From: Alphaproteobacteria bacterium | Lineage (GTDB): Bacteria > Pseudomonadota > Alphaproteobacteria > Rs-D84 | Length of the DNA stretch: 64,000 nucleotides | Reading direction: 5' to 3' | NCBI GenBank assembly: GCA_017511715.1 | Contig: JAFWJF010000001.1 | Location: 2,892 to 66,891 of the forward strand | Shown here: positions 1 to 64,000 of the stretch, one piece after another | How positions within the stretch are numbered: the stretch's first letter is position 1 | Layout of the letters: every line of letters begins with the position of its first letter | The notes under the pieces: model-generated | What the model was told of the DNA's origin: nothing | Seen by the model: the letters and a program-made list of their open reading frames with translations, nothing else | The model's database searches: none | Made by a program: the position numbers and the translations under genes

Positions 1-11
1 TTGTTTGTGCG

Positions 12-899
12 TTGATAGTTATTTTGATTGCTATCTTGGTCATGCTTTTCAAGATTAACGCACCGGTAAAGGTTATAGCACCATCTGTTCCAGAACCTAT
101 TGTTCGTTCTGTAAGGAATAACGAAAAACACACTACGCCCTCTTTCGATTTGGTGCGTATTGAAAAATCAGGAAATATTATTGTGGCAGGACGCAATATT
201 CGTGAATCTAATATTTCTATTGTTATAAATAAAAAAGTCGTTGCCACGGCGCATACTAACAAAGACGGTGAATTTGTATATGCACCAAACGAAGCCTTAA
301 AACCAGGCAATTATGTAATTTCTTTGATTGATACAGATAAAAACATCAAGTCGGCAGATTCTGTATTTGTGTACATTTCTGAACAAGGATATAAAAATTC
401 TGTATCGTTATTGATGACAAAAAATGGCAGTAAAATTATGCAGGCACCTGTGTTGGCAGATGGCGATTTGGTCGTTTCCAAAATAGATTATATGAATAAT
501 GGTCGTATGGTCGTGACTGGCAAGGCGTTGCCAAGATTGCGCGTGTCGCTATCTTTGGATGATAAGTATATTGGTTTTTCGCGTGTGTCTGATTATAAAA
601 ATTTTGGTTTGGGTGCCGATGTGGGCAAATTAGAAAGCGGTAAAGAATACAAATTAAATATTCGTTTGCATGATGGCGAAGGTACCACAATCGCAAATAT
701 AGAACATCAATTTATTATGCCAGAAATGACTGGTGATGATGATACTTTTTATACAGTGCGCCGTGGTGATTGTTTATGGATAATTGCGCGTAATTTTTTG
801 CGCCGTGGTGTTTTGTTCACCATGATTGCAGAACGTAATAATATCAAAAATCCAGATTTGATTTTCCCTGAACAATTATTGCAAATACCTGTTAAATAA
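12..899 (+). CDS. LysM domain protein with N-terminal hydrophobic anchor; may extend upstream of the window
   Basis: C-terminal LysM-like motif (YTVRRGDCLWIIARNF...IFPEQLLQIP). N-terminus IVILIAILVMLF is hydrophobic. TTG start at 12 with no in-frame stop upstream. Confidence 0.5.
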   Translation: MIVILIAILVMLFKINAPVKVIAPSVPEPIVRSVRNNEKHTTPSFDLVRIEKSGNIIVAGRNIRESNISIVINKKVVATAHTNKDGEFVYAPNEALKPGNYVISLIDTDKNIKSADSVFVYISEQGYKNSVSLLMTKNGSKIMQAPVLADGDLVVSKIDYMNNGRMVVTGKALPRLRVSLSLDDKYIGFSRVSDYKNFGLGADVGKLESGKEYKLNIRLHDGEGTTIANIEHQFIMPEMTGDDDTFYTVRRGDCLWIIARNFLRRGVLFTMIAERNNIKNPDLIFPEQLLQIPVK

Positions 900-913
900 A
901 ATAGAGTATTACA

Positions 914-2029
914 ATGAAGTTTTATTCAGAAAACTGGTTTGAGGCAACATCTAAATTTGCACATCGCGCAATGGATGTCGGCGTGTTTTCTGCATATAAA
1001 ACACCCGATATGCAATACGAAATAACTTGTGTCACGATTGGTAGTGGTGATAATAAAATTGTTATAAATTCAGGTGTGCATGGTATCGAAGGGTATTTTG
1101 GCAGTGCTGCACAGAACATGTTCTTGGCAAATATGGTGTCAAAAATATCAGAACCTGCATTGGATAAATTCTCAATAGTTTTGATTCATGTAATCAATGG
1201 TTGGGGTATGCAAAACCGTATGCGCGAAGTGTTTGATAAAAAAAACGGTGGCTTAATAGATTTGAACAGAAATTTTGGTATAGATTTCTCCAAACCAGAG
1301 CAATTACCAATCAACCCTAAATATGCGATTGCGCATCCTGTGCTGTTATCCACACCAGATAAAATTATAAAGAAAGAAGCAATAAAAAAATTTAGGCAAG
1401 AACATCTTAAAGACGGTGTTTGGGCGGCGATAAGCCATGGTCAATATTATGAACCATATGGCTTGTTTTATGGTGGTTGTGAAAGATTGCCGGAAAACGT
1501 TGCAACCATGCGTATATATGATGATATTATGGGCAAAAATGCAAAGTCTTTGATATCCATTGGTTTGCATACTGGACTCGGTCGTTTTTATCGCAAAAAA
1601 GCTGATGTCACCAGTTCTTTGTTAGTGTCCCATCCGGAAACACACAAAAATACTTTGTTTTTCAAGGAAAAATTAGCACCAAATGTGCCGATAACGCCAG
1701 ACAACAACGCGATAAGTGGCCCTACTCTTTTGGGGGACTTGGTAGATTGCCTTGAAAACCGATACAAATCTAGAAATATACCTGTCTATACCGCCGATTT
1801 TGAAATCGGTACGGGTGAATTTCCGATAATGTCGCCTGTGTATAAGCGGATGGATATGGGGGATGCGCGTTATGATTTGTTGCACTATGGCAAGATAAAT
1901 AACGAAACATGGGCAAATTTAACGGAAAGTTGGTACCCATCAGATGTGCGGTGGAAGAACGCCGCTTTGCGCCGGGTTGAAATATTGTTTAATGATATTA
2001 TATATTATATGAATAGTATCTCAAAATAG
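914..2029 (+). CDS. DUF2817 / M14-like zinc carboxypeptidase family protein
   Basis: Motif VINSGVHGIEGYFGSAAQ resembles the GxHGxEGxxGS core of DUF2817 / M14-like proteins. Intact 371-aa ORF. Confidence 0.45.
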   Translation: MKFYSENWFEATSKFAHRAMDVGVFSAYKTPDMQYEITCVTIGSGDNKIVINSGVHGIEGYFGSAAQNMFLANMVSKISEPALDKFSIVLIHVINGWGMQNRMREVFDKKNGGLIDLNRNFGIDFSKPEQLPINPKYAIAHPVLLSTPDKIIKKEAIKKFRQEHLKDGVWAAISHGQYYEPYGLFYGGCERLPENVATMRIYDDIMGKNAKSLISIGLHTGLGRFYRKKADVTSSLLVSHPETHKNTLFFKEKLAPNVPITPDNNAISGPTLLGDLVDCLENRYKSRNIPVYTADFEIGTGEFPIMSPVYKRMDMGDARYDLLHYGKINNETWANLTESWYPSDVRWKNAALRRVEILFNDIIYYMNSISK

Positions 2030-2045
2030 TCCAAAGGGGGCAAAT

Positions 2046-2279
2046 ATGAATGAAGAAAAACATTTTGATTATGCAAGTGTAATAGATGCCACTGATTTGA
2101 GCATGCAGGTGCAGTCTTTTATCAATAAACACAAAACAATCAAGCCTGGCGATTGGATTGTGTTGAACAGATTGGTAAAACAACTTAATAAACAAAAGTA
2201 CAGTGAATCTCGTAAAGTTTTGCGCAGTATGCGAAACAGATTTGAAGCAATTCAGAATAAATACCAAAGAGAGCGTTAA
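2046..2279 (+). CDS. hypothetical small protein
   Basis: 77-aa ORF with no recognisable motif. Confidence 0.25.
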   Translation: MNEEKHFDYASVIDATDLSMQVQSFINKHKTIKPGDWIVLNRLVKQLNKQKYSESRKVLRSMRNRFEAIQNKYQRER

Positions 2280-2280
2280 A

Positions 2281-2595
2281 ATGGTAAAAACCAGACTTCA
2301 TATACGCCCAAAGTTTGATTGCGATCGCAGCACTGGGGGTGTGCCACCGCGTTCAAATTGCGATTCTATTATTGAAAAAATAAAACATTTGTTTTATTTG
2401 TATGGCGAAGATATGTCTTTGACGGAAAAACAACAATTATTAGATATATTAACGCAAATAGAAAAAAACAAAAAATGTATAGATACTCAGTTGAAAAGTG
2501 AAATGCATAAAATTGTTGAGTTAATAAAAAGAAAATATCTCGCAAGAGATAAAATGTATGAAATGCGCAGGGTTGTGAAGAGAAAGCTACGCTAA
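2281..2595 (+). CDS. hypothetical basic protein
   Basis: ORF from internal Met (MVKTRL...), K/R-rich, followed by a hairpin terminator at 2611-2643. Confidence 0.3.
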   Translation: MVKTRLHIRPKFDCDRSTGGVPPRSNCDSIIEKIKHLFYLYGEDMSLTEKQQLLDILTQIEKNKKCIDTQLKSEMHKIVELIKRKYLARDKMYEMRRVVKRKLR

Positions 2596-2610
2596 CAGTA
2601 TACGCAAGAT

Positions 2611-2663
2611 AAAAAATAAATCGCCCAAAAGGCGATTATCTTTTGGTGCGGGCAAAGGGAATC
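2611..2663. repeat. direct repeat DR1: terminator hairpin plus duplicated 3' end of tRNA-Gly(CCC)
   Basis: 53-bp copy (one mismatch) of 2791-2843. It contains aaataaatcgcccaaaaggcgat and the last ~20 nt of the minus-strand tRNA (tggtgcgggcaaagggaatc). Confidence 0.8.
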
Positions 2664-2790
2664 ACTCGACACTTCGTGTCTGTGTGGCAATCGTGACGAT
2701 TTTGGTGCGTTACACTTCCAAAATCTACTGCTTGTCGAACCCTTCGTTGCTGATGCAACTCTGGTCGGGTTCGCTTCCCTGCCCTTGGTA
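2664..2790 (-). mobile_element. tRNA-3'-end-associated repeat element, copy 1 (127 bp, bounded by DR1/DR2)
   Basis: Its reverse complement aligns closely with 32130-32243 (caacgaag..gggttcgacaagcagtagRttttggaag..cgcaccaaaa..acgattgcc..). It is immediately followed, in tRNA orientation, by the duplicated tRNA 3' end. Confidence 0.65.
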
Positions 2791-2843
2791 AAAAAATAAA
2801 TCGCCCAAAAGGCGATTATTTTTTGGTGCGGGCAAAGGGAATC
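2791..2843. repeat. direct repeat DR2, overlapping the genuine 3' end of tRNA-Gly(CCC)
   Basis: Identical to 2611-2663 except one base. Confidence 0.8.
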
Positions 2844-2897
2844 GAACCCTCGTCTAAAGCTTGGGAAGCTTTCGTTCTGCCATTATACCATGCCCGC
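2824..2897 (-). tRNA. tRNA-Gly (anticodon CCC)
   Basis: Reverse complement gcgggcatggtataatggcagaacgaaagcttCCCaagctttagacgagggttcgattccctttgcccgcacca. Cloverleaf with 7-bp acceptor stem, T-loop GGTTCGATTCC, encoded CCA. Confidence 0.85.
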
Positions 2898-3045
2898 AGA
2901 AACCGACCCAGTGATGATATATCTTTTTGTTTGAAATGTCCAGTGATTTTAATGCGCAAATGCAATTTTCTGCCTTTATTTATATATTGTGTGTATGCAA
3001 TAATCAGTCTGTTAGATGTTTTTTGGTTGTATAAAAGGTGTTCGT

Positions 3046-3642
3046 ATGACTAATAATGAAATTAAAGATACACTTAAGCAGGCAAGTCGCTTGGTTAATA
3101 CGATGGACAAAGAACATATAAAAAATTTATTAAGGGTATTTGTTGACGCGCAGTTTGAGAAAAACTGTGCGTCTTTCTTTTATATAGATATAAAAAAGAC
3201 ACTTAAAAAATTGTTAAGTGATTTGGTTAAAACAGAGCATGTGAACGGGGTTTTGAATCGTAAACAAATGAAGCAGGTTTTTGAGATAATGGGTGATTAT
3301 GGCTTTCGCCCTATATGCAAATTGTGTGGCAAACCAATAGAAATTAATTCCGTCAACCAAAGACATAAAGACCAGTTGAAAAATATGGCTTTCTCGTGGG
3401 ATCATCAGGTGCCAAAGTCAAAGGGTGGCAGTTATGATTTATCTAATTTGCAACCAACACATAAATTATGTAATAATAGACGCGGAACAAAGCCATTATA
3501 CAGCAGACACTATAAAATCAAGTTAAACATTGAACTTTCTGTAGAGTTAGAAGAACAAGGAACACGATATCGTCCTGCCAGCTTCGGTTTGCGAAAACAA
3601 GATTCTTGGTGTCATAAACAATGTTGCCAACGGCAAAGATAA
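3046..3642 (+). CDS. HNH endonuclease family protein
   Basis: Motifs CKLCGKPI...WDHQVPKSKGGSYDLSNLQPTHKLCNNRRG (HNH with zinc-binding Cys). Adjacent to the tRNA-Gly locus. The ORF could start at 3016. Confidence 0.6.
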   Translation: MTNNEIKDTLKQASRLVNTMDKEHIKNLLRVFVDAQFEKNCASFFYIDIKKTLKKLLSDLVKTEHVNGVLNRKQMKQVFEIMGDYGFRPICKLCGKPIEINSVNQRHKDQLKNMAFSWDHQVPKSKGGSYDLSNLQPTHKLCNNRRGTKPLYSRHYKIKLNIELSVELEEQGTRYRPASFGLRKQDSWCHKQCCQRQR

Positions 3643-3830
3643 TGTCTAACAAATATTTGACTTTTGATAAAATTTGATACATAATTACTGCGCAAATCCC
3701 AAAGATTGCCATTGTAAACGACCCTGTGTGCGGTATGCACAAGGAACATCAACCGGCGAGTTTTCGCTCTTGATGCGCGTTTTTGTGTGGCTTTTTTGGG
3801 AAAAATAACAAAAAACAGGAGTAAAATAAA

Positions 3831-4280
3831 ATGGCAACAGTTATCAGATTGGCACGTTATGGTGCAAAAAAACGCCCCTATTATCATATTGTAGTCACAG
3901 ATTCTCGTAATGCGCGTAATTCTGGGGCGATTTTGGAAACAGTTGGTAAATATAACCCAATGTTAGCAAAAGACGATGCAAAACGCGTTGTTTTAGAAAT
4001 TGAAAAAGTAAAAGCATGGATGGCAAAAGGTGCAAAAGCATCTGACCGTGTTTACAAATTCTTGGTAAATGCTGGCTTGGTTGCTGCAAAACCAGTTCCA
4101 ACACAAACCAAGAAAAACCAACCTTCAGAAAAAACTCAAATGAAGGCAAAAGATAAAGCTGAAAAATTGGCTAAAATAGCAGAAGAAAAAGCCGCTGCAG
4201 AAGCAGCCGCAAAAGCCGCTGCGGAAGCACCGACAGAAACACCAGCAGAAGAACCTGCTGCTGAAGCTGTTGCTGAATAA
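3831..4280 (+). CDS. rpsP: 30S ribosomal protein S16 with Ala/Glu-rich C-terminal extension
   Basis: N-terminus MATVIRLARYGAKKRPYYHIVVTDSRNARNSG is canonical S16. Tail EEKAAAEAAAKAAAEAP. Confidence 0.9.
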   Translation: MATVIRLARYGAKKRPYYHIVVTDSRNARNSGAILETVGKYNPMLAKDDAKRVVLEIEKVKAWMAKGAKASDRVYKFLVNAGLVAAKPVPTQTKKNQPSEKTQMKAKDKAEKLAKIAEEKAAAEAAAKAAAEAPTETPAEEPAAEAVAE

Positions 4281-4348
4281 TATCTTTTTGTTTTTTGATT
4301 ACTTGGCGGGCATCCGCCAAGTGAATTGTTTTTAAGAAAGGTACAAAA

Positions 4349-4648
4349 ATGAAAAAAATGTATGTCATCCCAAATATAGAGATTGTGCGTTTGGTGGGGA
4401 CTGGTTTTTTTGCAATAAGCACAGAAGAACACACAATAAAAAAGGTTTTTTGTTCGGAAACACGTTGCCCGTTTAATAACGAATGGTGTGTGGATAAACA
4501 AAAACGATTGGATGCTTGGCATAAGGCTGTAAACTATTTTGCAAAAAATCGTTCTAATGTTAGTTTTTCTACATCTGCAAATATGTTTGATGGTTGTCCT
4601 AATGGATATAAGTTTTTGTGCGGAGCATACAAACAAAAACAATGGTAA
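4349..4648 (+). CDS. hypothetical Cys-containing small protein between rpsP and rimM
   Basis: 99-aa ORF with an AAGG RBS-like sequence and no known motif. Confidence 0.3.
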   Translation: MKKMYVIPNIEIVRLVGTGFFAISTEEHTIKKVFCSETRCPFNNEWCVDKQKRLDAWHKAVNYFAKNRSNVSFSTSANMFDGCPNGYKFLCGAYKQKQW

Positions 4649-4651
4649 GAC

Positions 4652-5113
4652 ATGGATAGCAACAATAAAATCTTGGTTGGAAAAATTGTTGCCCCCCAAG
4701 GTATTCGGGGTGAATTTCGCGTGCAATCTTTTGCCGAAAAACCAGAAGATTTCAAGGGCTTTCGTATTGTTTGCGACAGATTTGATGCCGAAAAATTTCA
4801 TTTTGTTCGTGTGTTAAAACAAAATGTTATTATCGCAAAAATTGATGGTGTTGATGACAGAAACACCGCAGAATCTTTGCGTGGAACAGAATTGTTCGTT
4901 TTTCGTGATGATTTGCCAAAATTAAAAGAAAACGAATATTATCAATCTGATTTAATAGGCTTTGATGTTGTTCGTGATGGTAAAAAAATTGGGGTCGCAG
5001 ATTGTTTCCAAAATTTTGGTGGTGGCGACATTATTGAACTTGATAATGGCGAAATGGTTTCTTTTGTTGGGGCCAATGTTGATTTTGATAATCAAGTTAT
5101 AAATGTGAAATAA
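4652..5113 (+). CDS. rimM: 16S rRNA processing protein RimM
   Basis: ILVGKIVAPQGIRGEFRV motif and conserved position in the rpsP-rimM-trmD-rplS operon. Confidence 0.85.
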   Translation: MDSNNKILVGKIVAPQGIRGEFRVQSFAEKPEDFKGFRIVCDRFDAEKFHFVRVLKQNVIIAKIDGVDDRNTAESLRGTELFVFRDDLPKLKENEYYQSDLIGFDVVRDGKKIGVADCFQNFGGGDIIELDNGEMVSFVGANVDFDNQVINVK

Positions 5114-5379
5114 GAAGGTTAAATATGAGATTCATTTATGTAAATCACAGATGTATAAATATTGGTGTAGATTGCGGTTTCTTCCCAATAACAAAATGTT
5201 CTGTTCAGGTTTGGGCTGCCAAAAATAATATGCCATGCAGAAAGATTGCACATGGTCTTTTTGACCGTGAAATTCGGTTGCAGGCAGAACACGCCCAAGA
5301 ACAAACTATTGCAAAACAAATACAAGAAATTTGCGACAATTGTAAATACGATTATATAAAACAAAAAACACGGTAAAAG

Positions 5380-6069
5380 ATGCATTTCAATATATTGACT
5401 GTTTTTCCAGAAATGTTCCCAGGAACCCTTGATAAAGGGGTAGTTGGGCGTGCTTTGGATAAGGGTATATGGTCGTATAAAACAATCAATATTCGTGATT
5501 TTGCGATAAACAACTATGGCAGTGTTGATGATGAACAGTTTGGTGGTGGTGCCGGTATGGTTATGCGCCCTGATGTTCTGGGAAATGCCATAGATTCCAT
5601 AGAAAACAAAGGCAAAATCATATTCTTTTCACCACGTGGCAAACAATTAAATCAAAAATTAGTGCATGATTTTGCAAAATATGATACAATGACCCTGCTC
5701 TGTGGTCGGTATGAAGGTATTGACCAACGGGTTATTGATGAATATGACATTGAAGAGGTGTCAATCGGAGATTATGTTTTATCTGGCGGCGAAATAGCAG
5801 CGCAAGTTTTTGTTGACACTGCCGTTCGCGTGTTGGATAATGTACTTGGTGGCGGTGATGAAGCCGTCCAAAACGAAAGTTTCGAAATCGGCGGGCTTGA
5901 ATGGCCATTATATACCCGTCCGTCAGTATGGCGTGGACATAAAGTCCCAGAAGTCCTGCTGTCCGGTCACCATGGCAATATCAAACGGTGGCGGAAACAA
6001 CAATCGGACGAAATAACAAAGATACGTCGTCCGGATTTAATAAAGGAAAATGAAAATGAGCATAATTAA
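5380..6069 (+). CDS. trmD: tRNA (guanine37-N1)-methyltransferase
   Basis: [16 protein letters not shown]-terminus, [11 protein letters not shown] and YTRP motifs typical of TrmD. Confidence 0.9.
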
Positions 6070-6448
6070 AAAAATTGAACAAGAACAAGTTGCTAAATTG
6101 AAAGGCGATAAAGTTATCCCTGCTTTCAAGGCTGGTGACACAGTTAAAGTTCATGTAAAAATCAAAGATGGTGATAAATTCCGTATCCAAATGTTTGAAG
6201 GCGTAGTTATTGCGCGTGATGGTGGTACTGGAAACAATGCGTCTTTCACAGTGCGCCGTGAATCTTATGGCGTTGGTGTAGAACGCAAATTCCCATTGTA
6301 TAGTCCAGCAATCGAAAAGATTGAAAAAGTTCGTGTCGGTAAAGTTCGCCGTTCGAAATTGTTCTTCTTGCGTGGTTTGTCTGGCAAGAAAGCTCGTATC
6401 GTTGAAGATTTGTCTGCAAAGGCTAAAAACGCCGGCGAAGATAAATAA
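6050..6448 (+). CDS. rplS: 50S ribosomal protein L19
   Basis: [44 protein letters not shown] is canonical L19. Operon context. Confidence 0.9.
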
Positions 6449-6472
6449 TTATCAAAACAAAGGGGGTGCAGA

Positions 6473-6836
6473 GATGAACATTACAAAAATATTGTCTTGT
6501 TTGTTTATTGTGCCCCTGTTTTTATTGTCAAATTCCCCTGCTTTTGCATATGTTGAAAAAAATACTGCCGTACTTCGTGTAATGAATAAGGCCGCCGGAA
6601 AAACACAAATTGTTCCTGTTGCTGTTGGCAGTACAAAAAAGTATGATGGCTTAAATATAATCGTCAGAAATTGCAAACAAAGCGATCCTTTCGATGCAGA
6701 AAACTTTTTTGTGTTTGTTGAAATATATACAAAAACAGATGAAAGAATTTTTAGCGGTTGGATGAACCGTAATGAACCAGGACAAAATCCGTTGCAAAAT
6801 GATACGTATGATGTTTGGGTTGAAAAATGCGAGTAA
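6473..6836 (+). CDS. secreted DUF2155-like protein
   Basis: Signal peptide MNITKILSCLFIVPLFLLSNSPAFA, a GGGTG RBS upstream, and a conserved alphaproteobacterial small periplasmic protein pattern. Confidence 0.5.
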
Positions 6837-6839
6837 ACA

Positions 6840-7181
6840 ATGTCTCAAAATACTAGAATACAAAAGATAAAACTGTTTATAAAGATTTCTATCATTGTTG
6901 GTATATTGATTACATTTGTTGTGTTGGGGTTGTTTGTGCGCCCGATTACGACCTTTGAGAATGCACATATGAAAAAATGGTTGGTGCTGAACGATGTGCA
7001 ACGTATAAAAACTGTTGAACGCGTTGTTAAAACTCAAGAACATCAAGATTTGCTTATTAGATGTGTTGACAAGATTGCGAACTTGCCAAATTCTAATGAA
7101 ATGTTGATAAGTGATGCCGTGGCGATATGTTATGGCGGAATTCAACAGAATGCACAAAATGCACAGTCTGATGAAGAATAA
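6840..7181 (+). CDS. hypothetical membrane protein
   Basis: 113-aa ORF with one TM helix (ISIIVGILITFVVLGLFV). Confidence 0.35.
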   Translation: MSQNTRIQKIKLFIKISIIVGILITFVVLGLFVRPITTFENAHMKKWLVLNDVQRIKTVERVVKTQEHQDLLIRCVDKIANLPNSNEMLISDAVAICYGGIQQNAQNAQSDEE

Positions 7182-7866
7182 TTTATTTTTATTATCATTT
7201 TTACTTTTTGGGTGTGCAACAGAAACACATCAATATTATATTGGCGAACGTTATCTTGGGACAAAATATGTTTCTGACCCGTTGGGCGAAAAAAAATTTC
7301 CAGACCAAGACCCTTTAATTCGTTTTGATGCCTTTGATTGTACGACTTTTGTTGAAACGTCTTTAGCGGCAGGAAATGTAAAAAAATTAAATAAAATCAG
7401 ATATAAAAACGGCGAAGTTGATTTTATTTATCGCAATCATTTTATTGAAAGCGATTGGTTGAAAAACAATAAAAATTTTTTGGAAAATGTAAGCAACTTG
7501 TATGGCAAAACAGCAGTAAGGCATGTTGTTATTGATAAAAAATCTTGGTTTAAGCACGTGCATAATATTGATACTGATTTTTCCAAACAGGCTGTTGATA
7601 TTGAATATATACCGTATAAAAATTTATCAAAAATAGATATACAATCGCCATTAGTTGTGCTATTTATACATGACGGTGATGGTTTTTATGATAAAATCGG
7701 AACTGATTTAGCGGTTGTGCATATGGGATTTTTATTGCCAAATAACACACTGCGCCATGCATCCCGTAAACACGGAGTTGTCATGGATACAGATTTTTAT
7801 GAATATGTCAACAAACGCAAACAAAATGAACATAACCTTGGTATAGCATTGGTGAAAATAAAATGA
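7171..7866 (+). CDS. lipoprotein, DUF1460-like (amidase / transglutaminase-like fold)
   Basis: Lipobox LLFGC and motif DPLIRFDAFDCTTFVETSLA. Confidence 0.45.
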   Translation: MKNNLFLLSFLLFGCATETHQYYIGERYLGTKYVSDPLGEKKFPDQDPLIRFDAFDCTTFVETSLAAGNVKKLNKIRYKNGEVDFIYRNHFIESDWLKNNKNFLENVSNLYGKTAVRHVVIDKKSWFKHVHNIDTDFSKQAVDIEYIPYKNLSKIDIQSPLVVLFIHDGDGFYDKIGTDLAVVHMGFLLPNNTLRHASRKHGVVMDTDFYEYVNKRKQNEHNLGIALVKIK

Positions 7867-8987
7867 GTAAAGAAAATTTGATTATAACCGATATGGGAAA
7901 AAGCGAAAGCCACAAACATTCTGATAAACAGATTTTGTGTTTAGGCATAGAATCTTCGTGTGATGAAACCAGTGCTGCCATTGTGGACAGCGACAAGAAT
8001 ATTTTGTCGCATATCATTTATTCGCAAATTCCAGAACATCAAAAGTATGGGGGGGTTGTGCCTGAATTGGCGGCGCGCGCTCATATATTGGCAATTGACG
8101 AAGTTATTAAATTAACATTGGAACGTGCAGGAAAAGATATTAAAGATATTGACGTTGTTGCTGCAACCGCTGGTCCCGGTTTGATTGGCGGTGTTCTGGT
8201 TGGCTGGATGGCAGCAACCGGTATCGCTGACGCAACAAATAAGCCACTGGTTGCGGTAAATCATTTGGAAGGGCATGCGCTTGTGCCACGTCTTAAAGCC
8301 GCGTCAGCAAGCGATTCTGCAACAAATATAGATGTAGAATTCCCTTATTTATTAATGTTAGCATCTGGCGGGCATTGTCAGATATTGTTGGTTCGTGGTG
8401 TCGGTAAATACGAATTAATAGGTCAAACCTTGGATGACAGCGCCGGCGAAGCCTTTGATAAGATATCGAAAATGTTAGGGCTTGGGTATCCTGGCGGGCC
8501 TGTGGTTGACAAGCGCGCGCAAATGGGCGATAAAAAACGTTTTCATTTTCCTCGTCCGTTGTGTGATAAACCGGGATGTGATTTTTCGTTTTCTGGAATA
8601 AAAACGGCGGCGCGTATGCTGTTGGATAAAACCCCACAACCAGATATAGATGAACAATTTATAAATGATTTTTGTGCTTCTTTTCAGTCGGCTGTGGTTG
8701 ATTGTATAACAAACAGACTGCACAATGCCCTGCATGACAGTCGTGTTATAGAGGCACAACCTAAAACTATGGTTGTTGCCGGGGGTGTGGCAAAAAACAG
8801 CGCGGTTCGCGCAGCAATGGAAGATTTGGCAAACAAATCAAATATGTTGTTCGCAGCACCACCAATGAATTTGTGTACCGATAATGGTGCGATGATTGCG
8901 TGGGCAGGCTTAGAAAATTATCGCATTGGTAATGTTGTGCGCGAACCTGTCGCGCCACGTCCGCGTTGGCCGTTGACTGAACTGTAA
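7863..8987 (+). CDS. tsaD: tRNA N6-adenosine threonylcarbamoyltransferase (Kae1/YgjD family)
   Basis: LGIESSCDETSAAIV and NHLEGHAL motifs. Confidence 0.9.
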   Translation: MSKENLIITDMGKSESHKHSDKQILCLGIESSCDETSAAIVDSDKNILSHIIYSQIPEHQKYGGVVPELAARAHILAIDEVIKLTLERAGKDIKDIDVVAATAGPGLIGGVLVGWMAATGIADATNKPLVAVNHLEGHALVPRLKAASASDSATNIDVEFPYLLMLASGGHCQILLVRGVGKYELIGQTLDDSAGEAFDKISKMLGLGYPGGPVVDKRAQMGDKKRFHFPRPLCDKPGCDFSFSGIKTAARMLLDKTPQPDIDEQFINDFCASFQSAVVDCITNRLHNALHDSRVIEAQPKTMVVAGGVAKNSAVRAAMEDLANKSNMLFAAPPMNLCTDNGAMIAWAGLENYRIGNVVREPVAPRPRWPLTEL

Positions 8988-9007
8988 AATATGGTATAAT
9001 AAAACCT

Positions 9008-9505
9008 ATGGATGAAAAAGAAGAACTTTTTTATAAAAAAGCAACAGATAAATTGCTGGCGACCATTGAAAAAATGGGGATGGAAAAGATTCCACGTATG
9101 CGTGCAAAAAATTTAGCACTGTATTTTCGTGATTCTTTCAAGTTGGAAGATGTAAAATATCAAACTTTTGATAAAGAAAACGCAGATGCTTTTAGGTATT
9201 GTTCTGACGGTTTCTGTCGCGCTTCCAGTATTGATTTTGCGCTTATGATGGGTGGTGGCAAAGATTGGAAATTGATGTTCATCGACGATATGTGGGCGCA
9301 TGGACCGCATCATTATTTGTTGCACGTTCCATCAAATACAATATTAGATTTAACATATGACCAATATGCACATTCTGGAATAACAATTCCTTATTTCTTG
9401 GGCAAGCCAACAAAACTCTATTTTGATGAAAATGAATCAGAGGGGCGTTTTGCCAAGGCATTAAATTTGATGCCTTTGCTGGCTGCGAACAAACAAAAAG
9501 AATAG
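9008..9505 (+). CDS. hypothetical protein
   Basis: 165-aa ORF between tsaD and xseA with no recognised motif. Confidence 0.4.
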   Translation: MDEKEELFYKKATDKLLATIEKMGMEKIPRMRAKNLALYFRDSFKLEDVKYQTFDKENADAFRYCSDGFCRASSIDFALMMGGGKDWKLMFIDDMWAHGPHHYLLHVPSNTILDLTYDQYAHSGITIPYFLGKPTKLYFDENESEGRFAKALNLMPLLAANKQKE

Positions 9506-10741
9506 TTGATGCTGCAAAAACCAGAACCATTTGTTAAACCAGATATGATATTCAGTGTTTCTGATGCATCAATGCTGTTGAAAAAAGTTGTAGAAACGGC
9601 TTTCCCTGAAATACGGATTCGTGGTGAATTGTCGCAAATTACACATGCTACATCGGGGCATTTGTATATGACAATCAAGGATGCCGGGGCGGCAATAAAT
9701 GCGATTATTTGGCGCGGAACACCGGTTAATTTCAAGTTAGAAGAAGGCGCAGAAGTAATTATAACTGGGCGGTTTACCACCTATCCTGCGCGCAGCAATT
9801 ATCAAGTAATAATTACGTCAATTGAAATGGCTGGCGTTGGCGCGATTCTTAAAATGTTGGAAGAAAGAAAGCATAAATTGGCTGCGGAAGGTTTGTTTGA
9901 TGAATCACGCAAAAAACCTTTGCCACGTTTCCCGCAAACAATTGGCGTGGTAACCAGTCCGACAGGCGCAGCATTTCAAGATATCCAAAACAGATTGCGC
10001 GAAAGATTCCCAGTGCATGTGTTGCTTTATCCTGCAACAGTTCAAGGAGCAACAGCAGCAGAAGAAGTTGCCGCCGGTATTGAATATTTTAATCGCATGA
10101 ATAATGTTGATGTTATTATTGTTGCGCGCGGTGGCGGGGCGTTGGAAGATTTGCTGCCTTTTTCTGAAGAAATTGTTGTGCGTGCTGCTGCAAATAGCCG
10201 TATCCCGCTGATTTCTGGTGTTGGACACGAACCGGATTGGATGTTGATAGATTTTGCCGCCGATGTACGTGCCCCAACCCCAACTGGTGCGGCAGAAACT
10301 GTCGTGCCAACAAAAATATCACTGATTCAAGAATTGGATAATTTATCACACAGATTAAACACTGCTTTTATAACGCATTTGGGAAATCTTAAGCGTGGCT
10401 TGGCAAATATAACGCCCAAAAGCCCGAAGCAAGTTCTTATGGAACAATCTCAAAGACTTGACGATTTGTCGCATACAATGGATATTGTAATCGATAAAAA
10501 ACTGCAATATGTTCATCAGAAAATAGAATTAATGTCGCGCTTCCCTATGATTTTATCAAACAAATTGATAACACTAAATCAGTCTGTCCAACACATGGGT
10601 CAGATGTTAAATTCTTTGTCGTATAAAAATGTTTTGCAACGTGGATATGCGATTGTTCGTGATAAAGATAACAAAATTATAAGCACCTATTCTGCGGTTC
10701 CCGATTCCATTGAATTTGCAGACGGAATATTAAATTTATAA
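9506..10741 (+). CDS. xseA: exodeoxyribonuclease VII large subunit
   Basis: N-terminal OB-fold (IRGELSQITHATSGHLYMTIKD) and VIIVARGGGALEDLLPF motif. Confidence 0.85.
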   Translation: MMLQKPEPFVKPDMIFSVSDASMLLKKVVETAFPEIRIRGELSQITHATSGHLYMTIKDAGAAINAIIWRGTPVNFKLEEGAEVIITGRFTTYPARSNYQVIITSIEMAGVGAILKMLEERKHKLAAEGLFDESRKKPLPRFPQTIGVVTSPTGAAFQDIQNRLRERFPVHVLLYPATVQGATAAEEVAAGIEYFNRMNNVDVIIVARGGGALEDLLPFSEEIVVRAAANSRIPLISGVGHEPDWMLIDFAADVRAPTPTGAAETVVPTKISLIQELDNLSHRLNTAFITHLGNLKRGLANITPKSPKQVLMEQSQRLDDLSHTMDIVIDKKLQYVHQKIELMSRFPMILSNKLITLNQSVQHMGQMLNSLSYKNVLQRGYAIVRDKDNKIISTYSAVPDSIEFADGILNL

Positions 10742-10880
10742 TATGTGCCGGGTGTTGAATACAGCCTGCCAGAAAAATAATTGGAATTTAGTTTTTTTGT
10801 TGTATTCAACAAAATGCTTGGTAAAATGGTACTTCCGTATTATTTATATATGAGTGTAAAGACGCAAAAAAGGATAAAAT

Positions 10881-11351
10881 ATGCTAAAATGCCCAAAAAA
10901 ACCAACATATGCAAGCAAATTACCAAATGAAGATCATCCTGTTGTTTGGGCTGATTTACCGTTCGCTATTGAAAAAATATTGTATATGGAAAACGTTACT
11001 GCACGCCGTAGCGGTGCCACCAAGGACTATGACCATATATTGATAGAAAAAACAGATGTTGATAAAACATCCGGACAAAAAAATAAAAAATTACTTTTCG
11101 AATTTATTGAAGACATAAAATCTGAACGCGGATGTATTTACACTGGCAACAATCAATTAATTTATGCCGGGCATTTTCTTTGTGAAGAAGATGGGATTGC
11201 TGATATCTTTAATCAGGTTTTCTTTACAGTGACAGCAAATCATACTAATTCCCTTTTGCGAGAAGCGAAAGAGCAGAAAAAAATGTGTCCTGCGACAGAA
11301 CCAATATTTAATTATATTTTGCCGATATTGTACGAAGCTCGTACACGGTAA
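10881..11351 (+). CDS. hypothetical protein
   Basis: 156-aa ORF followed by a bidirectional terminator. Confidence 0.35.
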   Translation: MLKCPKKPTYASKLPNEDHPVVWADLPFAIEKILYMENVTARRSGATKDYDHILIEKTDVDKTSGQKNKKLLFEFIEDIKSERGCIYTGNNQLIYAGHFLCEEDGIADIFNQVFFTVTANHTNSLLREAKEQKKMCPATEPIFNYILPILYEARTR

Positions 11352-11370
11352 AATATTAAAGTAATATAAA

Positions 11371-11395
11371 AAACACCCGTCAGGGTGTTTTTAAT
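11371..11395. terminator. bidirectional rho-independent terminator
   Basis: aaaaaacacccgtcagggtgttttt hairpin between convergent genes. Confidence 0.6.
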
Positions 11396-13043
11396 GTTTA
11401 ATCAAATTCTTTGCACTTGCCAGTGATTCTGGTGTAATTTCTGCACCACTGATTATGCGGGCGATTTCATTAAGTCTTTCTTCGCCGGTTATTTCATTAA
11501 CAGAAGTTGTGGTGGTGTTTTGTTCGCTGTGTTTTGATATCTTAAAGTGTTTGTCGGCGAAACCGGCGACCTGGGCGGAATGGGTTATAACCAACAATTG
11601 TTCGTTTTTAGCAAGTTTATTTAACCTTTCACCAACAGCAGCGGCGGTTGCGCCACTTATCCCGGTGTCTAATTCATCAAAAACGATAGTCTTTTTATTT
11701 GTTGGGTTATTAAGAACGACACGCAGTGCCAACATAAAACGCGATAATTCGCCGCCTGATGCGATTTTGTTTAATGGGGCGAATGGTGTGCCTGGGTTTG
11801 TTTTTATCATAAAAGTAATGTCGTCAATGCCGTTTATGTTTGGGACAGTTGTTTTTATATCAACGTTGAAATCTGCCGAACCTAATTTCAGGTCTGGCAA
11901 TTCGGTCAATATTTGTTTGCGCAGGTTTATTGCGACGTTTTTGCGCAAATCAGACAATTCTTTGGCGCATTTATTAAAAACAGCAGAATATTGACTTAGC
12001 GCGGTTTTGCATTTTTTCAATTCCGCATCACTGTTGTCGATTGCGTTTAACTGTTTTTCCATTTCGGCTAACTTTTTAGGCAAATCATCGGCGGCACAGC
12101 GGTGTTTCCTTGCTGCAGCACGAATTGCAAACAGCCTTTCTTCAACAGAATCTATGTCTTCAACATTGGTGTTTTCAGGATGTATTTGTTCGCTGATTTC
12201 TGCAACTGTTGACGCGACATCGTATAATTTATCTATGGTTTCAGAATACGGGTTGGGGTCGGTTTTTATCCGTTCCAAAATGTGCGCAACCGAACAGATT
12301 TGTTCATCCAGTGAATTACCGTTGTTTTTCAGAATGTCCAATGCGTCATTCAAAATACCAGAACTTTTTTCTGCATCCATCATCTTGGCGCGCACGGTTG
12401 CTAATTCTTCTTCTTCGCCAATTTGTGGGTTAAGGTTTCGCAGTTCGGTTACATTGTGTTCCAAGAAATCGCGTTCGGTTTCCGATTTTTCCAGAATTTC
12501 TGTCAGTTGTTTCAGTTGTTTTTGCGCGCTGGCTAAATTTTTGTACGCTTTTTGCGTATCGGATAAAATGTTTGTGAATTTGTTGTCTTGCAATTTTGCG
12601 TATTCATCCAAAGATGTTAAATGTGTGGAAGGGTCTAAAAGAGAATGATTATCAAATTGCCCATGAATTTCGACAATTTCATCGCCGATTTGTTTCAAGA
12701 TTTTTACAGACACTGGTGTATCGTTAATCCATGCCCTGCTTTTTCCATCCAGAGATAATGTTCTGCGTAAAATTAAGCCATCGTCATAATCTATGCCGTT
12801 TTCATTTAATACTTCTTTGACTTTGTCGTTGACGGAATCAAATTCTGCCGTTACAGACGCATTGTCGCAACCTGCCCTTATTAAACCGATATCAGAACGC
12901 GCGCCCAGTGCCAAAGATAATGCATCCAATAAAATGCTTTTTCCCGCACCTGTTTCGCCGGTCATGATATTAAGCCCGTCGCCGAATTCCAAATTCAGTT
13001 TTTCAATCAAAACGATATTAGAAATATATAAACTTGTTAACAT
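11391..13043 (-). CDS. recN: DNA repair protein RecN
   Basis: N-terminal MLTSLYISNIVLIEKLNLEF..GETGAGKSIL Walker A. C-terminal ABC signature ASGGELSR and Walker B IVFDELDTG. Confidence 0.9.
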   Translation of the reverse strand: MLTSLYISNIVLIEKLNLEFGDGLNIMTGETGAGKSILLDALSLALGARSDIGLIRAGCDNASVTAEFDSVNDKVKEVLNENGIDYDDGLILRRTLSLDGKSRAWINDTPVSVKILKQIGDEIVEIHGQFDNHSLLDPSTHLTSLDEYAKLQDNKFTNILSDTQKAYKNLASAQKQLKQLTEILEKSETERDFLEHNVTELRNLNPQIGEEEELATVRAKMMDAEKSSGILNDALDILKNNGNSLDEQICSVAHILERIKTDPNPYSETIDKLYDVASTVAEISEQIHPENTNVEDIDSVEERLFAIRAAARKHRCAADDLPKKLAEMEKQLNAIDNSDAELKKCKTALSQYSAVFNKCAKELSDLRKNVAINLRKQILTELPDLKLGSADFNVDIKTTVPNINGIDDITFMIKTNPGTPFAPLNKIASGGELSRFMLALRVVLNNPTNKKTIVFDELDTGISGATAAAVGERLNKLAKNEQLLVITHSAQVAGFADKHFKISKHSEQNTTTTSVNEITGEERLNEIARIISGAEITPESLASAKNLIKH

Positions 13044-13079
13044 GCTTGAATTATAGTCAAAAAAATACCGAAAGTTCAA

Positions 13080-13526
13080 TTAAATAATTTTATCCAGACT
13101 CCAATCTTGCAACCATAAAATATAGCCTTTGATTTTATAGTTTGGATACGCAGAACACAACAATTCTGCATATTCTTGTAATTGTTTTGTATATTTTTCG
13201 ATAAAAGTATTTTTATTCGTATCTGTTTTATAGTCAATAAAATCTATCGTTTTTGCATCATGATTAATTAACATTCTGTCGATTCTGCGGCTTATGAAGT
13301 GCCCATGGATGATGCCGGCGATAGGTGCTTCTGTTTGCGCGGTTTTACTGAAAAACGGCAACAAATTTGGATGCTGTTTAATAGCATTAACAATATCTTT
13401 TTCGCCGATGACATAATCCGTGTCTATAATAACACGTTGTAAAATCGTGTGCGTGGCAGTACCTGTTTTGGTGGCAAAATTTTTATTTTTTGCACCAGTC
13501 AAAAATTGTGTCAAGTTTTGTGTCAT
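13080..13526 (-). CDS. addA: AddA C-terminal PD-(D/E)XK nuclease domain, a separate ORF overlapping the helicase ORF in another frame
   Basis: Motifs GIIHGHFISRRIDRM...IDFIDYKTD...EYAELL (RecB-family nuclease). Confidence 0.7.
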   Translation of the reverse strand: MTQNLTQFLTGAKNKNFATKTGTATHTILQRVIIDTDYVIGEKDIVNAIKQHPNLLPFFSKTAQTEAPIAGIIHGHFISRRIDRMLINHDAKTIDFIDYKTDTNKNTFIEKYTKQLQEYAELLCSAYPNYKIKGYILWLQDWSLDKII

Positions 13527-16113
13527 TTGTAATCTTTATAGTATCTTCGTTAATAAATAATTCTGGGGCACGTCCAAAAACATTCCACAATTGTTTGTGC
13601 CAAACCATTTCAGGCGCACGATCCGTGTCGCATCCGTATATATATAATTCATCGCGTGTGCGTGTCATGGCAACATACAACAATCGGTAATATTCCGCTA
13701 TTTGATCGGCTTTGTTTCTGTCAATAATGGGCTGCAGGTTTTCACTGGTTGCCGTTTTCCAAAGCCAAACATCAAAAGAATTATTATTATGCAAATAATT
13801 TACGTTTAATATGATATCTGGTTTTGGAAAAGTTAATGTATCGATTAAAAACACGACTGGTGATGCCAGACCTTTGCTGCCGTGGACTGTCATTATGCGC
13901 ACGCCTTGGGATGCGTCCATGTCGCGTTTAATTTCGCTGTCGCCGGTGATGAACCACTTAAGGAAATGGTGTAATGTGCCCGGTTGGGTGCGCTCATACG
14001 CCAAACACATTGTTAAAAATTCTTCAATTGGGTCAATGACCTGGTTGCCAAGCGCGGCTATGAATTTTTTGCGTGTATCATTTTTATCTAAAACATAACT
14101 AAAAAATGAATATGGTGCTAATTTTGCAGATTTTTCGATAGTGTCAATCAAGTCTGTATAAATATCAAGATTTTGTTCGCTTAAATTATCAAAAACGGTC
14201 GTTTTCTTGTTTCTACACAGATTAAAAATATCTTGTTCTTTCAATCTGTAAATTGGGCTTTTTAATACACAACATAAACTATAATCGTCGGTTTGGTCTG
14301 TGCAAAATCTAATCAGATACAACAAGTCTTTTATTGCAGGAAAATCAGGTAATTTGATTCTGTCGTTGCCGGCAATTGCGATATTGCGTTTTTTTAACGC
14401 AGTGGACAACAAGTTAACAAACGCGCCACGTTTTTGTACAAGTATCATAATATCTTTTGGGTTGCGCCCGGCGCGAACAAATTGTTCTATTTTATCTGCC
14501 AACATGTTCGTGTAGAGTTTGTTCTTTTCTGTGCCGGTCTTTTCGCACTTGAAAACGTCATGAATTTCAACAAAACCCGGTGCTTTCGCCCGAAAGCATT
14601 TGTGCTGATTATTGTGAAAACCTGTTGTTTTAATGATTTCCGGACAATCAAAAAACGCATCGACTGTATCTAGTATTGGTTTTACAGAACGAAAACTTTG
14701 GTCCAGAGATACTTCCTTTATAGTTCGATAATTTTGTTGAATCTGTTCTGCAATTGCGTCGCGACTTAGCGCAAAAGCGCGCGGGTCTGCGTTTTGGAAG
14801 CCGTATATAGACTGCTTTGTGTCGCCGACAACGAATAAAGAACGATTGTTGGCAGTGTTGCCGTCCGTAAAGAAATCGCCGGCTAATGCACGCAAAATGT
14901 TCCATTGTTGTGGACTGGTGTCTTGGGCTTCGTCAACCAGTATGTGCGACAAGGATATGTCCAGTTGGGACAAAACCCAGCCCATGACATCTGGTTTTTC
15001 GAATAATTGTTGCGTGTATAAAATCAAGTCCTCGAAATCTAGCAGGTTGCGCTCTCTTTTTATTTGGCGGTAAGTGTCGGCAAAACCCATAGACAGGTCA
15101 AAAAGTGCGATTGTGTCTTTAAGAATCTTTGTGTTTATAAGGTTTTGTTGAACGGTGTATACTCGCGTGGCTTCGGTTGCCAGCAAATCGTACTTTAATG
15201 TATTTTTTATTATTGTGTTATCACTGGTTAGATATGCGGACTTGTATTTATCGAAATCTATAGTGTTATCAATATATTGTTTGGTCAGGTGTATTGTGTT
15301 TTGTATGTATTGTGCCGGCTTTTTTGATTCTTTTTCGGTTTTGTATGCAAAATCTAAGATTTTTTGCAGATAATCTGGCTTGAATTCTGGGTTTATACCA
15401 TTGTTGATTTTTAGTATTTTTTGTGTTGTTTCAATAAAATATTCACGATATTTATAAATGTCTTTAACTTGAAAAAACGAGCGATATCTGGATAATAACA
15501 AACCACGCAATTCTTCCAAAAAGTATTCAGATTTGATTTCTGTTATTCGATTAAATGCCATCAATATATTTTGCATATTTGTTGTTTTGGTAAAAGATTT
15601 TGTTATCAAGGAATCAAATGCTTCTTGAAGTAAAACCGATTGGGCAGCACCAGACACCAAGGACCAAGATGGTGATATACCTGCCTCCAATGGAAAGCGG
15701 TGCAGAATCTCTTCGCAAAAACTGTGGATGGTTTTTATTTTAAGCATGTCGGGGTTGTCTATATACATATAAAAAACACGGCGAGCATATGCCAAATCTT
15801 TTTTTGTTGCAGGTTGATTTTCAGATATTCCATCCAAGAGCTCTGCTAATTCTGTATCGCTTGCGCGCGCCCAATTGCGCAGTTGGGCTAAGATTCTGTT
15901 GCGCATTTCGCCAGCGGCGGCGTTGGTATATGTCAAACAAAGAATGCCGGGGGCTATATCGTTATTAAATTCGCCATTCCTGAACAAAATTCGCAAAAGC
16001 CTTTGTACAAGGACAGTTGTTTTTCCTGTTCCTGCGTTGGCTTGAACCCAAATATTTTCAGATGGGTTTGATGCGATGTTTTGTGCATCTGAAAAATTTT
16101 CGTTTTGTGACAT
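13483..16113 (-). CDS. addA: double-strand break repair helicase AddA (UvrD-like helicase part)
   Basis: N-terminus QANAGTGKTTVLVQRLLRIL..ILCLTYTNAAAGEM (Walker A, motif Ia), UvrD-family motifs throughout. The 3' end overlaps the nuclease ORF in A/T homopolymer tracts. Confidence 0.85.
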   Translation of the reverse strand: MSQNENFSDAQNIASNPSENIWVQANAGTGKTTVLVQRLLRILFRNGEFNNDIAPGILCLTYTNAAAGEMRNRILAQLRNWARASDTELAELLDGISENQPATKKDLAYARRVFYMYIDNPDMLKIKTIHSFCEEILHRFPLEAGISPSWSLVSGAAQSVLLQEAFDSLITKSFTKTTNMQNILMAFNRITEIKSEYFLEELRGLLLSRYRSFFQVKDIYKYREYFIETTQKILKINNGINPEFKPDYLQKILDFAYKTEKESKKPAQYIQNTIHLTKQYIDNTIDFDKYKSAYLTSDNTIIKNTLKYDLLATEATRVYTVQQNLINTKILKDTIALFDLSMGFADTYRQIKRERNLLDFEDLILYTQQLFEKPDVMGWVLSQLDISLSHILVDEAQDTSPQQWNILRALAGDFFTDGNTANNRSLFVVGDTKQSIYGFQNADPRAFALSRDAIAEQIQQNYRTIKEVSLDQSFRSVKPILDTVDAFFDCPEIIKTTGFHNNQHKCFRAKAPGFVEIHDVFKCEKTGTEKNKLYTNMLADKIEQFVRAGRNPKDIMILVQKRGAFVNLLSTALKKRNIAIAGNDRIKLPDFPAIKDLLYLIRFCTDQTDDYSLCCVLKSPIYRLKEQDIFNLCRNKKTTVFDNLSEQNLDIYTDLIDTIEKSAKLAPYSFFSYVLDKNDTRKKFIAALGNQVIDPIEEFLTMCLAYERTQPGTLHHFLKWFITGDSEIKRDMDASQGVRIMTVHGSKGLASPVVFLIDTLTFPKPDIILNVNYLHNNNSFDVWLWKTATSENLQPIIDRNKADQIAEYYRLLYVAMTRTRDELYIYGCDTDRAPEMVWHKQLWNVFGRAPELFINEDTIKITNDTKLDTIFDWCKK

Positions 16114-16168
16114 TTATGCTCTTGCTTTATTGAAAATATTTTAGTATAAATTTCCTTAAGTTTCAAGG

Positions 16169-18112
16169 ATGTTATTTGTTAGGAGAAAGAGCATGAATCA
16201 AACTTTGTTAATTGTATTATTGTCCGTGGTTTCTTTGGTATTTGTTAATATGATTGCGATATTTTTTATTTCGCGCAAATCTCAACGCGTTATGGGGTCT
16301 TTGTTAGAAATTATGACAAATCCTGAACAGGCAAAAATACAAGATGCCGCCCGCGTTTTACAGACGATATTAAAGGACGAAATTACCAAAATTGATAATA
16401 ATTTTCAGATGATGGCAGGCGCAATGATGAACCAAATTGCGCACACAGAAGAAATAAAAAAGGCGCTTTCAGAACAAAATGATAAATTGGTCGCGACAGC
16501 GGATGAAGCAACAAAAAAAATTGCGGTTATGTCACAAAGACTGGAAAACACGATTGAAGGATTGAATGGTATCGTTTCGTCAAAAGGCTGGTTAGATGTG
16601 CAACAAAGCACGGATAATTTTTCTGCTGTAACGGAAGGCTTGTTAAACAAAATAACAGAAGCGACCACTGCAACCACAGAAAATGCATCTAAGATTCAAG
16701 AACAAATAAATCAGAGCATTGAAACAGAACAGCAAATAAGCGAACAGTTGCAAACGCATTTTGCAAATAATACTAATAATATGCAAGAATTGTCTGCTGC
16801 GGGCGTCGCGTTGCAACAACAACTGACTGATTTAAGTACTAGCGTGACCTCCGGCTTTGATAATGTCACGACTTCATCAAAGAATTATGAAGAAACAATG
16901 CGTCAAAACGATAAATTATTAAGCGAATATTTAACCAAAATGTCAGAATTTACAAAACGTGCAGGCAAAGAATTGACGCGCCAAGTTAACACAATGACCG
17001 AAACAGCAAATGTTGTTGGTGCAAATGTTCGTATGGCGGAAACATCAATAGATAAACAGTTGCGCAAATTAGAATCTGCAATAGAATCGCTTAATGCGTC
17101 GACAACGAACACAACGGCATCTGTACGTGGAATAACAAACGAATTGGCAGGGCTTACGAATCGTTTTGACAGTGAAATTCATGACTTTTCAACTGGGGTT
17201 GTTCGTGAAATCAAAGATGTGTCTGGTGTTGCAAACGCAACATTAGAAAACACTAAATCTGCAGCAACTGAATTTGCAGATTCTGTAAAAAGTATGGGTA
17301 TAGGCGTTCGTGAAACATTGATAGAAATGAACAAGGCACACACACAATTAGCCGGTCAGTCTGAAAACCTTATCAAAATGTCCACCGAAACCACGGAACA
17401 ATTAAAACCTTTGTCTGAATTGATAGAAAAGTATTATGTCGCCCTGCCCGATTTGGCGGCTGGTTCGCGCGACATGAGCGAAAACTTAAATACGATAGTT
17501 AACACGTTGGTTGAAAAAATCAACACTATGAAAACTACAATATCAGAATCTTTGGAAAACATAAACAATTCGTCTGTGCAGTTGGGTAATGTCGCGGGTG
17601 AATCACGTCAGCAAATGATAGATTTGATGGCTGATTATGCCAAGGCTGTTGATGCGATGCAAAGCCTTAATAAACAAATGATGGTTGCGCGGGCTTCTGC
17701 ACCGATGGATGCAATAAAGGTTGCGCCAAGTGCAAATTTTGCGCCGTTAAGCACGAAAGATTTTCTTAATAATGTAGATAAGTTATTTGATAAATTATAT
17801 GAACAGGCGGTCGATTTGACACGCGCATCTAATGCTGAAATACCTGATGTGGTGTGGGACAAATACAACGATGGCGACAAAAAGATATTTGCAAAGTGGT
17901 TGGTAAAAATGTTTAATGCCACGAACAAGAAACAAATTCATGATTTGTTGAAATCTGACAAGATATTTAATTCACAGGCAACGCAATTTGTCCGTAATTT
18001 CGAGAAAGTATTAAACGGTGCGAACCAAACTAATGAAGCAGATAAATTAAAGGCGACATTGCTTAAAACAGATTTGGGCGTAATATATACCGCGATACAT
18101 AAAAACATATAA
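16169..18112 (+). CDS. membrane-anchored coiled-coil protein (Q/T/N/E-rich), unknown function
   Basis: N-terminal TM segment LLIVLLSVVSLVFVNMIAIFFI followed by roughly 550 aa of predicted coiled coil. Confidence 0.5.
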   Translation: MLFVRRKSMNQTLLIVLLSVVSLVFVNMIAIFFISRKSQRVMGSLLEIMTNPEQAKIQDAARVLQTILKDEITKIDNNFQMMAGAMMNQIAHTEEIKKALSEQNDKLVATADEATKKIAVMSQRLENTIEGLNGIVSSKGWLDVQQSTDNFSAVTEGLLNKITEATTATTENASKIQEQINQSIETEQQISEQLQTHFANNTNNMQELSAAGVALQQQLTDLSTSVTSGFDNVTTSSKNYEETMRQNDKLLSEYLTKMSEFTKRAGKELTRQVNTMTETANVVGANVRMAETSIDKQLRKLESAIESLNASTTNTTASVRGITNELAGLTNRFDSEIHDFSTGVVREIKDVSGVANATLENTKSAATEFADSVKSMGIGVRETLIEMNKAHTQLAGQSENLIKMSTETTEQLKPLSELIEKYYVALPDLAAGSRDMSENLNTIVNTLVEKINTMKTTISESLENINNSSVQLGNVAGESRQQMIDLMADYAKAVDAMQSLNKQMMVARASAPMDAIKVAPSANFAPLSTKDFLNNVDKLFDKLYEQAVDLTRASNAEIPDVVWDKYNDGDKKIFAKWLVKMFNATNKKQIHDLLKSDKIFNSQATQFVRNFEKVLNGANQTNEADKLKATLLKTDLGVIYTAIHKNI

Positions 18113-18118
18113 ACATAA

Positions 18119-18149
18119 CGGCATAGAAAATATGCCGTTTGTTTTTTCT
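18119..18149 (+). terminator. rho-independent terminator
   Basis: cggcatagaaaatatgccg hairpin followed by a T-run. Confidence 0.6.
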
Positions 18150-18594
18150 CTTTTATTTGGTGTTTTTTTCTGTTAAAATAACTCTGTCGGCAAGAGTTTT
18201 GCCGATGGGGTGTCAGAACCCGTTTCGATGCGCGTCCATGATGACGTTAAAACTCCAACCAAATTGGGTTGGAGGGCTGCAAAATATATTGAATATGCAC
18301 ACAATTTCGCATTGAATTGTTCTGAACCTCCAACCGCCTGAAATTTCATGCGGTTTTTTTGGTGTTTGTCCCTTTCGTTGGGGTGTTGTGTGGCGATACA
18401 TACGCAAACATTTGCCACCGTCCCCCGAATAAAAGGGATAAAAAAGTTCTCCTCCGTTGGAGGAGTCCCCGCAGGGAGAGGTGGTCTTGAAAGGATGCCA
18501 GATATTTCAAATTCTTGAAAAAGACCACCCCGCCGTTCCGGCACCCCTCCGCAGGAGGGGAACTGGAAGCAGAGCGAATACAAAAAAAGGACAG

Positions 18595-18742
18595 AGAGAA
18601 TACAAGCAAGGTTTTGGAAACGAAGTGCACCGAAACCGTTGCGGTATACACGCAGACACAAAGTGTCGAGTGAATACGAGAACAAATAATTAGAAAAATC
18701 TTAAAAAATCGAAGTTTACAAGATTTTTTTGATTTTAATTAT
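18595..18742 (+). repeat. tRNA-associated repeat element, copy without tRNA duplication (long variant); likely carries a promoter
   Basis: ggttttggaaacgaagtgcaccgaaaccgtt...cacgcagacacaaagtgtcgagtg matches 32186-32243 and the reverse complement of 2664-2720. The 3' 75 bp matches 38622-38697. A TTTACA-N17-ATTATT promoter-like sequence and a GGAGG RBS lie directly upstream of 18763. Confidence 0.55.
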
Positions 18743-18762
18743 TGTTTATCGAGGAGGAAAAA

Positions 18763-19488
18763 ATGAAAAAGTTTTTGGTATTTATGTCGTTGGTGTTTGT
18801 GTGTGGTATTGCTTCCGCTGAAACAATAAATGTGAATTGGGTTGTTGATGGTGATACTTATGCGCAGACATCTTGCGAAACGGGTGGAAATTTTACTCTG
18901 CCAACAACGCCAACAAAATACGGGTATCATTTTGTTGGTTGGCAACAAGATGGTTCAATTGGTTATTGGGAACAATCGGGAACACCGACACCGGACAATC
19001 CAATCGAACCGATTTTCAGACAGTTTGGAAATACTGTTCTGCGTGCTGTGGGCAGTGGAAACAATTTAATTGCAGATAGTTATGATGTATCAACAGGAAA
19101 AATAACAAGAAGAATCGGGGTCAAGGTACTGGATGGAACGGAGACTTGGGCGACCGACCCGGTTGGAACAGGTGGACATATTAGATTTAATTATAGTTGG
19201 CCTGCTCCCTACAAAAAACCAGGGTTTGATATTTTGACAAATATGTTTCCTACTCAACCGGGCGTTGTTGGCCCAAACGCTACCAGTGCAGTGATAAGTG
19301 GGCACGACACTAACAGGAATATATACATTGCTTTCCCGGCAAACCTTTTAGATGGTGATTTAACCACTACTATAGGGCGCAGAACTGCCTTTAACAACTG
19401 GCTTTCTGCACAATACAACGCAGGTACACCTGTAATCATTTATTACCCATTGGCAACACCTGTTGAAGAAGCCTATAACGCACAATAA
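18763..19488 (+). CDS. secreted protein with a Listeria-Bacteroides-type repeat (Flg_new-like)
   Basis: Signal peptide MKKFLVFMSLVFVCGIASA. Motif NFTLPTTPTKYGYHFVGWQ. Related to parts of the giant protein at 41012. Confidence 0.6.
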   Translation: MKKFLVFMSLVFVCGIASAETINVNWVVDGDTYAQTSCETGGNFTLPTTPTKYGYHFVGWQQDGSIGYWEQSGTPTPDNPIEPIFRQFGNTVLRAVGSGNNLIADSYDVSTGKITRRIGVKVLDGTETWATDPVGTGGHIRFNYSWPAPYKKPGFDILTNMFPTQPGVVGPNATSAVISGHDTNRNIYIAFPANLLDGDLTTTIGRRTAFNNWLSAQYNAGTPVIIYYPLATPVEEAYNAQ

Positions 19489-19490
19489 AC

Positions 19491-20222
19491 ATGAGAAAGA
19501 TTGTTTTTGTTTTTATTGTTGTTTTTAATGCGCCCCTTGCATACGCTGATTTAATTACCGACAATACTTCTAATTATTGTGATTTTATAAGTATGCAGCC
19601 AAATTTATCGGCAGTATTTGAACCGAATGAATACACCTGTGCAAGCGGTTATTATTTACCTGTGAATCACGATGGGTGCGAACCATGCCCAAGTGAACAC
19701 ACATGCAATGGCGGAACTTTTACTTTTGATGAAAATGAATCACAGGGGATAACGTATGGCACAATAATAACATCTGGATATGATTACGGCTGTGACCCAC
19801 ATCTTGCTTTTGGTTTTTATACGGCGGTATTCGAACCAAATTCTCACGAATGTTCATCGGGTTATTATTTGCCGGCAAGCACCGACGAATGTATAATTTG
19901 TCCGCAAAATTCTTATTGTAGTGGTGGTGTGTTCTTTTTTAATGAAACAGAAAATCAGGGTATAAATACATGTGCGCCAGGTTTATTTTCGCCGTCTGGT
20001 TCGTCATCTGATTCACAGTGTGGACATAAATTACACGTTGGTAATGATGTTGTTTATCTGCGTAGTGTAAAAAAGACAGTGCCATCACTTCATGTGAAAA
20101 TTGGCAATGATATTTATTATGGCAATATGACAAAGATACGAACAAAGATGAACACAGATTTAATGCGGTATTTTCGTATCGGTGATTATTATTTGTGTGA
20201 TGATACAACGTGTCCAGAATAA
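19491..20222 (+). CDS. secreted cysteine-rich repeat protein that shares a ~65-aa C-terminal domain with the giant surface protein
   Basis: Signal peptide. Two CxSGYYLPxxxDxCxxCP repeats. C-terminus CGHKLHVGNDVVYLRSVKKTVPSLHVKIGNDIYYGNMT...YYLCDDTTCPE parallels the last 65 aa of the 3533-aa protein. Confidence 0.6.
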   Translation: MRKIVFVFIVVFNAPLAYADLITDNTSNYCDFISMQPNLSAVFEPNEYTCASGYYLPVNHDGCEPCPSEHTCNGGTFTFDENESQGITYGTIITSGYDYGCDPHLAFGFYTAVFEPNSHECSSGYYLPASTDECIICPQNSYCSGGVFFFNETENQGINTCAPGLFSPSGSSSDSQCGHKLHVGNDVVYLRSVKKTVPSLHVKIGNDIYYGNMTKIRTKMNTDLMRYFRIGDYYLCDDTTCPE

Positions 20223-20223
20223 T

Positions 20224-20252
20224 AAAAAAAACGCCCATACAGGCGTTTTTGT
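20224..20252. terminator. bidirectional rho-independent terminator
   Basis: aaaaaaaacgcccatacaggcgttttt. Confidence 0.6.
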
Positions 20253-20253
20253 C

Positions 20254-20886
20254 TTATTTGATACGTTGAGAAGCAGACTTAATAAATGTACGCAGGCGGT
20301 CATCAAATGCGATAGTTTGAGTGTTTGATACAACTATGTGGTCGATGTGTAAGCCTGATGCCCTAAAATCGCTTGCATTACATGTGTTTGTGCGCCGAAC
20401 ATCTATGTCGTTTGGCATGTTTTGTCGTTTTTGTATAATTTCCATGTTGTTTATCATAGGAACAAACCATGCAATACGAAATTTATAAATGTGCGCTGCA
20501 TCGTGGCAGGAAAACCAGTCCATCATTTGACGAACATAACGCGGTTGAATCACATCGTAAGTAAAGTTTTCGCCCCAGTGCGCCGTTATTTCAGATTCTG
20601 GCACACCGTAAAGCCATTTTGGTTGACCCGGTTTCCAAAATTGTTCGTTCACAAACAGTTTGGTTGCGAATTTTTCTTTGTCAAAATAGTTTTCGTCCCT
20701 GAAATAGTATTCGCGACCGTCTTTTTCCCCATCGCGCATTGGGCGTGTTGTTGCAGATTTAAGATTATAAAATGCACCACGTGGTAAAATATTTTTTATG
20801 AAATACGATTTGCCGCTGCCAGATAAGCCCGTGCAAAATAATATTGTTGATTGTTTCTTCATTTTTTGTCCCATAAAAACCCGCAA
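20254..20886 (-). CDS. guanylate kinase-like P-loop protein (divergent)
   Basis: Walker A CTGLSGSGKSY and Gmk-like SATTRPMRDGEKDGREYYF motif. The C-terminal half is not typical Gmk. Confidence 0.45.
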   Translation of the reverse strand: MRVFMGQKMKKQSTILFCTGLSGSGKSYFIKNILPRGAFYNLKSATTRPMRDGEKDGREYYFRDENYFDKEKFATKLFVNEQFWKPGQPKWLYGVPESEITAHWGENFTYDVIQPRYVRQMMDWFSCHDAAHIYKFRIAWFVPMINNMEIIQKRQNMPNDIDVRRTNTCNASDFRASGLHIDHIVVSNTQTIAFDDRLRTFIKSASQRIK

Positions 20887-20904
20887 GACGCGGGTTAGTT
20901 AAAT

Positions 20905-22995
20905 TTAGTCTTCCAAGAAACTGCGTAATTTACGCGCACGTGTTGGGTGTTTCAATTTATTAAGAGCCTTTTGTTCAATCTGACGAATACGTTCGCGTGT
21001 TACACCGATGTATTCACCAACCTCTTCCAAAGTGCTGGTTTTATTGGTTGACATACCAAAACGTTGACGCAGAACAGTTTCTTCTTTTGGGTCAAGTTCA
21101 GATAAAATCTGGGTGACGATTTTACGCAGATTCTTTTGTGCTGCCGATGTGAACGGATTTTTCGCCGTTTCGTCAGCAATAATTTCAATGCGCGAACTGT
21201 CATCTTCGCTGCCAACAGGTGCTTCCAGGGACATAGGTTTAAGATTAACCTTTAATGCCTTGTGTATCTTGTCAACAGGCAGATAAATAATCTTTGATAA
21301 TTCTTCGGCTGTTGGTTGACGACCGTATTTGTGCATAAATTGACGCGATGCACGTTGAATCTTGTGTATGTTGTCAATCATGTGTACCGGGATACGAATT
21401 GTACGCGCTTGGTCGGCAATACTGCGCGAAATACCCTGTTGTATCCAGTTGGTAGCATAAGTTGAAAACTTGTTGCCCAAACGATAATCAAATTTATCAA
21501 CGGCTTTCATCAAACCGATGTTTCCATCTTGAACCAAATCAGAGAAGTCTAAACCAAGACCGCGATTGCTAGATTTCTTTGCAAATTTTATAACAAGGCG
21601 CAGGTTGGCTTCTATCATTTCGCGTTTTGCGCGAGCGGCTTCGGCTTGACCGCGACGAACCAGTTCGACAACTTTTTTGTATTCTGCGGTTGGTTGGCCT
21701 GTTTCTTTTGCAATCGCGGTTATGTCTTCTTGAATTTTCAAGACATCTTCTTTGTGGTTGATTGCAAAGTTTTGCCACGCTGCACTTTTGTTTCTTGCTA
21801 GTTTTTTAACCCAATTATGGTTTATTTCGTTACCTGTATATTCGGTCAAGAAGTCTTCACGTTTAACCTTGCACGCAAGCGCAAGACGCAACATTTTACC
21901 TTCCAACCCCATAAGCAATTGATCGCGCTGGGTTAATTTTTCCATTATTTCAGCGATTCTGTCATCGTTAAGACGAATTTTTCCGACATGCTCAAACAAT
22001 TCTACGCGCAATTTGTTGTACTTTTTTTCCAGTGCTTCGTCTGGTGTTGATGATACCAACAAATTATCCAGGCGTTTCGATTGCAACTTTTGCATACTGG
22101 AAAATACGCGTTTTATTTTTGCAAATAAATCTGTAATCATCGGCATCAAAGCGTCTTCCATCACAGGAATTGGAACGCCAGACGAACTGCGTTGCCCATC
22201 TTCTTTTTTGCCGTCTTCGTCTTCATCAAGTTCTTCTTCGTCTTCATCGCTTTCATTAGATACAGAATCTTCCAATGCATCCAAATCTTCATCGTCTAAA
22301 TCATCAACGCGGTCAACGCCTTTTGATTTCAATGTGTCAGCCAGTGCAGCCAATGATTTTTGTTCAGATTCACTGGAATACATAACTTCCAAATTTATGA
22401 TATGACGCAAACGAATATTGCCATTTAACAATTGCTGATACCAATCAAGCATGGCTTGAATTGTCATAGGGCTTTCGCACAGACCGTAAACCATTAAACG
22501 CGAAGCGGCTTCAATTCTTTGTGCAATAGCGATTTCGCCTGCCGCGGTCAATAATTGAACTGTCCCAATTTGTTTCAGATATGATTGAACAGAATCTTGG
22601 ATGCCCAAAACTAAATTGCCCGTAGAACTACGTTCCAATTGTTTTGCATAATGTTCGTAATCATCATCGTTAACATCGACTTGTTCTGCATCGGCATTTA
22701 ATAAATCACGAGATTTATCGCGATTATAGTTTTCATCATCTTCTTCGTAATATTTTTCCATATCACGCGCAAAACTGTTGCTGTCTGTATCAAGGAATTC
22801 CAGTTCCAAGTCCTGCTTAAAGAACTCCAACACTTCGTCTTTTTCTTCGTCTGGGACTTCATCTGCCTGAATCGCAGAATCAAAATCTGTCTGGGACAAA
22901 TAGCCGATTTCATTTGCAGACAGTGCCAATTCTTTCAAGTTCTCTGGCAAAGAATCAATTAATAACTTTGTCGCTTCATCCAGTTTTTTAGTCAT
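20905..22995 (-). CDS. rpoD: RNA polymerase sigma factor RpoD (sigma-70) with acidic non-conserved insert
   Basis: Regions 2-4 include the LIEANLRLVIKFAKKSSNRGLGLDFSDLVQDGNIGLMKAVDKFD rpoD box and EEVGEYIGVTRERIRQIEQKAL. Confidence 0.95.
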   Translation of the reverse strand: MTKKLDEATKLLIDSLPENLKELALSANEIGYLSQTDFDSAIQADEVPDEEKDEVLEFFKQDLELEFLDTDSNSFARDMEKYYEEDDENYNRDKSRDLLNADAEQVDVNDDDYEHYAKQLERSSTGNLVLGIQDSVQSYLKQIGTVQLLTAAGEIAIAQRIEAASRLMVYGLCESPMTIQAMLDWYQQLLNGNIRLRHIINLEVMYSSESEQKSLAALADTLKSKGVDRVDDLDDEDLDALEDSVSNESDEDEEELDEDEDGKKEDGQRSSSGVPIPVMEDALMPMITDLFAKIKRVFSSMQKLQSKRLDNLLVSSTPDEALEKKYNKLRVELFEHVGKIRLNDDRIAEIMEKLTQRDQLLMGLEGKMLRLALACKVKREDFLTEYTGNEINHNWVKKLARNKSAAWQNFAINHKEDVLKIQEDITAIAKETGQPTAEYKKVVELVRRGQAEAARAKREMIEANLRLVIKFAKKSSNRGLGLDFSDLVQDGNIGLMKAVDKFDYRLGNKFSTYATNWIQQGISRSIADQARTIRIPVHMIDNIHKIQRASRQFMHKYGRQPTAEELSKIIYLPVDKIHKALKVNLKPMSLEAPVGSEDDSSRIEIIADETAKNPFTSAAQKNLRKIVTQILSELDPKEETVLRQRFGMSTNKTSTLEEVGEYIGVTRERIRQIEQKALNKLKHPTRARKLRSFLED

Positions 22996-23032
22996 AAAAA
23001 AACCTTTGATTTATTGATGTGAAACATAAAAC

Positions 23033-23560
23033 TTATTTGCTGCTTTTTTTAGCCTTTGCAACTGCTTCGTGCAGTGCAGATTCAGAAACCAACCCCAACA
23101 CGATTGGGCTTTGAATTTGAATCAAAGAATAAGATTTGTGTACCTTTTCGCGAATAGATTTTACAGTTGGGTTTGTGCTGCGCATAAGGCGTGCAATTTG
23201 TCCGTCCGTTAATTCAGGATAATTTTTCACAATCCATAAAATACCACCCAAGCGATTTTGACGATGTAATTTCGGAGTATAGCCAACGCCTCTCTTGTTT
23301 TGTTGCTTTTGTGCTTCAACAATGGCTTCGCGCAAAGTCAATCTTGCATTTGGATCTGCTTCGCATTTTTCGATATCTTCACGTGTGACCTGTCCGTTGA
23401 TAATCGGGTTTAACCCTTGCATTTTATTAGATTCTGCATCAGCAATATTTTTAACTTCCAATTCGTGCAATCCGCAGAATTCAGCAATTTGTTCAAATGT
23501 TAGTGCAGTGTTTTCAATCAACCAAAGTGCGGTAGATTTAGGCATATATGGATAGTTCAT
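23033..23560 (-). CDS. DUF1013 domain protein (alphaproteobacteria-conserved)
   Basis: N-terminus MPKSTALWLIENTALTFEQIAEFCGLHELEV. Confidence 0.55.
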   Translation of the reverse strand: MNYPYMPKSTALWLIENTALTFEQIAEFCGLHELEVKNIADAESNKMQGLNPIINGQVTREDIEKCEADPNARLTLREAIVEAQKQQNKRGVGYTPKLHRQNRLGGILWIVKNYPELTDGQIARLMRSTNPTVKSIREKVHKSYSLIQIQSPIVLGLVSESALHEAVAKAKKSSK

Positions 23561-23636
23561 GGATGTTCCCTTTGTTTAGACGCGTTCTAATATAGCACAA
23601 AATGCGCTATATTCAAGCAGTTTTTTTATTATTTTT

Positions 23637-25061
23637 TTACAGTTTTTTTACTAATTTGAAACCATCAACAGTATCCATCACTGTCCAGCCGCTTTTGTCA
23701 ATTTGCGTGCGCAAAGCATCCGCGGTTGCAAAGTCGCGATTTTTCTTTGCCGCAAGGCGTTTTTGTGCCATTTCTTGAATTTCCGATGGGGCTGTTTCAG
23801 ATTCTGCATCGTGTAATTTTTGTGCGTGTTCCATAAATTGCAACCCCAACAAATCATCGACAAATTGTACCAGTGCTAATTTAGTTGCGGTATTAACAGA
23901 TTTGTCTTTCAGCAATTCTTGGAAAACAACCAGCGATTCTGCGGTTTTAAGGTTGTCCGAAACAGGTGCTAAAATTTTGTCGTGCCATTGTTGATACAAG
24001 GTTGTATCTGTATCGCCAGATTTGTCATTTAATAAATCTGCGATTTTACGAACGATGTTTTTATATCCTGATTCTGCGGCTTCCAAGGCTTCGAAAGAAA
24101 ACGCTAATTGAGATTGATAATGACCCAATACTATCCAATAACGGTAAATAATAGGTTCAATATTGCGGGCGCGAACAGCGTTCATGCCCAAAAATTCGCC
24201 TTTTGATTTAGACATTTTGTCGCCACTTTTATCAACCAAGAAACTGAAATGCACCCAGTAATGCACCCACGGCTTTCCAACAATAGGCTCGCTTTGTGCG
24301 ATTTCGTTTGTGTGATGAACACGCGATAAATCTTCGCCACCAGTATGAATATCAAAATGAGCCCCAAGTAATTTCATGCTCATAACACAGCATTCTGTAT
24401 GCCAGCCCGGGAAACCAATTCCCCATGGACTGTCCCATTCCATTTGGCGTTTTACATCTTTGGGTGAATATTTCCACAGTGCAAAATCTGTTGGGTTGCG
24501 TTTCGCGTCATTGTATTCAACGCGCGCACCTGCACGCTGACCGGACAAAGACCCGCCTGTCAGAGCCCCATAATCTGCGAATTTAGATGTATCATAATAT
24601 ATTCCATCTCCTGGAATTTCGTATGTATATCCCAATTTTTCAAGTTGCTGAATCAATTCGATTTGTTCACGAATGTATTCTGTGGCGCGTGGCATGGTCG
24701 TCGGACGCATAATATTCAAATCGTCACTGTCGCGTAAAAATTCATCCAAATAAAATTGCGCAATATCCCACACAGATTTATGGTCGCGCGCAGCGCCCTT
24801 TTCCATTTTATCTTCGCCAGAATCATTGTCTTCATCGGTTAAATGTCCAACATCAGTGATGTTCATAACATGATTAACGTCAAAACCGTTTGCCAAAAAC
24901 ATGCGTTTAAGCAAATCGTTGTGAACCATTGTGCGCAGATTTCCCAAATGGGCATAATGATAAACTGTTGGGCCACAAGAATAAAAACCAACATGATTAG
25001 GGATAATTGGCTTAAAATCTTCGACTTTGCGTGTAAGGGTATTAAATAGTCTGATTTGCAT
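23637..25061 (-). CDS. cysS: cysteinyl-tRNA synthetase
   Basis: HIGH-type CGPTVYHYAHLGN, KMSKS, and zinc-binding Cys. Confidence 0.95.
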   Translation of the reverse strand: MQIRLFNTLTRKVEDFKPIIPNHVGFYSCGPTVYHYAHLGNLRTMVHNDLLKRMFLANGFDVNHVMNITDVGHLTDEDNDSGEDKMEKGAARDHKSVWDIAQFYLDEFLRDSDDLNIMRPTTMPRATEYIREQIELIQQLEKLGYTYEIPGDGIYYDTSKFADYGALTGGSLSGQRAGARVEYNDAKRNPTDFALWKYSPKDVKRQMEWDSPWGIGFPGWHTECCVMSMKLLGAHFDIHTGGEDLSRVHHTNEIAQSEPIVGKPWVHYWVHFSFLVDKSGDKMSKSKGEFLGMNAVRARNIEPIIYRYWIVLGHYQSQLAFSFEALEAAESGYKNIVRKIADLLNDKSGDTDTTLYQQWHDKILAPVSDNLKTAESLVVFQELLKDKSVNTATKLALVQFVDDLLGLQFMEHAQKLHDAESETAPSEIQEMAQKRLAAKKNRDFATADALRTQIDKSGWTVMDTVDGFKLVKKL

Positions 25062-25246
25062 AATGATTCCTTTTGATTTCAGTGCAGATGTTAATAAAAA
25101 TAGAAAGATATTGCAAACATTATGTTTGCGAAAGAAAAAACATTAACGACAACAGTAAAAATTGATAAATAATATTGTCATGAAAGAAAGTTTAACAAAT
25201 TTTTATAAAAAAATCAAAAGAAAAACTGCCATGTATGGCAGTTTTT

Positions 25247-26014
25247 TTATGCAAAATATTGTTTTTGTTTAAGACTTTTGTATTTCAACATTTTTTGATA
25301 ATCTGAAACATTTTTTGCTATCGCGCTCCGGGCATCAAAAATTTCTTTTTTGCCAGATTTCCAGCCTTCAAGTTCTTTGATTGCGCGCATCACGCGTTCT
25401 AATTCATCAGGCGTTAAGTGTTTCAGTCTTTTCTGAAGGTTCAAGCCTGTCATATGCGACAATTTTTGTTGATATAATCTTGTGTTGTTATTGTCGCTTG
25501 GTGGGGCGTATTTATATATCGCCGCAGCGATTGTCAGGTTTGTGTATTTATCAGATTGCAACAAAGCCCGCAAAGCGTTCATACCGTGTTCTTCGGTTGG
25601 GAATACGGCGAATCCGCCTGCTGAACCGCAAGAACCATATTGACGCGAAATTTCACCAGGTCTTAATGCCCCCGGATTCATATTGCGCCATGTGCGCGAA
25701 CCGCCCGTACGAATAAAGCCACTGCCGTCTTCTGATGTGTATTTTACCCATGATTTGCCCTGCCATGATATTGTATAAGAAACAGAGTCCTCTTGTTCGG
25801 TTTGTGCTTCAACAGAATCTGCACTTTGTGCAAATGATTTCGCAAATAGCGGTAAACAACTTGGCGGTAACCAATTACAAGAATCATTTTTTATATTATA
25901 TAAAGCAGAATCTGGCTTTGTGTTATACGCCCCTGCCTTGCTTGTTTTTGGTGTTATGCCAACCAAAAAAGCATTCAAAACAAAGAGGGACGGCAATACG
26001 AATTTTTTCTTCAT
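25247..26014 (-). CDS. secreted hypothetical protein
   Basis: Signal peptide MKKKFVLPSLFVLNAFLVG, then a conserved-looking block TGGSRTWRNMNPGALRPG. Confidence 0.45.
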   Translation of the reverse strand: MKKKFVLPSLFVLNAFLVGITPKTSKAGAYNTKPDSALYNIKNDSCNWLPPSCLPLFAKSFAQSADSVEAQTEQEDSVSYTISWQGKSWVKYTSEDGSGFIRTGGSRTWRNMNPGALRPGEISRQYGSCGSAGGFAVFPTEEHGMNALRALLQSDKYTNLTIAAAIYKYAPPSDNNNTRLYQQKLSHMTGLNLQKRLKHLTPDELERVMRAIKELEGWKSGKKEIFDARSAIAKNVSDYQKMLKYKSLKQKQYFA

Positions 26015-26343
26015 AATGATATCCTTTTGGTTTGATGTCAAACAGATAAAACGCAGAATACAAAATGCATATTATGCGTTATCTGTTCACAGTTTTTGTT
26101 TTTGATTGGTTCATCACAAAAGGAAGGTAAATTGTGATGTACATTCAGACATACTAAACAATCGTACGCCCCGACTTGTCTTTCTAGACAGCCCGCCCCG
26201 TCCGGGGAACCAAGATGATGTATATATAGCATATTTTGAGCATGCTGTCAATACAAAATCATAAAAAAATTTAATGAATTTTTATTTAGGCAAAAATTCA
26301 CACTTGCATTTATAAAAGCATTTATATATAATAGTCCCCGTTC

Positions 26344-26432
26344 GGAGCGTTGGCAGAGTGGTAATGCAGCGGATTGCTAATCCGTGACCGTGTTATAGCG
26401 GTCCATAGGTTCGAGTCCTATACGCTCCGCCA
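26344..26432 (+). tRNA. tRNA-Ser (anticodon GCU)
   Basis: ggagcgttggcagagtggtaatgcagcggattGCTaatccgtgaccgtgttatagcggtccataggttcgagtcctatacgctccgcca. Long variable arm, CCA encoded. Confidence 0.85.
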
Positions 26433-26463
26433 GATTTAAACCACCCGCAAGGGTGGTTTTTTA
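26433..26463. terminator. bidirectional terminator
   Basis: aaaccacccgcaagggtggtttttt. Confidence 0.6.
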
Positions 26464-28200
26464 TACCTGTTTTTCTTCGGGTGTGTGCCCAGGTTGAAAG
26501 ATTTCAACGTCGCGCGTCATCGCCAGGAATTTTTTTGCACGCGATTGCACCAATTCTTCAATTGGAATTTCTTTCAATTCCATCAATGCATCTGATACAG
26601 ATTTTGCCAACAATTCCATTGTAGTTTGCCAATCTTTGTGTGCGCCGTCTGCCGGTTCGTCGATGATTTTATCAATCACATTTAATGATGCCATATCACG
26701 CGCAGTCAATTTTAATGCGGTTGCCGCCTGTGCCTTGAATTTGTTGTCTTTCCACAAAATACTGGCACAAGATTCGGGTGCAATAACTGAATAAATCGAA
26801 TTTTCCAACATCATTACGCGGTCGCCTGTTCCAATCGCGATTGCACCGCCAGAGCCACCTTCGCCGACATTAACAGCAACATAAGGCGTTCTTGCCCGCA
26901 GTCCCATTGCGATTGTTGATGCCACCGCCTGAGATTGACCGCGTTCTTCCGCCGCGCCACCGGCAAATGCACCAGCAGTGTCAAACAGCGAAATAATCGG
27001 CAAATCAAATTTTTCAGCCAATTTCATCAAACGTTGTGCCTTTCTGTATCCTTCTGGATTAGGCATGCCGAATCTGTGTTTTTGGCGTGTTTCAATGGTG
27101 CGCCCTTTTTCTTGTCCAATAATAACAGCCGGCGTTCCATACCAATAACCTATTCCGCCACACATGGCTGCGTCTTCGCCAAAACACCTGTCCCCGGCAA
27201 GGTATGTCCATTTGTCCACAATGCCGTTCACATAGTCCAAAAAATGCGGTCTGTTTTCATTTCGTGCCAAAAGTACCTTGTCATATTCAGGCGTTTTGCC
27301 CGCATCACGCGATTTCTTTGGCGCGTCATATTTAGGTGTTTTTACATCAATAACTTTGGGTTCGGCAGGTTGTTTTGTTAATACAGTTAATACGCGTTCC
27401 AGTGTTTCTTTTAATTCTGAACGATTAACAACTATGTCTACCATACCATGTTCATACAAATAATCTGCAGTCTGGAAATTAGACGGCAATTTTTCGTGTA
27501 TATTTTGTTCAATTATGCGACGACCAGCAAAGCCAATACGCGCGCCCTTTTCGGCAATATGGATATCGCCCAACATCGCAAACGAAGCCGTCACACCACC
27601 AAATGTTGGGTCTGTTAAAATAACTATGTACGGCAATTTATTTTCATGCAGTTTATTTACTGCGACAGTTGTGCGTGCCATTTGCATCAACGACAAAATG
27701 TTTTCTTGCATACGCGCGCCGCCACTGCATGTGACCATAACGAAAGGTTGCTTTAATTCAATCGCGTGTTCAATACTGGCAATAATCGCATCACCTGCAG
27801 CACGCCCCATAGACCCCATCATAAAGTCCCCGTTCATCACGCATACCGTCGAATTTATACCCCCTATTTTGCCATCGGCGGTTGATATAGAATCATTAGT
27901 TCCTGCATCTTCACGCGCTTCTTTTAATCTTTCTTTGTATGGTATTCTGTCGACAAAATTCAGCGGGTCATCTGTCACAATCGGTAAATCAAATTTTTGC
28001 CAATTCACATCATCAAACAATAAATCAAATCTTTGTTTGGGTGACATTATAAACGCACGTCCGCACTTTGGACAAACGTATTGATTGTTTTTATAGTCTT
28101 TATAAAACACTAAACGACCACACGCTTCGCATTTTATCCACATCAATTTGCGCACGCGTTCGTATTTGTCACGATTATGATTTGTAATACCCCTTGACAT
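26461..28200 (-). CDS. accD-accA: acetyl-CoA carboxylase carboxyltransferase, fused beta (AccD) and alpha (AccA) subunits
   Basis: N-terminus has the AccD zinc ribbon CEACGRLVFYKDY...CPKCG and carboxyltransferase fold. C-terminal half has AccA motifs (PNPEGYRKAQRLMKLAEKFDLPIISLFDTAGAFAG...VGEGGSGGAIA). One 579-aa ORF. Confidence 0.85.
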   Translation of the reverse strand: MSRGITNHNRDKYERVRKLMWIKCEACGRLVFYKDYKNNQYVCPKCGRAFIMSPKQRFDLLFDDVNWQKFDLPIVTDDPLNFVDRIPYKERLKEAREDAGTNDSISTADGKIGGINSTVCVMNGDFMMGSMGRAAGDAIIASIEHAIELKQPFVMVTCSGGARMQENILSLMQMARTTVAVNKLHENKLPYIVILTDPTFGGVTASFAMLGDIHIAEKGARIGFAGRRIIEQNIHEKLPSNFQTADYLYEHGMVDIVVNRSELKETLERVLTVLTKQPAEPKVIDVKTPKYDAPKKSRDAGKTPEYDKVLLARNENRPHFLDYVNGIVDKWTYLAGDRCFGEDAAMCGGIGYWYGTPAVIIGQEKGRTIETRQKHRFGMPNPEGYRKAQRLMKLAEKFDLPIISLFDTAGAFAGGAAEERGQSQAVASTIAMGLRARTPYVAVNVGEGGSGGAIAIGTGDRVMMLENSIYSVIAPESCASILWKDNKFKAQAATALKLTARDMASLNVIDKIIDEPADGAHKDWQTTMELLAKSVSDALMELKEIPIEELVQSRAKKFLAMTRDVEIFQPGHTPEEKQV

Positions 28201-28204
28201 AATT

Positions 28205-28483
28205 TTATCCGTTCATTTTTTTAGTTAATTCACGACTTGGCTTGAACAAAATGGTTTTGTTCGCGCTTAAATGTATTCTTTCGCCAGTGCTTGGGTTAAA
28301 GCCTAGTTTGGTTGCACGCTTGCGTGGTTGAAAAGTGCCAAAACCACGTATTTCAATTCTGTTATCATTTGCAACAGCCGTTTTTATTTCATCAACAACA
28401 CAATCAAGCATTGCCATCGCATCAGAAGTTCTCATGCGATTAAATTGAACTTTTATTGATCTTACCACGTCAGAACGTTTCAT
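28205..28483 (-). CDS. integration host factor / HU family DNA-binding protein
   Basis: RIEIRGFGTFQPRKR...NPSTGERIHL...FKPSRELTKK matches the IHF beta-arm consensus. Confidence 0.8.
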   Translation of the reverse strand: MKRSDVVRSIKVQFNRMRTSDAMAMLDCVVDEIKTAVANDNRIEIRGFGTFQPRKRATKLGFNPSTGERIHLSANKTILFKPSRELTKKMNG

Positions 28484-28611
28484 AATAAATCATCCTTTTT
28501 TCTATTATGATACCATATTTTACAAAAAATAAAGCAAATTATCAATTAAGAAAAGGCTCTTATCAAAAAACACTTATGCATATGGTAAAATCTGCATATC
28601 AGGGAGCAACT

Positions 28612-29340
28612 ATGTACGAAGAAACATATGATGAAAATTGCGAACATTTGCCACTTATTGGTGATGTCGCGCCATATTTCAGTGCGAATACCACAACGGG
28701 ACCAATAAATTTTCCAATTGATTTTCGCGGACGCTGGGTTGTGCTGTTTTCTCATCCGATGGATTTTACGCCGGTCTGCACAACAGAATTTTTGGCTTTT
28801 CAATCAATGTTGCACGAATTTCAAGAACTGGATACAGAATTAATCGGGCTGTCTGTTGGGGCAATATCTTCGCACTTGGCTTGGTTTCGTTCAATTTATG
28901 ATGAAATAGATTTCAATAATTGGAAAAATGTAGATATTACTTTCCCTGTTATTGCAGATATAGATTTGCATGTATCAAAACTGTACGGGATGATTCATCC
29001 AAACACTTCAGATACAAAAACAGTGCGCGCAGTGTTTATAATTGACCCCAAAAGTATAATTCGCACTATTTTGTATTATCCGCAAACAACCGGTCGAAAC
29101 ATGAAAGAAATCAAACGCATATTAATTGCCCTGCAAACCAATGATGCATTCAAGGTATCTACGCCAGCAGACTGGACACCAGGACAGCCCGTTATTGCAC
29201 CAAGTCCACAAAATATTCAAGATTTACAAAAAAGGCTTAATAATCACAACAAGAATATTGATGTGCAAAGTTGGTATTTGGCATTTCGCGATTTGCCTGA
29301 AAACAAGATTTACGAAAAAATTAAAAAGAAAAAATCTTAA
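28612..29340 (+). CDS. peroxiredoxin (1-Cys / Prx6-like)
   Basis: WVVLFSHPMDFTPVCTTE peroxidatic Cys motif. AGGGAG RBS before the Met at 28612. The ORF could start at 28507. Confidence 0.85.
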   Translation: MYEETYDENCEHLPLIGDVAPYFSANTTTGPINFPIDFRGRWVVLFSHPMDFTPVCTTEFLAFQSMLHEFQELDTELIGLSVGAISSHLAWFRSIYDEIDFNNWKNVDITFPVIADIDLHVSKLYGMIHPNTSDTKTVRAVFIIDPKSIIRTILYYPQTTGRNMKEIKRILIALQTNDAFKVSTPADWTPGQPVIAPSPQNIQDLQKRLNNHNKNIDVQSWYLAFRDLPENKIYEKIKKKKS

Positions 29341-29684
29341 AACTTTAATGGCAAATCACGTAAATCAATCGGAGCATTTTCAGATTCTGGAAGCCAACGA
29401 TATTTCGCAACATCTATTTTCCCGTCTTTGGTAAAACCAACGCCTTCTGCGCGCAACATTTTACGTTGAACTGCCGCCCATTGACCATCCCACAAACGTC
29501 CATCAGAAAAAGTTACGCGATGCCATGGTCGATTATCAGTTTCACAAACAGCGTTCATCGCATACCCCACAAAACGTGCAGCACGTGGTCGCCCCAGCAT
29601 TTTTGCAATATCGCCATAAGTGGCAACTCTTCCCTTTGGAATCTTTTCAACTATATCATAAACTTGTTCGTAAAAATTTTTCAT
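29337..29684 (-). CDS. atl: alkyltransferase-like protein (MGMT DNA-binding fold lacking the catalytic Cys: PWHRV)
   Basis: GRVATYGDIA...RAARFVG...PWHRV, where the canonical motif is PCHRV. Confidence 0.75.
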   Translation of the reverse strand: MKNFYEQVYDIVEKIPKGRVATYGDIAKMLGRPRAARFVGYAMNAVCETDNRPWHRVTFSDGRLWDGQWAAVQRKMLRAEGVGFTKDGKIDVAKYRWLPESENAPIDLRDLPLKF

Positions 29685-29713
29685 TTTTTATAAAACCGGT
29701 ATAAAAATTCAAT

Positions 29714-31141
29714 CTATTCTCTACCTTGGTACACAGTGTTCGAATAACCAAAACTGTGTTTTAATTTTTCAACCAATTTATTATAGTCCGGTTTTTTTGT
29801 TAATTTTTCACGCCATGCATTATACTCTGCAGATAAACGGGTTGTGTGTTTGCGAAAACTATCAGATAAATTCTTGTCAAAATCTGCCATAGTATTTATC
29901 TTAGACAATCTCTTTAATTCATCTGTTGCCCTTTTTTGCCATTTTTTTGCTTCTTCGATTTCAGTATTTTTACGTGCTTCATCGGGAAAACGCCAAGAAG
30001 GTATTTCTTCCTCTAGTCTACGCGTAGCGTTTTCTAAATCAAATTGGGCATTTACCCTTTCTGCGGACACGAGTTCCATAAATTGTGTTTCATACAATTT
30101 CATGAAATCAATCGGCGTATTGTTCATAATGCTGCGTTTTATTTCTGAAACAAATATCTGGGGTAACCCAGACGGTGTAGAAATGCTATCAACCAAAGAG
30201 CCTATGGTTGCAGCATTCATTATGCCACCATCTTTTTTGGTTAAAGATTCACCTTTTAGATACATGTAAACGCATTCGGACAAATTATCCATCTGGCAGT
30301 ATAACGAATAAGAATGTCCTTTGTTTGATGTGGCGCCTTTAATCCCCGCGGCAGTTGCGGCTTCGTATATAGCTACAACAGGTTCGCTGCCATCGCTGGT
30401 CGCAACTAATTCATGAAAATGCATCTTTTCCATCGCCATATGAACAACTGCATCGCGCAAAAAGTGTGACAAAATATCGAAACGACTTTCTTCAAACAGC
30501 CCACGCAAAAAAGCCTTTTTGTCTTTGGCAGAATCGTACATTTTCTTTACGCGTTCATCGAACCTAAATTCTTCTTCTACTTCATAATCTTTCAAATCAC
30601 CGTTTTTGTATTTTTCATATGTTGCACGATCGCTATCGTTCAGCATCTTTAATATTGTTTCAACTTCCTCTTCGGTATAATTATCGCGTTTGTATGTTGC
30701 GCCATGTTCATCAATTTTGAACAGAACATCATTAGATGGGCGAATAACAAAAGTGCTTTTTGGCAAGACCAATCCACGCTCTGGATTTGTTGACCAGTAT
30801 GTATCAACCGCGGCAATTTCTGCGGGATTACCGTTTTCTTTGACTATGTCTTTATAGGGGGACAAAATTACAATCGGCATATCATCCCAAGAACCCGATC
30901 CATGTGCTTTTACAACATGGTTTAATGTTGTATGAACAGTAGCACGCGGAAGGTCAAAATTCGTAGCCATTCCCGTTGATTGAATAAACATCAAACCGTC
31001 CGAATTTTTATGCGGCATATATTTTGTAGCATGAACGACACACCAATTATTCATATCAGACATATATTCTTCATCAGCATAATTTTTTTGTAATTTCTCT
31101 ACTGCCTGTCTAAAAAGCTCTATTCTATTCATAAAAATCAC
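29714..31141 (-). CDS. hypothetical protein (475 aa), lineage-specific
   Basis: Long intact ORF with no recognised motifs. Ends just before tRNA-Ser(CGA). Confidence 0.5.
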   Translation of the reverse strand: MIFMNRIELFRQAVEKLQKNYADEEYMSDMNNWCVVHATKYMPHKNSDGLMFIQSTGMATNFDLPRATVHTTLNHVVKAHGSGSWDDMPIVILSPYKDIVKENGNPAEIAAVDTYWSTNPERGLVLPKSTFVIRPSNDVLFKIDEHGATYKRDNYTEEEVETILKMLNDSDRATYEKYKNGDLKDYEVEEEFRFDERVKKMYDSAKDKKAFLRGLFEESRFDILSHFLRDAVVHMAMEKMHFHELVATSDGSEPVVAIYEAATAAGIKGATSNKGHSYSLYCQMDNLSECVYMYLKGESLTKKDGGIMNAATIGSLVDSISTPSGLPQIFVSEIKRSIMNNTPIDFMKLYETQFMELVSAERVNAQFDLENATRRLEEEIPSWRFPDEARKNTEIEEAKKWQKRATDELKRLSKINTMADFDKNLSDSFRKHTTRLSAEYNAWREKLTKKPDYNKLVEKLKHSFGYSNTVYQGRE

Positions 31142-31263
31142 CTTTCTTTGATAAGAATTATATCAAAAATCACGCAAAAAAGCAATCCGAATAACCGGTA
31201 AAAGAATTAACGCAAAAGCATTTGATTTTTTATCGAAAACAGTTATAATACCAACACACAGAC

Positions 31264-31354
31264 GGAGATGTGGCAGAGCTGGTTGAATGCGCGTGACTCG
31301 AAATCACGTATACGGGCAACCGTATCGGGGGTTCGAACCCCTCCATCTCCGCCA
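31264..31354 (+). tRNA. tRNA-Ser (anticodon CGA)
   Basis: ggagatgtggcagagctggttgaatgcgcgtgactCGAaatcacgtatacgggcaaccgtatcgggggttcgaacccctccatctccgcca. Long variable arm, CCA encoded. Confidence 0.85.
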
Positions 31355-31369
31355 GAAAAAAGGTTGTTT

Positions 31370-31948
31370 ATGAACAAAAATTTGCACGATATTATTTTTT
31401 CAATATACGAATATTTTGGCAAGGATAGAGAAAAACTTGATGAGGCGCGGTCCGAATTTTACCGTATTGGCGAAGCCAACCCACGTGTAGCCCTTATGTT
31501 ATATCGAGCATTATTGACAGATTATATAAACCAAAAAAAGAAAAAAATTGCTTTAGCCGATACAATGCGAATATATTTGATAGTTTCTACTAACGCAGAC
31601 TTTTATCTGATACACCCTATTGATGCATTGTCCATGCCAGAAGCAGATAAGTTCTATGAAACATATCACATAAGATATCCGCGTTCATCAACCATATCAA
31701 AAATCTTAATTAACATGAACAGATTTGATTCTGACAAACCAAAAGGCAAACTAGATTTTAAGAACAAATTGCGCGTAAAATATACAGTAAAAGATTCAAA
31801 CTATCCACACTCGTTCAATAAAAGGATGTTTTTACTGAATAAAAATCGCATCAGCAAAGATACCGTATATAAGAAATTAAGCGGATTAAACAAATTTTTC
31901 ATAGCACAAGCCTATAAAAAATACTTGAAAAAACAAAAATCTTTGTAA
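31370..31948 (+). CDS. hypothetical protein inside the tRNA-Ser islet
   Basis: 192-aa ORF (MNKNLHDIIF...) lying between the tRNA and the duplicated tRNA 3' end. Confidence 0.4.
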   Translation: MNKNLHDIIFSIYEYFGKDREKLDEARSEFYRIGEANPRVALMLYRALLTDYINQKKKKIALADTMRIYLIVSTNADFYLIHPIDALSMPEADKFYETYHIRYPRSSTISKILINMNRFDSDKPKGKLDFKNKLRVKYTVKDSNYPHSFNKRMFLLNKNRISKDTVYKKLSGLNKFFIAQAYKKYLKKQKSL

Positions 31949-31962
31949 AAAGAAATCACACA

Positions 31963-32108
31963 TCAAAATCATATGAATTAACAGATTTTACAATCGCATC
32001 AACCAATTTGTTTTGATGAGAATCTGATTTTAATAATTTTTCTTCGTTTTTGTTGGACAAATGCCCCAGTTCTATCAATGCACCCGGTACAGTCGAACGC
32101 AATACTGG
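31963..32108. repeat. direct duplicate of the 3' end of amiC (~145 bp, one mismatch), partner at 33898-34042
   Basis: tcaaaatcatatgaattaacagattttacaatcgcatcaacc...cgaacgcaatactg present twice. Confidence 0.85.
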
Positions 32109-32258
32109 TCATTTTTTATTTATCGTGTATGGGTATGGGGTTAGACGCTACAACGAAGTTGTTGGGTTCGACAAGCAGTAGGTTTTGGAAGCAAGGCGCA
32201 CCAAAACCGTTACGATTGCCCCGCAGGCGAAAGCCGAGGAAATCCTCCATCTCCGCCA
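32109..32258 (+). mobile_element. tRNA-3'-end-associated repeat element (short variant) ending in a duplicated tRNA-Ser(CGA) 3' end
   Basis: Core caacgaagttgttgggttcgacaagcagtaggttttggaagcaaggcgcaccaaaaccgttacgattgcc, about 85% identical to the reverse complement of 2664-2760. The final 15 nt cctccatctccgcca equal 31340-31354. Confidence 0.7.
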
Positions 32259-32288
32259 TAAATAAAAAAAGACACAAACCGGTCTTTT

Positions 32289-33875
32289 TTATCTGCTGTT
32301 GTCAGGAATTGTCTTGTCCTGTGTTTTTGTAGTTGTTTTTTTTAACAGTTTTTTTACTGCATTTTTCAATTTTTCTTTTTTGCTTTCCCCTTGCATTTTC
32401 AATTTCAGTTCGTTTGCGAAATCTTTAAACTTTTCATGCAAAACAATTGATACTTTGTGAGGTTCTGGTTTCACAAAAATATTATCACTCCATAAAAAAT
32501 CACTCCCTATTCCTTTAACATTTGGCAGATTTATCGACTTTAAGTTTGTATTTTCAGTTAAAAATTCATCGCCAATATCTTCTACTTTCGGTAAACTTAT
32601 TGATGTTAACATTTTATTGTAATACAAGAATCTATTACCAATTTTTTCAACTTTTGGCATGTTTATTGATGTTAATATTTCGTTATTTTCCAAGAAATAG
32701 TCGCCAATTCTTTTTACAGATGGCAAATCTATTGATGTCAATGCGTTATTAGAATTTAAGAAATGCATACCGATTTGTTCGACCTTTGGTAGCGCTATTG
32801 ATGATAACATCTTGTTCTTCACTAAGAAATCACAACCAATTTTCTTAACATTTGGTAAATTTATTGTTGTTAAACTTTTGTTGTGTTCTAAAAAAACGTC
32901 TTTAATTTTTTCTGTTGTAGCTAAATCTAATTCTATAATCTGCCCTTTGAATATTACAATACGATTGCCGTCCAGTGTGGATAACGTCGTTTCTTTTGTT
33001 ATTTTGTTATATGTTCTGGTAACTTTTTTCCCGTTAAATGCCAGATAAAAAACATCAAATGTTGTGCCGTAATCAATTGGTGAAGTTATTGTTTTATCTT
33101 TATCATTATAAATCATGCCATCAAACATGATTTCGCGGTCTTTGTTCAATCGTGTAATTGTGCCACCAGTAAAATAATAATCGTCACCGATGTAAATGTT
33201 GTCTCTTTCAAAACTGTACCAGACCAACTGGTCATTAACCCAAACATAGTTATTTGGCATTTTAATATCAGAAACATTGAATTCTACATCAAAGAATTTT
33301 CGCAATGAATTTGTAAGTCCCGGGATGATATTATCTGGGTTATTACCGAATGTTGCATCTGGATTGTTTACTGTATGGTTATAACGATTTTTAATAGATA
33401 TAAATCCACCACCCTTTGCAATTTGAATTGATATAACAGATGTTCCGTATTCGTCTTCGCGTTCTGGATTTGCGGATGGTTTTATTTTGTCTGCGCCACG
33501 TTTTACCGCATGAATTATATAAAAGTTTTCATGCCTATTGGGGTCACTGAAAGTACATAATTCTTCGCCGGGGCGATAATATTTTTTTATTGAATCTTTT
33601 TGTTTTTTACTTTCAACTATAAACGCGTCATAGCCCGCTTCATCTAACAATTCTAACGGCTTTTTATCTGTGGTATATTGGGATGCAGACATTATTTTAC
33701 ATTTAGACCGGATTGTTGGTATCAATCTTTCTAGATCTTCTAATTGTGTAAATTCTAATATGTGTTCAATATTTGGAACATCCAGCAATTCGGCATTGCG
33801 AAGAATCTTGGCAAAACGTTCACCGCGATGCTTTTTAATATTTTTAAAAACTTCGGCTGTATCTATTTCTTTCAT
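32289..33875 (-). CDS. BspA-type leucine-rich repeat protein with unknown N-terminal domain
   Basis: C-terminal tandem repeats of about 23 aa (LPNVKKIGCDFLVKNKMLSSIALPKVEQIGMHFL...). No signal peptide. Confidence 0.7.
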   Translation of the reverse strand: MKEIDTAEVFKNIKKHRGERFAKILRNAELLDVPNIEHILEFTQLEDLERLIPTIRSKCKIMSASQYTTDKKPLELLDEAGYDAFIVESKKQKDSIKKYYRPGEELCTFSDPNRHENFYIIHAVKRGADKIKPSANPEREDEYGTSVISIQIAKGGGFISIKNRYNHTVNNPDATFGNNPDNIIPGLTNSLRKFFDVEFNVSDIKMPNNYVWVNDQLVWYSFERDNIYIGDDYYFTGGTITRLNKDREIMFDGMIYNDKDKTITSPIDYGTTFDVFYLAFNGKKVTRTYNKITKETTLSTLDGNRIVIFKGQIIELDLATTEKIKDVFLEHNKSLTTINLPNVKKIGCDFLVKNKMLSSIALPKVEQIGMHFLNSNNALTSIDLPSVKRIGDYFLENNEILTSINMPKVEKIGNRFLYYNKMLTSISLPKVEDIGDEFLTENTNLKSINLPNVKGIGSDFLWSDNIFVKPEPHKVSIVLHEKFKDFANELKLKMQGESKKEKLKNAVKKLLKKTTTKTQDKTIPDNSR

Positions 33876-33890
33876 TTTGTTATTCTCTTT

Positions 33891-35084
33891 TTAAACGTCA
33901 AAATCATATGAATTAACAGATTTTACAATCGCATCAACCAATTTGTTTTGATGAGAATCTGATTTTAATAATTTTTCTTCGTTTTTGTTGGACAAATGCC
34001 CCAGTTCTATCAACGCACCCGGTACAGTCGAACGCAATACTGCAAATGGCGCATGACGGACAGATGGGCCTTTTTGTTGTTCTATGCTTGCGCGATTAAA
34101 CGATTTAGCACATCCATTTGCGTATTCTTCGCTTAATTCTGCAACAGCACGTTGTTGCAGTGAAGACAAGGCAACACGAATATCTTTGGAAAATTGTTCA
34201 AATCCGTTAACATCTATTTTATCCGCAGCATTTTCTGAATCTGCCAATTTTTGCGCTTCTTCGTCTGATGCTTTTTCAGACAAAGTATAAATTGAAAAGC
34301 CCTTCATGTCACGACTTGGGTTTGCGTTTGCATGCAAAGAAATGAATAAATCGGCGTGTTTCTTTTCGGCAAATTCTGCGCGTTCTGCCAATTTAAGAAA
34401 AGTATCATTAGAACGAGTCAGGTATGTTTTGTATCCGTTTGCTTCCAGTTTGCTTTTCAGTTTTTTTGCGACAGACAAAACAACCGTTTTTTCTTGTGTG
34501 CCACCACGCCCTGTACATCCCGGGTCTTTGCCACCATGTCCAGGATCAATAACTATGACACGTTTCGCAGAATTATTATTTGTTGTTGATTTTGTTTCTG
34601 ACTTTGTTGCTGTTTTTGCAGTCGTTGTTGATACGGGGGCTGATACGTCTATTCCGCGCCCTGTCCCGGCAGCAAAATCAATAACCAACCGATAATCGTT
34701 ATCGCCATTTGGTTCCAGAATCATTATTTGTTTTTTATCAATCGCGTCTATAAGCCCAGATAATGCACACAACACCTGTAATTTCGTACCATCTTGAATT
34801 TGGGTGACGCGCTTTATCATTGTGTCGTTTGCCAGTTTTGGCTGTATACTGCTGCTGCCCGAAGTGTTTGACAGATTTACAATTAACTGTTTGTCACCAT
34901 AAGATAAATCATATACTGGACGTGAAGAAGTTTCGATTACTAATCGTGTCTTGCCGCCTGGTTGCAGACCTGTTCTTATTGAACGCACCGCATTCGGTGC
35001 AGAAAAAGCAACACGTGGTGCAATCCCAACGACTAACGCACTGAAACTAACTGTCCTTAAAAGTTGTCTGCGACTTAATTTCAT
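33891..35084 (-). CDS. amiC: N-acetylmuramoyl-L-alanine amidase (AmiC-like; Tat signal, AMIN and Amidase_3 domains)
   Basis: Tat motif SRRQLLRTVSF and amidase core VIVIDPGHGGKDPG...LFISLHANA. The ORF could start at 35132. Confidence 0.9.
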   Translation of the reverse strand: MKLSRRQLLRTVSFSALVVGIAPRVAFSAPNAVRSIRTGLQPGGKTRLVIETSSRPVYDLSYGDKQLIVNLSNTSGSSSIQPKLANDTMIKRVTQIQDGTKLQVLCALSGLIDAIDKKQIMILEPNGDNDYRLVIDFAAGTGRGIDVSAPVSTTTAKTATKSETKSTTNNNSAKRVIVIDPGHGGKDPGCTGRGGTQEKTVVLSVAKKLKSKLEANGYKTYLTRSNDTFLKLAERAEFAEKKHADLFISLHANANPSRDMKGFSIYTLSEKASDEEAQKLADSENAADKIDVNGFEQFSKDIRVALSSLQQRAVAELSEEYANGCAKSFNRASIEQQKGPSVRHAPFAVLRSTVPGALIELGHLSNKNEEKLLKSDSHQNKLVDAIVKSVNSYDFDV

Positions 35085-35162
35085 GAGAATCATTATATCA
35101 AAAAAAAGACATGGTTTCAAGAAAAGTTGCAATAAAAAAAACCGCCACTGTGGCGGTTTGAT

Positions 35163-36413
35163 TTATCTGTTTATACAATTCGCAAACGATTGAGATATTA
35201 TTGATGTTTCTGTTGGCGTCAATGTTTGGACTGGCACGACATAACACCGCGAACTGTCGCGAATAACAAAGACTTTTGTGCCCATTTTATATGCATTTTG
35301 CATATTTGTCATTTGTGCAGAACTTAAAAATGAATTTGGCGTTGTCAATGCGTTGTTAGAAAGTCCAGCGTTCACAACTTGCTGTGCGCTTGCATAATCA
35401 TAGATTTCGGACATAGATGTTACTTCCATATATACCGACCAGTTTCCAGGTTTTTCAATTGACGGTTCTGTTGCCGCAGGAAATGCAACGTTTGCCATTA
35501 TCGCAACAGCGTTTTGTAAGTTAGGTGTCGTATTTGTTGTGGTTGGGTGTGCCACCTGATTCAACTGTAAATTATCACCACACGCTAAATTCATACGATT
35601 TGTATAACTTGCCAAAACAGCATCGACAGCGGCCTCCCAATTTGCACCTTTGGAATTCAGGTCAAGGCTTACTATCTTTTCTGCCCAACCCCAAATGCTT
35701 GCCCCTACATTTCCAGCATTAGCAAAACGAGTCACCATTTCGGCCGAACCACCCGCGACACCCGCACCACAATAATCTGTTAATTGCGTTGTTAACATGC
35801 TGTTGGTTTCGTTTCCATATGCCAACGCCACAGAATGACATGCCATGGCGGCTTCTAATTCGCGTCTACGTTGTACACACAAATCAGAATGAGATTTTGT
35901 CAGTTTGTCCGCCATATTTGCCATTGACAAATAAGACATCAATTCTTGTTGGACATAAGACGGGCAAAGACGTGCCGCTGTATTCATCCCGCCAGAACCG
36001 TTTTTAGTGATAGTATTATATTGTGGCAACAAAATTGAAGTATCTTTCTGCAAACAGAGTAATGTATAGTTATATAATTCACTTTCTGTTGCATACATAC
36101 AACGCCCAGAAGTTTTTCCCGGAACAATTGTTGTGTCCCCACAATAATCGGTTAAACAATTCATAATCTTTTGACGACATGCAGTATCAACATCAGGCTG
36201 GGTTATCATAAAATAAGTATTTCGTTGATTTTGTATGTATGCGTTAACCACACCATTTTGACCACGTGATCCGGCATTAGAATAACCAGTTGATGTAGTA
36301 TAAATAGTGGCACGCCCACCATCGTTTGCAACCGTTCCTGCAGATATTGCCATTGCCGCGCCAGACATTAAAAATGCGCCAACACAACCAAATGTTAACA
36401 AGCTTTTTTTCAT
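35163..36413 (-). CDS. secreted hypothetical protein (416 aa, Cys-containing)
   Basis: Signal peptide MKKSLLTFGCVGAFLMSGAAMA. Confidence 0.5.
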   Translation of the reverse strand: MKKSLLTFGCVGAFLMSGAAMAISAGTVANDGGRATIYTTSTGYSNAGSRGQNGVVNAYIQNQRNTYFMITQPDVDTACRQKIMNCLTDYCGDTTIVPGKTSGRCMYATESELYNYTLLCLQKDTSILLPQYNTITKNGSGGMNTAARLCPSYVQQELMSYLSMANMADKLTKSHSDLCVQRRRELEAAMACHSVALAYGNETNSMLTTQLTDYCGAGVAGGSAEMVTRFANAGNVGASIWGWAEKIVSLDLNSKGANWEAAVDAVLASYTNRMNLACGDNLQLNQVAHPTTTNTTPNLQNAVAIMANVAFPAATEPSIEKPGNWSVYMEVTSMSEIYDYASAQQVVNAGLSNNALTTPNSFLSSAQMTNMQNAYKMGTKVFVIRDSSRCYVVPVQTLTPTETSIISQSFANCINR

Positions 36414-36532
36414 GAAAAATCCCTCTCTGTTGAAGATATTCTATCATATTTTACACCCCAACGCAATAAAACTTTCATGAAAAAATATAAAAAAGTTGAT
36501 TTAAGCCAATAAACTGATATATTTTTACTGTT

Positions 36533-37604
36533 ATGGTGATTAACAATGAAGTTTTAAATCAAATTGCCGACGACATTTCTGCCGTAAGGGGGTTTCTTTG
36601 ACCCCGAAAAAATTCAATCTGAAATCAACAAATTAAACGATATTTCTAATAAGCCTGATTTATGGGACAAACCGGACGAAGCCCGCAGTGTTTTGCAGAA
36701 AAAATCAAATTTAGAAAAACAGTTGGCTGAATTAAATAGTTTAGAAAACGAATACAAAAATTTGGTTGATTTGTACGATTTGTCGCCAGGAGATCCAGAT
36801 ATCAACAAAGCAGTATCAGAATTGGCGCAATCTGCACACAAAGCAAAATTTATCACTCTATTTAGCGACCCAATGGACAACAACGGCGCGTTTTTATTTA
36901 TTCAGTCCGGTGCGGGTGGTACCGAAGCGCAAGATTGGGCACAAATGTTGTCGCGCATGTACACGCGTTGGTGCGAAAGACATGGTTTTGCTATCGAAGT
37001 TGTCGAAGAACACCCCGGCGATGTCGCAGGTATAAAAAGTATTACGTTCAGAATATCTGGCGAGCGTGCATTTGGTTGGCTGAAAAACGAAATTGGCGTG
37101 CACAGGTTGGTTCGCATATCACCGTTTAACGCAAACGGAAAACGCCAAACCAGTTTTGCTTCGGTTGATGTATGGCCTGATGTTGACGATTCAATAGAAA
37201 TTGAAATAAACGAAAAAGATTTGCGCATTGATACATATCGTGCCAGCGGCGCAGGCGGGCAGCATGTTAACAAGACAGATTCCGCGGTTCGCATAACTCA
37301 TATTCCTACAAATACTGTGGTTACTTGTCAGAACGAACGCAGTCAAATTCAGAACAAAGATATGGCGATGAAAATGTTGCGTTCTAAATTGTACGAACTT
37401 GAAATGCAGAAACGTGCCGCAGAAGAGGATGCAGCAAAAGCCGCCCAAAAGAAAATTGAATGGGGCAGTCAAATAAGAAACTATGTCCTTTATCCATATC
37501 AGTTGGTCAAAGATGTGCGAACAAACGTGGAAAAGACAGATTCTGCCGCGGTTTTAGACGGTGATCTGGATGATTTTATGTTGGCAATGTTGCAACAAGA
37601 GTAA
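36533..37604 (+). CDS. prfB: peptide chain release factor 2 with programmed +1 ribosomal frameshift
   Basis: Frame 0 reads MVINNEVLNQIADDISAVRGFL, then an in-frame TGA at 36599. The +1 frame continues DPEKIQSEINK... into the main ORF, which carries the SPF and GGQ (RASGAGGQHVNKTDSAVRI) motifs. Confidence 0.85.
36585..36602 (+). promoter_or_regulatory. prfB +1 frameshift site (internal SD-like AGGGGG, CTT TGA C slippery context)
   Basis: taagggggtttctttgac parallels the E. coli AGGGGGUAUCUUUGAC site. Confidence 0.8.
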
Positions 37605-37608
37605 ACAC

Positions 37609-38415
37609 ATGAAAAAACTATCTGAAGAATTTTGTTATAACGCGATAAGGGGAACATTTCCAGGCGCGAACAAAATAAGAATTCCGGCTGTTCCGGGGCA
37701 TGTCGCAAAAGTTTTTATTTTTAAGATTAACAATGGTTCGCGCGTATGTCGTTTTAATGAAAAAACACTTGTTATGCGCAATCAAAAACTGACGAAAATG
37801 TTGGTTGATTATGGGGTTCCAATAAAAACAACTCAGGTTCACACTTTCCAAGGACAATATTTTGAATCTTATGAATACGACCCACACAAAACATTGGCAG
37901 AATGCGAAACTGAAATGTCTGATGATGAGATTATAAATGCGTATAAAAGTGCATTGCGCATTCAGGCGCATTTGGCATTATTTCCGTTGCAACAGTTTAA
38001 TCAGATAGATAAATCTCACTTTATGGATGTGTATAAAATAACTATGACTAAATGTATAAACAACTATATGATGCAATATTTGTATCGCGCTGTTTATAAG
38101 CGTTTTTCTGTTGGCAAAAATATGTGTGTAGCACATACTGATTTGACACCCGCAAATATGTTGGTATCAGACAATCATAATGATATCGTACGACTTATTG
38201 ATTTTGATGCTATTTCGATTTGCAATGAAAATATGGCTGTTTTCAGTGCGTTACGCTTATACCCATTATCTAGTGCAAAAGAACTTGTTGAATATTATCA
38301 AGACATATCAGGACACAAATTAAACTATCGCGAGATTATGTTTATGTTGAAACTGTTCAAAGGAACCCTGGACTTTCGCAAACGGCTAAATGACATTTCG
38401 TTCAGACAGCATTAG
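37609..38415 (+). CDS. phosphotransferase (APH / choline-kinase-like) family protein
   Basis: Brenner motif HTDLTPANMLV and RLIDFDA (DFD). Confidence 0.65.
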   Translation: MKKLSEEFCYNAIRGTFPGANKIRIPAVPGHVAKVFIFKINNGSRVCRFNEKTLVMRNQKLTKMLVDYGVPIKTTQVHTFQGQYFESYEYDPHKTLAECETEMSDDEIINAYKSALRIQAHLALFPLQQFNQIDKSHFMDVYKITMTKCINNYMMQYLYRAVYKRFSVGKNMCVAHTDLTPANMLVSDNHNDIVRLIDFDAISICNENMAVFSALRLYPLSSAKELVEYYQDISGHKLNYREIMFMLKLFKGTLDFRKRLNDISFRQH

Positions 38416-38458
38416 TTTCTTGCTTTTGTATGTTAAATATTTATAATTAGATTGATTT

Positions 38459-38535
38459 GCACCCATAGCACAACTGGATAATGCGTTGGCCTCCGAAGCC
38501 AAAGATTGCAGGTTCGAGTCCCGCTGGGTGCGCCA
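38459..38535 (+). tRNA. tRNA-Arg (anticodon CCG)
   Basis: gcacccatagcacaactggataatgcgttggcctCCGaagccaaagattgcaggttcgagtcccgctgggtgcgcca. Confidence 0.85.
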
Positions 38536-38539
38536 TGAA

Positions 38540-38572
38540 TAAAAAAAGACCCAGCAGGGTCTGTTTTTTATT
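38540..38572 (+). terminator. rho-independent terminator after tRNA-Arg
   Basis: aaaaaaagacccagcagggtctgtttttt. Confidence 0.6.
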
Positions 38573-38575
38573 CAC

Positions 38576-38712
38576 TTATGAAGCACCGCGGGACAGGTCA
38601 GAGCGAAGCGCATGACCAATCCGCAGATAAACAATTAAGAAAATATTAAAAAATCGACGTTCACGAGATTTTTTTGATTTTATTTATTGTTTATCAAGGG
38701 CTGGGTGCGCCA
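38576..38712 (+). mobile_element. tRNA-associated repeat element (long variant) ending in a duplicated tRNA-Arg 3' end
   Basis: 38622-38697 is about 85% identical to 18667-18742. The upstream part is a diverged version of the core (aagcgca..acc.a.ccgcag). It ends with gctgggtgcgcca, equal to 38523-38535. Confidence 0.6.
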
Positions 38713-38876
38713 CAAATAAAAAGCCGGTCTTTTAATTATTTTTTTATATAAAAATGCGTCAAAAAGGCCGGCAACAAAAACAAACTGTTTTTTTAATTTT
38801 TTGCGTTATATCAATCAGAAATCGCATGTTATTAAAGCAAAAAATAAAACCGGTTGTTCAACCGGTTTTTATCTGC

Positions 38877-40691
38877 TTATTTTTGCACAAAGTGTACGCT
38901 GTATTGTGGTTTTTTGTCTGCCCCCAAACTGGCGCGCACGACTTTGTTTGATGCAACCTGAACTGCATGGACTAAATTATCACGATTTTTGCGTTCTGTT
39001 TTGGTTAATTTATCAATCGCATTTGTGATTTCGATTTGTATTTGGCGTTTCATAAAACCTGTGTCATCAGACTCAAAGATTCCTGCACTAGAAACTTCTG
39101 GCACACCTTTAAGGAAACCGCGCTTGTCCACCGGCAAAGTCACAAAGATTGCACCATTTGAAGCGATTTTTTTGCGTGTTTTATACACTGGGTCATTGGC
39201 ACTGCGTTCTGTTTCGCCTTCCATAACGACAAAGCCCGTTGGGATAGATTCGCAAACATACGGTTCTGTGCCGTCTTTGAGCGCGATAACATCGCCATTA
39301 TGGACAATCATCATATGTTTAGCCCCACCGCGTTCCATAGCCATTTTTCCGTTCAACATTTCAGAAATAAATTCCCCATGCATTGGAATTGACACTTGTG
39401 GGTGCACTAAATCATAGAATCTTTCCAATTCAGGACGCCCCGCATGGCCAGAAGCATGCAAATTATCTGTATCAAATATTGTGTAAGTTTTGATACCCAT
39501 GCGCGCCAATTTGTTGTAAAGATAAGAAACGTCTTGTTCACGCCCAGGAATAATAATTGCGCTGAAAACCACAGTATCTGTCGGCATCAATTTCAATTCT
39601 TTTACGTGCCCATTACAAAGACGTGTTAACATAGCGAATTTTTCACCCTGGGAACCGGTCAAGAATATAGCCTGTTTTTCGGCTGGCAAATCTTTGATTT
39701 CATCAAAAGTATAAACGTCATCTTTGCCGATATAGCCGTATTCTATACCGATTTCGCGGAATTCTGGCAACCCGACATAAGGCACAGGATTTGGGTTGCT
39801 GCGTTCTTTGATACAGGCGACCCTGCCTGCGGCTTTTGCGGCTTCTGAAAACATTTTGATACGCGCAAGGCTGCGAGAATAGCCGGTAACCAGTACGCGT
39901 CCTGGTGCTTTTTTCATAATTTCTGTTAACGTTTCACGCACCTGAACTTCTGTAGTTTGTGGGGTTTGTCTTTCTGCCGATGTAGAATCACAAACGCACG
40001 CCAACAATTTTGGGTCGGACCCTATTTCTGCCAGGCGAGTATAATTTGTCTTTGGTTCGATTGGGTTGTCATCATTGAAAGTCCAATCGCCCGTATGCAA
40101 GATTTTTCCAGCCGGTGTCTTGATTATCAACATTTGTGCTTCTGGGATAGAGTGTGAAACATGGAAAGTTTCAACTATAAATGGGTCAAGATTAAGTTCT
40201 GCCCCGTTTGCATCAAATTCGATGATATCTTTTTCTGGGTTATAGTCCAATTCGATTCCATCAAATGTGCGGCGCAATATTTCGGCCGGGAAACGCGTGC
40301 AATAGATAGGTTTTCTAAACTTTGGCCAGATGTATTTCAGTGCGCCGATATGGTCTTCGTGTCCGTGAGTAATAACAAAACCCACGACATCTTTTTTGTG
40401 TTTTTCCAGCCATGTTGTATCACAGTATTGAACATCGCCTGCCCCGATTTCTTCTTCCAAGAAGCCCATACCGCAATCAACGATTAAATATTTACCTTTA
40501 TATTTATATACATACATATTTTGACCGACGTGTTCCAAACCGCCAAGTGCCATAAAATATACTTTATCATCGTTTTTATTGCTTTCCGGTTTTTCTTTTA
40601 CGGTGCTGGCGCGTGCTGGCGCGCTCTTTTTTGTCGTAGTTTTGGCTTTTTTTGCCAATTTTTCTTTAATTTTTTCTTTTATTTTCATCAT
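38877..40691 (-). CDS. rnj: ribonuclease J with Lys-rich N-terminal extension
   Basis: Metallo-beta-lactamase HGHEDHIG, beta-CASP and RNase J C-terminal domain. N-terminus KIKEKIKEKLAKKAKTTTKK. Confidence 0.9.
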   Translation of the reverse strand: MMKIKEKIKEKLAKKAKTTTKKSAPARASTVKEKPESNKNDDKVYFMALGGLEHVGQNMYVYKYKGKYLIVDCGMGFLEEEIGAGDVQYCDTTWLEKHKKDVVGFVITHGHEDHIGALKYIWPKFRKPIYCTRFPAEILRRTFDGIELDYNPEKDIIEFDANGAELNLDPFIVETFHVSHSIPEAQMLIIKTPAGKILHTGDWTFNDDNPIEPKTNYTRLAEIGSDPKLLACVCDSTSAERQTPQTTEVQVRETLTEIMKKAPGRVLVTGYSRSLARIKMFSEAAKAAGRVACIKERSNPNPVPYVGLPEFREIGIEYGYIGKDDVYTFDEIKDLPAEKQAIFLTGSQGEKFAMLTRLCNGHVKELKLMPTDTVVFSAIIIPGREQDVSYLYNKLARMGIKTYTIFDTDNLHASGHAGRPELERFYDLVHPQVSIPMHGEFISEMLNGKMAMERGGAKHMMIVHNGDVIALKDGTEPYVCESIPTGFVVMEGETERSANDPVYKTRKKIASNGAIFVTLPVDKRGFLKGVPEVSSAGIFESDDTGFMKRQIQIEITNAIDKLTKTERKNRDNLVHAVQVASNKVVRASLGADKKPQYSVHFVQK

Positions 40692-40802
40692 TTAGTATCC
40701 TTTTTTAAGGTTTAACATTTTGCGCACCCACCAAATTCATTGTCAATAAAGACATATTTTCTTTATCAATAGTAAATCTGTGGGTGTGCGACTTGTGACA
40801 AA

Positions 40803-40824
40803 AGACATATTAAGAAAAATATGT
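40803..40824. promoter_or_regulatory. perfect 7-bp inverted repeat with 8-bp spacer upstream of the giant gene
   Basis: gacatat taagaaaa atatgtc. Confidence 0.3.
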
Positions 40825-40953
40825 CGTTGTTTTTATCATATTCTGTATAATATCGCAAAAAACACACAAAATCAAGGAATAATATTTATGCAGTGTGTTA
40901 TTGGAAAAGCTGTCAAAACAAAAAATAAAAAAAATTACAACAAAAAGCGATTG

Positions 40954-40988
40954 ACACATTACGGAATTTTTTTCTACACTGATAGACA
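40954..40988 (+). promoter_or_regulatory. putative sigma-70 promoter of the giant surface-protein gene
   Basis: TTGACA, 17-bp spacer, TACACT. AAGGAAG RBS 9 nt before the ATG at 41012. Confidence 0.3.
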
Positions 40989-41011
40989 AGAAAAGAAGGA
41001 AGTTTGTTCAG

Positions 41012-44000
41012 ATGGCGGGAATCAAGCCTTTTTATAACATGTTAAAGCGTTTAATATTTGCAATATTCGTAGTGTTTACTGCAAATTCTGCATTTGCGGC
41101 GTGTGCTAGCAATCAAATTGATGTAAATGGTGATGGAACCAAATGTGAGGATGTGAAATTCACATTAGACCTTTCCAGAAGTTCAAACATAACGGTTTTC
41201 AATTTCTTTATGTCTGCCAAAGGAACATTTTATGTCGATTGCGGCAATGGCGGAACATTGACCAGCAATTCTGCCACTAATTACCCGGTATCGGGCAAAA
41301 CAGTTAACCGTACCTATGGAACGGGTAATGTAAGGTACTCTTGTACATGGGCCAATGGCAGCAAGACACAAACAATTAGGTTTGGTGGGGTTGCAGAAGG
41401 ATATAGCACCAATACAAGCACCGCCGCAATACGTTTTAATTATAATGCAACACAAGCGGCATATATAACATCAGTTTCTGGTAATTTGTCCGCTATGTTC
41501 CCGTATATTACAAACAATGCACAAAGTGGTGCACAACCAAGATTTTATATGACTTTTGATAAAGCGACAAACCTGAAAAGTATCCCCGATACATTGTTTG
41601 CAAATTACACAACACCGGCAACAAATATGTTTCATTCTACGTTTAACAATTCAGGATTGACATCAATACCTAGCAATTTGTTTTCCACCATATCTGGCGC
41701 AGCAGAAGGTCTGTTTTCTAGCACATTTAATGGATGTACCGGCTTAACATCAATACCTGGCAATTTGTTTTCCACCATATCTGGCGCAGCAAACAGCTTG
41801 TTCTATGGCACATTTCAGAATTGTACCGGCTTAACATCAATACCTAGCAATTTGTTTTCCGGGGTGTCTGGCGGGGCAAGTTCTATGTTTTTTTTCACGT
41901 TTAAAGGATGTACCGGCTTAACATCAATACCTGGCAATCTGTTTTCCACCATATCTGGCGCAGCAAACAGCTTGTTCTATGGCACATTTAGTGGATGTAC
42001 CGGCTTGACATCAATACCTAGCAATTTGTTTTCCACCATATCTGGCGCAGCAGACGGTCTGTTTTCTAACACATTTAATGGATGTACCGGCTTAACATCA
42101 ATACCTGGCAATCTGTTTTCCGGGGTGTCTGGCGGGGCAAGTTCTATGTTTTCTTACACGTTTAATGATTGCAGTTCGATATCTGCAATACCGGCAGGAC
42201 TATTTTCCGGTGTAAACCAGGCGGCAACAGGTTTGTTCATGAATGCATTTTCTGGTTCTGGGGTAAGTGGTTATATACCACCGACCACATTTTCCGGGTT
42301 GATTTCGGCGGGCAGCCCACAAAGTTCAGATATGTGGCTAGATACATTTTCATACACGAATTTAACAGCGACTTGTCCACAGGGAACAACGCAGTATATG
42401 ACAGGATACGAAGGTGGCACTAATGGTCCTACATGGAATGGGATGGTTTCTTGTACGCCAAATTCGACCACTGCAATTGCAGTAACTTTGGACAGTGCAG
42501 GCGCGACCACAAATGCCACACCTTCGACAATATATCTTCGATACGAGGATCGTTGGTACAGTAATTCTGCCCTTTCTGTTCAGATAAGTTCGCTTAACAC
42601 CATTCCATCAAAAACGGGATATATGTTCGGCGGTTTTTACACTCAACCAAATGGTTCCGGAATACAAATTATCAATTCAAATGGTTACATCTTGCAAACC
42701 ATGGAAGCAATCACGTTTACAACCACACCGACAACCGTGTATGCTTATTGGATAGAACCAAAGTTCACATTAACAACATCATCGACCAACAGTTTTCAAT
42801 TTAAACTATCTGCCGCTGGTACATTCTATGTAGACTGCGGAAACGGTGGAACGTTAAGTGGAACCGGGGCGTCCGGAAACACAATTACGCGTGCCGACAC
42901 AACCGAAGCGACATATACATGTTCATGGACCAACAGTGCAACACGAACAATCAGATTCAGCGGTGCCGCAACCGGGTATAATTCGTCTTATGGTGTTGCA
43001 GCAATAAAGTTTAATATGACAGATGCTGCCACTGATGCAAACGCAGCATTGTTAACGGGTATGTCTGGCACACTGGGGTCAATATTCGGAACAGTTGCCA
43101 CCGCCAGCACAGGCTCTGTTCAACCAGCATTTAATAAGACATTTTATGGTGCATCAAACCTTAATGCGTCAATACCGTCAAACTTTTTTGCGGGCGTTCA
43201 TGGTGCACCACGCGGGGGAATGTTTCAACAAACCTTTTCTGGATGCAGCAGTTTGACCGGCTCTATCCCAGAAACCCTATTCTGTGAAAACACGACCAAT
43301 CCAAGTGCATCAAACTGTATCTATGGAGCACCAATTGGGGCAATGTTTGAACATACATTCCTTGGTTGTAGTGGTTTGACGGGTTCTATCCCAGAAAAAC
43401 TGTTTGTGGGTATCCATGGCGCGCCTGCAAGTTATATGTTTTCTCAGACATTTAATGGATGTAGTGGTTTGACGGGTTCTATCCCAGAAAAACTATTCTG
43501 TCAAAACACAACCAGCCCATCTGCATCAAACTGTATCTATGGCGCACCGGCATCATCTATGTTTGCCTTGACATTTTATGGATGTAGTGGATTAACTGGC
43601 TCTATTCCAGAAAAACTGTTCGTTGGTATCCATGGTGCACCAGCAAATAATATGTTTCAACAAACATTCTATAATTGTAGTGGTTTAACTGGCTCTATTC
43701 CAGAAAAACTATTCTGTCAAAACACAACCAGTCCATCTACATCAAACTGTATCTATGGCGCGCCGGCAAGAGCTATGTTTTTTCACACTTTTTCTGGTTG
43801 TACAAATTTAACTGGTTTGATACCACAAAACCTTTTCAAAGGGATATACGGCGCGCCGGCAGAAAATATGTTTAATGGTACATTTAGGAATGACAACAAA
43901 TTGACAGGAATAACCGACGGCACAACTACCACAACCTATGTTCCATCAACATTCCTTAGCGCGATTAACAACACAAGCGCAACAACACCAGCAACAGGAA

Positions 44001-47000
44001 TGTTTACTGGTACGGGGCTTGCATCGTCTTGTCCGACGTGGGCAGCCGCCGCAACACCGGTATGGGCAACTGATGCTGGTAAGCCATGGTGCGAACCAGA
44101 TATAAAATTCACATTAAACACATTAGCGACTAACAGTTTTCAATTTAAACTATCTGCCGCTGGTACATTCTATGTAGACTGCGGAAATGGCGGAAGGTTA
44201 AGTGTGGTAAACGGTAACGGAACAGTTTCTGGGAATACGATAACAAAAACAGGTACTTCGTGGGGGACATTTGAATGTTCTTGGGATGATACCGAACCAC
44301 AAACACTTCGATTTGGTGGTGCAGCATCAGGGTACACTGCAAGCCAATCAGGCGGTGCAATAAGATTTAATGTTTCTGATACAAACCAAGATGATGATAC
44401 AAACGCACCAAAGATCACCGGAATATCCGGGTCATTGGGTGCAATATTTGGAACCATAGATGGCACGGTTTCCCCAACAGGCGCGGAATCACAACCAAGA
44501 TTCTATGGAACATTTTGGGCTGCATCCAACCTTGCTGGTTCAATACCAGACGAGCTTTTCTATGGCATACATGGCACACCAATATCATATATGTTTAACC
44601 GTACTTTCCGTGGTTGTAGCAGTTTAACTGGAAAAATACCTGAAACATTATTCTGTCAAAACACAAGCAACCCAAATGCATCAAACTGTATTTATGGCGC
44701 ACCGACACAACAGATGTTTTACATGACTTTTCACGGATGTAGCGGTTTGACAGGAAATTCTTCAACCGGATATGCCATTCCTGCAAAATTATTTGCAGGT
44801 ATTCGTGGTGATCCATCTTCAGCATCGAGTGTGTTTGGTTATACATTTTCCGGTTGTAGTGGTTTAAATGGGCAAATACCTGAAACATTATTCTGTCAAA
44901 ACCCGAACAGCCCCAGTGCATCAAACTGTATCTATGGTGCGCCGGCATCAAATATGTTTTCATTTACATTCCAAGGATGCACTGGTTTGACAGGTGACGG
45001 TATACATGCCGTTCCAGTAAAGTTGTTTGCAGGTCTCCATGGCGCGCCGGCACCAAAAATGTTTCAATCTACTTTTACTGGCGACACAGGATTGACAGGG
45101 GAAATTCCACCTGCGCTATTCTGTGGTGGTAATACGAATAATCTGAGTAATCCATCTGCCTCAAACTGTATCTATGGCACCCCGGCAACAGAAATGTTTA
45201 ATAGTACGTTTTATAATACTAGAATAACACATGTAGATAAAAATATGTTTGCGGGGATATCCGGTACTTCTGCGGAAAAGATGTTCTATCGTACATTTAA
45301 AAGTTGTAGTTCATTGTCGTACATAAATGATACCTTTAACACAAAAGCGACAACTTACATTCCGTCAGATTTCCTTGGTGGCATTACTGATGGATCCGTG
45401 ACAAATGACGCAACAGAAATGTTCACAGGTACGGGACTCACATCACCTTGTCCGACGGGGACAGCCACCGCAACACCGGCGTGGGCAACGGATGCTGCCA
45501 AACCATGGTGTGCACCCAACACATATAGCATTACATATGATATGAATGGTGGAACAAACTATTCCGGCGCACCTACAACATATGTTTATGGGACAAGTAC
45601 AACAATTAATGGCGCACCAACAAAATCAGGCTATATATTCAAAGGATGGACTGGTTCTAATGGTTCAACACCACAACCAACCGTGACGATTGGTGCAAGT
45701 GCCACCGGGGCAAAATCTTACACTGCGAACTGGGAAACGGCAAAATTCACATTAACCACATCAGGAATGAGCGATTTCAGCTTCAAGCTTTCGCCAAAGG
45801 GAACATTCTATGTCGATTGCGGAAATGGTGGAACGTTAAGTGGTCAAAGCGCGTCCGGCAGTACAGTTTCCGTCAACACAATCACACGTACAACCACAAC
45901 CGCAACAACATATACTTGTAGCTGGGCCAGTAGTGCTGGAAACAAAACAATATCTTTTGGCGGGTCTGCCACAAATACCACAACAACATATAACTCAGAT
46001 ACGAACGTACCAGCAATACATTTTTTGGAAAGTAGTAATGCAGACTCAATCAAAAGCGTATCTGGTAATTTGTCCGCGATGTTCCCGTACATCACATCAA
46101 ATGCACAAAGTGGTGCTCAACCAAGGTTTAACAGAACATTTTATGATGCAACACACTTGACCAGTGTTCCCGATACATTATTCGCAAATTATACCACACC
46201 CGCAACATATATGTTTAGTAATACATTTGCAAGTTCTGGGTTAACATCGATACCGGCGGGACTGTTTTCCCGCATAACCGGTGCAGCAACCGGTTTGTTC
46301 GAGGGTACATTTAGCGGTGCGCGCTTAACATCAGTGCCGGCGGGGCTATTTGCCGGGATATCTGGTGTGGCAGACAGTTTGTTTAATAGCACATTTACTG
46401 GCACACCAATAACATCTATACCAGAGAATTTGTTTGCCGGGGTATCGGGGTCTGCATCTGGCGTGTTTTCTTACGCTTTTTATCGTTGCGCTAGCCTGGC
46501 CACCATAACAAATGGGCAAACAAGTACGACCTATGTTCCGGGAACGTTCCTTAGTGATGTTACTGGCAATGACAATTACATTGGTGCCGACATGTTTGGC
46601 ATGACAGACTTGGCTGACACCTGTCCATATGGTATGGGCGATACAACACCGGCATGGGCAAGTGATGCTGGTAAACCATGGTGTTCTCCCAATACATATA
46701 CAATAACCTATTCTGCCGGTCAAGGTGGCGTTGGTGCAAACCAAACGGAAAACGTTGTGTTTGGCACCACATTTACCACAAAATCTGCAAATACGTTTAG
46801 TAAACCACACGCTACATTTACAGGCTGGGATACTCTTGAATACTCTTCAGCCTGGACACAACCAGATACAACATATACTTATGATTTGCCGTCAGATATT
46901 ACGATTGCAGCACAATGGACATGTGATTCTGGATACACATTAAATAACAGCACCGGAAATTGCGATGCCAACAGTATCACATGTGATCCAGGTTTTTATC

Positions 47001-50000
47001 TGAAAGGCAACACTCTAACATGTACGGCATGTCCTGCTGGTAAATATTGCGCGGGTGGCACATACACTCATAACGGTACGGACTTAGGTATAACTGGCGA
47101 TGTTACGGCGGGATATTTTGCTTCTGGTGGTGCAAAGGTCGCAGCCCCAACCAGCAACAGCGATTGCTTAAGCGGTAATACATGCGGTAAATGTACGACA
47201 GATTCTGCCACTGGTCGTCCTGCGTATTCAACAGCTGGAGCAGCAAGTTGTTCGGCATGCCCTGCAGTAACGGGCGATATGGCAAGTCGTGTTATCTCTT
47301 ATGCAGGTTGGTGGAGCAACGATATACATAATGCGGTTACAGGATGCGCTGCCTGGTTCAATGATACAGATAATGATGCAACATTCAGAGTGTATTGCTA
47401 TTATAACACTACAGATGGTGCCTATGGTGGTTCAAACAGCATTTGCCAAGTATGGCATCCGACTGCTTGTGCAGCAGGAAAATATGATACGATAGAATCA
47501 ACAACGGAATGGCTTGCTTCTGCTAATTACACACGTGGGAAAGGTGTAGATTTCATGAATGGCAAGGTTTGTACAAACACAGATGCAGGTTATTACAGTG
47601 CCGAAGGTTCTTTGACACAAACCGCATGTGCAGCAGGCTCTTACAGCAGTGCGGGCGCAAGTACATGTACGGCATGTCCGGCGGGTAAGACAACCGCTGG
47701 CACTGGAACGGCTTTCAACACTAATGCAAACACTACATGTTCAACAAGTTGTTCGTCTATCGCAAACCTGAAAACTTGGAACAGTCAGACTTGGAACAGC
47801 GCAAATAATACAGTGACTAATTTGTGCACGGTTGCAACTTGTAATGCTGGGGCATATAAGTCTGGTAACACTTGTCCGGTTTGTGGTGCGAATTCTTGGT
47901 CAGATGATGGTGCAAGCAGCTGTACAGCATGTAACACGACCAATGGATACACGAACAGTGGAACAACAGCGGCGGCTCATGCTGGTCAGTACAGTTGTAA
48001 GACCACGTGTGCGGCAGGTAAACAAGTTGCAAGTCCTGGCGAGGCATGTTCTACCCCCGGTGGCAGTTGGTATTCTGTTCAACACACTGTAGGGGAAGGA
48101 TCGACATCCGCTGTTCAGCTGATAAGTAATCCGAATGTATTTGATTGTTTAATTGGTGGCTATGCAACACCTGACACAACTATACAAACAGACCACGATG
48201 CAAGCACAGATTGTAGGATAACATGTTCTGCAGGAAGCAGAGTCACAACGCCTAATGGTATGTGTACAGCGATAACGAGTGGCAATGTATATATGCTTGA
48301 ACATACTGTTGCCCAGGGATCTACATCACCAAAAGCAACATCATGCCCAACAAGTTATACAATCAGCGGTTCTACACAAGCAGACCACGATGCGAAGAAC
48401 GATTGTAAGATAACATGTGGTGCTGGATATGTTGTTGACACAGAAGATGGTAATTGTATTGTGCCAGAAGAAGGTTTCCAGACAGGGATACATACAGTAA
48501 GCGCAGGAAGTGTGACACGAATAGATAAAGATCCAGGCATGAACGTACCCCGTGCAGGAATATGGTATGACTGTTTGACTAACTATAGTGCGACAGGCAA
48601 AAGCGCAATCAACCACGATCAAAGAAGTGATTGTAAAATAACATGTAATGCGGGAACACAGATTGCAACTAACAATGCAACTAGGTGCACGACACCGACA
48701 GGAAGTTGGTACACAGAACAACATACAGTAAGTGCAGGCAGCACGAGTAGTCCAACCAGTTGTGCGACAGGCTATGCAACAGCAAACACATCAACCGCAA
48801 CAGACCACGATGCGCAAGCCGATTGTAAGATTGGGTGCAGTGCTGGATATTATATACCAACAGCAGGTGGTGGATGCAAGGCATGTCCTGCTGGTAAATA
48901 CTGCACAGCAATAAGTGGTATTGCAGAAACTGCAACATCTGCCGCGACAGGAAACATAACGGCTGGGTATTTTGCTTCTGGTGGTGCAAAGGTCGCAACC
49001 CCAACAAGTAGCAGCGATTGCTTAAGCGGTAATACATGCGGCACATGCCAGGGACAGAATGGACCAAATGGTCGTCCACTTTATACTGATGCAACCGGCG
49101 GCGCAGCACAATGTTCTGAGTGTCCAGCAGTAGAAGCATCTTTAACAAGTCGTGTTGTCTCATATGGTTATTGGCCAGATACGCGTGACAGAGGGATACA
49201 AAATTGTTCTGCGAAATTCACTGATACAGATCCTGATGCTACGTTTACTACGGAATGTTATTATAGAGGCTCTAATTATCATGAATCCTTTAACTGTCAA
49301 ACCGCCGCACCAACCGCTTGTGCTGCGGGTAAGTATGAAACTATCAGAACAACAGACAAATGGGGCACATATTACGCCATTGGTACTGGAGTAGATCATA
49401 TGAACGGTAAGGTTTGTACGGATACAGATGCAGGTTATTACAGTGCCGAAGGTTCTTTGACACAAACCGCATGTGCAACGGGTTCATACAGCAGTGCTGG
49501 CGCAAGTACATGTACGGCATGTCCGGCGGGTAAGACAACCGCTGGCACCGGAACAGCTTTCAACACTAATGCAAACACTACATGTTCAACAAGTTGTTCG
49601 TCTATCACAAACCTAAAAACTTGGAACAGTCAGACATGGAACAGTTCAAATAATACAGTGACTAATTTGTGCACGGTTGCGACTTGTAATGCTGGGGCAT
49701 ATAAGTCTGGTAACACTTGTCCGGTTTGTGGGGCGAATTCTTGGTCAGATGCTGGTGCAAGCAGCTGTACAGCATGTCAAACAGATTATACCAACAGCGG
49801 AACAACAGCGACAAACCATGCAGGAAACGCATCTTGTAAGATAACTGTATCTGGCGGTCATTATATTGGCACACCCGGTCAAAACAGCACAAACTGGGGA
49901 ACATGTGATGCAGGAACCTTTAAGGCGCAACATACCGTGGCATATGGCAGCACAAGTAGTTGTTCGAACTGCGAAGGCAGAACGAAGTACAGTGCGGCAG

Positions 50001-51613
50001 GTGCATCATCTTGTTCAACTGTAAGCAGTGGATATTACTCAACAGGATGTACATCTAATAATAACTGTACAGGACAATCACAGTGTACGGGTGCAACATA
50101 CTGTGCAAGTGGTGTACAAAACAACTGTCCGACAGCAGAAAGCACATGGACACAGGGTACTGGTAATGGATGGACAGCTGTAACACAGTGCTTTGAGACC
50201 AAGAACGCAACAGATGTAAGCAGTTATTGCAGTGCTGGACAATTAAAGAAGAACGCTACGAACACCACGACCTGGGGCGACAGCACAATAAGCACAGCGT
50301 TGAAAGCAAAAGCGGGTTCTATTGTAAGCGGACAAACATGTACACAATGTACAGGTGCCACATTCTCGGCTGGTGATACTGCGACAAGTTGTAGTGCATG
50401 CCCGACTGGATATGATGCGAACACAGATGCTGGCAAGAGCACGAACACACAATGCCAGATAAGTGTGACGGGCGGTCATTATATTGGTACGAAGGGTCAG
50501 ACAAGTTCTAACTGGGATACATGTGCGGCAGGTACATACAAGGCAGCACACACTGTGAACTATAACAGCACAAGTAGTTGTTCGAACTGCGAAGGCAGAA
50601 CGAAGTACAGTGCGGCGGGTGCATCATCTTGTTCAACTGTCACCAGCGGATACTATTCAACCGGTTGTGACACATCGACAAACAATAACTGTACAGGACA
50701 ATCAAAGTGTACTGGAAAAACATATTGCACAAATGGTGTACAGGAAGATTGTCCAGCCGCAGCTGATCACAAACGTACAACGTTCCCAGCAGCATATTAT
50801 TCGCCAACAATTACAAGCACATCCATAATGAGTGCCAGTAGACGCAAGGCAATCACAGAATGTAAGGCTTCTTCGACAATGACTGGGGCACGCGGAACAT
50901 TGATTGATCAAGCAACATATAACCCAACCACAGAAGAATACGACACCACAACATGGTATGGATATTATAATGTTAAACCGGGGTATTATTTGACCACCAC
51001 GGGCAGTTGCGGAACATACGCATACTATCAAAATGCGGAAATTTGTCCAGATGGTGCTTATTGTCCGGGCAAGGCGGGGGTTAAGTGTGATTCTAGCAAC
51101 GAAGCAACCGTTCATACGCCAACATTCGGTCTGGAAGAATGTTCAGCATTGAACAGCGAATATACAAAATCTGATAGTGGGCGCAATGCAGCAACCGATT
51201 GCTATCTGAACACGACAGCAACAAAATATGTTGCAACTGCTGGTGAAAACCAAGTTGATTGTATTGCAGACGGATATTGTCCGGGTAATGTAAAGATATA
51301 TTATAACAGCATTGGTGGACGCACTGCGTGCCCTGCCACAGCACCATATAGTGGCGCGGGTATGTCAAGGCCCGAACAATGCGGACGCAAGTTGCATATT
51401 GGCGATAACGTAATGTATTTGCGTTCTGAAAAAGCAACGACACCTTCGCTGAACGTCAATTTTGGTGGCATGACATATTATGGAAATATGGCAGAAACCC
51501 AAGCAAACATTACAAGTTCTTCAACCAAAGAATTGAAGATTAAATACAAAAATAATAACAAATTGTACTACTTGTGTGATGACACAACCTGTCCAGAGGC
51601 AGACAACGATTAA
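41012..51613 (+). CDS. giant secreted mosaic surface protein (3533 aa): four N-modules with BspA-like LRR blocks, Listeria-Bacteroides repeats, ephrin-receptor-like Cys-rich repeats, conserved C-terminal domain
   Basis: Signal peptide MAGIKPFYNMLKRLIFAIFVVFTANSAFA. Four copies of KFTL..F.FKLSAAGTFYVDCGNGGTLSG...TYTCSW...TIRFGG. LRR repeats LFxxISGAAxxLFxxTFxGCTGLTSIP. Repeats of the form YxITYxxNGG...GYxFKGW. More than 20 C..G.Y..(A)G...C..CPAGKxxxG motifs. Single uninterrupted ORF. Confidence 0.9.
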   Translation: MAGIKPFYNMLKRLIFAIFVVFTANSAFAACASNQIDVNGDGTKCEDVKFTLDLSRSSNITVFNFFMSAKGTFYVDCGNGGTLTSNSATNYPVSGKTVNRTYGTGNVRYSCTWANGSKTQTIRFGGVAEGYSTNTSTAAIRFNYNATQAAYITSVSGNLSAMFPYITNNAQSGAQPRFYMTFDKATNLKSIPDTLFANYTTPATNMFHSTFNNSGLTSIPSNLFSTISGAAEGLFSSTFNGCTGLTSIPGNLFSTISGAANSLFYGTFQNCTGLTSIPSNLFSGVSGGASSMFFFTFKGCTGLTSIPGNLFSTISGAANSLFYGTFSGCTGLTSIPSNLFSTISGAADGLFSNTFNGCTGLTSIPGNLFSGVSGGASSMFSYTFNDCSSISAIPAGLFSGVNQAATGLFMNAFSGSGVSGYIPPTTFSGLISAGSPQSSDMWLDTFSYTNLTATCPQGTTQYMTGYEGGTNGPTWNGMVSCTPNSTTAIAVTLDSAGATTNATPSTIYLRYEDRWYSNSALSVQISSLNTIPSKTGYMFGGFYTQPNGSGIQIINSNGYILQTMEAITFTTTPTTVYAYWIEPKFTLTTSSTNSFQFKLSAAGTFYVDCGNGGTLSGTGASGNTITRADTTEATYTCSWTNSATRTIRFSGAATGYNSSYGVAAIKFNMTDAATDANAALLTGMSGTLGSIFGTVATASTGSVQPAFNKTFYGASNLNASIPSNFFAGVHGAPRGGMFQQTFSGCSSLTGSIPETLFCENTTNPSASNCIYGAPIGAMFEHTFLGCSGLTGSIPEKLFVGIHGAPASYMFSQTFNGCSGLTGSIPEKLFCQNTTSPSASNCIYGAPASSMFALTFYGCSGLTGSIPEKLFVGIHGAPANNMFQQTFYNCSGLTGSIPEKLFCQNTTSPSTSNCIYGAPARAMFFHTFSGCTNLTGLIPQNLFKGIYGAPAENMFNGTFRNDNKLTGITDGTTTTTYVPSTFLSAINNTSATTPATGMFTGTGLASSCPTWAAAATPVWATDAGKPWCEPDIKFTLNTLATNSFQFKLSAAGTFYVDCGNGGRLSVVNGNGTVSGNTITKTGTSWGTFECSWDDTEPQTLRFGGAASGYTASQSGGAIRFNVSDTNQDDDTNAPKITGISGSLGAIFGTIDGTVSPTGAESQPRFYGTFWAASNLAGSIPDELFYGIHGTPISYMFNRTFRGCSSLTGKIPETLFCQNTSNPNASNCIYGAPTQQMFYMTFHGCSGLTGNSSTGYAIPAKLFAGIRGDPSSASSVFGYTFSGCSGLNGQIPETLFCQNPNSPSASNCIYGAPASNMFSFTFQGCTGLTGDGIHAVPVKLFAGLHGAPAPKMFQSTFTGDTGLTGEIPPALFCGGNTNNLSNPSASNCIYGTPATEMFNSTFYNTRITHVDKNMFAGISGTSAEKMFYRTFKSCSSLSYINDTFNTKATTYIPSDFLGGITDGSVTNDATEMFTGTGLTSPCPTGTATATPAWATDAAKPWCAPNTYSITYDMNGGTNYSGAPTTYVYGTSTTINGAPTKSGYIFKGWTGSNGSTPQPTVTIGASATGAKSYTANWETAKFTLTTSGMSDFSFKLSPKGTFYVDCGNGGTLSGQSASGSTVSVNTITRTTTTATTYTCSWASSAGNKTISFGGSATNTTTTYNSDTNVPAIHFLESSNADSIKSVSGNLSAMFPYITSNAQSGAQPRFNRTFYDATHLTSVPDTLFANYTTPATYMFSNTFASSGLTSIPAGLFSRITGAATGLFEGTFSGARLTSVPAGLFAGISGVADSLFNSTFTGTPITSIPENLFAGVSGSASGVFSYAFYRCASLATITNGQTSTTYVPGTFLSDVTGNDNYIGADMFGMTDLADTCPYGMGDTTPAWASDAGKPWCSPNTYTITYSAGQGGVGANQTENVVFGTTFTTKSANTFSKPHATFTGWDTLEYSSAWTQPDTTYTYDLPSDITIAAQWTCDSGYTLNNSTGNCDANSITCDPGFYLKGNTLTCTACPAGKYCAGGTYTHNGTDLGITGDVTAGYFASGGAKVAAPTSNSDCLSGNTCGKCTTDSATGRPAYSTAGAASCSACPAVTGDMASRVISYAGWWSNDIHNAVTGCAAWFNDTDNDATFRVYCYYNTTDGAYGGSNSICQVWHPTACAAGKYDTIESTTEWLASANYTRGKGVDFMNGKVCTNTDAGYYSAEGSLTQTACAAGSYSSAGASTCTACPAGKTTAGTGTAFNTNANTTCSTSCSSIANLKTWNSQTWNSANNTVTNLCTVATCNAGAYKSGNTCPVCGANSWSDDGASSCTACNTTNGYTNSGTTAAAHAGQYSCKTTCAAGKQVASPGEACSTPGGSWYSVQHTVGEGSTSAVQLISNPNVFDCLIGGYATPDTTIQTDHDASTDCRITCSAGSRVTTPNGMCTAITSGNVYMLEHTVAQGSTSPKATSCPTSYTISGSTQADHDAKNDCKITCGAGYVVDTEDGNCIVPEEGFQTGIHTVSAGSVTRIDKDPGMNVPRAGIWYDCLTNYSATGKSAINHDQRSDCKITCNAGTQIATNNATRCTTPTGSWYTEQHTVSAGSTSSPTSCATGYATANTSTATDHDAQADCKIGCSAGYYIPTAGGGCKACPAGKYCTAISGIAETATSAATGNITAGYFASGGAKVATPTSSSDCLSGNTCGTCQGQNGPNGRPLYTDATGGAAQCSECPAVEASLTSRVVSYGYWPDTRDRGIQNCSAKFTDTDPDATFTTECYYRGSNYHESFNCQTAAPTACAAGKYETIRTTDKWGTYYAIGTGVDHMNGKVCTDTDAGYYSAEGSLTQTACATGSYSSAGASTCTACPAGKTTAGTGTAFNTNANTTCSTSCSSITNLKTWNSQTWNSSNNTVTNLCTVATCNAGAYKSGNTCPVCGANSWSDAGASSCTACQTDYTNSGTTATNHAGNASCKITVSGGHYIGTPGQNSTNWGTCDAGTFKAQHTVAYGSTSSCSNCEGRTKYSAAGASSCSTVSSGYYSTGCTSNNNCTGQSQCTGATYCASGVQNNCPTAESTWTQGTGNGWTAVTQCFETKNATDVSSYCSAGQLKKNATNTTTWGDSTISTALKAKAGSIVSGQTCTQCTGATFSAGDTATSCSACPTGYDANTDAGKSTNTQCQISVTGGHYIGTKGQTSSNWDTCAAGTYKAAHTVNYNSTSSCSNCEGRTKYSAAGASSCSTVTSGYYSTGCDTSTNNNCTGQSKCTGKTYCTNGVQEDCPAAADHKRTTFPAAYYSPTITSTSIMSASRRKAITECKASSTMTGARGTLIDQATYNPTTEEYDTTTWYGYYNVKPGYYLTTTGSCGTYAYYQNAEICPDGAYCPGKAGVKCDSSNEATVHTPTFGLEECSALNSEYTKSDSGRNAATDCYLNTTATKYVATAGENQVDCIADGYCPGNVKIYYNSIGGRTACPATAPYSGAGMSRPEQCGRKLHIGDNVMYLRSEKATTPSLNVNFGGMTYYGNMAETQANITSSSTKELKIKYKNNNKLYYLCDDTTCPEADND

Positions 51614-51717
51614 TAATTCTCGTTTGAGACAATCGTTGTCCTGGGCCTGTAAAATGTGCAAGCGCCCCACCCCGCAGCACATATCGCGATAGCGTCCCGC
51701 AAAGAATCAATAAAACA

Positions 51718-51752
51718 CTTGATTTTCTAAATAAAACGGTATAAAATGTGCA
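51718..51752 (+). promoter_or_regulatory. putative promoter of rpsD
   Basis: TTGATT, 17-bp spacer, TAAAAT, followed by a ~110-nt leader. Confidence 0.3.
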
Positions 51753-51863
51753 ACGCTGAATAACCAGAACTGATTAAACAATGGTGTCTTTTGGTCCCAT
51801 TAGCGATAAGGATTCTGTGAAGTGTTCGGCACAAGAAAAACCAAAAACTAAAAGGAATATATT

Positions 51864-52496
51864 ATGGCAAGAGCTGGTGCAAAACGTAGCACACGTAAAC
51901 TTAAAATTGGCCGTTCTTTGGGTGTTAACCTTTGGGGTCAGGCTAAATCTCCATTTAATAAACGCAAATATAAACCAGGACAACATGGTCCAACTTCACG
52001 TGGATCTTCTTCGTCTGATTACGCAAAACAGATGCGCGCAAAACAGACATTAAAAGGTTATTATGGTAATATCGGCGAAAAGAAATTCCATGCTTATTAT
52101 GCAGAAGCAGAAAATATGAAAGGTGACGCACCTGAAAACTTGATTGGTTTGTTGGAAAGACGTTTGGATGCTGTTGTTTACCGTTCCAAATTAGCACCAA
52201 CAGTGTTTTCTGCACGTCAGTTGGTAAGCCACGGTCATATTTATGTTAACGGCAAACGCGTTAAAATTGCTTCTTATCGTGTGAACCCGGGCGATGTTAT
52301 CACTGTCAGTGAAAAAGCAAAACAAATGCCTTTGGTCGTGTTGGCTTTGGAATCTGGTGAACGCAATTTCCCAGACTATATCACAGTGGACAGTGCAAAT
52401 TTCACCGCAACATTTACACGCGTTCCAGCGTTTGAAGACGTTCCATATCCAGTGCAAATGCAACCAGAATTGGTCGTCGAATTCTATTCTCGTTAA
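51864..52496 (+). CDS. rpsD: 30S ribosomal protein S4
   Basis: KYKPGQHGPTSRG and the S4 RNA-binding domain. Monocistronic, as in alphaproteobacteria. Confidence 0.9.
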   Translation: MARAGAKRSTRKLKIGRSLGVNLWGQAKSPFNKRKYKPGQHGPTSRGSSSSDYAKQMRAKQTLKGYYGNIGEKKFHAYYAEAENMKGDAPENLIGLLERRLDAVVYRSKLAPTVFSARQLVSHGHIYVNGKRVKIASYRVNPGDVITVSEKAKQMPLVVLALESGERNFPDYITVDSANFTATFTRVPAFEDVPYPVQMQPELVVEFYSR

Positions 52497-52504
52497 TAGA
52501 AATT

Positions 52505-52535
52505 AATTCTGTTGAAAAAGCCCCACGATTGTGGG
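52505..52535 (+). terminator. rho-independent terminator
   Basis: aaaaagccccacgattgtggggtttttgtttt. Confidence 0.55.
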
Positions 52536-52597
52536 GTTTTTGTTTTGATTTTTTTATATGTTTATGTTATCATTTGTTAAAAATAAAGGTCTTAGGT

Positions 52598-53590
52598 ATG
52601 GATGATAAAATTGTTTTAACAGGTATTAAACCCACAGGTACACCACACATAGGGAATTATATTGGCGCACTGAAGCCCTTGATTGACATGTCGCAAAATC
52701 ACAAAACGATTATGTTTATCGCAGATTTGCACGCACTTAACGCGGTACATGATGCAAAAGAAATTAAACAGCATACTTATGAAATTGCCGCATTGATGAT
52801 TGTAATGGGGTTAAATTTGGAAAATACCGCTTTTTTCCGTCAGTCTGATATTGATGAAATATATAAATTGTCTGAATTTTTAATGAATGTGACACCAAAG
52901 GGACTGATGAACCGCGCCCATTCATACAAGGCGATGGTTGAAAAAAATACTGAAATTGGTACGGATGTCGATGCCGGCGTAAATATGGGGCTTTATACAT
53001 ACCCCGTGCTGATGGCGGCAGATATTTTGCTTTATAATTCTGATATTGTGCCGGTCGGCAAAGACCAAAAACAGCATGTTGAATTTGCACGCGATATTGC
53101 AGGATATTTTAATAATATCTATGGCGAAACTTTCAAATTACCAACACCTGTTATTGGCGAAGAAAGTGGATATCTGCCCGGGCTTGATGGTCGCAAGATG
53201 AGCAAATCTTATGATAATACTATTCCAATGTTCGCGCCAAGCAACGAATTAAAGAAAAAAATTATGCGTATTATCACAGATTCCAAGACCCCTGAAGAAC
53301 CCAAAAACCCGGACGAATCAACAATATTCCAGATTTATAAATTCTTTGCAAATGAACAAGAAATCGCAAAATTCCGTAAAATGTTCCTTGATGGTGGCAT
53401 GGGTTATGGCGATGCAAAAACAATACTATATGAAAAAATAGATTCTGTATTAAACGAACCACGCAAAGAATACGAAAGATTGATGGCAAATAAATCTGAA
53501 ATTGATGCGATTTTAGATGAAGGGGCAAAACGCGCTAAATTTATTGCCGCAAAAACTATCGCAAAAGTAAAAAAGAAAATGTTGGGATAA
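52598..53590 (+). CDS. trpS: tryptophanyl-tRNA synthetase
   Basis: LTGIKPTGTPHIGNYIGA (HIGH-like) and KMSKS motifs. Confidence 0.9.
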   Translation: MDDKIVLTGIKPTGTPHIGNYIGALKPLIDMSQNHKTIMFIADLHALNAVHDAKEIKQHTYEIAALMIVMGLNLENTAFFRQSDIDEIYKLSEFLMNVTPKGLMNRAHSYKAMVEKNTEIGTDVDAGVNMGLYTYPVLMAADILLYNSDIVPVGKDQKQHVEFARDIAGYFNNIYGETFKLPTPVIGEESGYLPGLDGRKMSKSYDNTIPMFAPSNELKKKIMRIITDSKTPEEPKNPDESTIFQIYKFFANEQEIAKFRKMFLDGGMGYGDAKTILYEKIDSVLNEPRKEYERLMANKSEIDAILDEGAKRAKFIAAKTIAKVKKKMLG

Positions 53591-53611
53591 AAAATATAGG
53601 AGAGAGAAAAA

Positions 53612-54349
53612 ATGAAAAAATATATTATTTGGATTTTATCTGTTATTGGTGTTGCTGCCGTTGTGTCTTTGGCTTTTGATTTTATTAAAAAACCAGATGA
53701 AATTCGCAAAATAAATGTAAGTGGCGAATGTTTGACTTCTGTTCCAAAGGACAGAACCGCAATTACTCTGCGCGTGACAACGTTAGATAAAAACGCCGCA
53801 GTTTCTATGAAAATGGCGACTGAAAAAATGGCAGAAATCACAGATTATCTGAAAACTATTGATGTTAAAATGCAAACCACCGAATTCAATTCGTATGAAA
53901 AAACAGAATGGAATCATGTCGCACAAAAATCAGAAAACCTGGGCATAGAAACGCGTATCGCAATTGAAGTTTCTGCTAAAAATCCTGAAATCATAGAAGC
54001 CGTACTGAATAAGTATGCAGGGCAACAAGATGTATTCACCGAAAATTTGCGAATGTTCACAAGCACAGAAGCAATGAAGCCTGCACTTGATAAATGTTTA
54101 TCTGTCGCAGTAGAGGATGCACGCAATCGCGCAAATGCATTGGTTGTCGCAGATAATCTTAAGGCTGGAAAATTGTTATCTGTATCTTATGACAATGTAT
54201 CTTACAACGAAAGACCTGTTGCCAACTATCGTTTAATGGGTGCAAAAATGGCAACTATGGAATCTGCTGCGTTTGATGCCGGCGGAACTATCGTTGGCAA
54301 AGACACAGAAATTACAGTCACAGTATCTGCAACTTTCGAAATAAAATGA
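53612..54349 (+). CDS. SIMPL / DUF541 periplasmic protein (BP26/Omp28-like)
   Basis: Signal anchor, then ITLRVTTLDKNAAVSMKMATEKM...ARNRANALV, the typical SIMPL pattern. Confidence 0.6.
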   Translation: MKKYIIWILSVIGVAAVVSLAFDFIKKPDEIRKINVSGECLTSVPKDRTAITLRVTTLDKNAAVSMKMATEKMAEITDYLKTIDVKMQTTEFNSYEKTEWNHVAQKSENLGIETRIAIEVSAKNPEIIEAVLNKYAGQQDVFTENLRMFTSTEAMKPALDKCLSVAVEDARNRANALVVADNLKAGKLLSVSYDNVSYNERPVANYRLMGAKMATMESAAFDAGGTIVGKDTEITVTVSATFEIK

Positions 54350-55263
54350 ATGATATAATTGCTGAATTTGTTAACTATTTATTAAAAACAAAACACTATT
54401 CAACGCATACCGCAACGGCATACGAAACAGACGTTTGTGATTTTGTCCAATTCTTGAAGCGATTTAATAACGGTAATGCAGAATTATCCGATGTCGCAAA
54501 TGCAGATACTTTCGCATTTCGTGGTTGGATGGCAGATCGTGCAAAACGCGAATTAACACACAAATCAACTGCGCGTGCACTGTCTGGTCTGCGCACATTT
54601 TACAAATGGTTATTGCGTTATAAAAACATCCAAAACGATGCCATAGATTTAATTTCTGCCCCAAAGGTTGAACGCAAATTATCAAAAGCAATAGAGGCAA
54701 CAGATATATCAGATATGCATGCGGCAATACGTTCCCTTGATTTCGAAGAACCATGGATTGCAGCACGCGATTGGGCGTTGATAGTTTTGATATTCGGATG
54801 CGGTTTGCGAATAAGTGAGGCTTTGTCATTAAAAAATTCTGATGTAGCAAATAAACCAGATTCTTTGCGCATAATCGGCAAAGGGAATAAAGAACGTATC
54901 GTGCCGGTTTTGCCTGCCGTGCATGTCGCAATTGAAAAATATATGAAAATAAATCCGTTTGGCACACGAAGTGATGACGCCCTGTTCCGCAGTGTGCGCG
55001 GGCTTCCTATGTCGGCACGAATGGCAGAAAAAGTTGTGGAAAAACTGCGCCATTATTTACAATTACCAGATTATGTGACACCGCATGCGTTGCGTCATAC
55101 CTTTGCAACGGCTTTGCTGGCCGGGGGCGCAGATTTACGAAGCCTGCAAGAATTATTGGGACATTCATCGCTTTCTACTACGCAACTGTACACAAAGGTA
55201 AACATGGCGGAAATTATGGATGCGTATAAACACGCCCACCCAATGGCAAATGAAAACAATTAA
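54346..55263 (+). CDS. tyrosine recombinase XerC/XerD family
   Basis: RALSGLRTFYKWLL, GLRISEALSL, HALRHTFATALLAGGADLRSLQELLGHSSLSTTQLYTKV with catalytic R-H-R-Y. Confidence 0.85.
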   Translation: MNDIIAEFVNYLLKTKHYSTHTATAYETDVCDFVQFLKRFNNGNAELSDVANADTFAFRGWMADRAKRELTHKSTARALSGLRTFYKWLLRYKNIQNDAIDLISAPKVERKLSKAIEATDISDMHAAIRSLDFEEPWIAARDWALIVLIFGCGLRISEALSLKNSDVANKPDSLRIIGKGNKERIVPVLPAVHVAIEKYMKINPFGTRSDDALFRSVRGLPMSARMAEKVVEKLRHYLQLPDYVTPHALRHTFATALLAGGADLRSLQELLGHSSLSTTQLYTKVNMAEIMDAYKHAHPMANENN

Positions 55264-55267
55264 AAAA

Positions 55268-56443
55268 TCAAATAGATTTTTGTTTTAATATACGAATGTA
55301 TTTTTGTATTTCTGTTGTTGCTCCGTGGATTAAGAAAGCTTTTGGACATGCGCATCGTTTAGCATCGGTATCACATTTCATCAAAGAGCATAAATTACAA
55401 TTCATTGTTTGCAAAGCAACACATGCGGGCATCATAGATACTATAGGTTCTTGATATTTGGTGTATAATTTAGAATATTCTTCTGGTTTGTTCTTTCTTA
55501 AATTCATCAAAAATAAATATACCGCACACACATTACGCGCAACACGAGCACATTGTCTACGTTTTCTTCTTGCTTCGTTGCTCGTCTTGCAGTGATCTTC
55601 TTTGTTTGCTTCGTAATATTTTTTGCGTCTTGTTTTTATTTTTGCACTGTTTTCTTGTCTATATTGTTTTTGTTGTGTCAATATGTCATTTTTGTTTTCT
55701 TTATAGTATTTTTTTCTTTTTATACTTCTTTCTTCTGCGTGTTCAGCATTATATTCTCTTTGATGTTGTAAAATTTTATCTTTGTTTTCTTCATAATATG
55801 CTTTGTGTTGAACCTGCCGTTTTGCCTTGTGTTTTTGATACATAGCAGCCAAATACACTTTATAAATATCTTTGCGTTCTTGATAGTCCGCTTTTTTTCT
55901 GGCTAATAATTCTGTTTTGTGTTCCTGATAGTATCTGGTCACTTTTTCGATAATTTTTTCCCTGTTCTTTTTATAATATTTTTTGTCTTTATTTCTTTTT
56001 TTTATTTTTATTTGTTCTGATTTTTCCAACAATATTTCTTTTATTTTATTTGCAACAGGTTTTGTTATCAAACGTGCGTTTTTGTTTGCTTTTCTGGTTG
56101 CCTCATTTAAATGCAACAAACGCTTCAATGTTATTGAAAAAGGTATTTTTAACCAAATTAAACTCACCATATCATTTTTTAGATATGCGGTCCCCGCAAT
56201 CAAATCTATGAAATCAGATTCTGTGAAAATGTCTTCTATGCTTTCTGAAGTTAAAAAAGTTTTTATATCTTTTTCATGTTCGGAATCAAATAAATACCAT
56301 TCTGTAACAACTTCTGCAAAAGAAGAAACGTGTTGCGCCACAGTATTTTTTGTTGCATATGTTATCGCATTTAAACCATCGGCAACACAAACTTTACCTG
56401 ACAATTCTTGAAACAAAGATTCTATTTCAACACTATTTCGCAT
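55268..56443 (-). CDS. K/E/Y-rich tandem-repeat protein with Cys-rich C-terminus, unknown function
   Basis: Roughly 25-aa repeats of the form (R/K)KKYYKENK(D/N)xIxxxQxxYxxE, six or more copies. C-terminus has 9 Cys. Confidence 0.5.
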   Translation of the reverse strand: MRNSVEIESLFQELSGKVCVADGLNAITYATKNTVAQHVSSFAEVVTEWYLFDSEHEKDIKTFLTSESIEDIFTESDFIDLIAGTAYLKNDMVSLIWLKIPFSITLKRLLHLNEATRKANKNARLITKPVANKIKEILLEKSEQIKIKKRNKDKKYYKKNREKIIEKVTRYYQEHKTELLARKKADYQERKDIYKVYLAAMYQKHKAKRQVQHKAYYEENKDKILQHQREYNAEHAEERSIKRKKYYKENKNDILTQQKQYRQENSAKIKTRRKKYYEANKEDHCKTSNEARRKRRQCARVARNVCAVYLFLMNLRKNKPEEYSKLYTKYQEPIVSMMPACVALQTMNCNLCSLMKCDTDAKRCACPKAFLIHGATTEIQKYIRILKQKSI

Positions 56444-56524
56444 ATTATTTACTTTATTTTAAACCATTAATTTTTACATAATAGTACATTTGTCAAATTT
56501 GTCAACAAGACATTCAAATAAAAA

Positions 56525-56556
56525 AATACCGCCTTATTTGGTGGTATTTTTTTTAC
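56525..56556 (-). terminator. terminator downstream of cspA
   Basis: aaaataccgccttatttggtggtatttttttt, a near-palindrome with a T-run. Confidence 0.5.
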
Positions 56557-56569
56557 AATATTTATATTT

Positions 56570-56911
56570 TTATTTTTTCCAAAATGCAAAACCACGTCTT
56601 TCCTTATGTTCTTCACGAGATTTGCGTTCTTCGCGTGCGCGCCTGCGTTCTGCGCGGCGTTCTTGAAATCTTTTTGCAGATTCTTCATCACGTTGTATCA
56701 ATTTCAGAGTTGTCACAGATAATTTTCCATTACGAACTTCTTCATCAAATTCAACGATGTCATTTTCATTCAAGAAACGAATATCTGCTGCCTTTAATGC
56801 AGAAGAATGAACAAATACATCATCTGTATTTCCATCTTCATTTGGAGTGTCCGGGGCAATAAAACCAAAACATTTTTTGCCGTTATACCATTTTACCTTT
56901 CCTTGACGCAT
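56570..56911 (-). CDS. cspA: cold-shock domain protein with charged R/E-rich C-terminal extension
   Basis: GKVKWYNGKKCFGFIAP...DVFVHSSAL (RNP1/RNP2 motifs). Tail RAERRRAREERKSREEHKERRG. Confidence 0.85.
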   Translation of the reverse strand: MRQGKVKWYNGKKCFGFIAPDTPNEDGNTDDVFVHSSALKAADIRFLNENDIVEFDEEVRNGKLSVTTLKLIQRDEESAKRFQERRAERRRAREERKSREEHKERRGFAFWKK

Positions 56912-57010
56912 AATTGTATCCTTTTTATGCTTGGGTTAATGGTTGTTGCGAACCTTTTCAACAACCTGATTATATTTTACATTAAATGCCAAACAAAACG
57001 CAAGAAAAAA

Positions 57011-57035
57011 CGCAGGGGATAAAATCTTATCCCCC
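57011..57035 (-). terminator. terminator downstream of the 468-aa ORF
   Basis: gcaggggataaaatcttatcccc hairpin. The minus strand reads ...tatcccctgcgttttttc. Confidence 0.5.
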
Positions 57036-57041
57036 GACACA

Positions 57042-58448
57042 CTATTTCTTATAATAGCGTTGCAATTCTTTCATTATAAAGTTGAAAAACTTGCCCGACA
57101 TAGTGTCTGTATTTACAGTCCAATTAGAATCTGAATACGGCATCGCAGATACCAAAATAAACTTTGCCATCCATCTAAATATTCGTATTTCTTGGTCGCG
57201 AGTCAATTTTGCAGGCGCGTTTTCAACATAAAACACTTCATTTTCAACCGCATTATCAACCTTTTCCATTATAATATCTGTGATTTTCTGTGGATAATAT
57301 ACGGTTGATATTCTGGGGAAGCCTTCAAATAATTTATCTTCGTTGCCGGCACTATATAAAATATTCCACCCTATTCTGTCAAACAAATCTTCGACACATT
57401 CACATATTATTGCATTGTATTTTTTTATGCCTTCTTGGTGTAAAATTTCTGTTTGAGTTTCAATTTGAGCCGCCGATTTGATTTTTCTGGTTTCGGCACG
57501 TCTTGATTTTTCATACGCCGCGTGGGTTTGATGTTCAAATTCGAAAAATGTACGAACCTGGCATATAATTTCCATTGGAATAACTTTGTCTGCCGTTCCA
57601 ATATTCAATATCAATTTCGCATCACGATAGCCACGCGGGTTTGCGATATCAAAAAACTTGTCCCGCACAGCAATTATCTTGTCCGGCCACATGTTACAGA
57701 TACGTTCAATAAATGTTCGCGCTTGGGGAACCAAATCAAACAAGCATTTTATGCGCCAAACATCTTCAAGTCTGGCGTATGGTGTACGAATCTGGTCAAG
57801 GGCGCGCACCAATTCAACCGATACTTGTTCATGCCCAGATCCTATTATCTTCAATACCTTTGCAGACGCATCTGTAATGAAAGATTTAGAAAAAGTTTCA
57901 TGAATTTTATCCGATATCGCCCGCGCAGATGCTAATTTTTTTGTCCGCCCTATAACCATATATGCGGTTTGCGCAACTTCATTTACATAATCATTATAAT
58001 ATTTCCCAGTAATTTTATCCAATGTTCGCGCAACACTTTTTTGGGCCCCCACGATAACCGTCACAATTGACGACACCGCCAAATCTATTTTATGTCCACG
58101 TGTTGCCACAAAAAATTGATTACGCATTGGATCTTCGTCCAATCTGTGATTTACCAAATATGGTTCCAGAGGATTAATATCCGATATTGTTATTTTTTTG
58201 TTTACTGCTGAATCTGTTTCATAATCATATGCGTGAACAGCTGCCTTTGGCGCACCGAAACATTTACCGATATACAAGAAAACTTCACGAAAATTATTCA
58301 TTGAATTGGAATACAAAGTTATCAAATATTCGCGTGTTGCGTTATCTATGCGGTCTTCTGAAAAGGCTTTTTCGATAAGTTCCAGATTTTTGTTGTCATG
58401 CGCTTTTGTCAATGCAAATATAACGCCATCTTCTGTGTCGGCAACCAT
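57042..58448 (-). CDS. hypothetical 468-aa protein with a possible RelA/SpoT-like nucleotidyltransferase core (tentative)
   Basis: Segment PRGYRDAKLILNIG...PMEIICQVRTFFEFEHQTHAAYEK loosely matches the RSD GYxSxH ... E(I/V)QIRT...H...YK motifs. Confidence 0.4.
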   Translation of the reverse strand: MVADTEDGVIFALTKAHDNKNLELIEKAFSEDRIDNATREYLITLYSNSMNNFREVFLYIGKCFGAPKAAVHAYDYETDSAVNKKITISDINPLEPYLVNHRLDEDPMRNQFFVATRGHKIDLAVSSIVTVIVGAQKSVARTLDKITGKYYNDYVNEVAQTAYMVIGRTKKLASARAISDKIHETFSKSFITDASAKVLKIIGSGHEQVSVELVRALDQIRTPYARLEDVWRIKCLFDLVPQARTFIERICNMWPDKIIAVRDKFFDIANPRGYRDAKLILNIGTADKVIPMEIICQVRTFFEFEHQTHAAYEKSRRAETRKIKSAAQIETQTEILHQEGIKKYNAIICECVEDLFDRIGWNILYSAGNEDKLFEGFPRISTVYYPQKITDIIMEKVDNAVENEVFYVENAPAKLTRDQEIRIFRWMAKFILVSAMPYSDSNWTVNTDTMSGKFFNFIMKELQRYYKK

Positions 58449-58462
58449 AACAAATCCTTTTG

Positions 58463-59929
58463 TTATTTCATTATCGGAAAGAGTATAACATCACGCGCGG
58501 TCGGCTGATTAAACACAATCATCGCCAAACGGTCTATACCCATACCCACACCAGAAATCGGTGGAAAACCATGTTCCATTGCACGGACAAAGTCATTATC
58601 TGGGTTAAAGGCTTCTTCTTCACCACCTGCAATATTTTTTGCCTGCTCTTCAAATGCAGCCAGTTGCTGTATTGGGTTTACCAATTCAGAATAGCCCTTG
58701 CATAATTCGCCACCGGCGACCAACAATTGATACATATCAAGTCTGCGGTCATCTTCGTCATTGTGGCGTGCCAATGGCACCATATATGTCGGATAATTAT
58801 AAAGGAATGTAGGTTGAACTATTTGATTCCTGATTTTACGTTTATAGACATAATCAACCAATGTTGGAATTGATTTCAAATCATCTAATTCGCCCGCAGG
58901 GAACATGCCCTGTTCCACCAATTGATTGCGCAGTTTGTCTACATCATCAAAATCAAGTATATTGCATCCGAACAATTCGTTCATTTTTGCAGTATAGTCC
59001 ATCATTTCATATTTACTGAAATCTAACATTGTGCCCTGATATTCAATCTGCAAAGTACCGCGCGCCTTTTGCACTAATTCTTGAACCATTTGCCACGTAA
59101 AATCGATATTTCTTTTATAGTCCCAATATGCAGCATACCATTCTATCATTGTAAATTCTTGCAAATGCATGGCATCCATGCCTTCATTACGAAAATCTTT
59201 TGCCACTTCGTAAACCCGGTCAAAGCCCGCACCAATCGCTTGTTTCAAGAATAATTCAGGTGAAATACGCAACTGGAAATCTGCATCCAAGGCGTTATGG
59301 TGTGTTGTAAATGGTTTTGCCGCCGCCCCAGAAGCAATATTTTGCATAATCGGTGTTTCAATTTCCAAAAAACCATTTCTGTTCATAAACTCACGCAAAT
59401 TATGAGTCATTTGAAAACGCCCCAGCAACGCATTACGTGCCTCTGGATTAGAAATTATGTCTAAATATCTTTGGCGATAACGTGTTTCTGTATCTGTCAA
59501 ACCATGATACTTTTCTGGCAGTGGGCGCAGAGCTTTTGCCAGAATTTCATATTTCGATACGCGAACGGTCAATTCTCCCGCAGTTGTGTGGTAAAGCGTA
59601 CCGGTAATTCCTATAAAATCGCCCAGATCAACATTGGCTTTCATAAACTTATAATTTTCTTCGCCTAATTCTTCGCGGGACATAGAAAACTGTATTTCGC
59701 CTTCGATATCATAAATGCGTCCAAACATCAATTTGCCAAGCCACCGCAAAGCCGTCACACGCCCACACAACACAACAGGCGTATCGTCCGCCAATTCACG
59801 CGCTTCGCTAATCTTATGTGTTCTATCAAATTTATCTTTCCAAACGACACCATCACGTTGTTTAATGTTTTCAACCTTTTGCAAGCGTGCTTCGGTTTCA
59901 TTTGTAGATATATTTGTGTTTTCTGCCAT
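58463..59929 (-). CDS. lysS: lysyl-tRNA synthetase, class II
   Basis: N-terminal OB anticodon-binding domain, class II motifs (FRNEG, GGELCKGYSELVNP, GVGMGIDRL). Confidence 0.9.
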   Translation of the reverse strand: MAENTNISTNETEARLQKVENIKQRDGVVWKDKFDRTHKISEARELADDTPVVLCGRVTALRWLGKLMFGRIYDIEGEIQFSMSREELGEENYKFMKANVDLGDFIGITGTLYHTTAGELTVRVSKYEILAKALRPLPEKYHGLTDTETRYRQRYLDIISNPEARNALLGRFQMTHNLREFMNRNGFLEIETPIMQNIASGAAAKPFTTHHNALDADFQLRISPELFLKQAIGAGFDRVYEVAKDFRNEGMDAMHLQEFTMIEWYAAYWDYKRNIDFTWQMVQELVQKARGTLQIEYQGTMLDFSKYEMMDYTAKMNELFGCNILDFDDVDKLRNQLVEQGMFPAGELDDLKSIPTLVDYVYKRKIRNQIVQPTFLYNYPTYMVPLARHNDEDDRRLDMYQLLVAGGELCKGYSELVNPIQQLAAFEEQAKNIAGGEEEAFNPDNDFVRAMEHGFPPISGVGMGIDRLAMIVFNQPTARDVILFPIMK

Positions 59930-60118
59930 TGTTTTTCCTTTTTACTTGAAAAAACGGACACACAAAAGTGCGTCCGTCACATTTATTTATTGATGGTCGC
60001 ACCTGTTTAATTGAAAAAGCGTTTTATACACAATTTCATCATATACACCGCTAAATTTGTTTTCACAATGATTTATAGCACAAATATTCTGATTTTTCAA
60101 CTATAATTTTTTTTGGTA

Positions 60119-61228
60119 TTAGACCGAATATTTCTCAAAAACCTTGTTTAACTGATTATGAACCTTTATCAGTGTTGCACATTTTGGCATGTTTTTTACA
60201 GATGATGCGCCAATATATGTACAACAAGATGCTATTCCACCAGAAATATCTTGCAAAATTTTGTCCAAAGAACCAGTGTATGGTATTAATAATTCACGTC
60301 CTTCGGATGTTTTATAATTGCACATACCTCCTGCGAATTTATTGTTTGCATATTCCGAAGACATCCCATAATACTGCTTGAAACGTTTTGTTTGTACTAC
60401 AGATTGACCGTCAATCATTTCATTCGTTTGATATTGTTTTTCGATGATTTCGCCTTCGGCTTCATCAGAACCAGCAAACATGCCGCCCGCCATCACAAAA
60501 TCTGAATTCAGACAAAAAGCCTTGCATATATCACCGATATCAACAATTCCACCATCTGCGCAAATGTGCCCGTTAACAGAATGTGCGATATCCGCGCATT
60601 CCAAAATCAATGATACCATCGGCGTTCCGCACCCCGTCTGTTTGCGCGTTAAGCACGCGGAACCACTGCCAATGCCACATTTGATAATATCTGCATAATC
60701 TAGCAATTTTAGACATACATCGCCGCTGGCAATATTACCCACCATTATTACAGCATCTGGAAATTCATGTCGAACATCTATCAACATATCCCATGCCTTT
60801 GGGATATAAAAGTTTGGTGCGTCAATACAGATATTACGCGTCCCAATCCAGTTATATTTTGATTCTAAATCTTTCAATTTTTGTATTTGTTCTGCTGCAT
60901 TTTTCAATCCGATTGTAATAAACAGATTATCAATAGAAATATTGCCTGCGCGACAATCATCTAAAAATTGTCCTATCTCATCAACTGTGTAATGTTTATG
61001 AATTGTTGCAAACATGCCACGCGCCAATAATTTTTTTGCAATTGCAAAATTGCCCACAGTTGCCATGTTTGCATTAAAAACCCCAAGTCCTGTCCTGGTT
61101 TGACCGTGTTTGAATTTGAACAATCTTTGCAGATTGACTTCACGTCTTGAATTAAGATTTATTCCCATTTTCGGCTTAATTAAAATATCAGAATAATCAA
61201 GATATTCTTCTGATAATACTTGTGTCAT
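60119..61228 (-). CDS. GMP reductase / IMP dehydrogenase family protein (GuaC-like, no CBS insert)
   Basis: GIGSGSACLTR and GCGTP catalytic-loop motifs. About 370 aa. Confidence 0.7.
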   Translation of the reverse strand: MTQVLSEEYLDYSDILIKPKMGINLNSRREVNLQRLFKFKHGQTRTGLGVFNANMATVGNFAIAKKLLARGMFATIHKHYTVDEIGQFLDDCRAGNISIDNLFITIGLKNAAEQIQKLKDLESKYNWIGTRNICIDAPNFYIPKAWDMLIDVRHEFPDAVIMVGNIASGDVCLKLLDYADIIKCGIGSGSACLTRKQTGCGTPMVSLILECADIAHSVNGHICADGGIVDIGDICKAFCLNSDFVMAGGMFAGSDEAEGEIIEKQYQTNEMIDGQSVVQTKRFKQYYGMSSEYANNKFAGGMCNYKTSEGRELLIPYTGSLDKILQDISGGIASCCTYIGASSVKNMPKCATLIKVHNQLNKVFEKYSV

Positions 61229-61311
61229 ATTTTACCTCTTTTCCACCTGCGATTATACACAATTAAAGGAAGTTATTTCAACACAATAAAATACCTTTGC
61301 TCTAAAAAAAA

Positions 61312-61335
61312 CACCCTTTCGGGTGTTCAAACTTT
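61312..61335 (-). terminator. terminator following the duplicated tRNA-Gly(GCC) 3' end
   Basis: Plus strand aaaaaacaccctttcgggtgttcaaac. Minus strand is a hairpin plus T-run. Confidence 0.5.
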
Positions 61336-61348
61336 GGTGCGAGCAAAG
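61333..61348. repeat. duplicated 3' end of tRNA-Gly(GCC) (tttggtgcgagcaaag), partner at 61436-61451
   Basis: 16-bp exact direct repeat flanking an 87-bp insert. Confidence 0.75.
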
Positions 61349-61437
61349 TACTTCGGCAACTAGCGTTGCCTCGCCTCGCAACTCGCCCCTTTGCCGCAAA
61401 AATCAAAAACCGCCCTAACGGACGGTTTTAAAATTTT

Positions 61438-61514
61438 TGGTGCGAGCAAAGGGGCTCGAACCCTCGACCTCAACCTTGGCAAGGTTGCGCTCTAGCCAAC
61501 TGAGCTACGCTCGC
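61438..61514 (-). tRNA. tRNA-Gly (anticodon GCC)
   Basis: Reverse complement gcgagcgtagctcagttggctagagcgcaaccttGCCaaggttgaggtcgagggttcgagcccctttgctcgcacca. Confidence 0.85.
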
Positions 61515-61594
61515 ATTGCCCGCATATTCTGACATACTTTTTTATACATTGCAAGCACTTTTTGCAAAAAAACACCGCCCAAACGGGCGGATGC

Positions 61595-62581
61595 TTATAT
61601 TCCGAACCAACGCCACGGTTGAAACGCGCGCAAAAGCCCCAACGCAGTGCGTTTGTCGGCAATCGTATGACCACAACGTGGGCACACCAGGAACGGCTTC
61701 AAGAAGGCATTAACTTTGGAAAAAACAACACCCCAGATAAAGATTCCCGCAATCCATGCTGCAATTACCAAGCCCCACGCAACCAAGTTGAAATAATGGT
61801 TAACTGTGCGGGTCAAGATTTGAACAACACCTAAATTTGATTTCTCTAAATCGTTATAAATCCTTGTTGCCACTGGCCAAGATGATGGACGCCATGGATA
61901 CACATGTTTGATTCCATAATTGGTCAACAATGTTGTACCAAGTCCCGTTTTTTTATCAAGTTGCTTTTTGATTGCTTCATCAATCATCTTGTCGACTTCA
62001 ATTTGGGAAACTTTGACAAGTTCGGTTTTAACAGAATCAAGTTTTTTATTAACCTGTTCTGCCACAGCATCAACCTTTGCGATACCTTTATCAGCGGTCG
62101 CAACTGCTTTGTTCGTTTCTTCAACGGCCTTGTCTATTTCGCCTGTTTTAATTCCAAATTTATTTGCCAAACCAGTTATCGCAGAAACTTTTTTTGTTTC
62201 TTGTTTTACTTTATTTGTTTGTTCTTTGGCTTTGGCGGTTGTATCGGTCACTTTATCGACCTGTTTTTCAACTATTTTTACCTTTTCAATCGCAACACCT
62301 ATCGGTTTTTCAAGGTTAATAGAATCTTTTATTCCATCCAACAATCTTTGATATTGTTCTTGGATATTACGTTGCAAATCAAAAAACATGGATACAACCA
62401 TAGACTTTTTGATTGGACCAGCATAATGATTCTTTACATACAACGGAAACCATGCAACAAATATAAGCCATATCACAGATATAACCGCAAAAACGCGTTT
62501 AGTCATTTTGATAACAGACGGTTTTTTTGCAACTGTTTTTGCACCGCCACGATCAATTACTTCGATTTCTTTTCTTGCCAT
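61595..62581 (-). CDS. membrane protein with coiled-coil region and C-terminal CPRCGH zinc-ribbon-like motif
   Basis: TM helices near both ends, a K/E-rich coiled coil between them. The antisense ORF 61904-62659 is F-rich junk. Confidence 0.5.
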   Translation of the reverse strand: MARKEIEVIDRGGAKTVAKKPSVIKMTKRVFAVISVIWLIFVAWFPLYVKNHYAGPIKKSMVVSMFFDLQRNIQEQYQRLLDGIKDSINLEKPIGVAIEKVKIVEKQVDKVTDTTAKAKEQTNKVKQETKKVSAITGLANKFGIKTGEIDKAVEETNKAVATADKGIAKVDAVAEQVNKKLDSVKTELVKVSQIEVDKMIDEAIKKQLDKKTGLGTTLLTNYGIKHVYPWRPSSWPVATRIYNDLEKSNLGVVQILTRTVNHYFNLVAWGLVIAAWIAGIFIWGVVFSKVNAFLKPFLVCPRCGHTIADKRTALGLLRAFQPWRWFGI

Positions 62582-62641
62582 AATATTTTCCCCTTGGTTG
62601 ATTACATGATATTAAAATTTAGTATTGCATTTCAAGTGTTT

Positions 62642-64000
<1,359 letters not shown>

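Follow-up and report, generated by a model that had tools for sequence, protein, structure and literature searches.

Why does a gut bacterium carry the 3' end of its amidase gene amiC twice, once in the gene itself and once as an orphan fragment close to a tRNA gene? The locus lies in a window of 64,000 nt, the whole stretch of DNA that was analysed (contig JAFWJF010000001.1 of assembly GCA_017511715.1). The host belongs to order Rs-D84, in a clade of gut Alphaproteobacteria with small genomes that stands near Candidatus Enterousia. A repeat search of the window returned a direct repeat of 148 nt at 99% identity (31960-32107 and 33895-34042, spacing 1935). Pairwise alignment gave a gapless match of 145 nt, 31963-32107 to 33898-34042, with a single mismatch (T at 32079, C at 34014), and at both ends of this duplicate the similarity stops abruptly. 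Copy B (33898..34042, minus strand) is the final 48 codons of an intact Amidase_3 open reading frame of 397/413 aa (33891..35132, minus strand), that is, of amiC (33891..35084, minus strand), encoding an N-acetylmuramoyl-L-alanine amidase (Pfam 6.3e-48; a 100% identical cluster is called amidase by NCBI). Copy A (31956..32107, minus strand, of which 31963-32107 is the repeat proper) is an orphan fragment that comprises the same 48 codons and a differing end, ...GAT GTG TGA, and holds a 48-aa ORF (31956..32102, minus strand). The preliminary description of this DNA had reported a near-exact duplicate with one mismatch, and a 1.8-kb interval containing a tRNA-associated repeat, a duplicate of the tRNA-Ser 3' end and a 528-aa LRR gene; both observations are confirmed, the interval measuring 1790 nt and its repeat, hereafter D, being one seen beside other tRNAs.

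Chance cannot give a 145-nt match with one mismatch in 64 kb. Three related assemblies, L001 (ENA ERZ28653461), L175 (ENA ERZ27257205) and L176 (JGI 3300032030), contain both copies with the same distinguishing SNP, and both inner junctions are covered, at 100% identity, by the Logan unitig L002 (SRR31077516), which ends exactly k-1 = 30 nt beyond the SNP and 30 nt inside copy B. As the composite is found in at least four other independent assemblies, the misassembly against which the preliminary description had cautioned is excluded, and the duplication is real. At the SNP that separates the copies, the coding strand has A in all examples of copy A and in L172, as well as in L089, L092 and L006 of the more remote relatives shown; G stands in all examples of copy B, and L086 and L174 have it too. 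An AmiC search of genome contigs was dominated by the generic DPGHGGKD motif, and only L006 (Ca. Enterousia merdequi) proved useful.

Between amiC and tRNA-Ser(cga) the clade has a recombination hot spot, for which at least two haplotypes circulate among close relatives. The anchor of this stretch in the window is tRNA-Ser(cga) at 31264..31354, plus strand (ARAGORN; Rfam tRNA 56.3 bits), which is 100% identical in L089-L091. In haplotype H1, seen in L172 and L186, the tRNA gene is followed by ORF193 on the same strand and then by amiC on the opposite strand. In haplotype H2, seen in L174 and L173, the tRNA gene is followed by a terminator, D, a 15-20-nt copy of the tRNA-Ser 3' end and a further terminator, beyond which the LRR gene and amiC lie on the opposite strand. 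ORF193 (31370..31948, plus strand; from the ORF list) is the orphan gene that forms the cargo of H1: it has no Pfam, NCBIfam or PADLOC match and belongs to only two protein clusters among 5.8e9 proteins. NCBIfam and PADLOC likewise gave no match for the LRR protein, p475 or p416.

The closest H1 relative, L172 (AmiC 98% identical in amino acids, backbone 93.5% in nucleotides), reads p416 and amiC on one strand, ORF193 and tRNA-Ser on the other, with neither LRR gene nor D. Its contiguous 844 nt of amiC end, ORF193 and tRNA match window positions 32107-31264 at 99.17% identity; the ORF193 block thus stands at 99.2%, against 93.5% for the backbone. Over 148 nt, copy A and the intact end of amiC in L172 differ by 1 nt, and both terminate in ...GAT GTG TGA. 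Because this sequence is contiguous with ORF193 in L172, copy A is the natural flank of ORF193 in H1. The H1 arrangement recurs in L186 (AmiC 90%), and we take H1 to be old since the ORF193 homologue found there at the same place has diverged to 50% aa identity. In principle, L172 could alternatively be a secondary deletion product of the composite and not the parental type. For H2, L174 (AmiC 84%) has just one amiC end; after amiC and the LRR gene come, on the opposite strand, a terminator, the tRNA-Ser 3' copy, D, a second terminator and tRNA-Ser(cga). L173 ends in the tRNA-Ser 3' copy and terminator found in L174. Copy B of the window ends in ...GAC GTT TAA, followed by the spacer and the start of the LRR gene, and this matches L086 and L175. 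The segment concerned, a 15-nt spacer plus the H2-type amiC end (33876..33897, minus strand), is the same in both except at 33897, the C of the GAC codon, where both have T. Both parental arrangements therefore occur independently, H1 in L172 and L186, H2 in L174 and L173.

What part does the LRR gene play in this arrangement? The 528-aa ORF (32289..33875, minus strand) matches Pfam LRR_5 (PF13306) with 63.2 bits against a cut-off of 27.7. The match resides in the C-terminal 180 aa (2.9e-17), and the model of the protein superposes on TpLRR 6mlx (Foldseek E 3.5e-5). In its LRR_5 C-terminus the protein resembles BspA-type LRR proteins (TpLRR 6mlx, surface LRR proteins of Bacteroides and Faecalibacterium), but differs from them by an N-terminal domain of 330 aa, conserved but of unknown fold, for which no relative was found in Pfam, NCBIfam, PDB or IMG/VR. 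This domain has an invariant motif, R139-D141-Y143-G144...K162-N163-R164-Y165-N166-H167. Inspection by eye revealed no obvious signal peptide. The gene shares a terminator with the D unit, a degenerate hairpin with T and A runs at 32259..32292 (not assigned to either strand), which a simple terminator scan of the window did not call; its intact counterpart in L174 and L173 is GACCCAACGGGTC.

Comparison with related genomes, as the preliminary description had proposed, bears out that the locus can lack this gene: it is missing near amiC in 48 of 49 relatives (found via the neighbouring gene, with sequence reaching amiC), many of which have amiC about 40-80 nt from tRNA-Ser(cga). The exception, L113, has a relative of the N-terminal part of the gene right after amiC. 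At this locus the LRR gene is accessory, and its presence varies. Its identity to L086 is 95.1% over 1587 ungapped nt, in a block that starts near 33905-33806 (100-nt window), whereas the flanking genes of L086 stand at about 80-88% (about 82%), a disparity that indicates recent exchange. In L086, L173 and L174 the LRR gene follows amiC directly with no duplicate, so the duplicate was not made by insertion of the LRR gene. The earlier view of this gene as a later insertion or rearrangement consequently holds in part: the gene is accessory, shows a signal of exchange, and the duplicate is the footprint of a rearrangement; it is not the footprint of LRR insertion, be it a target-site duplication or att repeats. 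The accompanying suggestion that its repeats are of the same BspA type as those of the giant surface protein fails, as the 3533-aa ORF (41012-51613) has no LRR_5 match at E<=10, only Flg_new passes in the Pfam search, and BLASTP between the two gave E=1.8.

In the window, H1 and H2 are fused. Their join, J1, lies at 32107..32108 (without strand) and was located by comparing the window with the H2 of L174 and with amiC copy B. The window reads CAATACTG|GTCATTTTTT, the intact H2 of L174 GACCCAACGG|GTCGATTTTTTATTTATCGTGTATGGG, and amiC copy B CAATACTG|CAAATGG. At the junction itself, amiC ...ACTG|CAAA and H2 ...ACGG|GTCG have given ...ACTG|GTCA, with microhomology of at most 1 nt. To the left of the join the sequence is amiC; to the right of 32107 the window follows L174 base for base from the 3' half of the terminator stem. 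In H2 a tRNA-Ser terminator stands before D; what the window retains of it, the 3' stem half and T-run, occupies 32108..32124 (plus strand; by-eye alignment with L174 and L098), and as J1 falls inside this stem, we regard it as an illegitimate join. The start of D, which normally lies 61-92 nt past its tRNA, is 795 nt away here, and the excess is the inserted segment of ORF193 and truncated amiC.

The fusion is best accounted for by one homologous crossover combined with one illegitimate join (homology-facilitated illegitimate recombination, HFIR), and the sequence makes this mechanism, acting in a single event, the probable one. DNA from a conspecific strain would have entered the cell, where a homologous crossover would anchor one side and a homology-free join would close the other. 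In the fusion, an H1 segment made up of tRNA-Ser, ORF193 and the terminal 148 nt of amiC meets H2 inside the tRNA-Ser terminator stem, and 753 nt stand in place of 22 nt of H2. Since tRNA-Ser and amiC are common to H1 and H2, a homologous anchor is available on either side. The sequence of L172 ends at the tRNA, and in strain comparisons around the 34042 boundary the divergence falls off somewhere between about 34110 and 34040, with no sharp breakpoint. As the product of a one-sided homologous event, the extra amiC end would be a hitch-hiking flank, that is, an orphaned 3' fragment. The outer boundary of the duplicate (31963/33898) is the natural point of divergence between H1 and H2, two codons before the amiC stop, and the inner boundary (32107/34042) is the illegitimate breakpoint. 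The microhomology at J1, only about 1 nt, is at the low end among reported illegitimate joins and counts against the model. Once formed, the 145-nt direct repeats would permit RecA-dependent loss of D and the LRR gene, which would leave an H1-like locus again.

Other origins of the duplicate must be set against this one. Integrative elements are typically flanked by direct repeats through which the target gene regains its 3' end, the bracketed block has a tRNA 3'-end copy of the kind typical of att sites, and the LRR gene bears signs of horizontal exchange; together these features could describe a mobile cassette of LRR gene and D that inserted site-specifically into the amiC 3' end, supplied a replacement end and left the repeats as attL and attR. 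We consider such a cassette very improbable, and the idea is largely refuted by L086, L174 and L172: the LRR gene sits at the same place beside one amiC end in L086, L173 and L174 (the 15-nt spacer being shared by L086 and L173), and copy A adjoins ORF193 exactly as it does in the LRR-less L172. Moreover, the inner junction cuts a terminator stem and not a boundary of the D repeat, the 1.8-kb block has no recombinase gene (32108-33897 has the LRR ORF only), and no integrase occurs among the Pfam matches of the neighbouring genes. A route in two steps leads to the same product as the single-event model. A circle would have been excised from an H2 chromosome, closed by illegitimate joining of the terminator to amiC position -148, and would have integrated in Campbell fashion, through a single homologous crossover, into the amiC end of H1, which would yield the observed topology, with direct homology repeats flanking the insert and J1 as the circle junction. 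This route is unlikely, though less so than the cassette, for it takes two rare events where one is enough and calls for a 1.9-kb non-replicating circle that has no known source here.

That the window derives from a metagenome, and that H1 and H2 strains co-exist in similar samples, would suit a chimeric joining of the two strains via their common amiC end during assembly. We give this artefact hardly any credence: J1 recurs at 100% identity in one independent unitig, as well as in three further assemblies from different samples, the two copies keep a fixed distinguishing SNP, and, because 32107|32108 is in neither H1 nor H2, a graph walk through common sequence cannot make the junction. Least probable of all, to the point of being negligible, is a template and variable repeat (TR/VR) pair by which a diversity-generating retroelement would vary the AmiC C-terminus. 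The length of about 145 nt, the placing of one copy at a gene 3' end with the other nearby, and the sole difference in the window, A in the orphan copy and G in the gene copy on the coding strand, are what such a pair would display. The region, however, has no reverse transcriptase or accessory gene, the gene copy of L175 and L176 also differs at a T position in a total of only 1-2 copy differences, and the comparative data account for the copy fully. A transposon target-site duplication was considered separately and rejected, the repeat being 145 nt long, with no TIRs at 32108/33897 and no transposase.

The preferred origin, one crossover plus one illegitimate join, has precedents. HFIR is documented for Acinetobacter, Streptococcus pneumoniae and Pseudomonas stutzeri, and for conjugation in E. 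coli (PMC3240628). As in those cases, the new segment would have one end in sequence common to the parents (on the tRNA-Ser or the amiC side), the other, 32107|32108, is joined without homology, and foreign or allelic DNA is added beside a conserved anchor. The present case differs in being reconstructed from sequence, in an uncultured lineage whose DNA uptake is presumed, and in that donor and recipient are alleles of one locus, so that part of the gene on the anchor side, namely the end of amiC, is duplicated. A second parallel is offered by arrays of orphaned 3' fragments, such as rhs C-terminal displacement and the T6SS effector-immunity arrays of Vibrio cholerae, for which an HFIR-type mechanism has been proposed as well (PMC5361080). 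There, as here, alternative cassettes compete for one locus beside a conserved gene, and newcomers leave behind the older cassette and an orphaned 3' fragment; in our case, by contrast, what has been orphaned comes from the end of a housekeeping amidase gene and not from that of a polymorphic toxin, displacement amounts to a single step, and no toxin-immunity logic is evident.

What are the implications of this fusion? It is an ordinary kind of genome mosaic, located beside an undescribed family of tRNA-linked structured repeats. As both parental haplotypes are found in public data, an orphan gene-end duplicate in a MAG becomes readable as a recombination scar, and the alternative readings of such a duplicate, a mobile-element footprint or a misassembly, can be set aside. 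Rs-D84 or Enterousia-like bacteria have genomes under 1 Mb (PMC12306168), and the case shows bacteria with genomes of this size keeping a variable locus in active exchange. Beside a tRNA, that locus has LRR, giant-protein and orphan genes, a content relevant to the way reduced gut symbionts vary their probably exposed proteins.

The D family, a structured repeat with covariation that is tied to tRNA 3' ends, may matter more. Rfam gave no match to D, with E<=5 as the limit for the window and E<=1 for L003, L109, L123 and L174. Its units of 110-190 nt, which also occur in tandem, always lie 3' of tRNA genes in the clade. The start of a unit resembles the reverse complement of the 3' end of its own tRNA, the core of the D subfamily is conserved and forms two hairpins supported by covariation, and the unit ends in a direct copy of its own tRNA from T-loop to CCA with a terminator, the intact tRNA standing at the proximal end. 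In the window the D body (32125..32243, plus strand; nhmmer 131 bits, alignment and covariation) consists of a Ser-type 5' part, the conserved core and its two covarying hairpins, and is followed by the tRNA-Ser(cga) 3'-end copy CCTCCATCTCCGCCA (32244..32258, plus strand; repeat search), which has the same position in L174, L173, L003 and L098. Downstream tRNA 3'-end copies were found at 22 of 112 clade tRNA loci, 20 of them at 143-182 nt, and about a fifth of the sampled tRNA genes have a unit in their 3' flank. The D 5' end pairs with the tRNA-derived 3' end at -13.7 kcal/mol for cognate and -10.8 kcal/mol for non-cognate combinations (sd 2.9), a difference that is suggestive only, so we claim no closing helix for D. 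The D-core pattern gave only chance matches in IMG/VR, inside phage coding regions, and the literature searched describes no tRNA-3'-flank repeat of this design, an absence that is not proof of novelty.

Integrative elements targeted to tRNA and tmRNA genes are known for 3'-end direct repeats, tandem accretion and integrase-less, att-flanked CIMEs (PMC3146451, PMC5704250). The likeness extends to the D unit only: it too lies just 3' of a tRNA, has a distal copy of the tRNA from T-loop to CCA, provides a new terminator on the proximal side, and occurs as tandem units and as a filled and empty site pair. D units differ in their length of only about 110-190 nt, in the lack of a gene of their own or a nearby integrase at the loci fetched, and in their covarying core hairpins and inverted tRNA-like 5' end, which are absent from the known att-site picture. 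We tentatively suggest that the family might be a new miniature integrative element targeting the T-loop, a structured RNA mimicking tRNA ends, or both, and that it might make tRNA flanks, including that between amiC and tRNA-Ser, hot spots. At tRNA-Arg, the window and L172 provide the pair of filled and empty site for comparison.

The duplication of the amiC 3' end is a recombination scar of an already known kind. A repeat search of the window returned a direct repeat of 148 nt (31960-32107 and 33895-34042, 99% identity), and alignment places 31963-32107 and 33898-34042 in register over 145 positions with one mismatch (32079 T versus 34014 C) and an abrupt loss of similarity at both edges, confirming the near-exact duplicate announced in the preliminary description. 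Copy B closes the intact amiC, an Amidase_3 gene (33891..35132, minus strand; Pfam 6.3e-48); copy A amounts to an orphaned fragment of 48 codons. The segment separating the copies carries D, a repeat that also occurs near other tRNAs, then 15 nt identical to the 3' end of tRNA-Ser(cga) (32244-32258), a degenerate terminator and a 528-aa LRR_5 gene (32289..33875, minus strand).

The rival explanations weighed were att-type insertion, a circle followed by Campbell integration, a DGR and misassembly. The last of these, which the preliminary description named as its refutation, is ruled out by independent assemblies. Both copies are present in the metagenome scaffold L001 (ERZ28653461), which differs from the window by 1 base in 14 kb around the duplication and also in repeat number within the giant gene, as well as in L175 (ERZ27257205; 98.0% identity over 8343 ungapped nt) and L176 (JGI 3300032030). 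Moreover, the Logan unitig L002 (SRR31077516) matches 32049-33927 at 100% identity, spanning both inner junctions; one of its ends lies exactly 30 nt past the SNP that tells the copies apart and the other 30 nt inside copy B, as required of a k=31 graph meeting a true repeat. L175 carries the same composite, and its p416 plus the unique part of amiC (34043-35788) are 95.7% identical to the window, rising to 97.4-100% for everything leftwards from copy B, a step that points to an additional recombination boundary near the amiC 3' end.

Two alternative versions of the locus, H1 and H2, meet in the window. L172 (Logan SRR15023578; AmiC 98% aa) represents H1: p416 > amiC > < ORF193 < tRNA-Ser(cga), with neither the LRR gene nor D. 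Identity to the window is 93.5% for the L172 backbone and 99.17%, against 32107-31264, for the 844 nt that make up its amiC end, ORF193 and tRNA. L186 (AmiC 90%) has the H1 layout with an ORF193 homologue at 50% aa identity, beyond which no ORF193 relative was found among 5.8e9 proteins. H2 is seen in L174 (AmiC 84%), where tRNA-Ser(cga) is followed by a terminator TAAATAAAAAAAGACCCAACGGGTCGATTTTTTATTTATC, D, the tRNA 3' copy GAGGGAATCCTCCATCTCCGCCA, a second terminator and the LRR stop codon, the LRR start abutting amiC; L173 (AmiC 89%) terminates in the same tRNA copy and terminator. The window junction reads ...CGCAATACTG|GTCATTTTTTATTTATCGTGTATGGG..., with amiC on the left (copy B there continues CAAATGG) and H2 on the right, starting at the 3' half of the terminator stem, so that 753 nt of H1 stand in place of 22 nt of H2. 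At the copy-specific SNP, copy A has A and copy B has G on the amiC coding strand, a difference fixed across composite-bearing genomes; A also occurs in L172 and the more distant L089, L092 and L006, and G in L086 and L174. Copy A and L172 share the terminus GAT GTG TGA; copy B, like L086 and L175, has GAC GTT TAA and then AAAGAGAATAACAAAATG. The outer repeat end is the point of natural divergence between H1 and H2.

How might the two have been joined? A single event, with a homologous crossover at one side and an illegitimate join at 32107|32108 at the other, where at most 1 nt is shared, would yield the window product; such a combination is by definition homology-facilitated illegitimate recombination (PMC3240628). 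This was likewise proposed in the displacement model for T6SS and rhs loci, in which orphaned 3' fragments are left (PMC5361080), and the window resembles that model. Two directions would be simple in topology. In one, DNA from H1 would have entered an H2 chromosome with its anchor in tRNA-Ser or to the left of it; in the other, an H1 chromosome would have received H2 DNA, with amiC or p416 as the anchor. The identity of the ORF193 block to L172 (99.2%, versus 93.5% for the backbone) seems to favour the former, and the H1 state of the nearest relatives (L172, L186) the latter. Whichever the direction, the parental amiC ends are almost identical (1 difference in 145 nt), so the parents were conspecific or nearly so. 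The earlier proposal of an LRR insertion with the duplicate as its footprint survives in part: the accessory status of the LRR gene is upheld, and the duplicate does mark a rearrangement, but not the insertion of the LRR gene.

The window AmiC is 79% identical to that of Candidatus Enterousia merdequi; Enterousia is placed in Rs-D84, an alphaproteobacterial order of gut bacteria with genomes below about 1 Mb (PMC12306168). With the lineage-specific 416-aa neighbour gene (35163..36413) as bait, 80 metagenome loci were retrieved and annotated with tblastn and ARAGORN. The conserved backbone is tRNA-Arg(ccg) ... p416 > amiC > [variable] tRNA-Ser(cga) > Ogt > < AhpC > AccAD > tRNA-Ser(gct), and its variable part spans about 40 nt to 6 kb. 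The anticipated LRR-less arrangement was found in many relatives, with tRNA-Ser(cga) 40-80 nt after amiC in either orientation (L092, L006, L129, L130, L134, L137, L140, L141, L143, L149, L156, L157, L163, L166, L169, L170). Other gaps hold a 250-aa ORF (L089/L090), giant ORFs of 2055 and 1327 aa (L098, L167) or other material. The orientation of tRNA-Ser(cga) between amiC and ogt differs between L092, L006, L129, L130, L141, L143 and others on one side and L134, L137, L140 and the window on the other, which suggests that the tRNA gene itself has been inverted more than once. The 475-aa ORF p475 (29714-31141, minus strand), situated between tRNA-Ser(cga) and ogt and without a family match, is another variable insert, here 5' of the tRNA; it is missing from L086, L089 and L174 and has homologues in L092 (67% aa) and L156 (35% aa).

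The LRR gene is accessory at the amiC locus, where it occurs only in the window species, L086-88, L173, L174 and L113. Between the window and L086, identity per 100 nt is 65-90% through prfB, p416 and amiC and then climbs to 87-99% between the stop codons of amiC and the LRR gene (95.1% over 1587 gapless nt), a jump indicating recent exchange between lineages. The amiC-LRR spacer is just 15 nt and terminator-free, so the two genes are probably co-transcribed. The protein family is large among gut Alphaproteobacteria MAGs, and paralogues lie convergent to other tRNA-Ser genes, tga (L003/L005, with the D, copy and terminator layout of tRNA-Ser(cga)) and gga (L004). The AlphaFold model (pLDDT 84.5) predicts a C-terminal solenoid matching TpLRR and Bacteroides BspA-like LRR structures. 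Direct comparison gave no support to the suggested kinship with the giant-protein repeats. The giant ORF (41012-51613, plus strand; 3533 aa) has several internal repeat families (periods 87, 216 and about 1400-1850 nt), Flg_new being the sole Pfam family passing.

Beyond the amiC-end scar, the D family is a lead worth following. A D profile search of the window and related loci found 29 places, 24 of them immediately downstream of a tRNA gene in the same orientation, as the first unit or as the second of a tandem. D normally starts 61-92 nt past its tRNA; in the window, L001 and L175 it lies 795 nt past tRNA-Ser(cga) because of the inserted ORF193 and amiC-end segment. The sole exceptions are a partial orphan and copies on the short contigs L002 and L176, which end before any tRNA. 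Units occur in the window at 2611-2897(-), 32108-32292(+) and 18609-18673(+, the orphan), and in relatives in L003, L098, L109-L111, L119, L123, L126, L136, L150, L163, L168 and L174; the linked tRNAs are Gly(ccc), Ser(cga, tga, gga), Arg(ccg, tct), Pro(tgg) and His(gtg). After the tRNA 3' end and terminator, a unit begins with a stretch resembling the reverse complement of its own tRNA 3' end, followed by a conserved core, a direct tRNA copy (T-loop to CCA) and a terminator, and units are often tandem. Covariation strongly supports the two core hairpins: 93.5% of cells are paired, versus 31-48% with partners slid, double changes occur at 11 of 16 pairs, and 0 of 500 shuffles attained the observed value.

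Independently of the core, a copy of the last 13 nt of the tRNA was found within 450 nt downstream at 22 of 112 distinct clade tRNA loci, 20 at 143-182 nt, one at 313 nt and one at 90 nt, the last being a mini-unit at the window tRNA-Gly(gcc). This mini-unit (61338-61437, minus strand) has a 48-nt body (GCGGCAAAGGGGCGAG..., hairpin GGCAACGCTAGTTGCC), then CTTTGCTCGCACCA and a second terminator. L172, which lacks 38545-38699, supplies the empty counterpart of the unit at the window tRNA-Arg(ccg). The D layout fits T-loop-targeted site-specific integration with accretion (PMC3146451, PMC5704250), but D units are tiny, gene-less and structured; no integrase was seen near D in the loci examined, and D has no Rfam match. 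D may be a miniature integrative element or a structured RNA. At 38536-38713(+), a 165-nt insert follows tRNA-Arg(ccg); absent from L172, it ends in a second GCTGGGTGCGCCA and holds an 82-nt AT-rich module that shares 83% identity with 18673-18754(+). With inverted ends GATAAACAAT..ATTGTTTATC, the module looks like a small MITE nested inside a D-type unit.

Follow-up and report, generated by a model that had tools for sequence, protein, structure and literature searches.

A tRNA-Arg(CCG) tail element of RtT-like design and its relatives in rumen and gut Alphaproteobacteria

The tRNA-Arg(CCG) locus and the other copies in the window

The tRNA-Arg(CCG) gene lies on the + strand of the window, by which we mean the whole 64-kb stretch of DNA that was analysed. 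It is followed on the same strand by an element (38583-38712, 3' of the tRNA at 38459-38535) that carries two copies of the tRNA end, one inverted and one direct. Convergent genes, tRNA-Arg itself and RNase J, flank the locus. The element belongs to what we call type 2; type 1 is described with the family below. The features of the locus are as follows.

38459-38535, + strand: intact tRNA-Arg(CCG) gene with encoded CCA (ARAGORN; Rfam tRNA, 60.6 bits)
38536-38574, + strand: first terminator, consisting of an A tract, the stem-loop AGACCCAGCAGGGTCT and a T tract (terminator scan, inverted repeats)
38583-38594, + strand: IR-left, an inverted copy of the tRNA-Arg 3' end (local alignment)
38596-38617, + strand: hairpin H1 (GGTCA GAGCGAAGCGCA TGACC), present in 10 type-2 elements
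38618-38626, + strand: linker AATCCGCAG (17-copy alignment)
38626-38695, + strand: long AU-rich hairpin module of 70 nt, the imperfect palindrome GATAAACAAT...ATTGTTTATC (alignment, consensus fold)
38700-38712, + strand: direct copy of the last 13 nt of tRNA-Arg including CCA (exact repeat), continuing to 38722 at 91%
38713-38745, + strand: second terminator, decayed (comparison with locus L030)

ARAGORN and Rfam both identified the tRNA, and the terminator scan revealed a terminator-like hairpin at 38547-38562 followed by a T run, in agreement with the original prediction of a tRNA-Arg(CCG) gene followed by its terminator. The first terminator is a palindrome throughout (TGAATAAAAAA / TTTTTTATTCA), and the tRNA end, terminator and inverted arm together make up an imperfect palindrome of about 80 nt (38516-38594) that is nearly unbroken. 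The second terminator is undamaged in the close relative L030, where it reads aaagccggtcttttgaccggtttttt. It had also been claimed that a 13-nt duplicate of the tRNA 3' end closes the element, and this was borne out. The window has exactly two occurrences of GCTGGGTGCGCCA, one in the tRNA (38523-38535) and one at 38700-38712, against a chance expectation of 0.06, and none of 100 shuffled sequences had two matches. This duplicate is the core of a 23-nt repeat (38523-38545 and 38700-38722, 91% identity), which reaches into the A tract of the first terminator. The spacing between the direct repeats is 164 bp and holds no ORF, and AAGG separates the long hairpin from the direct copy. In the linker AATCCGCAG, the tRNA-end copy begins with AATCC, and GCAG is the left flank of the long hairpin that is conserved in the 17-copy alignment.

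Local alignment revealed the origin of the inverted arm. IR-left reads GCACC--GCGGGAC and is, with a 2-nt gap, the reverse complement of tRNA-Arg ...GTCCCGCTGGGTGC. Its alignment with the reverse complement GCACCCAGCGGGAC scored 17, which was reached or exceeded in 2 of 2000 shuffles, whereas the best non-cognate tRNA scored 12. The sequence within IR-left is GCGGG, which complements CCCGC in the 3' strand of the T stem; the 5' strand of the T stem reads GCAGG. Therefore, IR-left was templated by the 3' strand. A diverged repeat core had been proposed for the sequence beyond the terminator, but 38576-38625 actually consists of this inverted tRNA-Arg 3' end and H1, and P3, the conserved hallmark module of the core, is absent. 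Consistent with this, the covariance model of the type-1 core gave no match in 38500-38720 even at E<=1, and the element also lacks the GTAG that precedes P3 in type 1. The similarity of the following 75 bp to another place in the window, put at about 85%, is genuine (61 of 70 positions, 87%), although the partner had been placed at 18667-18742 and truly lies about 10 nt further right, so that 38626-38695 aligns with 18681-18750.

The Arg element is not alone in the window. Four of the five tRNA genes bear such tails; these tails and the inverted tRNA copy had been overlooked by the original prediction. The further copies are as follows.

2644-2795, - strand: type-1 element of tRNA-Gly(CCC) (tRNA 2824-2897; folding z = -5.0; core 99 bits)
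18594-18673 and 18681-18750, + strand: orphan type-1 core and long hairpin module (core 83 bits; 17-copy alignment)
32118-32258, + strand: type-1 element with a 15-nt copy of the tRNA-Ser(CGA) 3' end at 32244-32258 (core 83 bits)
61336-61399, - strand: minimal element of tRNA-Gly(GCC) (tRNA 61438-61514), with an inverted tRNA end, one hairpin and a 14-nt direct copy at 61336-61349

The tRNA-Gly(CCC) element consists of IR-left, P2, GGTTCGA, a P3 and P4 core (2662-2741) and a 20-nt copy of the tRNA end (2644-2663), and a terminator copy lies beyond it at 2612-2643. The inverted copy at tRNA-Gly(GCC) was matched or beaten in 1 of 2000 shuffles, while the inverted arms of type-1 copies A and C were too diverged to reach significance as DNA in the shuffle test. 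The type-1 core covariance model found these three other copies at 83-99 bits and none at the Arg element. The orphan copy (18594-18750) has no adjoining tRNA and lies immediately 5' of the ribosome-binding site and ATG of a gene for a secreted repeat protein, an arrangement that has an orthologue in L031. The tRNA-Ser(CGA) gene (31264-31354) is about 800 bp from its type-1 element, and an open reading frame, ORF192, occupies the interval. ORF192 has two homologues, without annotation. One of them adjoins tRNA-Ser(CGA) in L040, a locus with neither an element nor a copied tRNA end, so that ORF192 is a resident gene.

The family in related genomes and its folding

A search of a species-representative genome collection with the core pattern found 26 loci, and 13 metagenome loci were found with a palindrome pattern. 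In total, the family comprises about 40 loci from Candidatus Enterousia-like rumen genomes, and the covariance model likewise gave about 40 copies of the type-1 core. The hosts are uncultured rumen or gut Alphaproteobacteria, several of them named Candidatus Enterousia; the one exception is a chance match in a coding region. The elements follow tRNA-Pro, Ser, Arg, Gln, Met or Gly in the same orientation at nearly all loci, and about 35 of the related loci have the element on the same strand directly 3' of the tRNA. In nearly all loci, the 3' end of the element is the neighbouring tRNA's own 3' end. Thus, the general layout begins with the tRNA and its terminator, continues with the inverted tRNA end, the structured body and the direct tRNA end, and closes with a further terminator; the direct repeats are 13-55 nt across loci. 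Of the tRNA genes encountered in this lineage, most are followed by a member of the family.

Two types share this layout. In type 1, a diverged inverted copy of the T arm and acceptor (consensus GAYGAGAACC) is followed by P2, GGTTCGA, a core of about 75 nt (P3 and P4), and CGAGnGAATCC with the tRNA end. The core is placed exactly within the T loop (GGTTCGA / body / AATCC), GTAG precedes P3, and the loops are of the GNA type (GCGAAGC). Type 2, the type of the Arg element, has a near-perfect inverted arm of 17-19 nt, sometimes with TGG opposite CCA, after which come H1 and the long hairpin; a copy of the 11-13 nt at the tRNA 3' terminus completes it. H1 takes the position of the variable P4 hairpin of type 1. 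The long hairpin is optional in type 1, where it lies between P4 and the tRNA end; it follows a type-1 core in L006, L019, L020, L024, L035 and at 18594-18750 in the window. This agrees with the claim that short and long variants exist. Fifteen further copies of the long module were found in related genomes and metagenomes, which gave 17 aligned copies, and among the copies found there was no instance of the long hairpin on its own. Tandem arrays were also observed (three units of 167 nt in L011, three of 74 nt in L015, and L006), and L038 carries type 1 and type 2 in tandem.

The folding of these elements is supported by covariation. The Arg element is predicted to fold as a three-way junction closed by its two tRNA-derived arms (z = -4.55; z-scores of the Arg and tRNA-Gly(CCC) elements are -4.5 to -5), and GCACC/GGTGC closes its minimum-free-energy fold. 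Pairing in the type-1 core reaches 97.1% of cells, with compensatory double changes at 13 of 17 pairs; none of 500 shuffles equalled this pairing, and slid controls were 31-44% paired. The H1 stem shows compensatory changes among the 10 type-2 elements (GGTCA/TGACC, GGCCA/TGGCC, CACCA/TGGTG). The consensus of the long hairpin holds G-U pairs as well as compensatory changes on the tRNA-sense strand, and the module behaves as a folded single strand on that strand. Over all helices, G-U pairs stand against A-C pairs at about 19 to 9, which is weak support for folding of the sense strand. An RNA duplex-energy test of cognate pairing gave just a weak trend for the inverted arms of type 1. At least two of the structured motifs, the P3-P4 core and the long AU-rich hairpin, are well supported and have no Rfam family.

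Comparison between genomes revealed that bodies are conserved while arms change. The tRNA-Met cores are 95-98% identical between genomes in which the flanking orthologous protein is 75% identical and fourfold-degenerate sites are saturated (0.41-0.52 identity); divergence between these genomes is seen in the terminators and the inverted arm. The Arg element and its counterpart in L030 have the same body (100% identity) next to proteins that are 90% identical, and identity of the Arg body to bodies behind tRNA-Ser(GGA) is 91-95%. The arms of the Arg and tRNA-Ser(GGA) elements are 39-50% identical, each being cognate to its own tRNA. The type-1 cores differ from the type-2 body in this respect: grouping them by tRNA type gives 0.91 identity, grouping them by genome 0.82-0.84, so that they cluster with the tRNA type. 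Intragenomic homogenisation of these cores was rejected for this reason. The tRNA-Arg(CCG) locus itself differs in relatives, carrying a short type-1 element in L014 and a long one in L024. In L020, a partial tRNA-Arg copy is fused at the T loop to a core and hairpin upstream of the intact gene; the RNase J of this locus is 96% identical to that of the window. The different types at one tRNA-Arg locus look more like turnover than a fixed gene. Taken together, the conserved bodies, the cognate arms and the differing tRNA-Arg loci indicate that bodies are kept, arms are re-made for each tRNA, and loci rearrange. The conservation among many copies can also stem from ongoing spread or gene conversion instead of host function.

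Neighbouring genes and comparison with known systems

The genes around the elements were searched for a possible source of mobility. No mobility family is common to the 113 ORFs within 1.8 kb of 39 loci (Pfam), and no transposase, HUH enzyme, reverse transcriptase or integrase recurs there. These flanking ORFs matched 88 Pfam families, and Phage_integrase does not appear in the top 25 by frequency; the matches point to housekeeping functions. Pfam analysis of the window's ORFs showed housekeeping genes, one XerC/D-like recombinase, which is the only recombinase of the window and is 16 kb from the Arg element, and one HNH ORF (3016-3642) that adjoins tRNA-Gly. A GIY-YIG ORF lies inside one element only (L019). 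Neither the HNH ORF nor the GIY-YIG ORF has a counterpart at the other loci, and no RAYT or TnpA was found in the window.

Database searches likewise brought no known relative. Four viral-contig scans gave no match save one chance match inside a coding region, and BLAST against plasmids and phages gave none; a phage or plasmid origin was rejected on these searches. Rfam, used at gathering score and at E<=10 on three element regions, returned only the tRNAs and a weak, partly mis-registered match to RtT. Several known RNAs and elements were tried and set aside. A hammerhead ribozyme, which GAUGAG...CGAA had brought to mind, does not fit at the essential core positions and had no Rfam match, and a tmRNA or Y-RNA-like RNA was unsupported by ARAGORN or Rfam. 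An omega-RNA of IS200/IS605 (scaffold with 3' guide) was rejected as TnpA and TnpB are missing and the two end hairpins are dissimilar, and an integron attC-like site as there are no R-box motifs.

The closest resemblance is to RtT (RF00391), which has been unexplained since the 178-bp repeats behind E. coli tRNA-Tyr were sequenced. To our knowledge, RtT is known only from enterobacteria and only behind tRNA-Tyr. In the tyrT-tyrV operon of E. coli K-12, the rttR unit consists of an inverted GGGGAAGGAT, which is the complement of the tRNA-Tyr end, GAGAAGC, AGGTTCGA, the body, GAGTAATCC and, at its end, 19 nt that repeat the tRNA-Tyr 3' terminus with CCA. The Rfam consensus structure of RtT closes on the same pair of arms. 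The annotated 171-nt RttR starts just past the tRNA and ends at the CCA of the copied end, and the E. coli units are in tandem (3.14 units). The elements described here share this design: they follow a tRNA gene immediately and on the same strand, the last nucleotides of the unit repeat the 3' end of that tRNA with CCA (about 19 nt in E. coli, 13 nt in the Arg element), the structure is closed by pairing of this direct copy with an inverted complement of the tRNA end further upstream, and tandem arrays occur (L011, L015, L006). In type-1 copies the likeness extends to a body within a split T arm (AGGTTCGA / body / AATCC) and to the junction motifs GGATGAGAAsC, GGTTCGA and CGAGnAATCC. The split T-arm junction (GGAUGAGAAcC ... 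AGGUUCGA / body / AAUCC) is present in L001, L024, L025 and other type-1 relatives and partial at 2644-2795 in the window. It is absent from the Arg element, which thus lacks the GGATGAGAACC...GGTTCGA junction that is common to RtT and type 1.

The differences from RtT are also clear. Many tRNA species are served here, whereas all E. coli K-12 copies examined flank tRNA-Tyr. An intrinsic terminator stands between tRNA and element here, and E. coli RtT has none. Extra modules (the P3 domain and the 70-nt AU-rich hairpin) are present, and the host belongs to a distant alphaproteobacterial lineage. Neither an nhmmer profile of the E. coli units nor the covariance model revealed sequence homology of the bodies. 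A type-1 copy scored 12.7 bits with the Rfam RtT model against a gathering threshold of 45, and 38440-38760 gave no RtT match at E<=10. Therefore, the family is RtT-like in design but is not a member of RF00391. The Arg feature is real, and it is a modular variant of the RtT kind in a distant lineage. The RtT design thus stands behind four of the five tRNA genes in the window of an unrelated gut alphaproteobacterium with a reduced genome, which suggests a general, recurrent route to tRNA-tagged RNAs, or tRNA-end-seeking elements. The dozens of natural variants in this lineage give a handle on the role of the tRNA-like stem in processing, stability or charging, and on the templating of the arms.

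Other known systems share single traits with the family. The attL/attR duplications left by integrases (genomic islands, CIMEs) also have a direct repeat of the tRNA 3' end starting in the T loop, an intact upstream tRNA and tandem accretion; here, however, integrase and cargo are lacking, the insert measures 164 bp, the target copy is inverted as well, and the structured body is conserved. REP/REPIN sequences and IS200/IS605 miniatures are likewise short, multi-copy, strand-specific hairpins near terminators that would need a trans-acting enzyme, and the GTAG head of type-1 P3 and its GCGAAGC/GNA loops resemble theirs, but in our family the arms follow the neighbouring tRNA, the elements are bound to tRNA genes, and the DNA examined holds no RAYT or TnpA. 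A MITE has constant terminal inverted repeats related to a parent transposon and a short fixed target duplication, whereas here the inverted repeat comes from the local tRNA and varies by locus, and the direct repeats (13-55 nt) are not fixed. The primer-binding sites of LTR retroelements and the tRNA-tagged retroplasmids (Mauriceville plasmid, Neurospora) offer a further comparison. They share a tRNA 3'-end complement of 17-19 nt with a boundary near position 58 and sometimes TGG opposite CCA, a match to whichever tRNA is used, and a predicted RNA that ends in a tRNA-like CCA stem; they differ in that no reverse transcriptase or LTRs were found here and the cognate tRNA gene adjoins the element.

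Candidate explanations of the element

We propose that the Arg feature is a type-2 copy of a modular, non-coding family of tRNA tails that would act as RtT-like structured RNA modules, a reading to which we give about an even chance. It draws on the anatomy and its chance tests, the cognate arms, the covarying helices, the strong conservation of bodies beside changing arms and terminators, the size and distribution of the family, and the parallel with RtT. The inverted arm covers the tRNA between the acceptor end and the T loop, at about position 59. On the sense strand, the two tRNA-derived arms would pair into a stack like that of acceptor and T stem, forming a minihelix that ends in NCCA and carries the body on top. 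The body is H1 with the 70-nt AU-rich hairpin in the Arg copy, and a P2-P3-P4 domain in the T loop in type 1. By analogy with RtT, transcription that starts at the tRNA promoter may continue past the first terminator into the element. Because the arm stem with CCA resembles a tRNA end, tRNA-processing enzymes may then excise the element, and the product may be a small stable RNA with a regulatory or other role. Several points speak against this reading, namely the good intrinsic terminator between tRNA and element, the sequence homology to RtT, which is not demonstrable, the absence from the Arg copy of the junction common to RtT and type 1, the diverged inverted arms of type-1 copies A and C, the possible origin of body conservation in spread or gene conversion, and the turnover-like differences at the tRNA-Arg locus. 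From the swapping of arms, the T-loop junctions and the tandem arrays, we infer that new copies form at tRNA ends and that copying re-templates both arms from the local tRNA. The terminator palindrome might allow fold-back copying, units that have been excised might insert by homologous (Campbell-type) recombination, or tRNA-primed reverse transcription might stop in the T loop.

In an alternative reading, a purely selfish, non-autonomous mobile element with no RNA role in the host is moved in trans and targets the T loop and 3' end of tRNA genes; it might take the form of a single-stranded-DNA hairpin (REP/REPIN or IS200/IS605 miniature) or of a small retroelement with a primer-binding-site-like arm. 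The near-identical bodies with different near-perfect cognate arms behind different tRNAs, the precise GGTTCGA / ... / AATCC insertion junctions, the T-loop fusion in L020, the tandem arrays including the two types in L038, and the change of type at the tRNA-Arg locus are all consistent with such an element. So are GTAG before P3, as in REPs, with GNA-type loops, and an arm boundary at about 58/59, sometimes with TGG opposite CCA, that recalls the 18-nt primer-binding site of retroviruses. However, no mobility enzyme recurs at the 39 loci, the window offers only the XerC/D-like recombinase, viral, phage and plasmid collections gave no match, and the clustering of type-1 cores by tRNA type fits vertical inheritance. 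We regard the selfish reading, in all these forms, as unlikely. It is distinctly unlikely, in our estimate, that the elements are a new kind of bacterial mobile unit, one which seeks out the ends of tRNA genes and, with every move, makes its arms anew from the target tRNA. Such a unit might use tRNA-primed or snap-back copying that halts in the T loop, with the inverted arm as the analogue of a primer-binding site, or a guide-like arm that chooses the tRNA; if this were true, the same process would have left E. coli RtT as a fossil. Direct repeats that run from the T loop through CCA into the terminator are also what tRNA-integrated elements leave, and the locus might thus be a CIME-like scar of a tyrosine-integrase element that entered the tRNA-Arg 3' end with crossover in the T loop and was mostly deleted, with attL in the tRNA and the 13-nt copy as attR. 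The tandem accretion and the extra genes between tRNA and element at two loci (ORF192 in the window and the GIY-YIG ORF in L019) would agree with this, but just 164 bp lie between the repeats, no integrase is present there or near the 39 loci examined, ORF192 is resident as judged from the element-free L040, and neither the inverted arm and covarying conserved body nor the occurrence of one body behind tRNAs of differing sequence is expected of a scar, which makes this origin highly unlikely.

Compared with the RtT-like RNA module, the two remaining alternatives do not involve a released RNA or concern only the long hairpin. The nearly continuous palindrome at 38516-38594, the two terminators that always bracket the elements, the position between the convergent tRNA-Arg and RNase J genes, and TTAA-N7-TTAA, which is present in the long hairpin, may point to a device that works at the level of DNA or transcription, i.e., a reinforced or bidirectional terminator, an insulator or a protein-binding site between convergent genes. 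This would leave unexplained the conserved bodies with strand-specific G-U and compensatory changes and the direct copy of the tRNA end, and it does not fit the orphan copies upstream of a gene; we consider it very improbable. The least probable of the readings is that the long 3' segment is a mobile promoter carried by the long variant, as the promoter-like sequence named in the original prediction would have it. Two promoter-like sites were found in 38300-38950, but both are on the minus strand and at the frequency of shuffled sequences (2.0 +/- 1.4). There is no + strand gene downstream of the Arg element; because RNase J converges on the locus, nothing on that strand is there to be driven. 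The behaviour of the module as a folded single strand also argues against a promoter. The orphan copy is a different case: about 10 nt separate the end of its long module from the ribosome-binding site of the gene, as they also do in the L031 orthologue, and the module contains a TTTACA-16-AATTAT match (9 of 12 positions), so that, judged from this sequence, a promoter at the orphan copy is possible.

Rearrangement of the tRNA-Arg locus and likeness to REP elements

The tRNA-Arg(CCG) gene is rearranged at L020, a locus in a related genome. At 5815-6200 on the minus strand, positions 1-58 of the tRNA are joined at the T loop to a type-1 core (the core with P3 and P4) and the long hairpin module, GGTTCGA being followed at the junction by CAAGCAGTAG. 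A promoter-like stretch lies past the fused core and long hairpin, and then comes an intact tRNA-Arg, which has no element downstream. The RNase J adjoining this locus is 96% identical to the RNase J of the window.

H1, the first hairpin of the tRNA-Arg element in the window (38596-38617, AGGTCAGAGCGAAGCGCATGACC), resembles a REP element adjoining E. coli rttR (L042 796-822, GTAGGTCGGATAAGCGAAGCGCATCCGAC), and the two have a GCGAAGC mini-hairpin in common. Type-1 elements carry GTAG directly before P3, as REPs do. The stem and loop of the first terminator, between tRNA-Arg and its element (ACCCAGCAGG, 38549-38558), are complementary at 9 of 10 positions to the tRNA-Arg acceptor strand (CCCGCTGGGT, 38520-38529). 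This could allow alternative pairing, or it may be due to chance; such complementarity was not seen at the other loci. The long hairpin of the tRNA-Arg element in the window contains TTAA-N7-TTAA (38635-38649), which resembles the alphaproteobacterial CtrA box and is kept in about half of 17 long-hairpin copies.

Nuclease ORFs and the amidase duplication

Two nuclease ORFs and two genes of the tRNA-Ser(CGA) region are located as follows.

L019 5062-5304, minus strand: GIY-YIG nuclease ORF, 81 aa (Pfam E = 8.5e-17)
Window 3016-3642: HNH endonuclease ORF, 208 aa, ~120 nt upstream of tRNA-Gly(CCC)
Window 32289-33875: BspA-type LRR gene
Window 33891-35132, minus strand: amidase gene

The GIY-YIG ORF sits between tRNA-Gln and a type-1 core, and L019 is the only locus with a gene of this kind at an element. 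No homologue of the HNH ORF was found at other element loci. The amidase gene has 148 bp of its 3' end duplicated at 99% identity (31960-32107 and 33895-34042), and the block between the copies contains a type-1 element, its terminator and the LRR gene. In L040, from a related genome, the order is tRNA-Ser(CGA), the ORF that follows this tRNA in the window, and amidase, without the block of element and LRR gene. In the window, tRNA-Ser(CGA) lacks a terminator (31264-31370), and 15 nt past it begins an orphan ORF of 192 aa, for which the protein collection contains only two homologues.

Other repeats

Hairpin repeats rich in GC (CCCCTCC..GGAGGGG and GGTGGTCTT..AAGACCACC) are clustered at 18440-18580 within this AT-rich genome. 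These repeats, present also in L008, L014 (2650-2770) and L031, adjoin orphan cores, which have no neighboring tRNA, or come just past the second terminator of an element; they are probably a repeat family of their own. A 3533-aa ORF (41012-51613), with tandem repeats of 87 nt and 216 nt inside, probably encodes a giant surface protein.

Follow-up and report, generated by a model that had tools for sequence, protein, structure and literature searches.

A giant mosaic protein with a Sec-type signal peptide from a gut alphaproteobacterium and its module-shuffling relatives

The window analysed here, a 64,000-nucleotide stretch of DNA from an alphaproteobacterium of the Rs-D84 lineage, contains an open reading frame of exceptional length, which raises the question of whether it is a genuine gene and, if so, what kind of protein it encodes. 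The ORF spans positions 41012..51613 on the + strand and encodes 3533 amino acids plus the stop codon, which bears out the first-pass annotation of a single 10.6-kb reading frame. Its product is identical to the sequence P0241 and to NCBI entry MBR3147764.1 from an Alphaproteobacteria MAG, where it is labelled "InlB B-repeat-containing protein". A Shine-Dalgarno-like sequence, GAAGGAAG, was read at 40995..41002 (+), 9 nt 5' of the ATG at 41012. The gene sits between RNase J and rpsD, and its neighbours are housekeeping genes. From the N-terminus to the C-terminus, the protein consists of a signal peptide, N-terminal heads each combining a PKD-like domain with leucine-rich repeats (LRRs), three interspersed Flg_new spacers, a cysteine-rich stalk, a β-sandwich designated as CT1, and a C-terminal domain designated as CT2.

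The 10.6-kb gene is a real gene for a giant protein. Approximately 9.75 kb of it is identical in two other assemblies. A further same-strain assembly from ENA (L002/P0383) encodes a protein of 3768 residues, with zero substitutions and two extra repeat units: a 29-residue LRR inserted after residue 214 (nucleotide ~41654) and a 206-residue cysteine-rich unit inserted after residue 3042. In the third assembly, L001, the scaffold is interrupted by a gap of 100 Ns precisely where the 206-residue repeat lies. Since the two other assemblies agree but the unit counts differ, the gene is reproducible while the repeat counts and the length of 3533 residues are uncertain; the counts are either polymorphic or partly collapsed. 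The internal repeats are 40–88% identical to each other and thus too diverged for wholesale collapse. Wholesale repeat collapse or chimerism was rejected from the concordance of the assemblies, with the number of units still uncertain.

The gene had also appeared to be more GC-rich than its surroundings, and the computed values agree with this impression (0.42–0.47, compared with 0.37–0.40 in the flanks). The excess lies wholly at codon position 2 (0.592 vs 0.362), and the GC content at codon position 3 (GC3) is 0.339, compared with 0.341 ± 0.038 for the 25 other genes in the window. The GC excess is an effect of amino-acid composition and gives no sign of foreign origin; the codon composition is native. 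Horizontal acquisition of the gene was rejected because its GC3 is the same as that of the other window genes. A phage origin was also rejected, as merely six weak loci were found among 2.9 million viral contigs. An ORF that is not native to this genome, whether as an assembly chimera, a collapsed-repeat artefact, or a recent acquisition from a eukaryote, is highly improbable. Such an origin would account for the variable unit counts, the gap within a repeat, the elevated GC content, and the presence of repeats related to Ephrin_rec_like, a domain that is treated as eukaryotic in origin with rare bacterial cases (PMC6993872), but it is at odds with the identity among assemblies, the divergence of the internal repeats, the matching GC3, the location between RNase J and rpsD, and the homologues with named sources, which come from the same bacterial lineage.

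Residues 1-29 (41012..41098, +) form a Sec-type signal peptide with a probable A-F-A|A cleavage site; the N-terminus reads MLKRLIFAIFVVFTANSAFA|A. This agrees with the signal peptide proposed from the initial inspection, and the segment is the only hydrophobic one in the whole protein. Alternatively, Cys31 could be a lipobox cysteine, as the AFAAC sequence fits a loose PROSITE-type pattern. Close homologues have the sequence AxA|(A)C..IDV.GDGT.C, in which the position of the cysteine relative to AxA varies, whereas the majority of the family shows a plain AxA site and no cysteine.

The N-terminal half was described as four copies of a module of about 100 residues, each followed by a block of LRRs. 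We found four such modules, which are mutually 40–60% identical with E-values from 1e-25 to 1e-81, and each carries F..TF.GC.GLT..IP..LF repeats with units of 28-29 or alternating 31/41 residues. Module 1 (residues 45-492; 41144..42487, +) consists of a PKD-like cap, approximately ten LRRs of 28-29 residues, and a cysteine-containing C-cap; at the nucleotide level it includes a tandem array with a period of 87 nt, 5.3 copies, and 81% matches. Module 2 (residues 582-1026; 42755..44089, +) has a PKD-like cap, LRRs alternating between 31 and 41 residues, with a Cys-loop insert in the 41-residue units, and a C-cap. Module 3 (residues 1027-1502; 44090..45517, +) has a PKD-like cap, LRRs of 29-45 residues, and a C-cap, and module 4 (residues 1575-1894; 45734..46693, +) has a PKD-like cap, approximately six LRRs of 28 residues, and a C-cap.

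At the level of fold, the repeat blocks do form genuine LRR solenoids, which are curved and structurally similar to LRR proteins of known structure. The first-pass annotation had assigned them to the BspA type, and this part of the assignment did not hold. Pfam LRR_5 (PF13306; gathering score of 27.7 bits) gave no match to the whole protein at E ≤ 1 or to the isolated LRR blocks at E ≤ 10, while another ORF in the window (32289-33875, minus strand), used as a positive control, scored 63.2 bits. BLASTP detected no similarity between the giant protein and this LRR_5 gene. Membership of LRR_5 was rejected on these grounds. Because the profile is silent here and scores 63 bits on another window gene, the repeats represent a distinct and longer LRR class. 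Searching the family profile against the PDB yielded weak matches to the FLS2 LRR (8e-4), the PKD domain of 4xed (0.03), and 4fs7 (0.033).

The module of about 100 residues had been presented as novel. The module exists, but its novelty was not supported, as homologous N-modules exceed the Pfam PKD/PKD_4 cut-offs (P0044, 30.6 vs 23.5 bits; P0063, 36.5 vs 27 bits). In the Pfam segment scan, the window protein itself matched neither PF00801 nor PF18911, and the PKD signature WxxGDG...Y.H.Y is altered in it to VDCGNGG...TYTCSW. A β-sandwich is predicted for the N-module with high confidence. Taken together, the homologue scores and the model indicate that the N-module is probably a divergent PKD-like β-sandwich capping each LRR block.

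Listeria-Bacteroides repeats, also called Flg_new, had been noted between the modules, and they are present, with one clear copy and two weaker ones. The repeat at residues 1503-1574 (45518..45733, +) exceeds the curated thresholds of both Pfam PF09479 (32.0 vs 27 bits) and NCBIfam TIGR02543 (List_Bact_rpt; 34.8 vs 20.95). A Flg_new-like repeat at residues 1895-1972 (46694..46927, +) covers profile positions 1-64 of 65 with a sub-threshold score of 21.8 vs 27 bits. The spacer at residues 493-581 (42488..42754, +) is weak, with 13.1 bits for Pfam Flg_new; its E-value of 5.8e-26 against a home-made FLG HMM comes from a copy that belonged to the seed of that HMM. Flg_new repeats make up less than 7% of the giant protein. 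In all, the modules, these repeats, and the cysteine-rich duplications described below agree with the first-pass picture of a mosaic, repeat-built protein.

The stalk region extends over residues 1973-3260 (46928..50791, +; ~1300 residues) and is built from three types of unit: CysA (residues 2004-2320 and 2622-2935), CysB (four units of ~75 residues within 2313-2622), and CysC (residues 2916-3042 and 3124-3250). The giant protein has 156 cysteines, an even number with none in the signal peptide, and 107 of the 156 are located in the C-terminal half, which is enriched in Cys, Thr, and Ser and contains 16 CxxC motifs. This half carries diverged duplications, in which residues 2004-2367 resemble 2622-2983 with 55–77% identity, and the two CysC units are 68% identical. 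Ephrin-receptor-type repeats had been proposed for this half. Ephrin_rec_like (PF07699) is above its threshold in eight homologues (25–44 bits) but remains sub-threshold in the giant protein (18.5 bits for the whole protein and 20.4 for each of two segments, vs 23.1), where the matches span just two or three stretches of ~40 residues within a region of ~1500 residues. Since the homologues pass the threshold and the giant protein does not, the relationship holds at the family level only. The CysB and CysC units, which constitute most of the ~1300-residue stalk, have no Pfam match.

Two domains follow the stalk. For CT1 (residues ~3261-3346; 50792..51049, +), which has no Pfam match, AlphaFold2 predicts a β-sandwich, with strands at model positions E646-724 and pLDDT >90. 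CT2 comprises the last ~90 residues (51332..51610, +) and has the pattern CGRxLHxG..YLRSxKxTTPSLNV..G..YYGNM...Y.v.DD; six β-strands were predicted with pLDDT of 65-85. A jackhmmer search found CT2 in 183 of the 383 collected proteins, one copy each, and in 168 of the 183 it lies at most 25 residues from the C-terminus, behind passenger regions that differ from each other. It is a conserved, previously undescribed domain with no sequence match in Pfam or the PDB. The window encodes a small paralogue of 243 residues (19491..20222, +) with a signal peptide, two cysteine-rich repeats, and a CT2 domain (hmmsearch E = 5.6e-24); its C-terminus, YYLCDDTTCPE, resembles the end of the giant protein. 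The paralogue is a member of a conserved group comprising 64 proteins with lengths of 150-325 residues.

As CT2 has no known homologue, an anchoring role for it is a guess from its position alone. An anchor of the trimeric-autotransporter type was rejected, as CT2 lacks a terminal aromatic residue, a coiled coil, and a YadA_anchor match. The giant protein also has no LPXTG motif, no C-terminal transmembrane segment, and no Pfam secretion or anchor domain. The lack of a recognisable anchor would suit a released exoprotein, for instance an effector or a soluble protein for binding or scavenging, which would be shed to the gut lumen or passed to a partner, and many single-module relatives end in the LRR C-cap without CT2. 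We regard a released protein as rather improbable, because a single-copy C-terminal domain on very different passengers is rather what would be expected of a module for sorting or anchoring and because the elongated stalk-and-heads layout of at least 3500 residues fits a tethered fibre.

Homology searches placed the protein in a broad context. At least 812 matches were obtained with module 2 as the query and at least 271 with the C-terminal 913 residues, and after clustering at 50% the family comprises 1234 representatives. Among the 140 top-ranked representatives analysed, 35 have 2500 residues or more and the largest has 6622; these giant relatives surfaced only in the exhaustive representative search, not in the module-wise searches. 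A single MAG (Ca. Enterousia or other Alphaproteobacteria; ruminant, human, or mouse gut) holds up to 11 family loci. Homologues with a source name come from gut MAGs of Ca. Enterousia / Rs-D84, a lineage found in the guts of ruminants, humans, mice, and birds, in line with the inferred host association of the source bacterium. The first-pass view that the composition is unusual was not sustained, as many relatives recombine the same modules and several are far larger. By sequence comparison, the giant protein appears to be an ordinary member of a large, uncharacterised, module-shuffling family of surface proteins. Ca. Enterousia / Rs-D84 genomes are ~1 Mb or below; glycolysis is incomplete and respiration is missing, and published work describes these bacteria as genome-reduced and likely to depend on a partner (PMC12306168).

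We consider it reasonably probable that the protein is an envelope-anchored, partner-binding adhesin on a cysteine-rich stalk, one of many module-shuffled paralogues in an uncultured gut bacterium of the Ca. Enterousia / Rs-D84 type. The N-terminal signal peptide would direct Sec-dependent export, and CT2, together with the adjoining β-sandwich, may tether the protein to the envelope or govern its sorting. The ~1300-residue cysteine-rich region would form a disulfide-stabilised stalk of Ephrin_rec_like/TNFR-like repeats and project the four heads, each a PKD-like cap with an LRR solenoid, with the Flg_new domains as spacers. The surfaces of the solenoids may then bind ligands on a partner cell, the host surface, or mucus. 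Paralogues would arise by module shuffling, and gain or loss of repeat units would alter their length. In this scheme the disulfides, the CT2 anchor, the direction in which the protein points, and adhesion itself are inferred.

The many paralogues per ~1-Mb genome and their combinatorial architectures could alternatively point to a variable surface coat or decoy that serves antigenic or phage-receptor variation or shielding rather than adhesion; the CXXC-rich VSPs of Giardia and the variable surface proteins of mycoplasmas would be parallels. The two whole-unit indels without substitutions between the same-strain assemblies would fit such a coat, as would the Cys-, Thr-, and Ser-rich C-terminal half with its 16 CxxC motifs. 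So would the distribution of the gene, which is missing at the same site in related species, while L003 has a different giant gene elsewhere. We judge a coat unlikely, since LRR solenoids usually serve as scaffolds for binding ligands and the unit indels could have arisen in assembly (cf. the L001 gap); a coat would also be compatible with adhesion.

A broader and tentative proposal, which we consider more doubtful than probable, is that the family is a lineage-specific combinatorial surface system in which PKD-LRR heads, Flg_new spacers, Ephrin_rec_like stalks, and a CT2 sorting or anchoring module are combined into dozens of proteins, a number of them giant. It may serve obligate attachment to a gut partner, either eukaryotic or microbial, and its cysteine-rich repeats would be an ancient acquisition from eukaryotes or a large bacterial reservoir of a domain hitherto seen as eukaryotic. 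The family, which is unannotated, is seemingly the main extracellular toolkit of Ca. Enterousia / Rs-D84. It holds three elements outside current domain libraries, namely the PKD-capped LRR class, several cysteine-rich units, and CT2, and it would represent a substantial set of Ephrin_rec_like-type repeats in bacteria. Defining these modules would help to localise the proteins, identify the partner, and annotate a family of more than 1200 cluster representatives.

Among known systems, BspA and TpLRR proteins (LRR_5; BACOVA_04585, PDB 4fs7, and T. pallidum TpLRR, PDB 6mlx) share the 'F.GC..L..IP' core with the giant protein and, like it, are secreted or located at the surface in microbes associated with a host. 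LRR_5/TpLRR units have ~23 residues, whereas those of the giant protein have 28-41, with a PKD-like cap per block and no LRR_5 match. Internalin B and other InlB B-repeat proteins are similar to it in having at least one Flg_new repeat, in combining LRRs with spacers, and in being exported. Internalins have 22-residue LRRs, an internalin N-cap, an inter-repeat Ig domain, and GW modules. In contrast, the giant protein is alphaproteobacterial, has longer units and no LPXTG motif, and matches no Pfam LRR or GW family; Flg_new is its only Pfam match above threshold.

The stalk shares the C..G.Y...G...C..CP.G motif with the Ephrin_rec_like (GCC2_GCC3) and TNFR-like repeats of the Eph receptor CRD and ELAPOR1. 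In contrast to the eukaryotic repeats, the homologues with named sources come from a single bacterial lineage and the codon composition is native, and the ligand-binding and kinase context of Eph receptors is missing. Giant adhesins of diderm bacteria (RTX adhesins, trimeric autotransporters, and Bap-like proteins) are huge proteins with repeat stalks, distal binding domains, and variable repeat numbers. The giant protein matches no RTX, autotransporter-barrel, or YadA-anchor model in Pfam or NCBIfam, and it differs from the RTX adhesins in having a Sec signal peptide instead of a C-terminal T1SS signal. In its size, its repeat-built stalk with putative distal binding domains, and its variation in repeat number, it resembles these giant adhesins.

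The giant gene, at 41012-51613 (+), is one ORF for a protein of 3533 aa, as the first-pass annotation had described, and this product is identical to MBR3147764.1 ([quoted passage not shown]); the protein is in NCBI already, yet uncharacterised. A ribosome-binding-like sequence (GAAGGAAG) is located 9 nt 5' of the ATG within a 320-nt intergenic region, from which the RNase J gene diverges. The N-terminus (MAGIKPFYNMLKRLIFAIFVVFTANSAFA, followed by AC) has the n/h/c layout typical of a Sec signal peptide, and no other hydrophobic segment is present. The composition is extreme, with Thr, Ser, Gly and Ala accounting for 48% of the residues, and 107 of the 156 cysteines lie in the C-terminal half and none in the signal peptide. 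Self-comparison and home-made HMMs gave the following layout: the signal peptide (aa 1-29), module 1 (aa 45-492), a Flg_new-like spacer (aa 493-581), modules 2 (aa 582-1026) and 3 (aa 1027-1502), Flg_new (aa 1503-1574), module 4 (aa 1575-1894), a second Flg_new-like spacer (aa 1895-1972), a cysteine-rich region (aa 1973-3260) of two ~315-aa CysA, four ~75-aa CysB and two CysC units, a predicted β-sandwich designated CT1 (aa ~3261-3346), and a conserved terminal domain designated CT2 (aa ~3441-3533). Each of the four modules has a PKD-like cap and an LRR block. The proposed secreted mosaic of LRRs, Flg_new and cysteine-rich repeats in a host-gut alphaproteobacterium thus stands, while the overall reading built on it is supported in part.

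Two assemblies of the same species from ruminant gut metagenomes (L001 and L002) are 99.6–100% identical across the locus, and L002 shows zero amino-acid substitutions over aa 491-3533. The full-length variant from L002 (P0383, 3768 aa) differs by exactly two insertions, an LRR unit (29 aa) following aa 214 and a cysteine-rich unit (206 aa) following aa 3042; in L001, a scaffold gap of 100 N falls at this 206-aa repeat. The internal repeats are diverged (79–88% matches in tandem DNA arrays and 40–77% identity between protein modules). Together with the agreement of the assemblies, this indicates that the gene is real and reproducible, so that collapsed repeats remain a concern for the repeat counts only, where polymorphism and partial mis-assembly are the two alternatives. 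As noted by eye, GC is higher in the gene than in its flanks (0.44 vs ~0.39). A comparison with the other window genes placed this excess entirely at codon position 2 (0.592 vs 0.362), owing to the Thr/Ser/Gly/Ala/Cys-rich composition of the protein, while GC3 (0.339) equals that of 25 other genes (0.341 ± 0.038); no compositional sign of foreign origin was found in these measures. The interpretation of the gene as an artefact or a recent foreign arrival is largely refuted, and we regard it as highly improbable.

The AlphaFold2 model of module 2 (93 homologues; pLDDT 97.6, pTM 0.93) predicts a β-sandwich at the N-terminus followed by a solenoid, and a Foldseek search of the PDB gave no significant match. 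The LRR units (consensus MF..TF.GCSGLTG.IP..LFAGISGAPA..) are 28–29 aa long in modules 1 and 4; in modules 2 and 3, units of 31 aa alternate with units of 41 aa, the latter containing a C(x)10C loop. Pfam LRR_5, to which the repeats had been assigned as BspA-type, did not match the giant protein even at E ≤ 10 on isolated LRR blocks, while it scored 63.2 bits on the window ORF 32289-33875 (-), the positive control. The latter ORF (528 aa; GC 0.318, low for the window) is a clear BspA-type match, and BLASTP found no similarity between its product and the giant-protein repeats. These repeats are therefore true LRRs that share a BspA-like core motif yet lie outside LRR_5. The ~100-aa N-module appears to be a PKD-like domain that has diverged; at this position homologues score above the Pfam cut-offs for PKD/PKD_4, and the consensus of the family reads GTFYVDWGDG...TYSHTY..AG.YTI. 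PKD HMMs miss the giant protein because the signature Trp and His are both replaced by Cys in it and in a sub-branch (VDCGNGG...TYTCSW).

In the cysteine-rich half, two or three ~40-aa stretches scored 18.5–20.4 bits with Ephrin_rec_like, below the cut-off of 23.1, and TNFR_ELAPOR1_6th scored ~17 bits. Eight homologues passed the Ephrin_rec_like cut-off with 25–44 bits, and the suggested ephrin-receptor-like label is therefore reasonable at the family level; for the giant protein itself it is not established and would cover a minority of the region. The literature places the origin of the domain in early eukaryotes and attributes the rare bacterial cases to horizontal transfer (PMC6993872). 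AlphaFold2 modelled aa 2622-3533 confidently across ~aa 2890-3420 (pLDDT 80–95) and poorly over the first 270 residues (~30).

CT2 (CGRxLHxG..YLRSxKxTTPSLNV..G..YYGNM....Y.vyDD) matched neither a Pfam family nor a PDB sequence. By jackhmmer, it was present in 183 of 383 collected proteins, always as a single copy and in 168 carriers within 25 aa of the C-terminus. The passengers that it accompanies are LRR modules alone, Cys units alone or a combination of the two. A domain that sorts or anchors proteins would be expected to show such a strictly terminal position across varied passengers, and CT2 may be one. Release of the giant protein as an exoprotein would agree less well with such a role, and we consider it quite improbable. 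A small protein in the window (19491-20222 (+), 243 aa) consists of a signal peptide, two Cys-rich repeats and CT2, and ends in YYLCDDTTCPE as does the giant protein. It is one of 64 small proteins that form a conserved group, and Pfam DUF7631 matches some of them. Immediately upstream, the product of the ORF 18742-19488 (+) has a signal peptide, a Flg_new repeat scoring 28.6 bits (cut-off 27) and a further domain without assignment.

Although described as unusual in composition, the protein has an architecture typical of a large lineage-specific family, which includes modules absent from domain libraries. Module 2 retrieved at least 812 proteins, mostly single-module forms of 450–790 aa lacking Pfam annotation, and the C-terminal 913 aa at least 271. 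An exhaustive search with aa 1575-2700 gave 1234 representatives at the 50% cluster level; among the best 140, 35 are ≥2500 aa (longest, 6622 aa), PKD-LRR modules and Cys units occur together in only 10, and all four module types in only 3. The architectures are combinatorial. Many single-module relatives (P0003, P0011, P0027 and others) have a conserved VNVEYIHKLI.Q.W.I.VPY segment before the PKD-like cap and end in a distinct LRR C-cap (GLTGPSAR..G.YLY..WP.....MY....LSDY..IP..WK) instead of CT2, suggesting at least two sub-classes with different termini.

In a scan of one genome per species, the module-carrying MAGs were labelled Ca. Enterousia, "Alphaproteobacteria bacterium" or "uncultured proteobacterium" and came from gut samples of ruminants, humans (Hadza, UMGS860) and mice; a single MAG had up to 11 family loci, and one genome, which is closed, measures 958,618 bp. 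Only 6 weak loci were found in 2.9 million viral contigs. A single member in a Paludibacteraceae (Bacteroidota) MAG (JBGUIU010000302.1) is probably a binning error rather than a transfer, since the contig is short (4,074 bp). Published descriptions give Ca. Enterousia and the order Rs-D84 genomes below ~1 Mb, with incomplete glycolysis, neither a TCA cycle nor respiration, and none of the standard nutrient transporters, and a partner-dependent lifestyle was proposed (PMC12306168). Our literature search found no paper linking Rs-D84 and leucine-rich repeats.

The giant gene is flanked by housekeeping genes (prfB, tRNA-Arg, RNase J, rpsD, trpS and xerC), with rpoD, cysS, recN, an alpha-type addA, tsaD and xseA farther away. 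In related species (L003-L006, ~80% nucleotide identity), RNase J directly adjoins rpsD on the same strand without the giant gene, while in the window (region compared, 38877-41011) RNase J is inverted and separated from rpsD by the 10.6-kb gene. L003 has a 4229-aa member at another site, beside an Amidase_3 gene, and this site is empty in the window. Close relatives therefore differ by the gain, loss or relocation of family members. Such turnover and the combinatorial architectures would be compatible with a variable coat, protective or antigenic in role, but this reading is rather unlikely; it and adhesion are not mutually exclusive.

Elsewhere in the window, prfB (~36535-37604 (+)) contains a canonical programmed +1 frameshift site (AGGGGG TTT CTT TGA C, ~36585-36603), and its long ORF covers only positions 47-352 of TIGR00020. 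One ORF at 26461-28200 (-) matches AccD (aa 13-278) and AccA (aa 304-563), which suggests a fusion of the beta and alpha carboxyltransferase genes of acetyl-CoA carboxylase. No NCBIfam match was found for the ORFs 35163-36413 (-), 55268-56443 (-), 57042-58448 (-), 29714-31141 (-), 16169-18112 (+) and 914-2029 (+), and five of the six, scanned against Pfam, gave no significant match. The ORFs 55268-56443 and 57042-58448 keep their positions in related species (L001-L006), as does a counterpart of 35163-36413 in L003; 35163-36413 has an unusually high GC2 (0.47).

On balance, the giant protein is probably an envelope-held binder whose ligands lie on a partner cell or on the host surface. Sec would export it and the CT1/CT2 region would keep it at the envelope, with the cysteine-rich part extending as a disulfide-stabilised stalk that presents the four PKD-LRR heads, spaced by Flg_new, to these ligands. 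We group it with the known giant modular surface and adhesin proteins of bacteria.

Follow-up and report, generated by a model that had tools for sequence, protein, structure and literature searches.

Does a giant gene that carries long, near-identical repeats within its own coding sequence vary in length between cells or strains, or has it been collapsed during assembly? Recombination between intragenic repeats is a textbook mechanism and a known source of both in-frame variable segments and assembly problems, and the length of group B Streptococcus alpha C/Rib, of Staphylococcus Sdr/Clf/SasG and of Bap/Esp shifts by recombination between in-frame repeats. Here the question is posed for a 10.6-kb gene in a window of 64,000 nucleotides (the whole stretch of DNA that was analysed) from a gut alphaproteobacterium of the order Rs-D84, uncultured and akin to Candidatus Enterousia; the nearest named genome is that of Ca. 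Enterousia onthequi. Genomes of the Rs-D84 lineage are under 1 Mbp in size and its lifestyle is predicted to be partner-dependent (PMC12306168). By TrpRS look-up, the species is present in only ~4 assemblies.

Results and Discussion

Layout of the giant gene

The gene, its putative upstream signals and its two terminal regions are located as follows (positions are those of the window).

40951-41011, + strand: putative promoter and ribosome-binding site, read by eye
41012-51613, + strand: giant open reading frame (ORF) of 3533 aa, a 10.6-kb gene, from the ORF list and its translation
41012-41101, + strand: signal-peptide-like N-terminus, MAGIKPFYNMLKRLIFAIFVVFTANSAFA/AC, read by eye from the sequence
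51386-51598, + strand: conserved C-terminal domain of ~70 aa, CGxxLHxGDxxxYLRSxKxTTPSLNV...YGNM...DD, common to many short proteins of the lineage

Self-comparison of the product distinguishes an N-terminal signal-like sequence, four modules, Flg_new repeats, a Cys-rich half of ~1240 aa and the conserved C-terminal domain, each of the four modules comprising a beta domain with a FYVDCGNGG motif and a solenoid of 29- or 72-aa repeats. Inspected by eye, the putative promoter consists of TTGACA (40951-40956), an 18-nt spacer and TACACT (40975-40980), with GAAGGA positioned 11 nt 5' of the ATG. The N-terminus may be a lipoprotein signal with its Cys at residue 31, and in Pfam it weakly resembles the signal of the lipoprotein Lysis_col (E 0.6). 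Judging from this signal peptide, the product is predicted to be secreted and is probably located at the cell surface, where it would be exposed and adhesive.

Most of the giant protein matched no curated family. Pfam PF09479 Flg_new (Listeria-Bacteroides repeat) was found at aa 1505-1552, with 32 bits for the whole protein and 38 bits for the segment at a cut-off of 27, while several Cys-rich segments resemble PF07699 Ephrin_rec_like with a best score of 20.9 bits, below the cut-off of 23.1. Searches of the PDB sequences with giant-protein queries found nothing, and the Cys-rich segments had no match there. A single-sequence AF2 model of module 1 is an all-beta solenoid of mediocre pLDDT (62.6), and its best fold match in the PDB, a beta-helix, is a weak one (TM 0.23). 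The C-terminal domain is modelled at pLDDT 80-89 as a small all-beta fold of six strands, and this AF2 model has no PDB match.

The 29-aa unit follows the pattern F-x-G-C-x-x-L-T-S-I-P, which we take to be reminiscent of BspA/DUF285 repeats, and the original prediction had labelled such units as LRR. No Pfam LRR model supports this label: neither LRR_5 (PF13306) nor DUF285 (PF03382) was matched at E <= 1 by the whole protein or by the repeat segment, and BLASTP detected no similarity between the giant protein and a neighbouring true LRR_5 protein, whose gene lies 7 kb upstream of the giant gene. Points of likeness to surface proteins of the BspA type (LRR_5/DUF285) are the unit pattern, the predicted all-beta solenoid and a few homologues that carry precomputed LRR_5 or DUF285 hits, but the giant protein differs from them in matching neither model and in the weakness of its fold match. 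The module family has at least 1487 relatives, and the family of Enterousia-like (Rs-D84) proteins to which the giant protein belongs is unannotated.

Repeats at several scales

The repeats within the gene are listed below.

41654-42262, + strand: tandem array of seven 87-bp (29-aa) units, pairwise 71-97% (TRF period 87, 5.3 copies, 81% matches)
41654-41740, + strand: 87-bp unit that is single in the window and the site of an 87-bp length difference (assembly comparison)
42761-45520, + strand: modules M2 and M3, a direct repeat at offset 1344, 65% overall, with a 56-nt exact core
43127-43873 and 44498-45214, + strand: 216/240-bp (72/80-aa) sub-repeats inside M2/M3
47105-47971, + strand: copy R1 of a large dispersed repeat in the Cys-rich half (blastn)
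48959-49810, + strand: copy R2 of the same repeat, at offset 1854 and then 1845 (blastn)
49826-50443, + strand: unit V1, 618 bp (206 aa)
50444-50765, + strand: partial unit V2, homologous to V1 in its first ~320 nt only (~80%); exact core of 51 nt, 50566-50616

All five repeat pairs of the original prediction exist, lie in one ORF (41012-51613) and are far above chance: the longest exact direct repeats measure 56, 54, 51, 51 and 50 (four times) nt, and among 100 codon shuffles the longest exact repeat reached at most 17 nt, with a mean of 14 nt. All repeat offsets are multiples of 3, so that deletion or duplication between copies would keep the reading frame and alter the number of modules only.

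Several of the predicted boundaries required adjustment. The pair at 47562-47932 and 49404-49777, for which ~95% identity had been claimed, aligns over 374 columns at 94.1% identity, with a single 3-nt indel and a longest exact run of 54 nt, and proves to be the core of the longer R1/R2 repeat, which is 77.5% identical over ~870 bp (blastn HSP 47105-47971 versus 48959-49810, E = 0). Near its 5' end, a match had been placed at 47040-47180 versus 48890-49040, a span over which identity is just 69%; the true match runs from 47105 to 47193 and from 48959 to 49047 (91% over 89 nt). Segments 49840-50060 and 50460-50680 are indeed repeats of one another (79%), with a core that is exact over 51 nt, and reaches the predicted 75 nt with one mismatch, rather than being perfect throughout. 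The exact core predicted for 42790-42850 and 44125-44185 is real and 56 nt long (42788-42843 versus 44132-44187), the second coordinate having been ~7 nt off. The near-identity of two tandem units was also borne out, by the 87-bp units at 41741 and 41915 (92%, exact run of 50 nt); an even closer pair is formed by those at 41654 and 42002 (97%), and more degenerate units stretch the array to 41567-42349.

Sequence exchange between repeat copies

The most similar parts of R1 and R2 form a patch with the following copies.

47562-47932, + strand: high-identity patch, copy 1 (94.1% identity), a putative gene-conversion tract of ~370-400 bp
49404-49777, + strand: high-identity patch, copy 2 (94.1% identity)

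Identity is clustered along three repeat pairs beyond all of 5000 column shuffles, with a score for the R1/R2 patch of 249 (null maximum 59) and for the best segment of M2/M3 of 56 (null maximum 33). Synonymous differences affect ~10% of the conserved codons in the patch (47552-47930) and ~40-65% of those in the flanks of the same repeat; per window of 30 codons, 2-3 of 28-30 conserved codons differ synonymously within the patch and 4-5 of 25-27 at its edges. Because of this drop, the sequence indicates that the patch probably arose by recent gene conversion and not by selection on the protein. Purifying selection on identical protein modules could in principle maintain DNA identity without any recent recombination, and the patch does encode a Cys-rich module that is 97% identical in protein and could be functionally constrained. 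Selection at the protein level, however, leaves synonymous sites free to differ, whereas the DNA is identical in ~90% of conserved codons of the patch, against 35-60% in the flanks, and exact runs of 50-56 nt are present. With the synonymous sites of the patch homogenised relative to its flanks, we rejected this account as very improbable. Two ~370-bp copies of 94% identity in the gene of a surface protein are also what the template and variable repeats of a diversity-generating retroelement, or another programmed system, might leave behind, but the mismatches are not adenine-specific: all substitution types occur, 13 of the 18 at codon position 3. Both copies are, moreover, coding and co-linear within a longer repeat, and neither a reverse-transcriptase motif in the window nor inverted repeats of >=60 nt were found. 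The mixed mismatch spectrum and the lack of such a motif in the window led us to reject a retroelement target, the chance of which we hold to be negligible.

The reading that we favour, and consider likely, is that the repeats are in-frame module duplications in the gene of a giant secreted, probably surface-located, adhesin-like protein, homogenised by homologous recombination between the copies. The modules would have been born by intragenic duplication, after which gene conversion and unequal crossing-over between copies would have produced partial homogeneity, leaving near-identical patches inside older, diverged repeats, as well as mosaic units. Such exchange would be RecA-mediated; with tandem repeats of 1 kb, ~1e-4 of cells undergo recombination, a process that usually depends on RecA (PMC2884548). 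A scan for RecA motifs gave no match in the stretches scanned, which are a small part of any genome.

Three assemblies compared

The window was compared with two metagenome scaffolds, A and B, which otherwise represent one clone and together with it cover at least two samples. Outside the repeats, 33.6 kb are identical save for one SNP private to A, and all remaining differences among the three (87 bp, 618 bp and 7 SNPs inside the 618-bp units) are confined to repeat arrays. Both scaffolds carry one extra 87-bp unit, in the form of an almost exact tandem pair (98%) where the window has a single unit. Scaffold B also has a second full 618-bp unit (U2) directly after V1, which brings its product to 3768 aa from the 3533 aa of the window, and scaffold A is interrupted by a 100-N scaffold gap exactly at the 618-bp repeat. 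In addition, a Logan contig begins 30 nt ahead of the point where U2 and U3 diverge, a break that is expected of the Logan graph, which we take to have k = 31, only if U2 exists. The first 197 nt of U2 are those of the following unit and its last 264 nt those of the preceding one; between these identical stretches lie 8 private SNPs, which argue that this unit is real sequence despite being a mosaic of its neighbours. The original prediction is supported in that the copies have recently exchanged sequence, as seen in mosaic identity, homogenised synonymous sites and the mosaic third 618-bp unit.

The original prediction had further proposed that the length of the protein probably varies and that the gene is prone to assembly collapse. 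At least one of the two is true at the 87-bp array and the 618-bp unit, because near-clonal assemblies differ only in repeats and because a gap and a contig break fall at the 618-bp repeat; no length change was found among the three assemblies at the 1845/1854-bp and 1344-bp pairs that had been most stressed, the former being the longest and most similar pair. For the short form in the window, a true deletion and a collapse during assembly are the two candidates; that assemblies disagree in repeats is usual for large bacterial surface proteins. Under the favoured reading, copy number would vary in living populations.

The evidence leaves evenly balanced, in our estimate, whether the gene instead has a single fixed structure, no shorter than the 3768-aa form of scaffold B, with all differences stemming from short-read assembly. 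The window would then have skipped a graph loop by passing from unit 1 through the 197-nt segment of units 2/3 into unit 3, and would have collapsed the 87-bp pair, while A and B would have fused two copies, not quite alike, of the 3' part of the unit; the repeats and their past recombination would be as real as before, with present-day variation absent from the evidence. In keeping with this, no position outside the repeats distinguishes the window from B, and a single SNP sets A apart, so that all three possibly derive from the same population, and the layout of the window is exactly the loop-skipping path. Five apparent SNPs of the window (50254-50401) fall in a segment that is perfectly duplicated (264 nt) in B and has no donor elsewhere in the window, which fits two true copies rendered differently by the assemblers; A and B likewise disagree at one site inside the segment shared by the 618-bp units. 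The gap in A and the Logan contig break both coincide with the 618-bp repeat, and the extra 87-bp unit is a 98% tandem copy that falls short of the usual read length minus k. The identical layout would, however, also result if unit 1 had crossed over with unit 2 in a real deletion, A and B are concordant on both extra units (with A gapped at the 618-bp repeat), and a frequency of ~1e-4 per cell for kb-scale tandem repeats (PMC2884548) makes real heterogeneity plausible.

A chimeric misassembly of several paralogous single-module genes is a different matter. The relatives of the N-terminal module among the matches listed measure 389-769 aa, mostly the size of a single module and none above 770 aa, and the C-terminal domain also occurs on proteins of 170-517 aa. 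Yet the window and the two independent metagenome scaffolds all have the giant ORF as one continuous frame (3533 codons, 3768 in B) with the unique segments in the same order, in at least two samples, and the giant gene has no DNA similarity to the remainder of the window. On these grounds we rejected a chimera as extremely unlikely.

Comparison with related loci and known systems

Exact look-up of the 3533-aa product returned no record, and a C-terminal query of species-representative genomes found only one distant locus, in Ca. Enterousia onthequi, and no orthologue of the same architecture. A metagenome scan with R1 gave four related loci that are built differently. One of these (L017) is syntenic, yet what it carries is limited to a Cys-rich gene of 556 aa. 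The giant genes of L003, L007 and L010 were rejected as length comparators: their 3' parts are unrelated, and their difference in length (4229 versus 2995 aa) is therefore uninformative for the window gene.

With size-variable surface proteins the giant protein has in common long in-frame DNA repeats of high identity, predicted secretion, and deletion or duplication that would preserve the frame. Whereas those proteins carry a long array of identical units, the repeats in the window are heterogeneous, comprising seven 87-bp units, 216-bp units, 1.5-2.5 618-bp units and dispersed pairs separated by 1.3-1.9 kb. The modules fall into unannotated families, and the gene is that of an uncultured, reduced-genome alphaproteobacterium; in place of a sortase or LPXTG-type anchor there is a lineage-specific C-terminal domain. 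For the window gene, moreover, variation in vivo is a prediction. SdrE and ClfB are named among repeat-bearing proteins (PMC2884548). Closer in lineage, the strain-specific antigens of Neorickettsia and the ankyrin-repeat genes of Wolbachia are repeat-rich and strain-variable genes of reduced-genome Alphaproteobacteria (PMC2764437, PMC3563639). They resemble the present case as small-genome, partner-dependent alphaproteobacteria with a large coding share for a repeat-rich, probably outward-facing protein, but there is no relation between the domain families, and for Rs-D84 the lifestyle is predicted only (PMC12306168).

Conclusions

A 3768-aa form is carried by at least two samples, and the 3533-aa gene model of the window is probably incomplete or one of several forms, which makes short-read annotation, protein clustering and MAG comparison of the giant gene unreliable. 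Assemblies that differ only in repeats at the same time offer a concrete and cheap test of surface-protein variation in a reduced-genome gut symbiont. With a genome size probably below 1 Mbp, the giant gene accounts for over 1% of the sequence, and the lineage is predicted to depend on other cells; the product of the gene is therefore a prime candidate for cell-contact machinery. Between window and scaffolds there are two indels against 0-1 SNP in 33.6 kb, and a more speculative reading, which we consider rather unlikely, is that the gene is a fast-switching contingency locus in a ~0.9 Mb genome, in which unequal recombination alters a surface adhesin within a clone. Length and module content would then change far faster than by point mutation, and this would serve to adjust attachment to host or partner cells or to escape recognition; the module family and the C-terminal domain would together define a new surface-display system of Rs-D84.

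Repeats and architecture of the giant gene

The original prediction of long repeats in the giant gene is confirmed as an observation: every listed repeat was found, with coordinates and identities slightly off, and all fall within a single open reading frame. The features referred to in the text are the following.

41012-51613, + strand: giant gene, 3533 codons
5' of its ATG, + strand: promoter-like TTGACA-18-TACACT (sigma-70-like) and GAAGGA ribosome-binding site, read by eye
51386-51598: C-terminal domain of the giant gene, also found at 19866-20219 in a 243-aa ORF (19491-20222), by sequence comparison
32289-33875, - strand: BspA-type LRR_5 gene, 528 aa

Aligned over 374 columns, the segments 47562-47932 and 49404-49777 share 94.1% identity; the alignment contains a single 3-nt indel and exact matches of up to 54 nt. 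Both segments are embedded in a longer repeat (47105-47971 and 48959-49810) of 77.5% identity. A second pair, placed at about 47040 and 48890, exists as a 91% match at 47105-47193 and 48959-49047, while the pair 49840-50060 and 50460-50680 is a 79% repeat whose perfect core measures 51 nt, the predicted 75 nt being reached only with one mismatch. The exact core of the pair near 42790 and 44125 is 56 nt long and starts at 42788 and 44132. The near-identical 87-bp units at 41741 and 41915 share 92% identity, those at 41654 and 42002 97%, and TRF finds both the 87-bp and a 216-bp array. All repeat offsets (87, 174, 261, 348, 216, 618, 1344, 1845 and 1854) are multiples of 3, and codon-shuffled versions of the gene never gave exact repeats longer than 17 nt.

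Self-comparison of the protein reveals four modules (aa ~45-460, 582-1026, 1027-1500 and 1575-1940), each built from a beta domain bearing the FYVDCGNGG motif and, after it, a solenoid of short repeats (29, 72 or 80 aa). Listeria-Bacteroides (Flg_new) repeats, the sole Pfam family over threshold, occur between modules, and the modules are followed by a Cys-rich half (aa ~1991-3230, 7.3% Cys) with Ephrin_rec_like/TNFR-like matches, all sub-threshold, and by a C-terminal domain. Read by eye, the N-terminus (MAGIKPFYNMLKRLIFAIFVVFTANSAFA, followed by AC) resembles a signal peptide, perhaps one of the lipoprotein type, and has weak similarity to Lysis_col. The neighboring genes are housekeeping ones (RNase J, S4, TrpRS and a XerC-like recombinase). 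G+C content is 44-46% inside the giant gene (window 42000-52000) versus ~38% in its flanks and ~35-40% in most of the window, which may reflect a Thr/Ala/Gly/Cys-rich composition rather than foreign origin.

Evidence of exchange between repeat copies

Three kinds of evidence from within the sequence itself argue that the repeat copies have recombined. Codon alignment of the two large copies gives a mosaic of identity. In the flanks, three 30-codon windows show 41-68% amino-acid identity; of the 11-19 codons conserved in each window, 3-10 differ synonymously, a share of ~40-65% in most of them. Between 47552 and 47930, most windows reach 93-100% amino-acid identity (89-90% in the two at the edges), with only 2-3 of 28-30 conserved codons differing synonymously, or 4-5 of 25-27 at the edges. 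Selection on the protein is rejected as the cause, as it cannot hold synonymous sites identical, and the patch is therefore read as a recent copy, a conversion tract of about 370-400 bp. Identical columns are clustered beyond all 5000 column shuffles in three repeat pairs, with scores of 249 for the 1854-bp pair (shuffles reach 59 at most), 56 for the module pair (33 at most) and 68 for the 618-bp pair (26 at most). A diversity-generating retroelement is excluded, since the mismatch spectrum of the patch is mixed, with third codon positions predominating, and a scan of the window for reverse-transcriptase motifs returned none.

Length variation or assembly collapse

Searching for exact matches to the S4, RNase J and TrpRS proteins led to two metagenome scaffolds carrying the same locus, A (ERZ28653461 scaffold_1465) and B (ERZ28655009 scaffold_233), and a three-way alignment was built over 33.6 kb (window 28877-62496) from merged scaffold pieces. 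Outside the repeats there is one SNP, private to A. Both scaffolds carry one additional 87-bp unit, a 98% tandem copy of unit 41654. Scaffold B has a further 618-bp unit, giving a product of 3768 aa, and A has a 100-N gap exactly at this site, with flanks consistent with the extra unit. The last 618-bp-type unit is homologous over ~320 nt only, so that the window holds 1.5 units and B 2.5. The pairs on which the original prediction laid most stress (offsets 1845 and 1344) are of constant length in every assembly.

Seven SNPs among the three sequences lie inside the 618-bp units, all within 50254-50554. The middle unit of B (U2) matches the next unit (U3) exactly for the first 197 nt and the previous one for the last 264 nt; the stretch between resembles the previous unit apart from 8 private SNPs, so that U2 is real sequence, recombinant in make-up. 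A Logan contig from SRR12529293 begins at window position 50611, which is 30 nt short of the U2/U3 divergence point, as would be expected of its graph, which we take to be of k=31, only if both continuations exist.

Crossing-over between 618-bp units 1 and 2 would yield the short form of the window, and in several bacteria about 1e-4 of cells show recombination between tandem repeats of ~1 kb, usually via RecA (PMC2884548). About equally likely is a single true structure, with assembly behavior accounting for all differences. If units 1 and 2 really do differ at five 3' sites, a merging of this bubble in assemblies A and B would explain the perfect 264-nt identity. In the window, an assembly path leading from unit 1 into the 197-nt segment common to units 2 and 3 and on into unit 3, thereby skipping the loop, would explain both the missing unit and the five apparent SNPs, for which the window holds no donor elsewhere. 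The window, moreover, is identical to B outside the repeats and may thus derive from the same population. Both accounts fit the data, and we lean slightly to collapse. The earlier warning of length variation or assembly collapse is apt under either reading. Either way, the true gene has at least 3768 codons in two samples, and the model of the gene in the window is probably 705 bp too short or one of two forms.

In scaffold A (L001/L011), public gene calls are broken where the giant gene meets the 100-N gap: its 3' part is called as a 437-aa fragment, and two spurious ORFs of 154 and 160 aa are called antisense to it, matching window 46346-46810 and 48681-49163 (- strand), an example of a repeat-induced gap corrupting annotation.

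Protein family and C-terminal domain

Module 1 (window 41102-42421), a FYVDCGNGG beta domain with 29-aa solenoid, represents a large unannotated family: the N-terminal module has at least 1487 relatives at E <= 0.001, of which the best 120 are unnamed proteins of 389-769 aa, those with organism labels coming from uncultured Alphaproteobacteria/Rickettsiales MAGs. Among the matches listed, relatives are short and mostly of single-module size, the window gene stringing together four, and a few have precomputed LRR_5, DUF285, Flg_new or PKD matches. The label "LRR" for the 29-aa units is best taken to mean an unconfirmed LRR-like solenoid: a single-sequence AF2 model of the module is an all-beta solenoid (pLDDT 62.6, pTM 0.71), only weakly resembling beta-helix proteins. 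BspA-LRR membership was rejected, as the units match no LRR profile model and share no similarity with the true LRR_5 gene nearby. Flg_new repeats excepted, the protein belongs to no curated family.

The last ~70 residues form a conserved domain (consensus CGxxLHxGDxxxYLRSxKxTTPSLNV...YGNM...DD), also present on many 170-517 aa proteins of related bacteria. Its AF2 model is confident (pLDDT 80-89), small and all-beta with six strands, and has no PDB counterpart; no Pfam family matches the domain. A lineage-specific role in anchoring or sorting may be envisaged.

Neighboring loci

The LRR_5 gene is flanked by a 148-nt direct repeat of 99% identity (31960-32107 and 33895-34042), the right copy being the 3' end of an Amidase_3 gene (33891-35132, - strand). 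The repeat resembles a scar left by cassette insertion or duplication and offers a substrate for excision of the LRR_5 gene. Gene order near prfB, RNase J and S4 (window 36693-51863) varies among related contigs. The window has RNase J on the - strand, separated from S4 by the giant gene; in contigs L003-L010 RNase J (+) lies immediately 5' of S4, with unrelated giant genes adjoining the amidase in L003, L007 and L010, and L017, whose RNase J is 87% identical, is arranged differently again. The region looks like a hotspot where inversions occur and large surface-protein genes insert. In the prfB (RF2) ORF at 36693-37604 the ~46 residues with which the family profile opens are missing, and CTTTGAC is found ~90 nt upstream (36596-36602), which fits the classic prfB programmed +1 frameshift site.

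Conclusion

The predicted repeats are thus real and were read correctly in outline. The likeness to known repeat-bearing surface proteins, both functional and mechanistic, lies in the in-frame repeats, which in those proteins recombine to give in-frame variable segments, in which surface proteins such as SdrE and ClfB are richest (PMC2884548). That such repeats recombine was already known; new is an example in an unannotated family from a poorly known lineage. Its chief use is as a caution on the window's gene model. The nearest named genome is Candidatus Enterousia onthequi, and Enterousia/Rs-D84 genomes measure less than 1 Mbp and encode neither the TCA cycle nor respiration; the bacteria, which have many hypothetical membrane proteins, are predicted to be obligate symbionts or parasites (PMC12306168). 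A 10.6-11.3 kb gene for a modular secreted protein would fit a role in cell contact.
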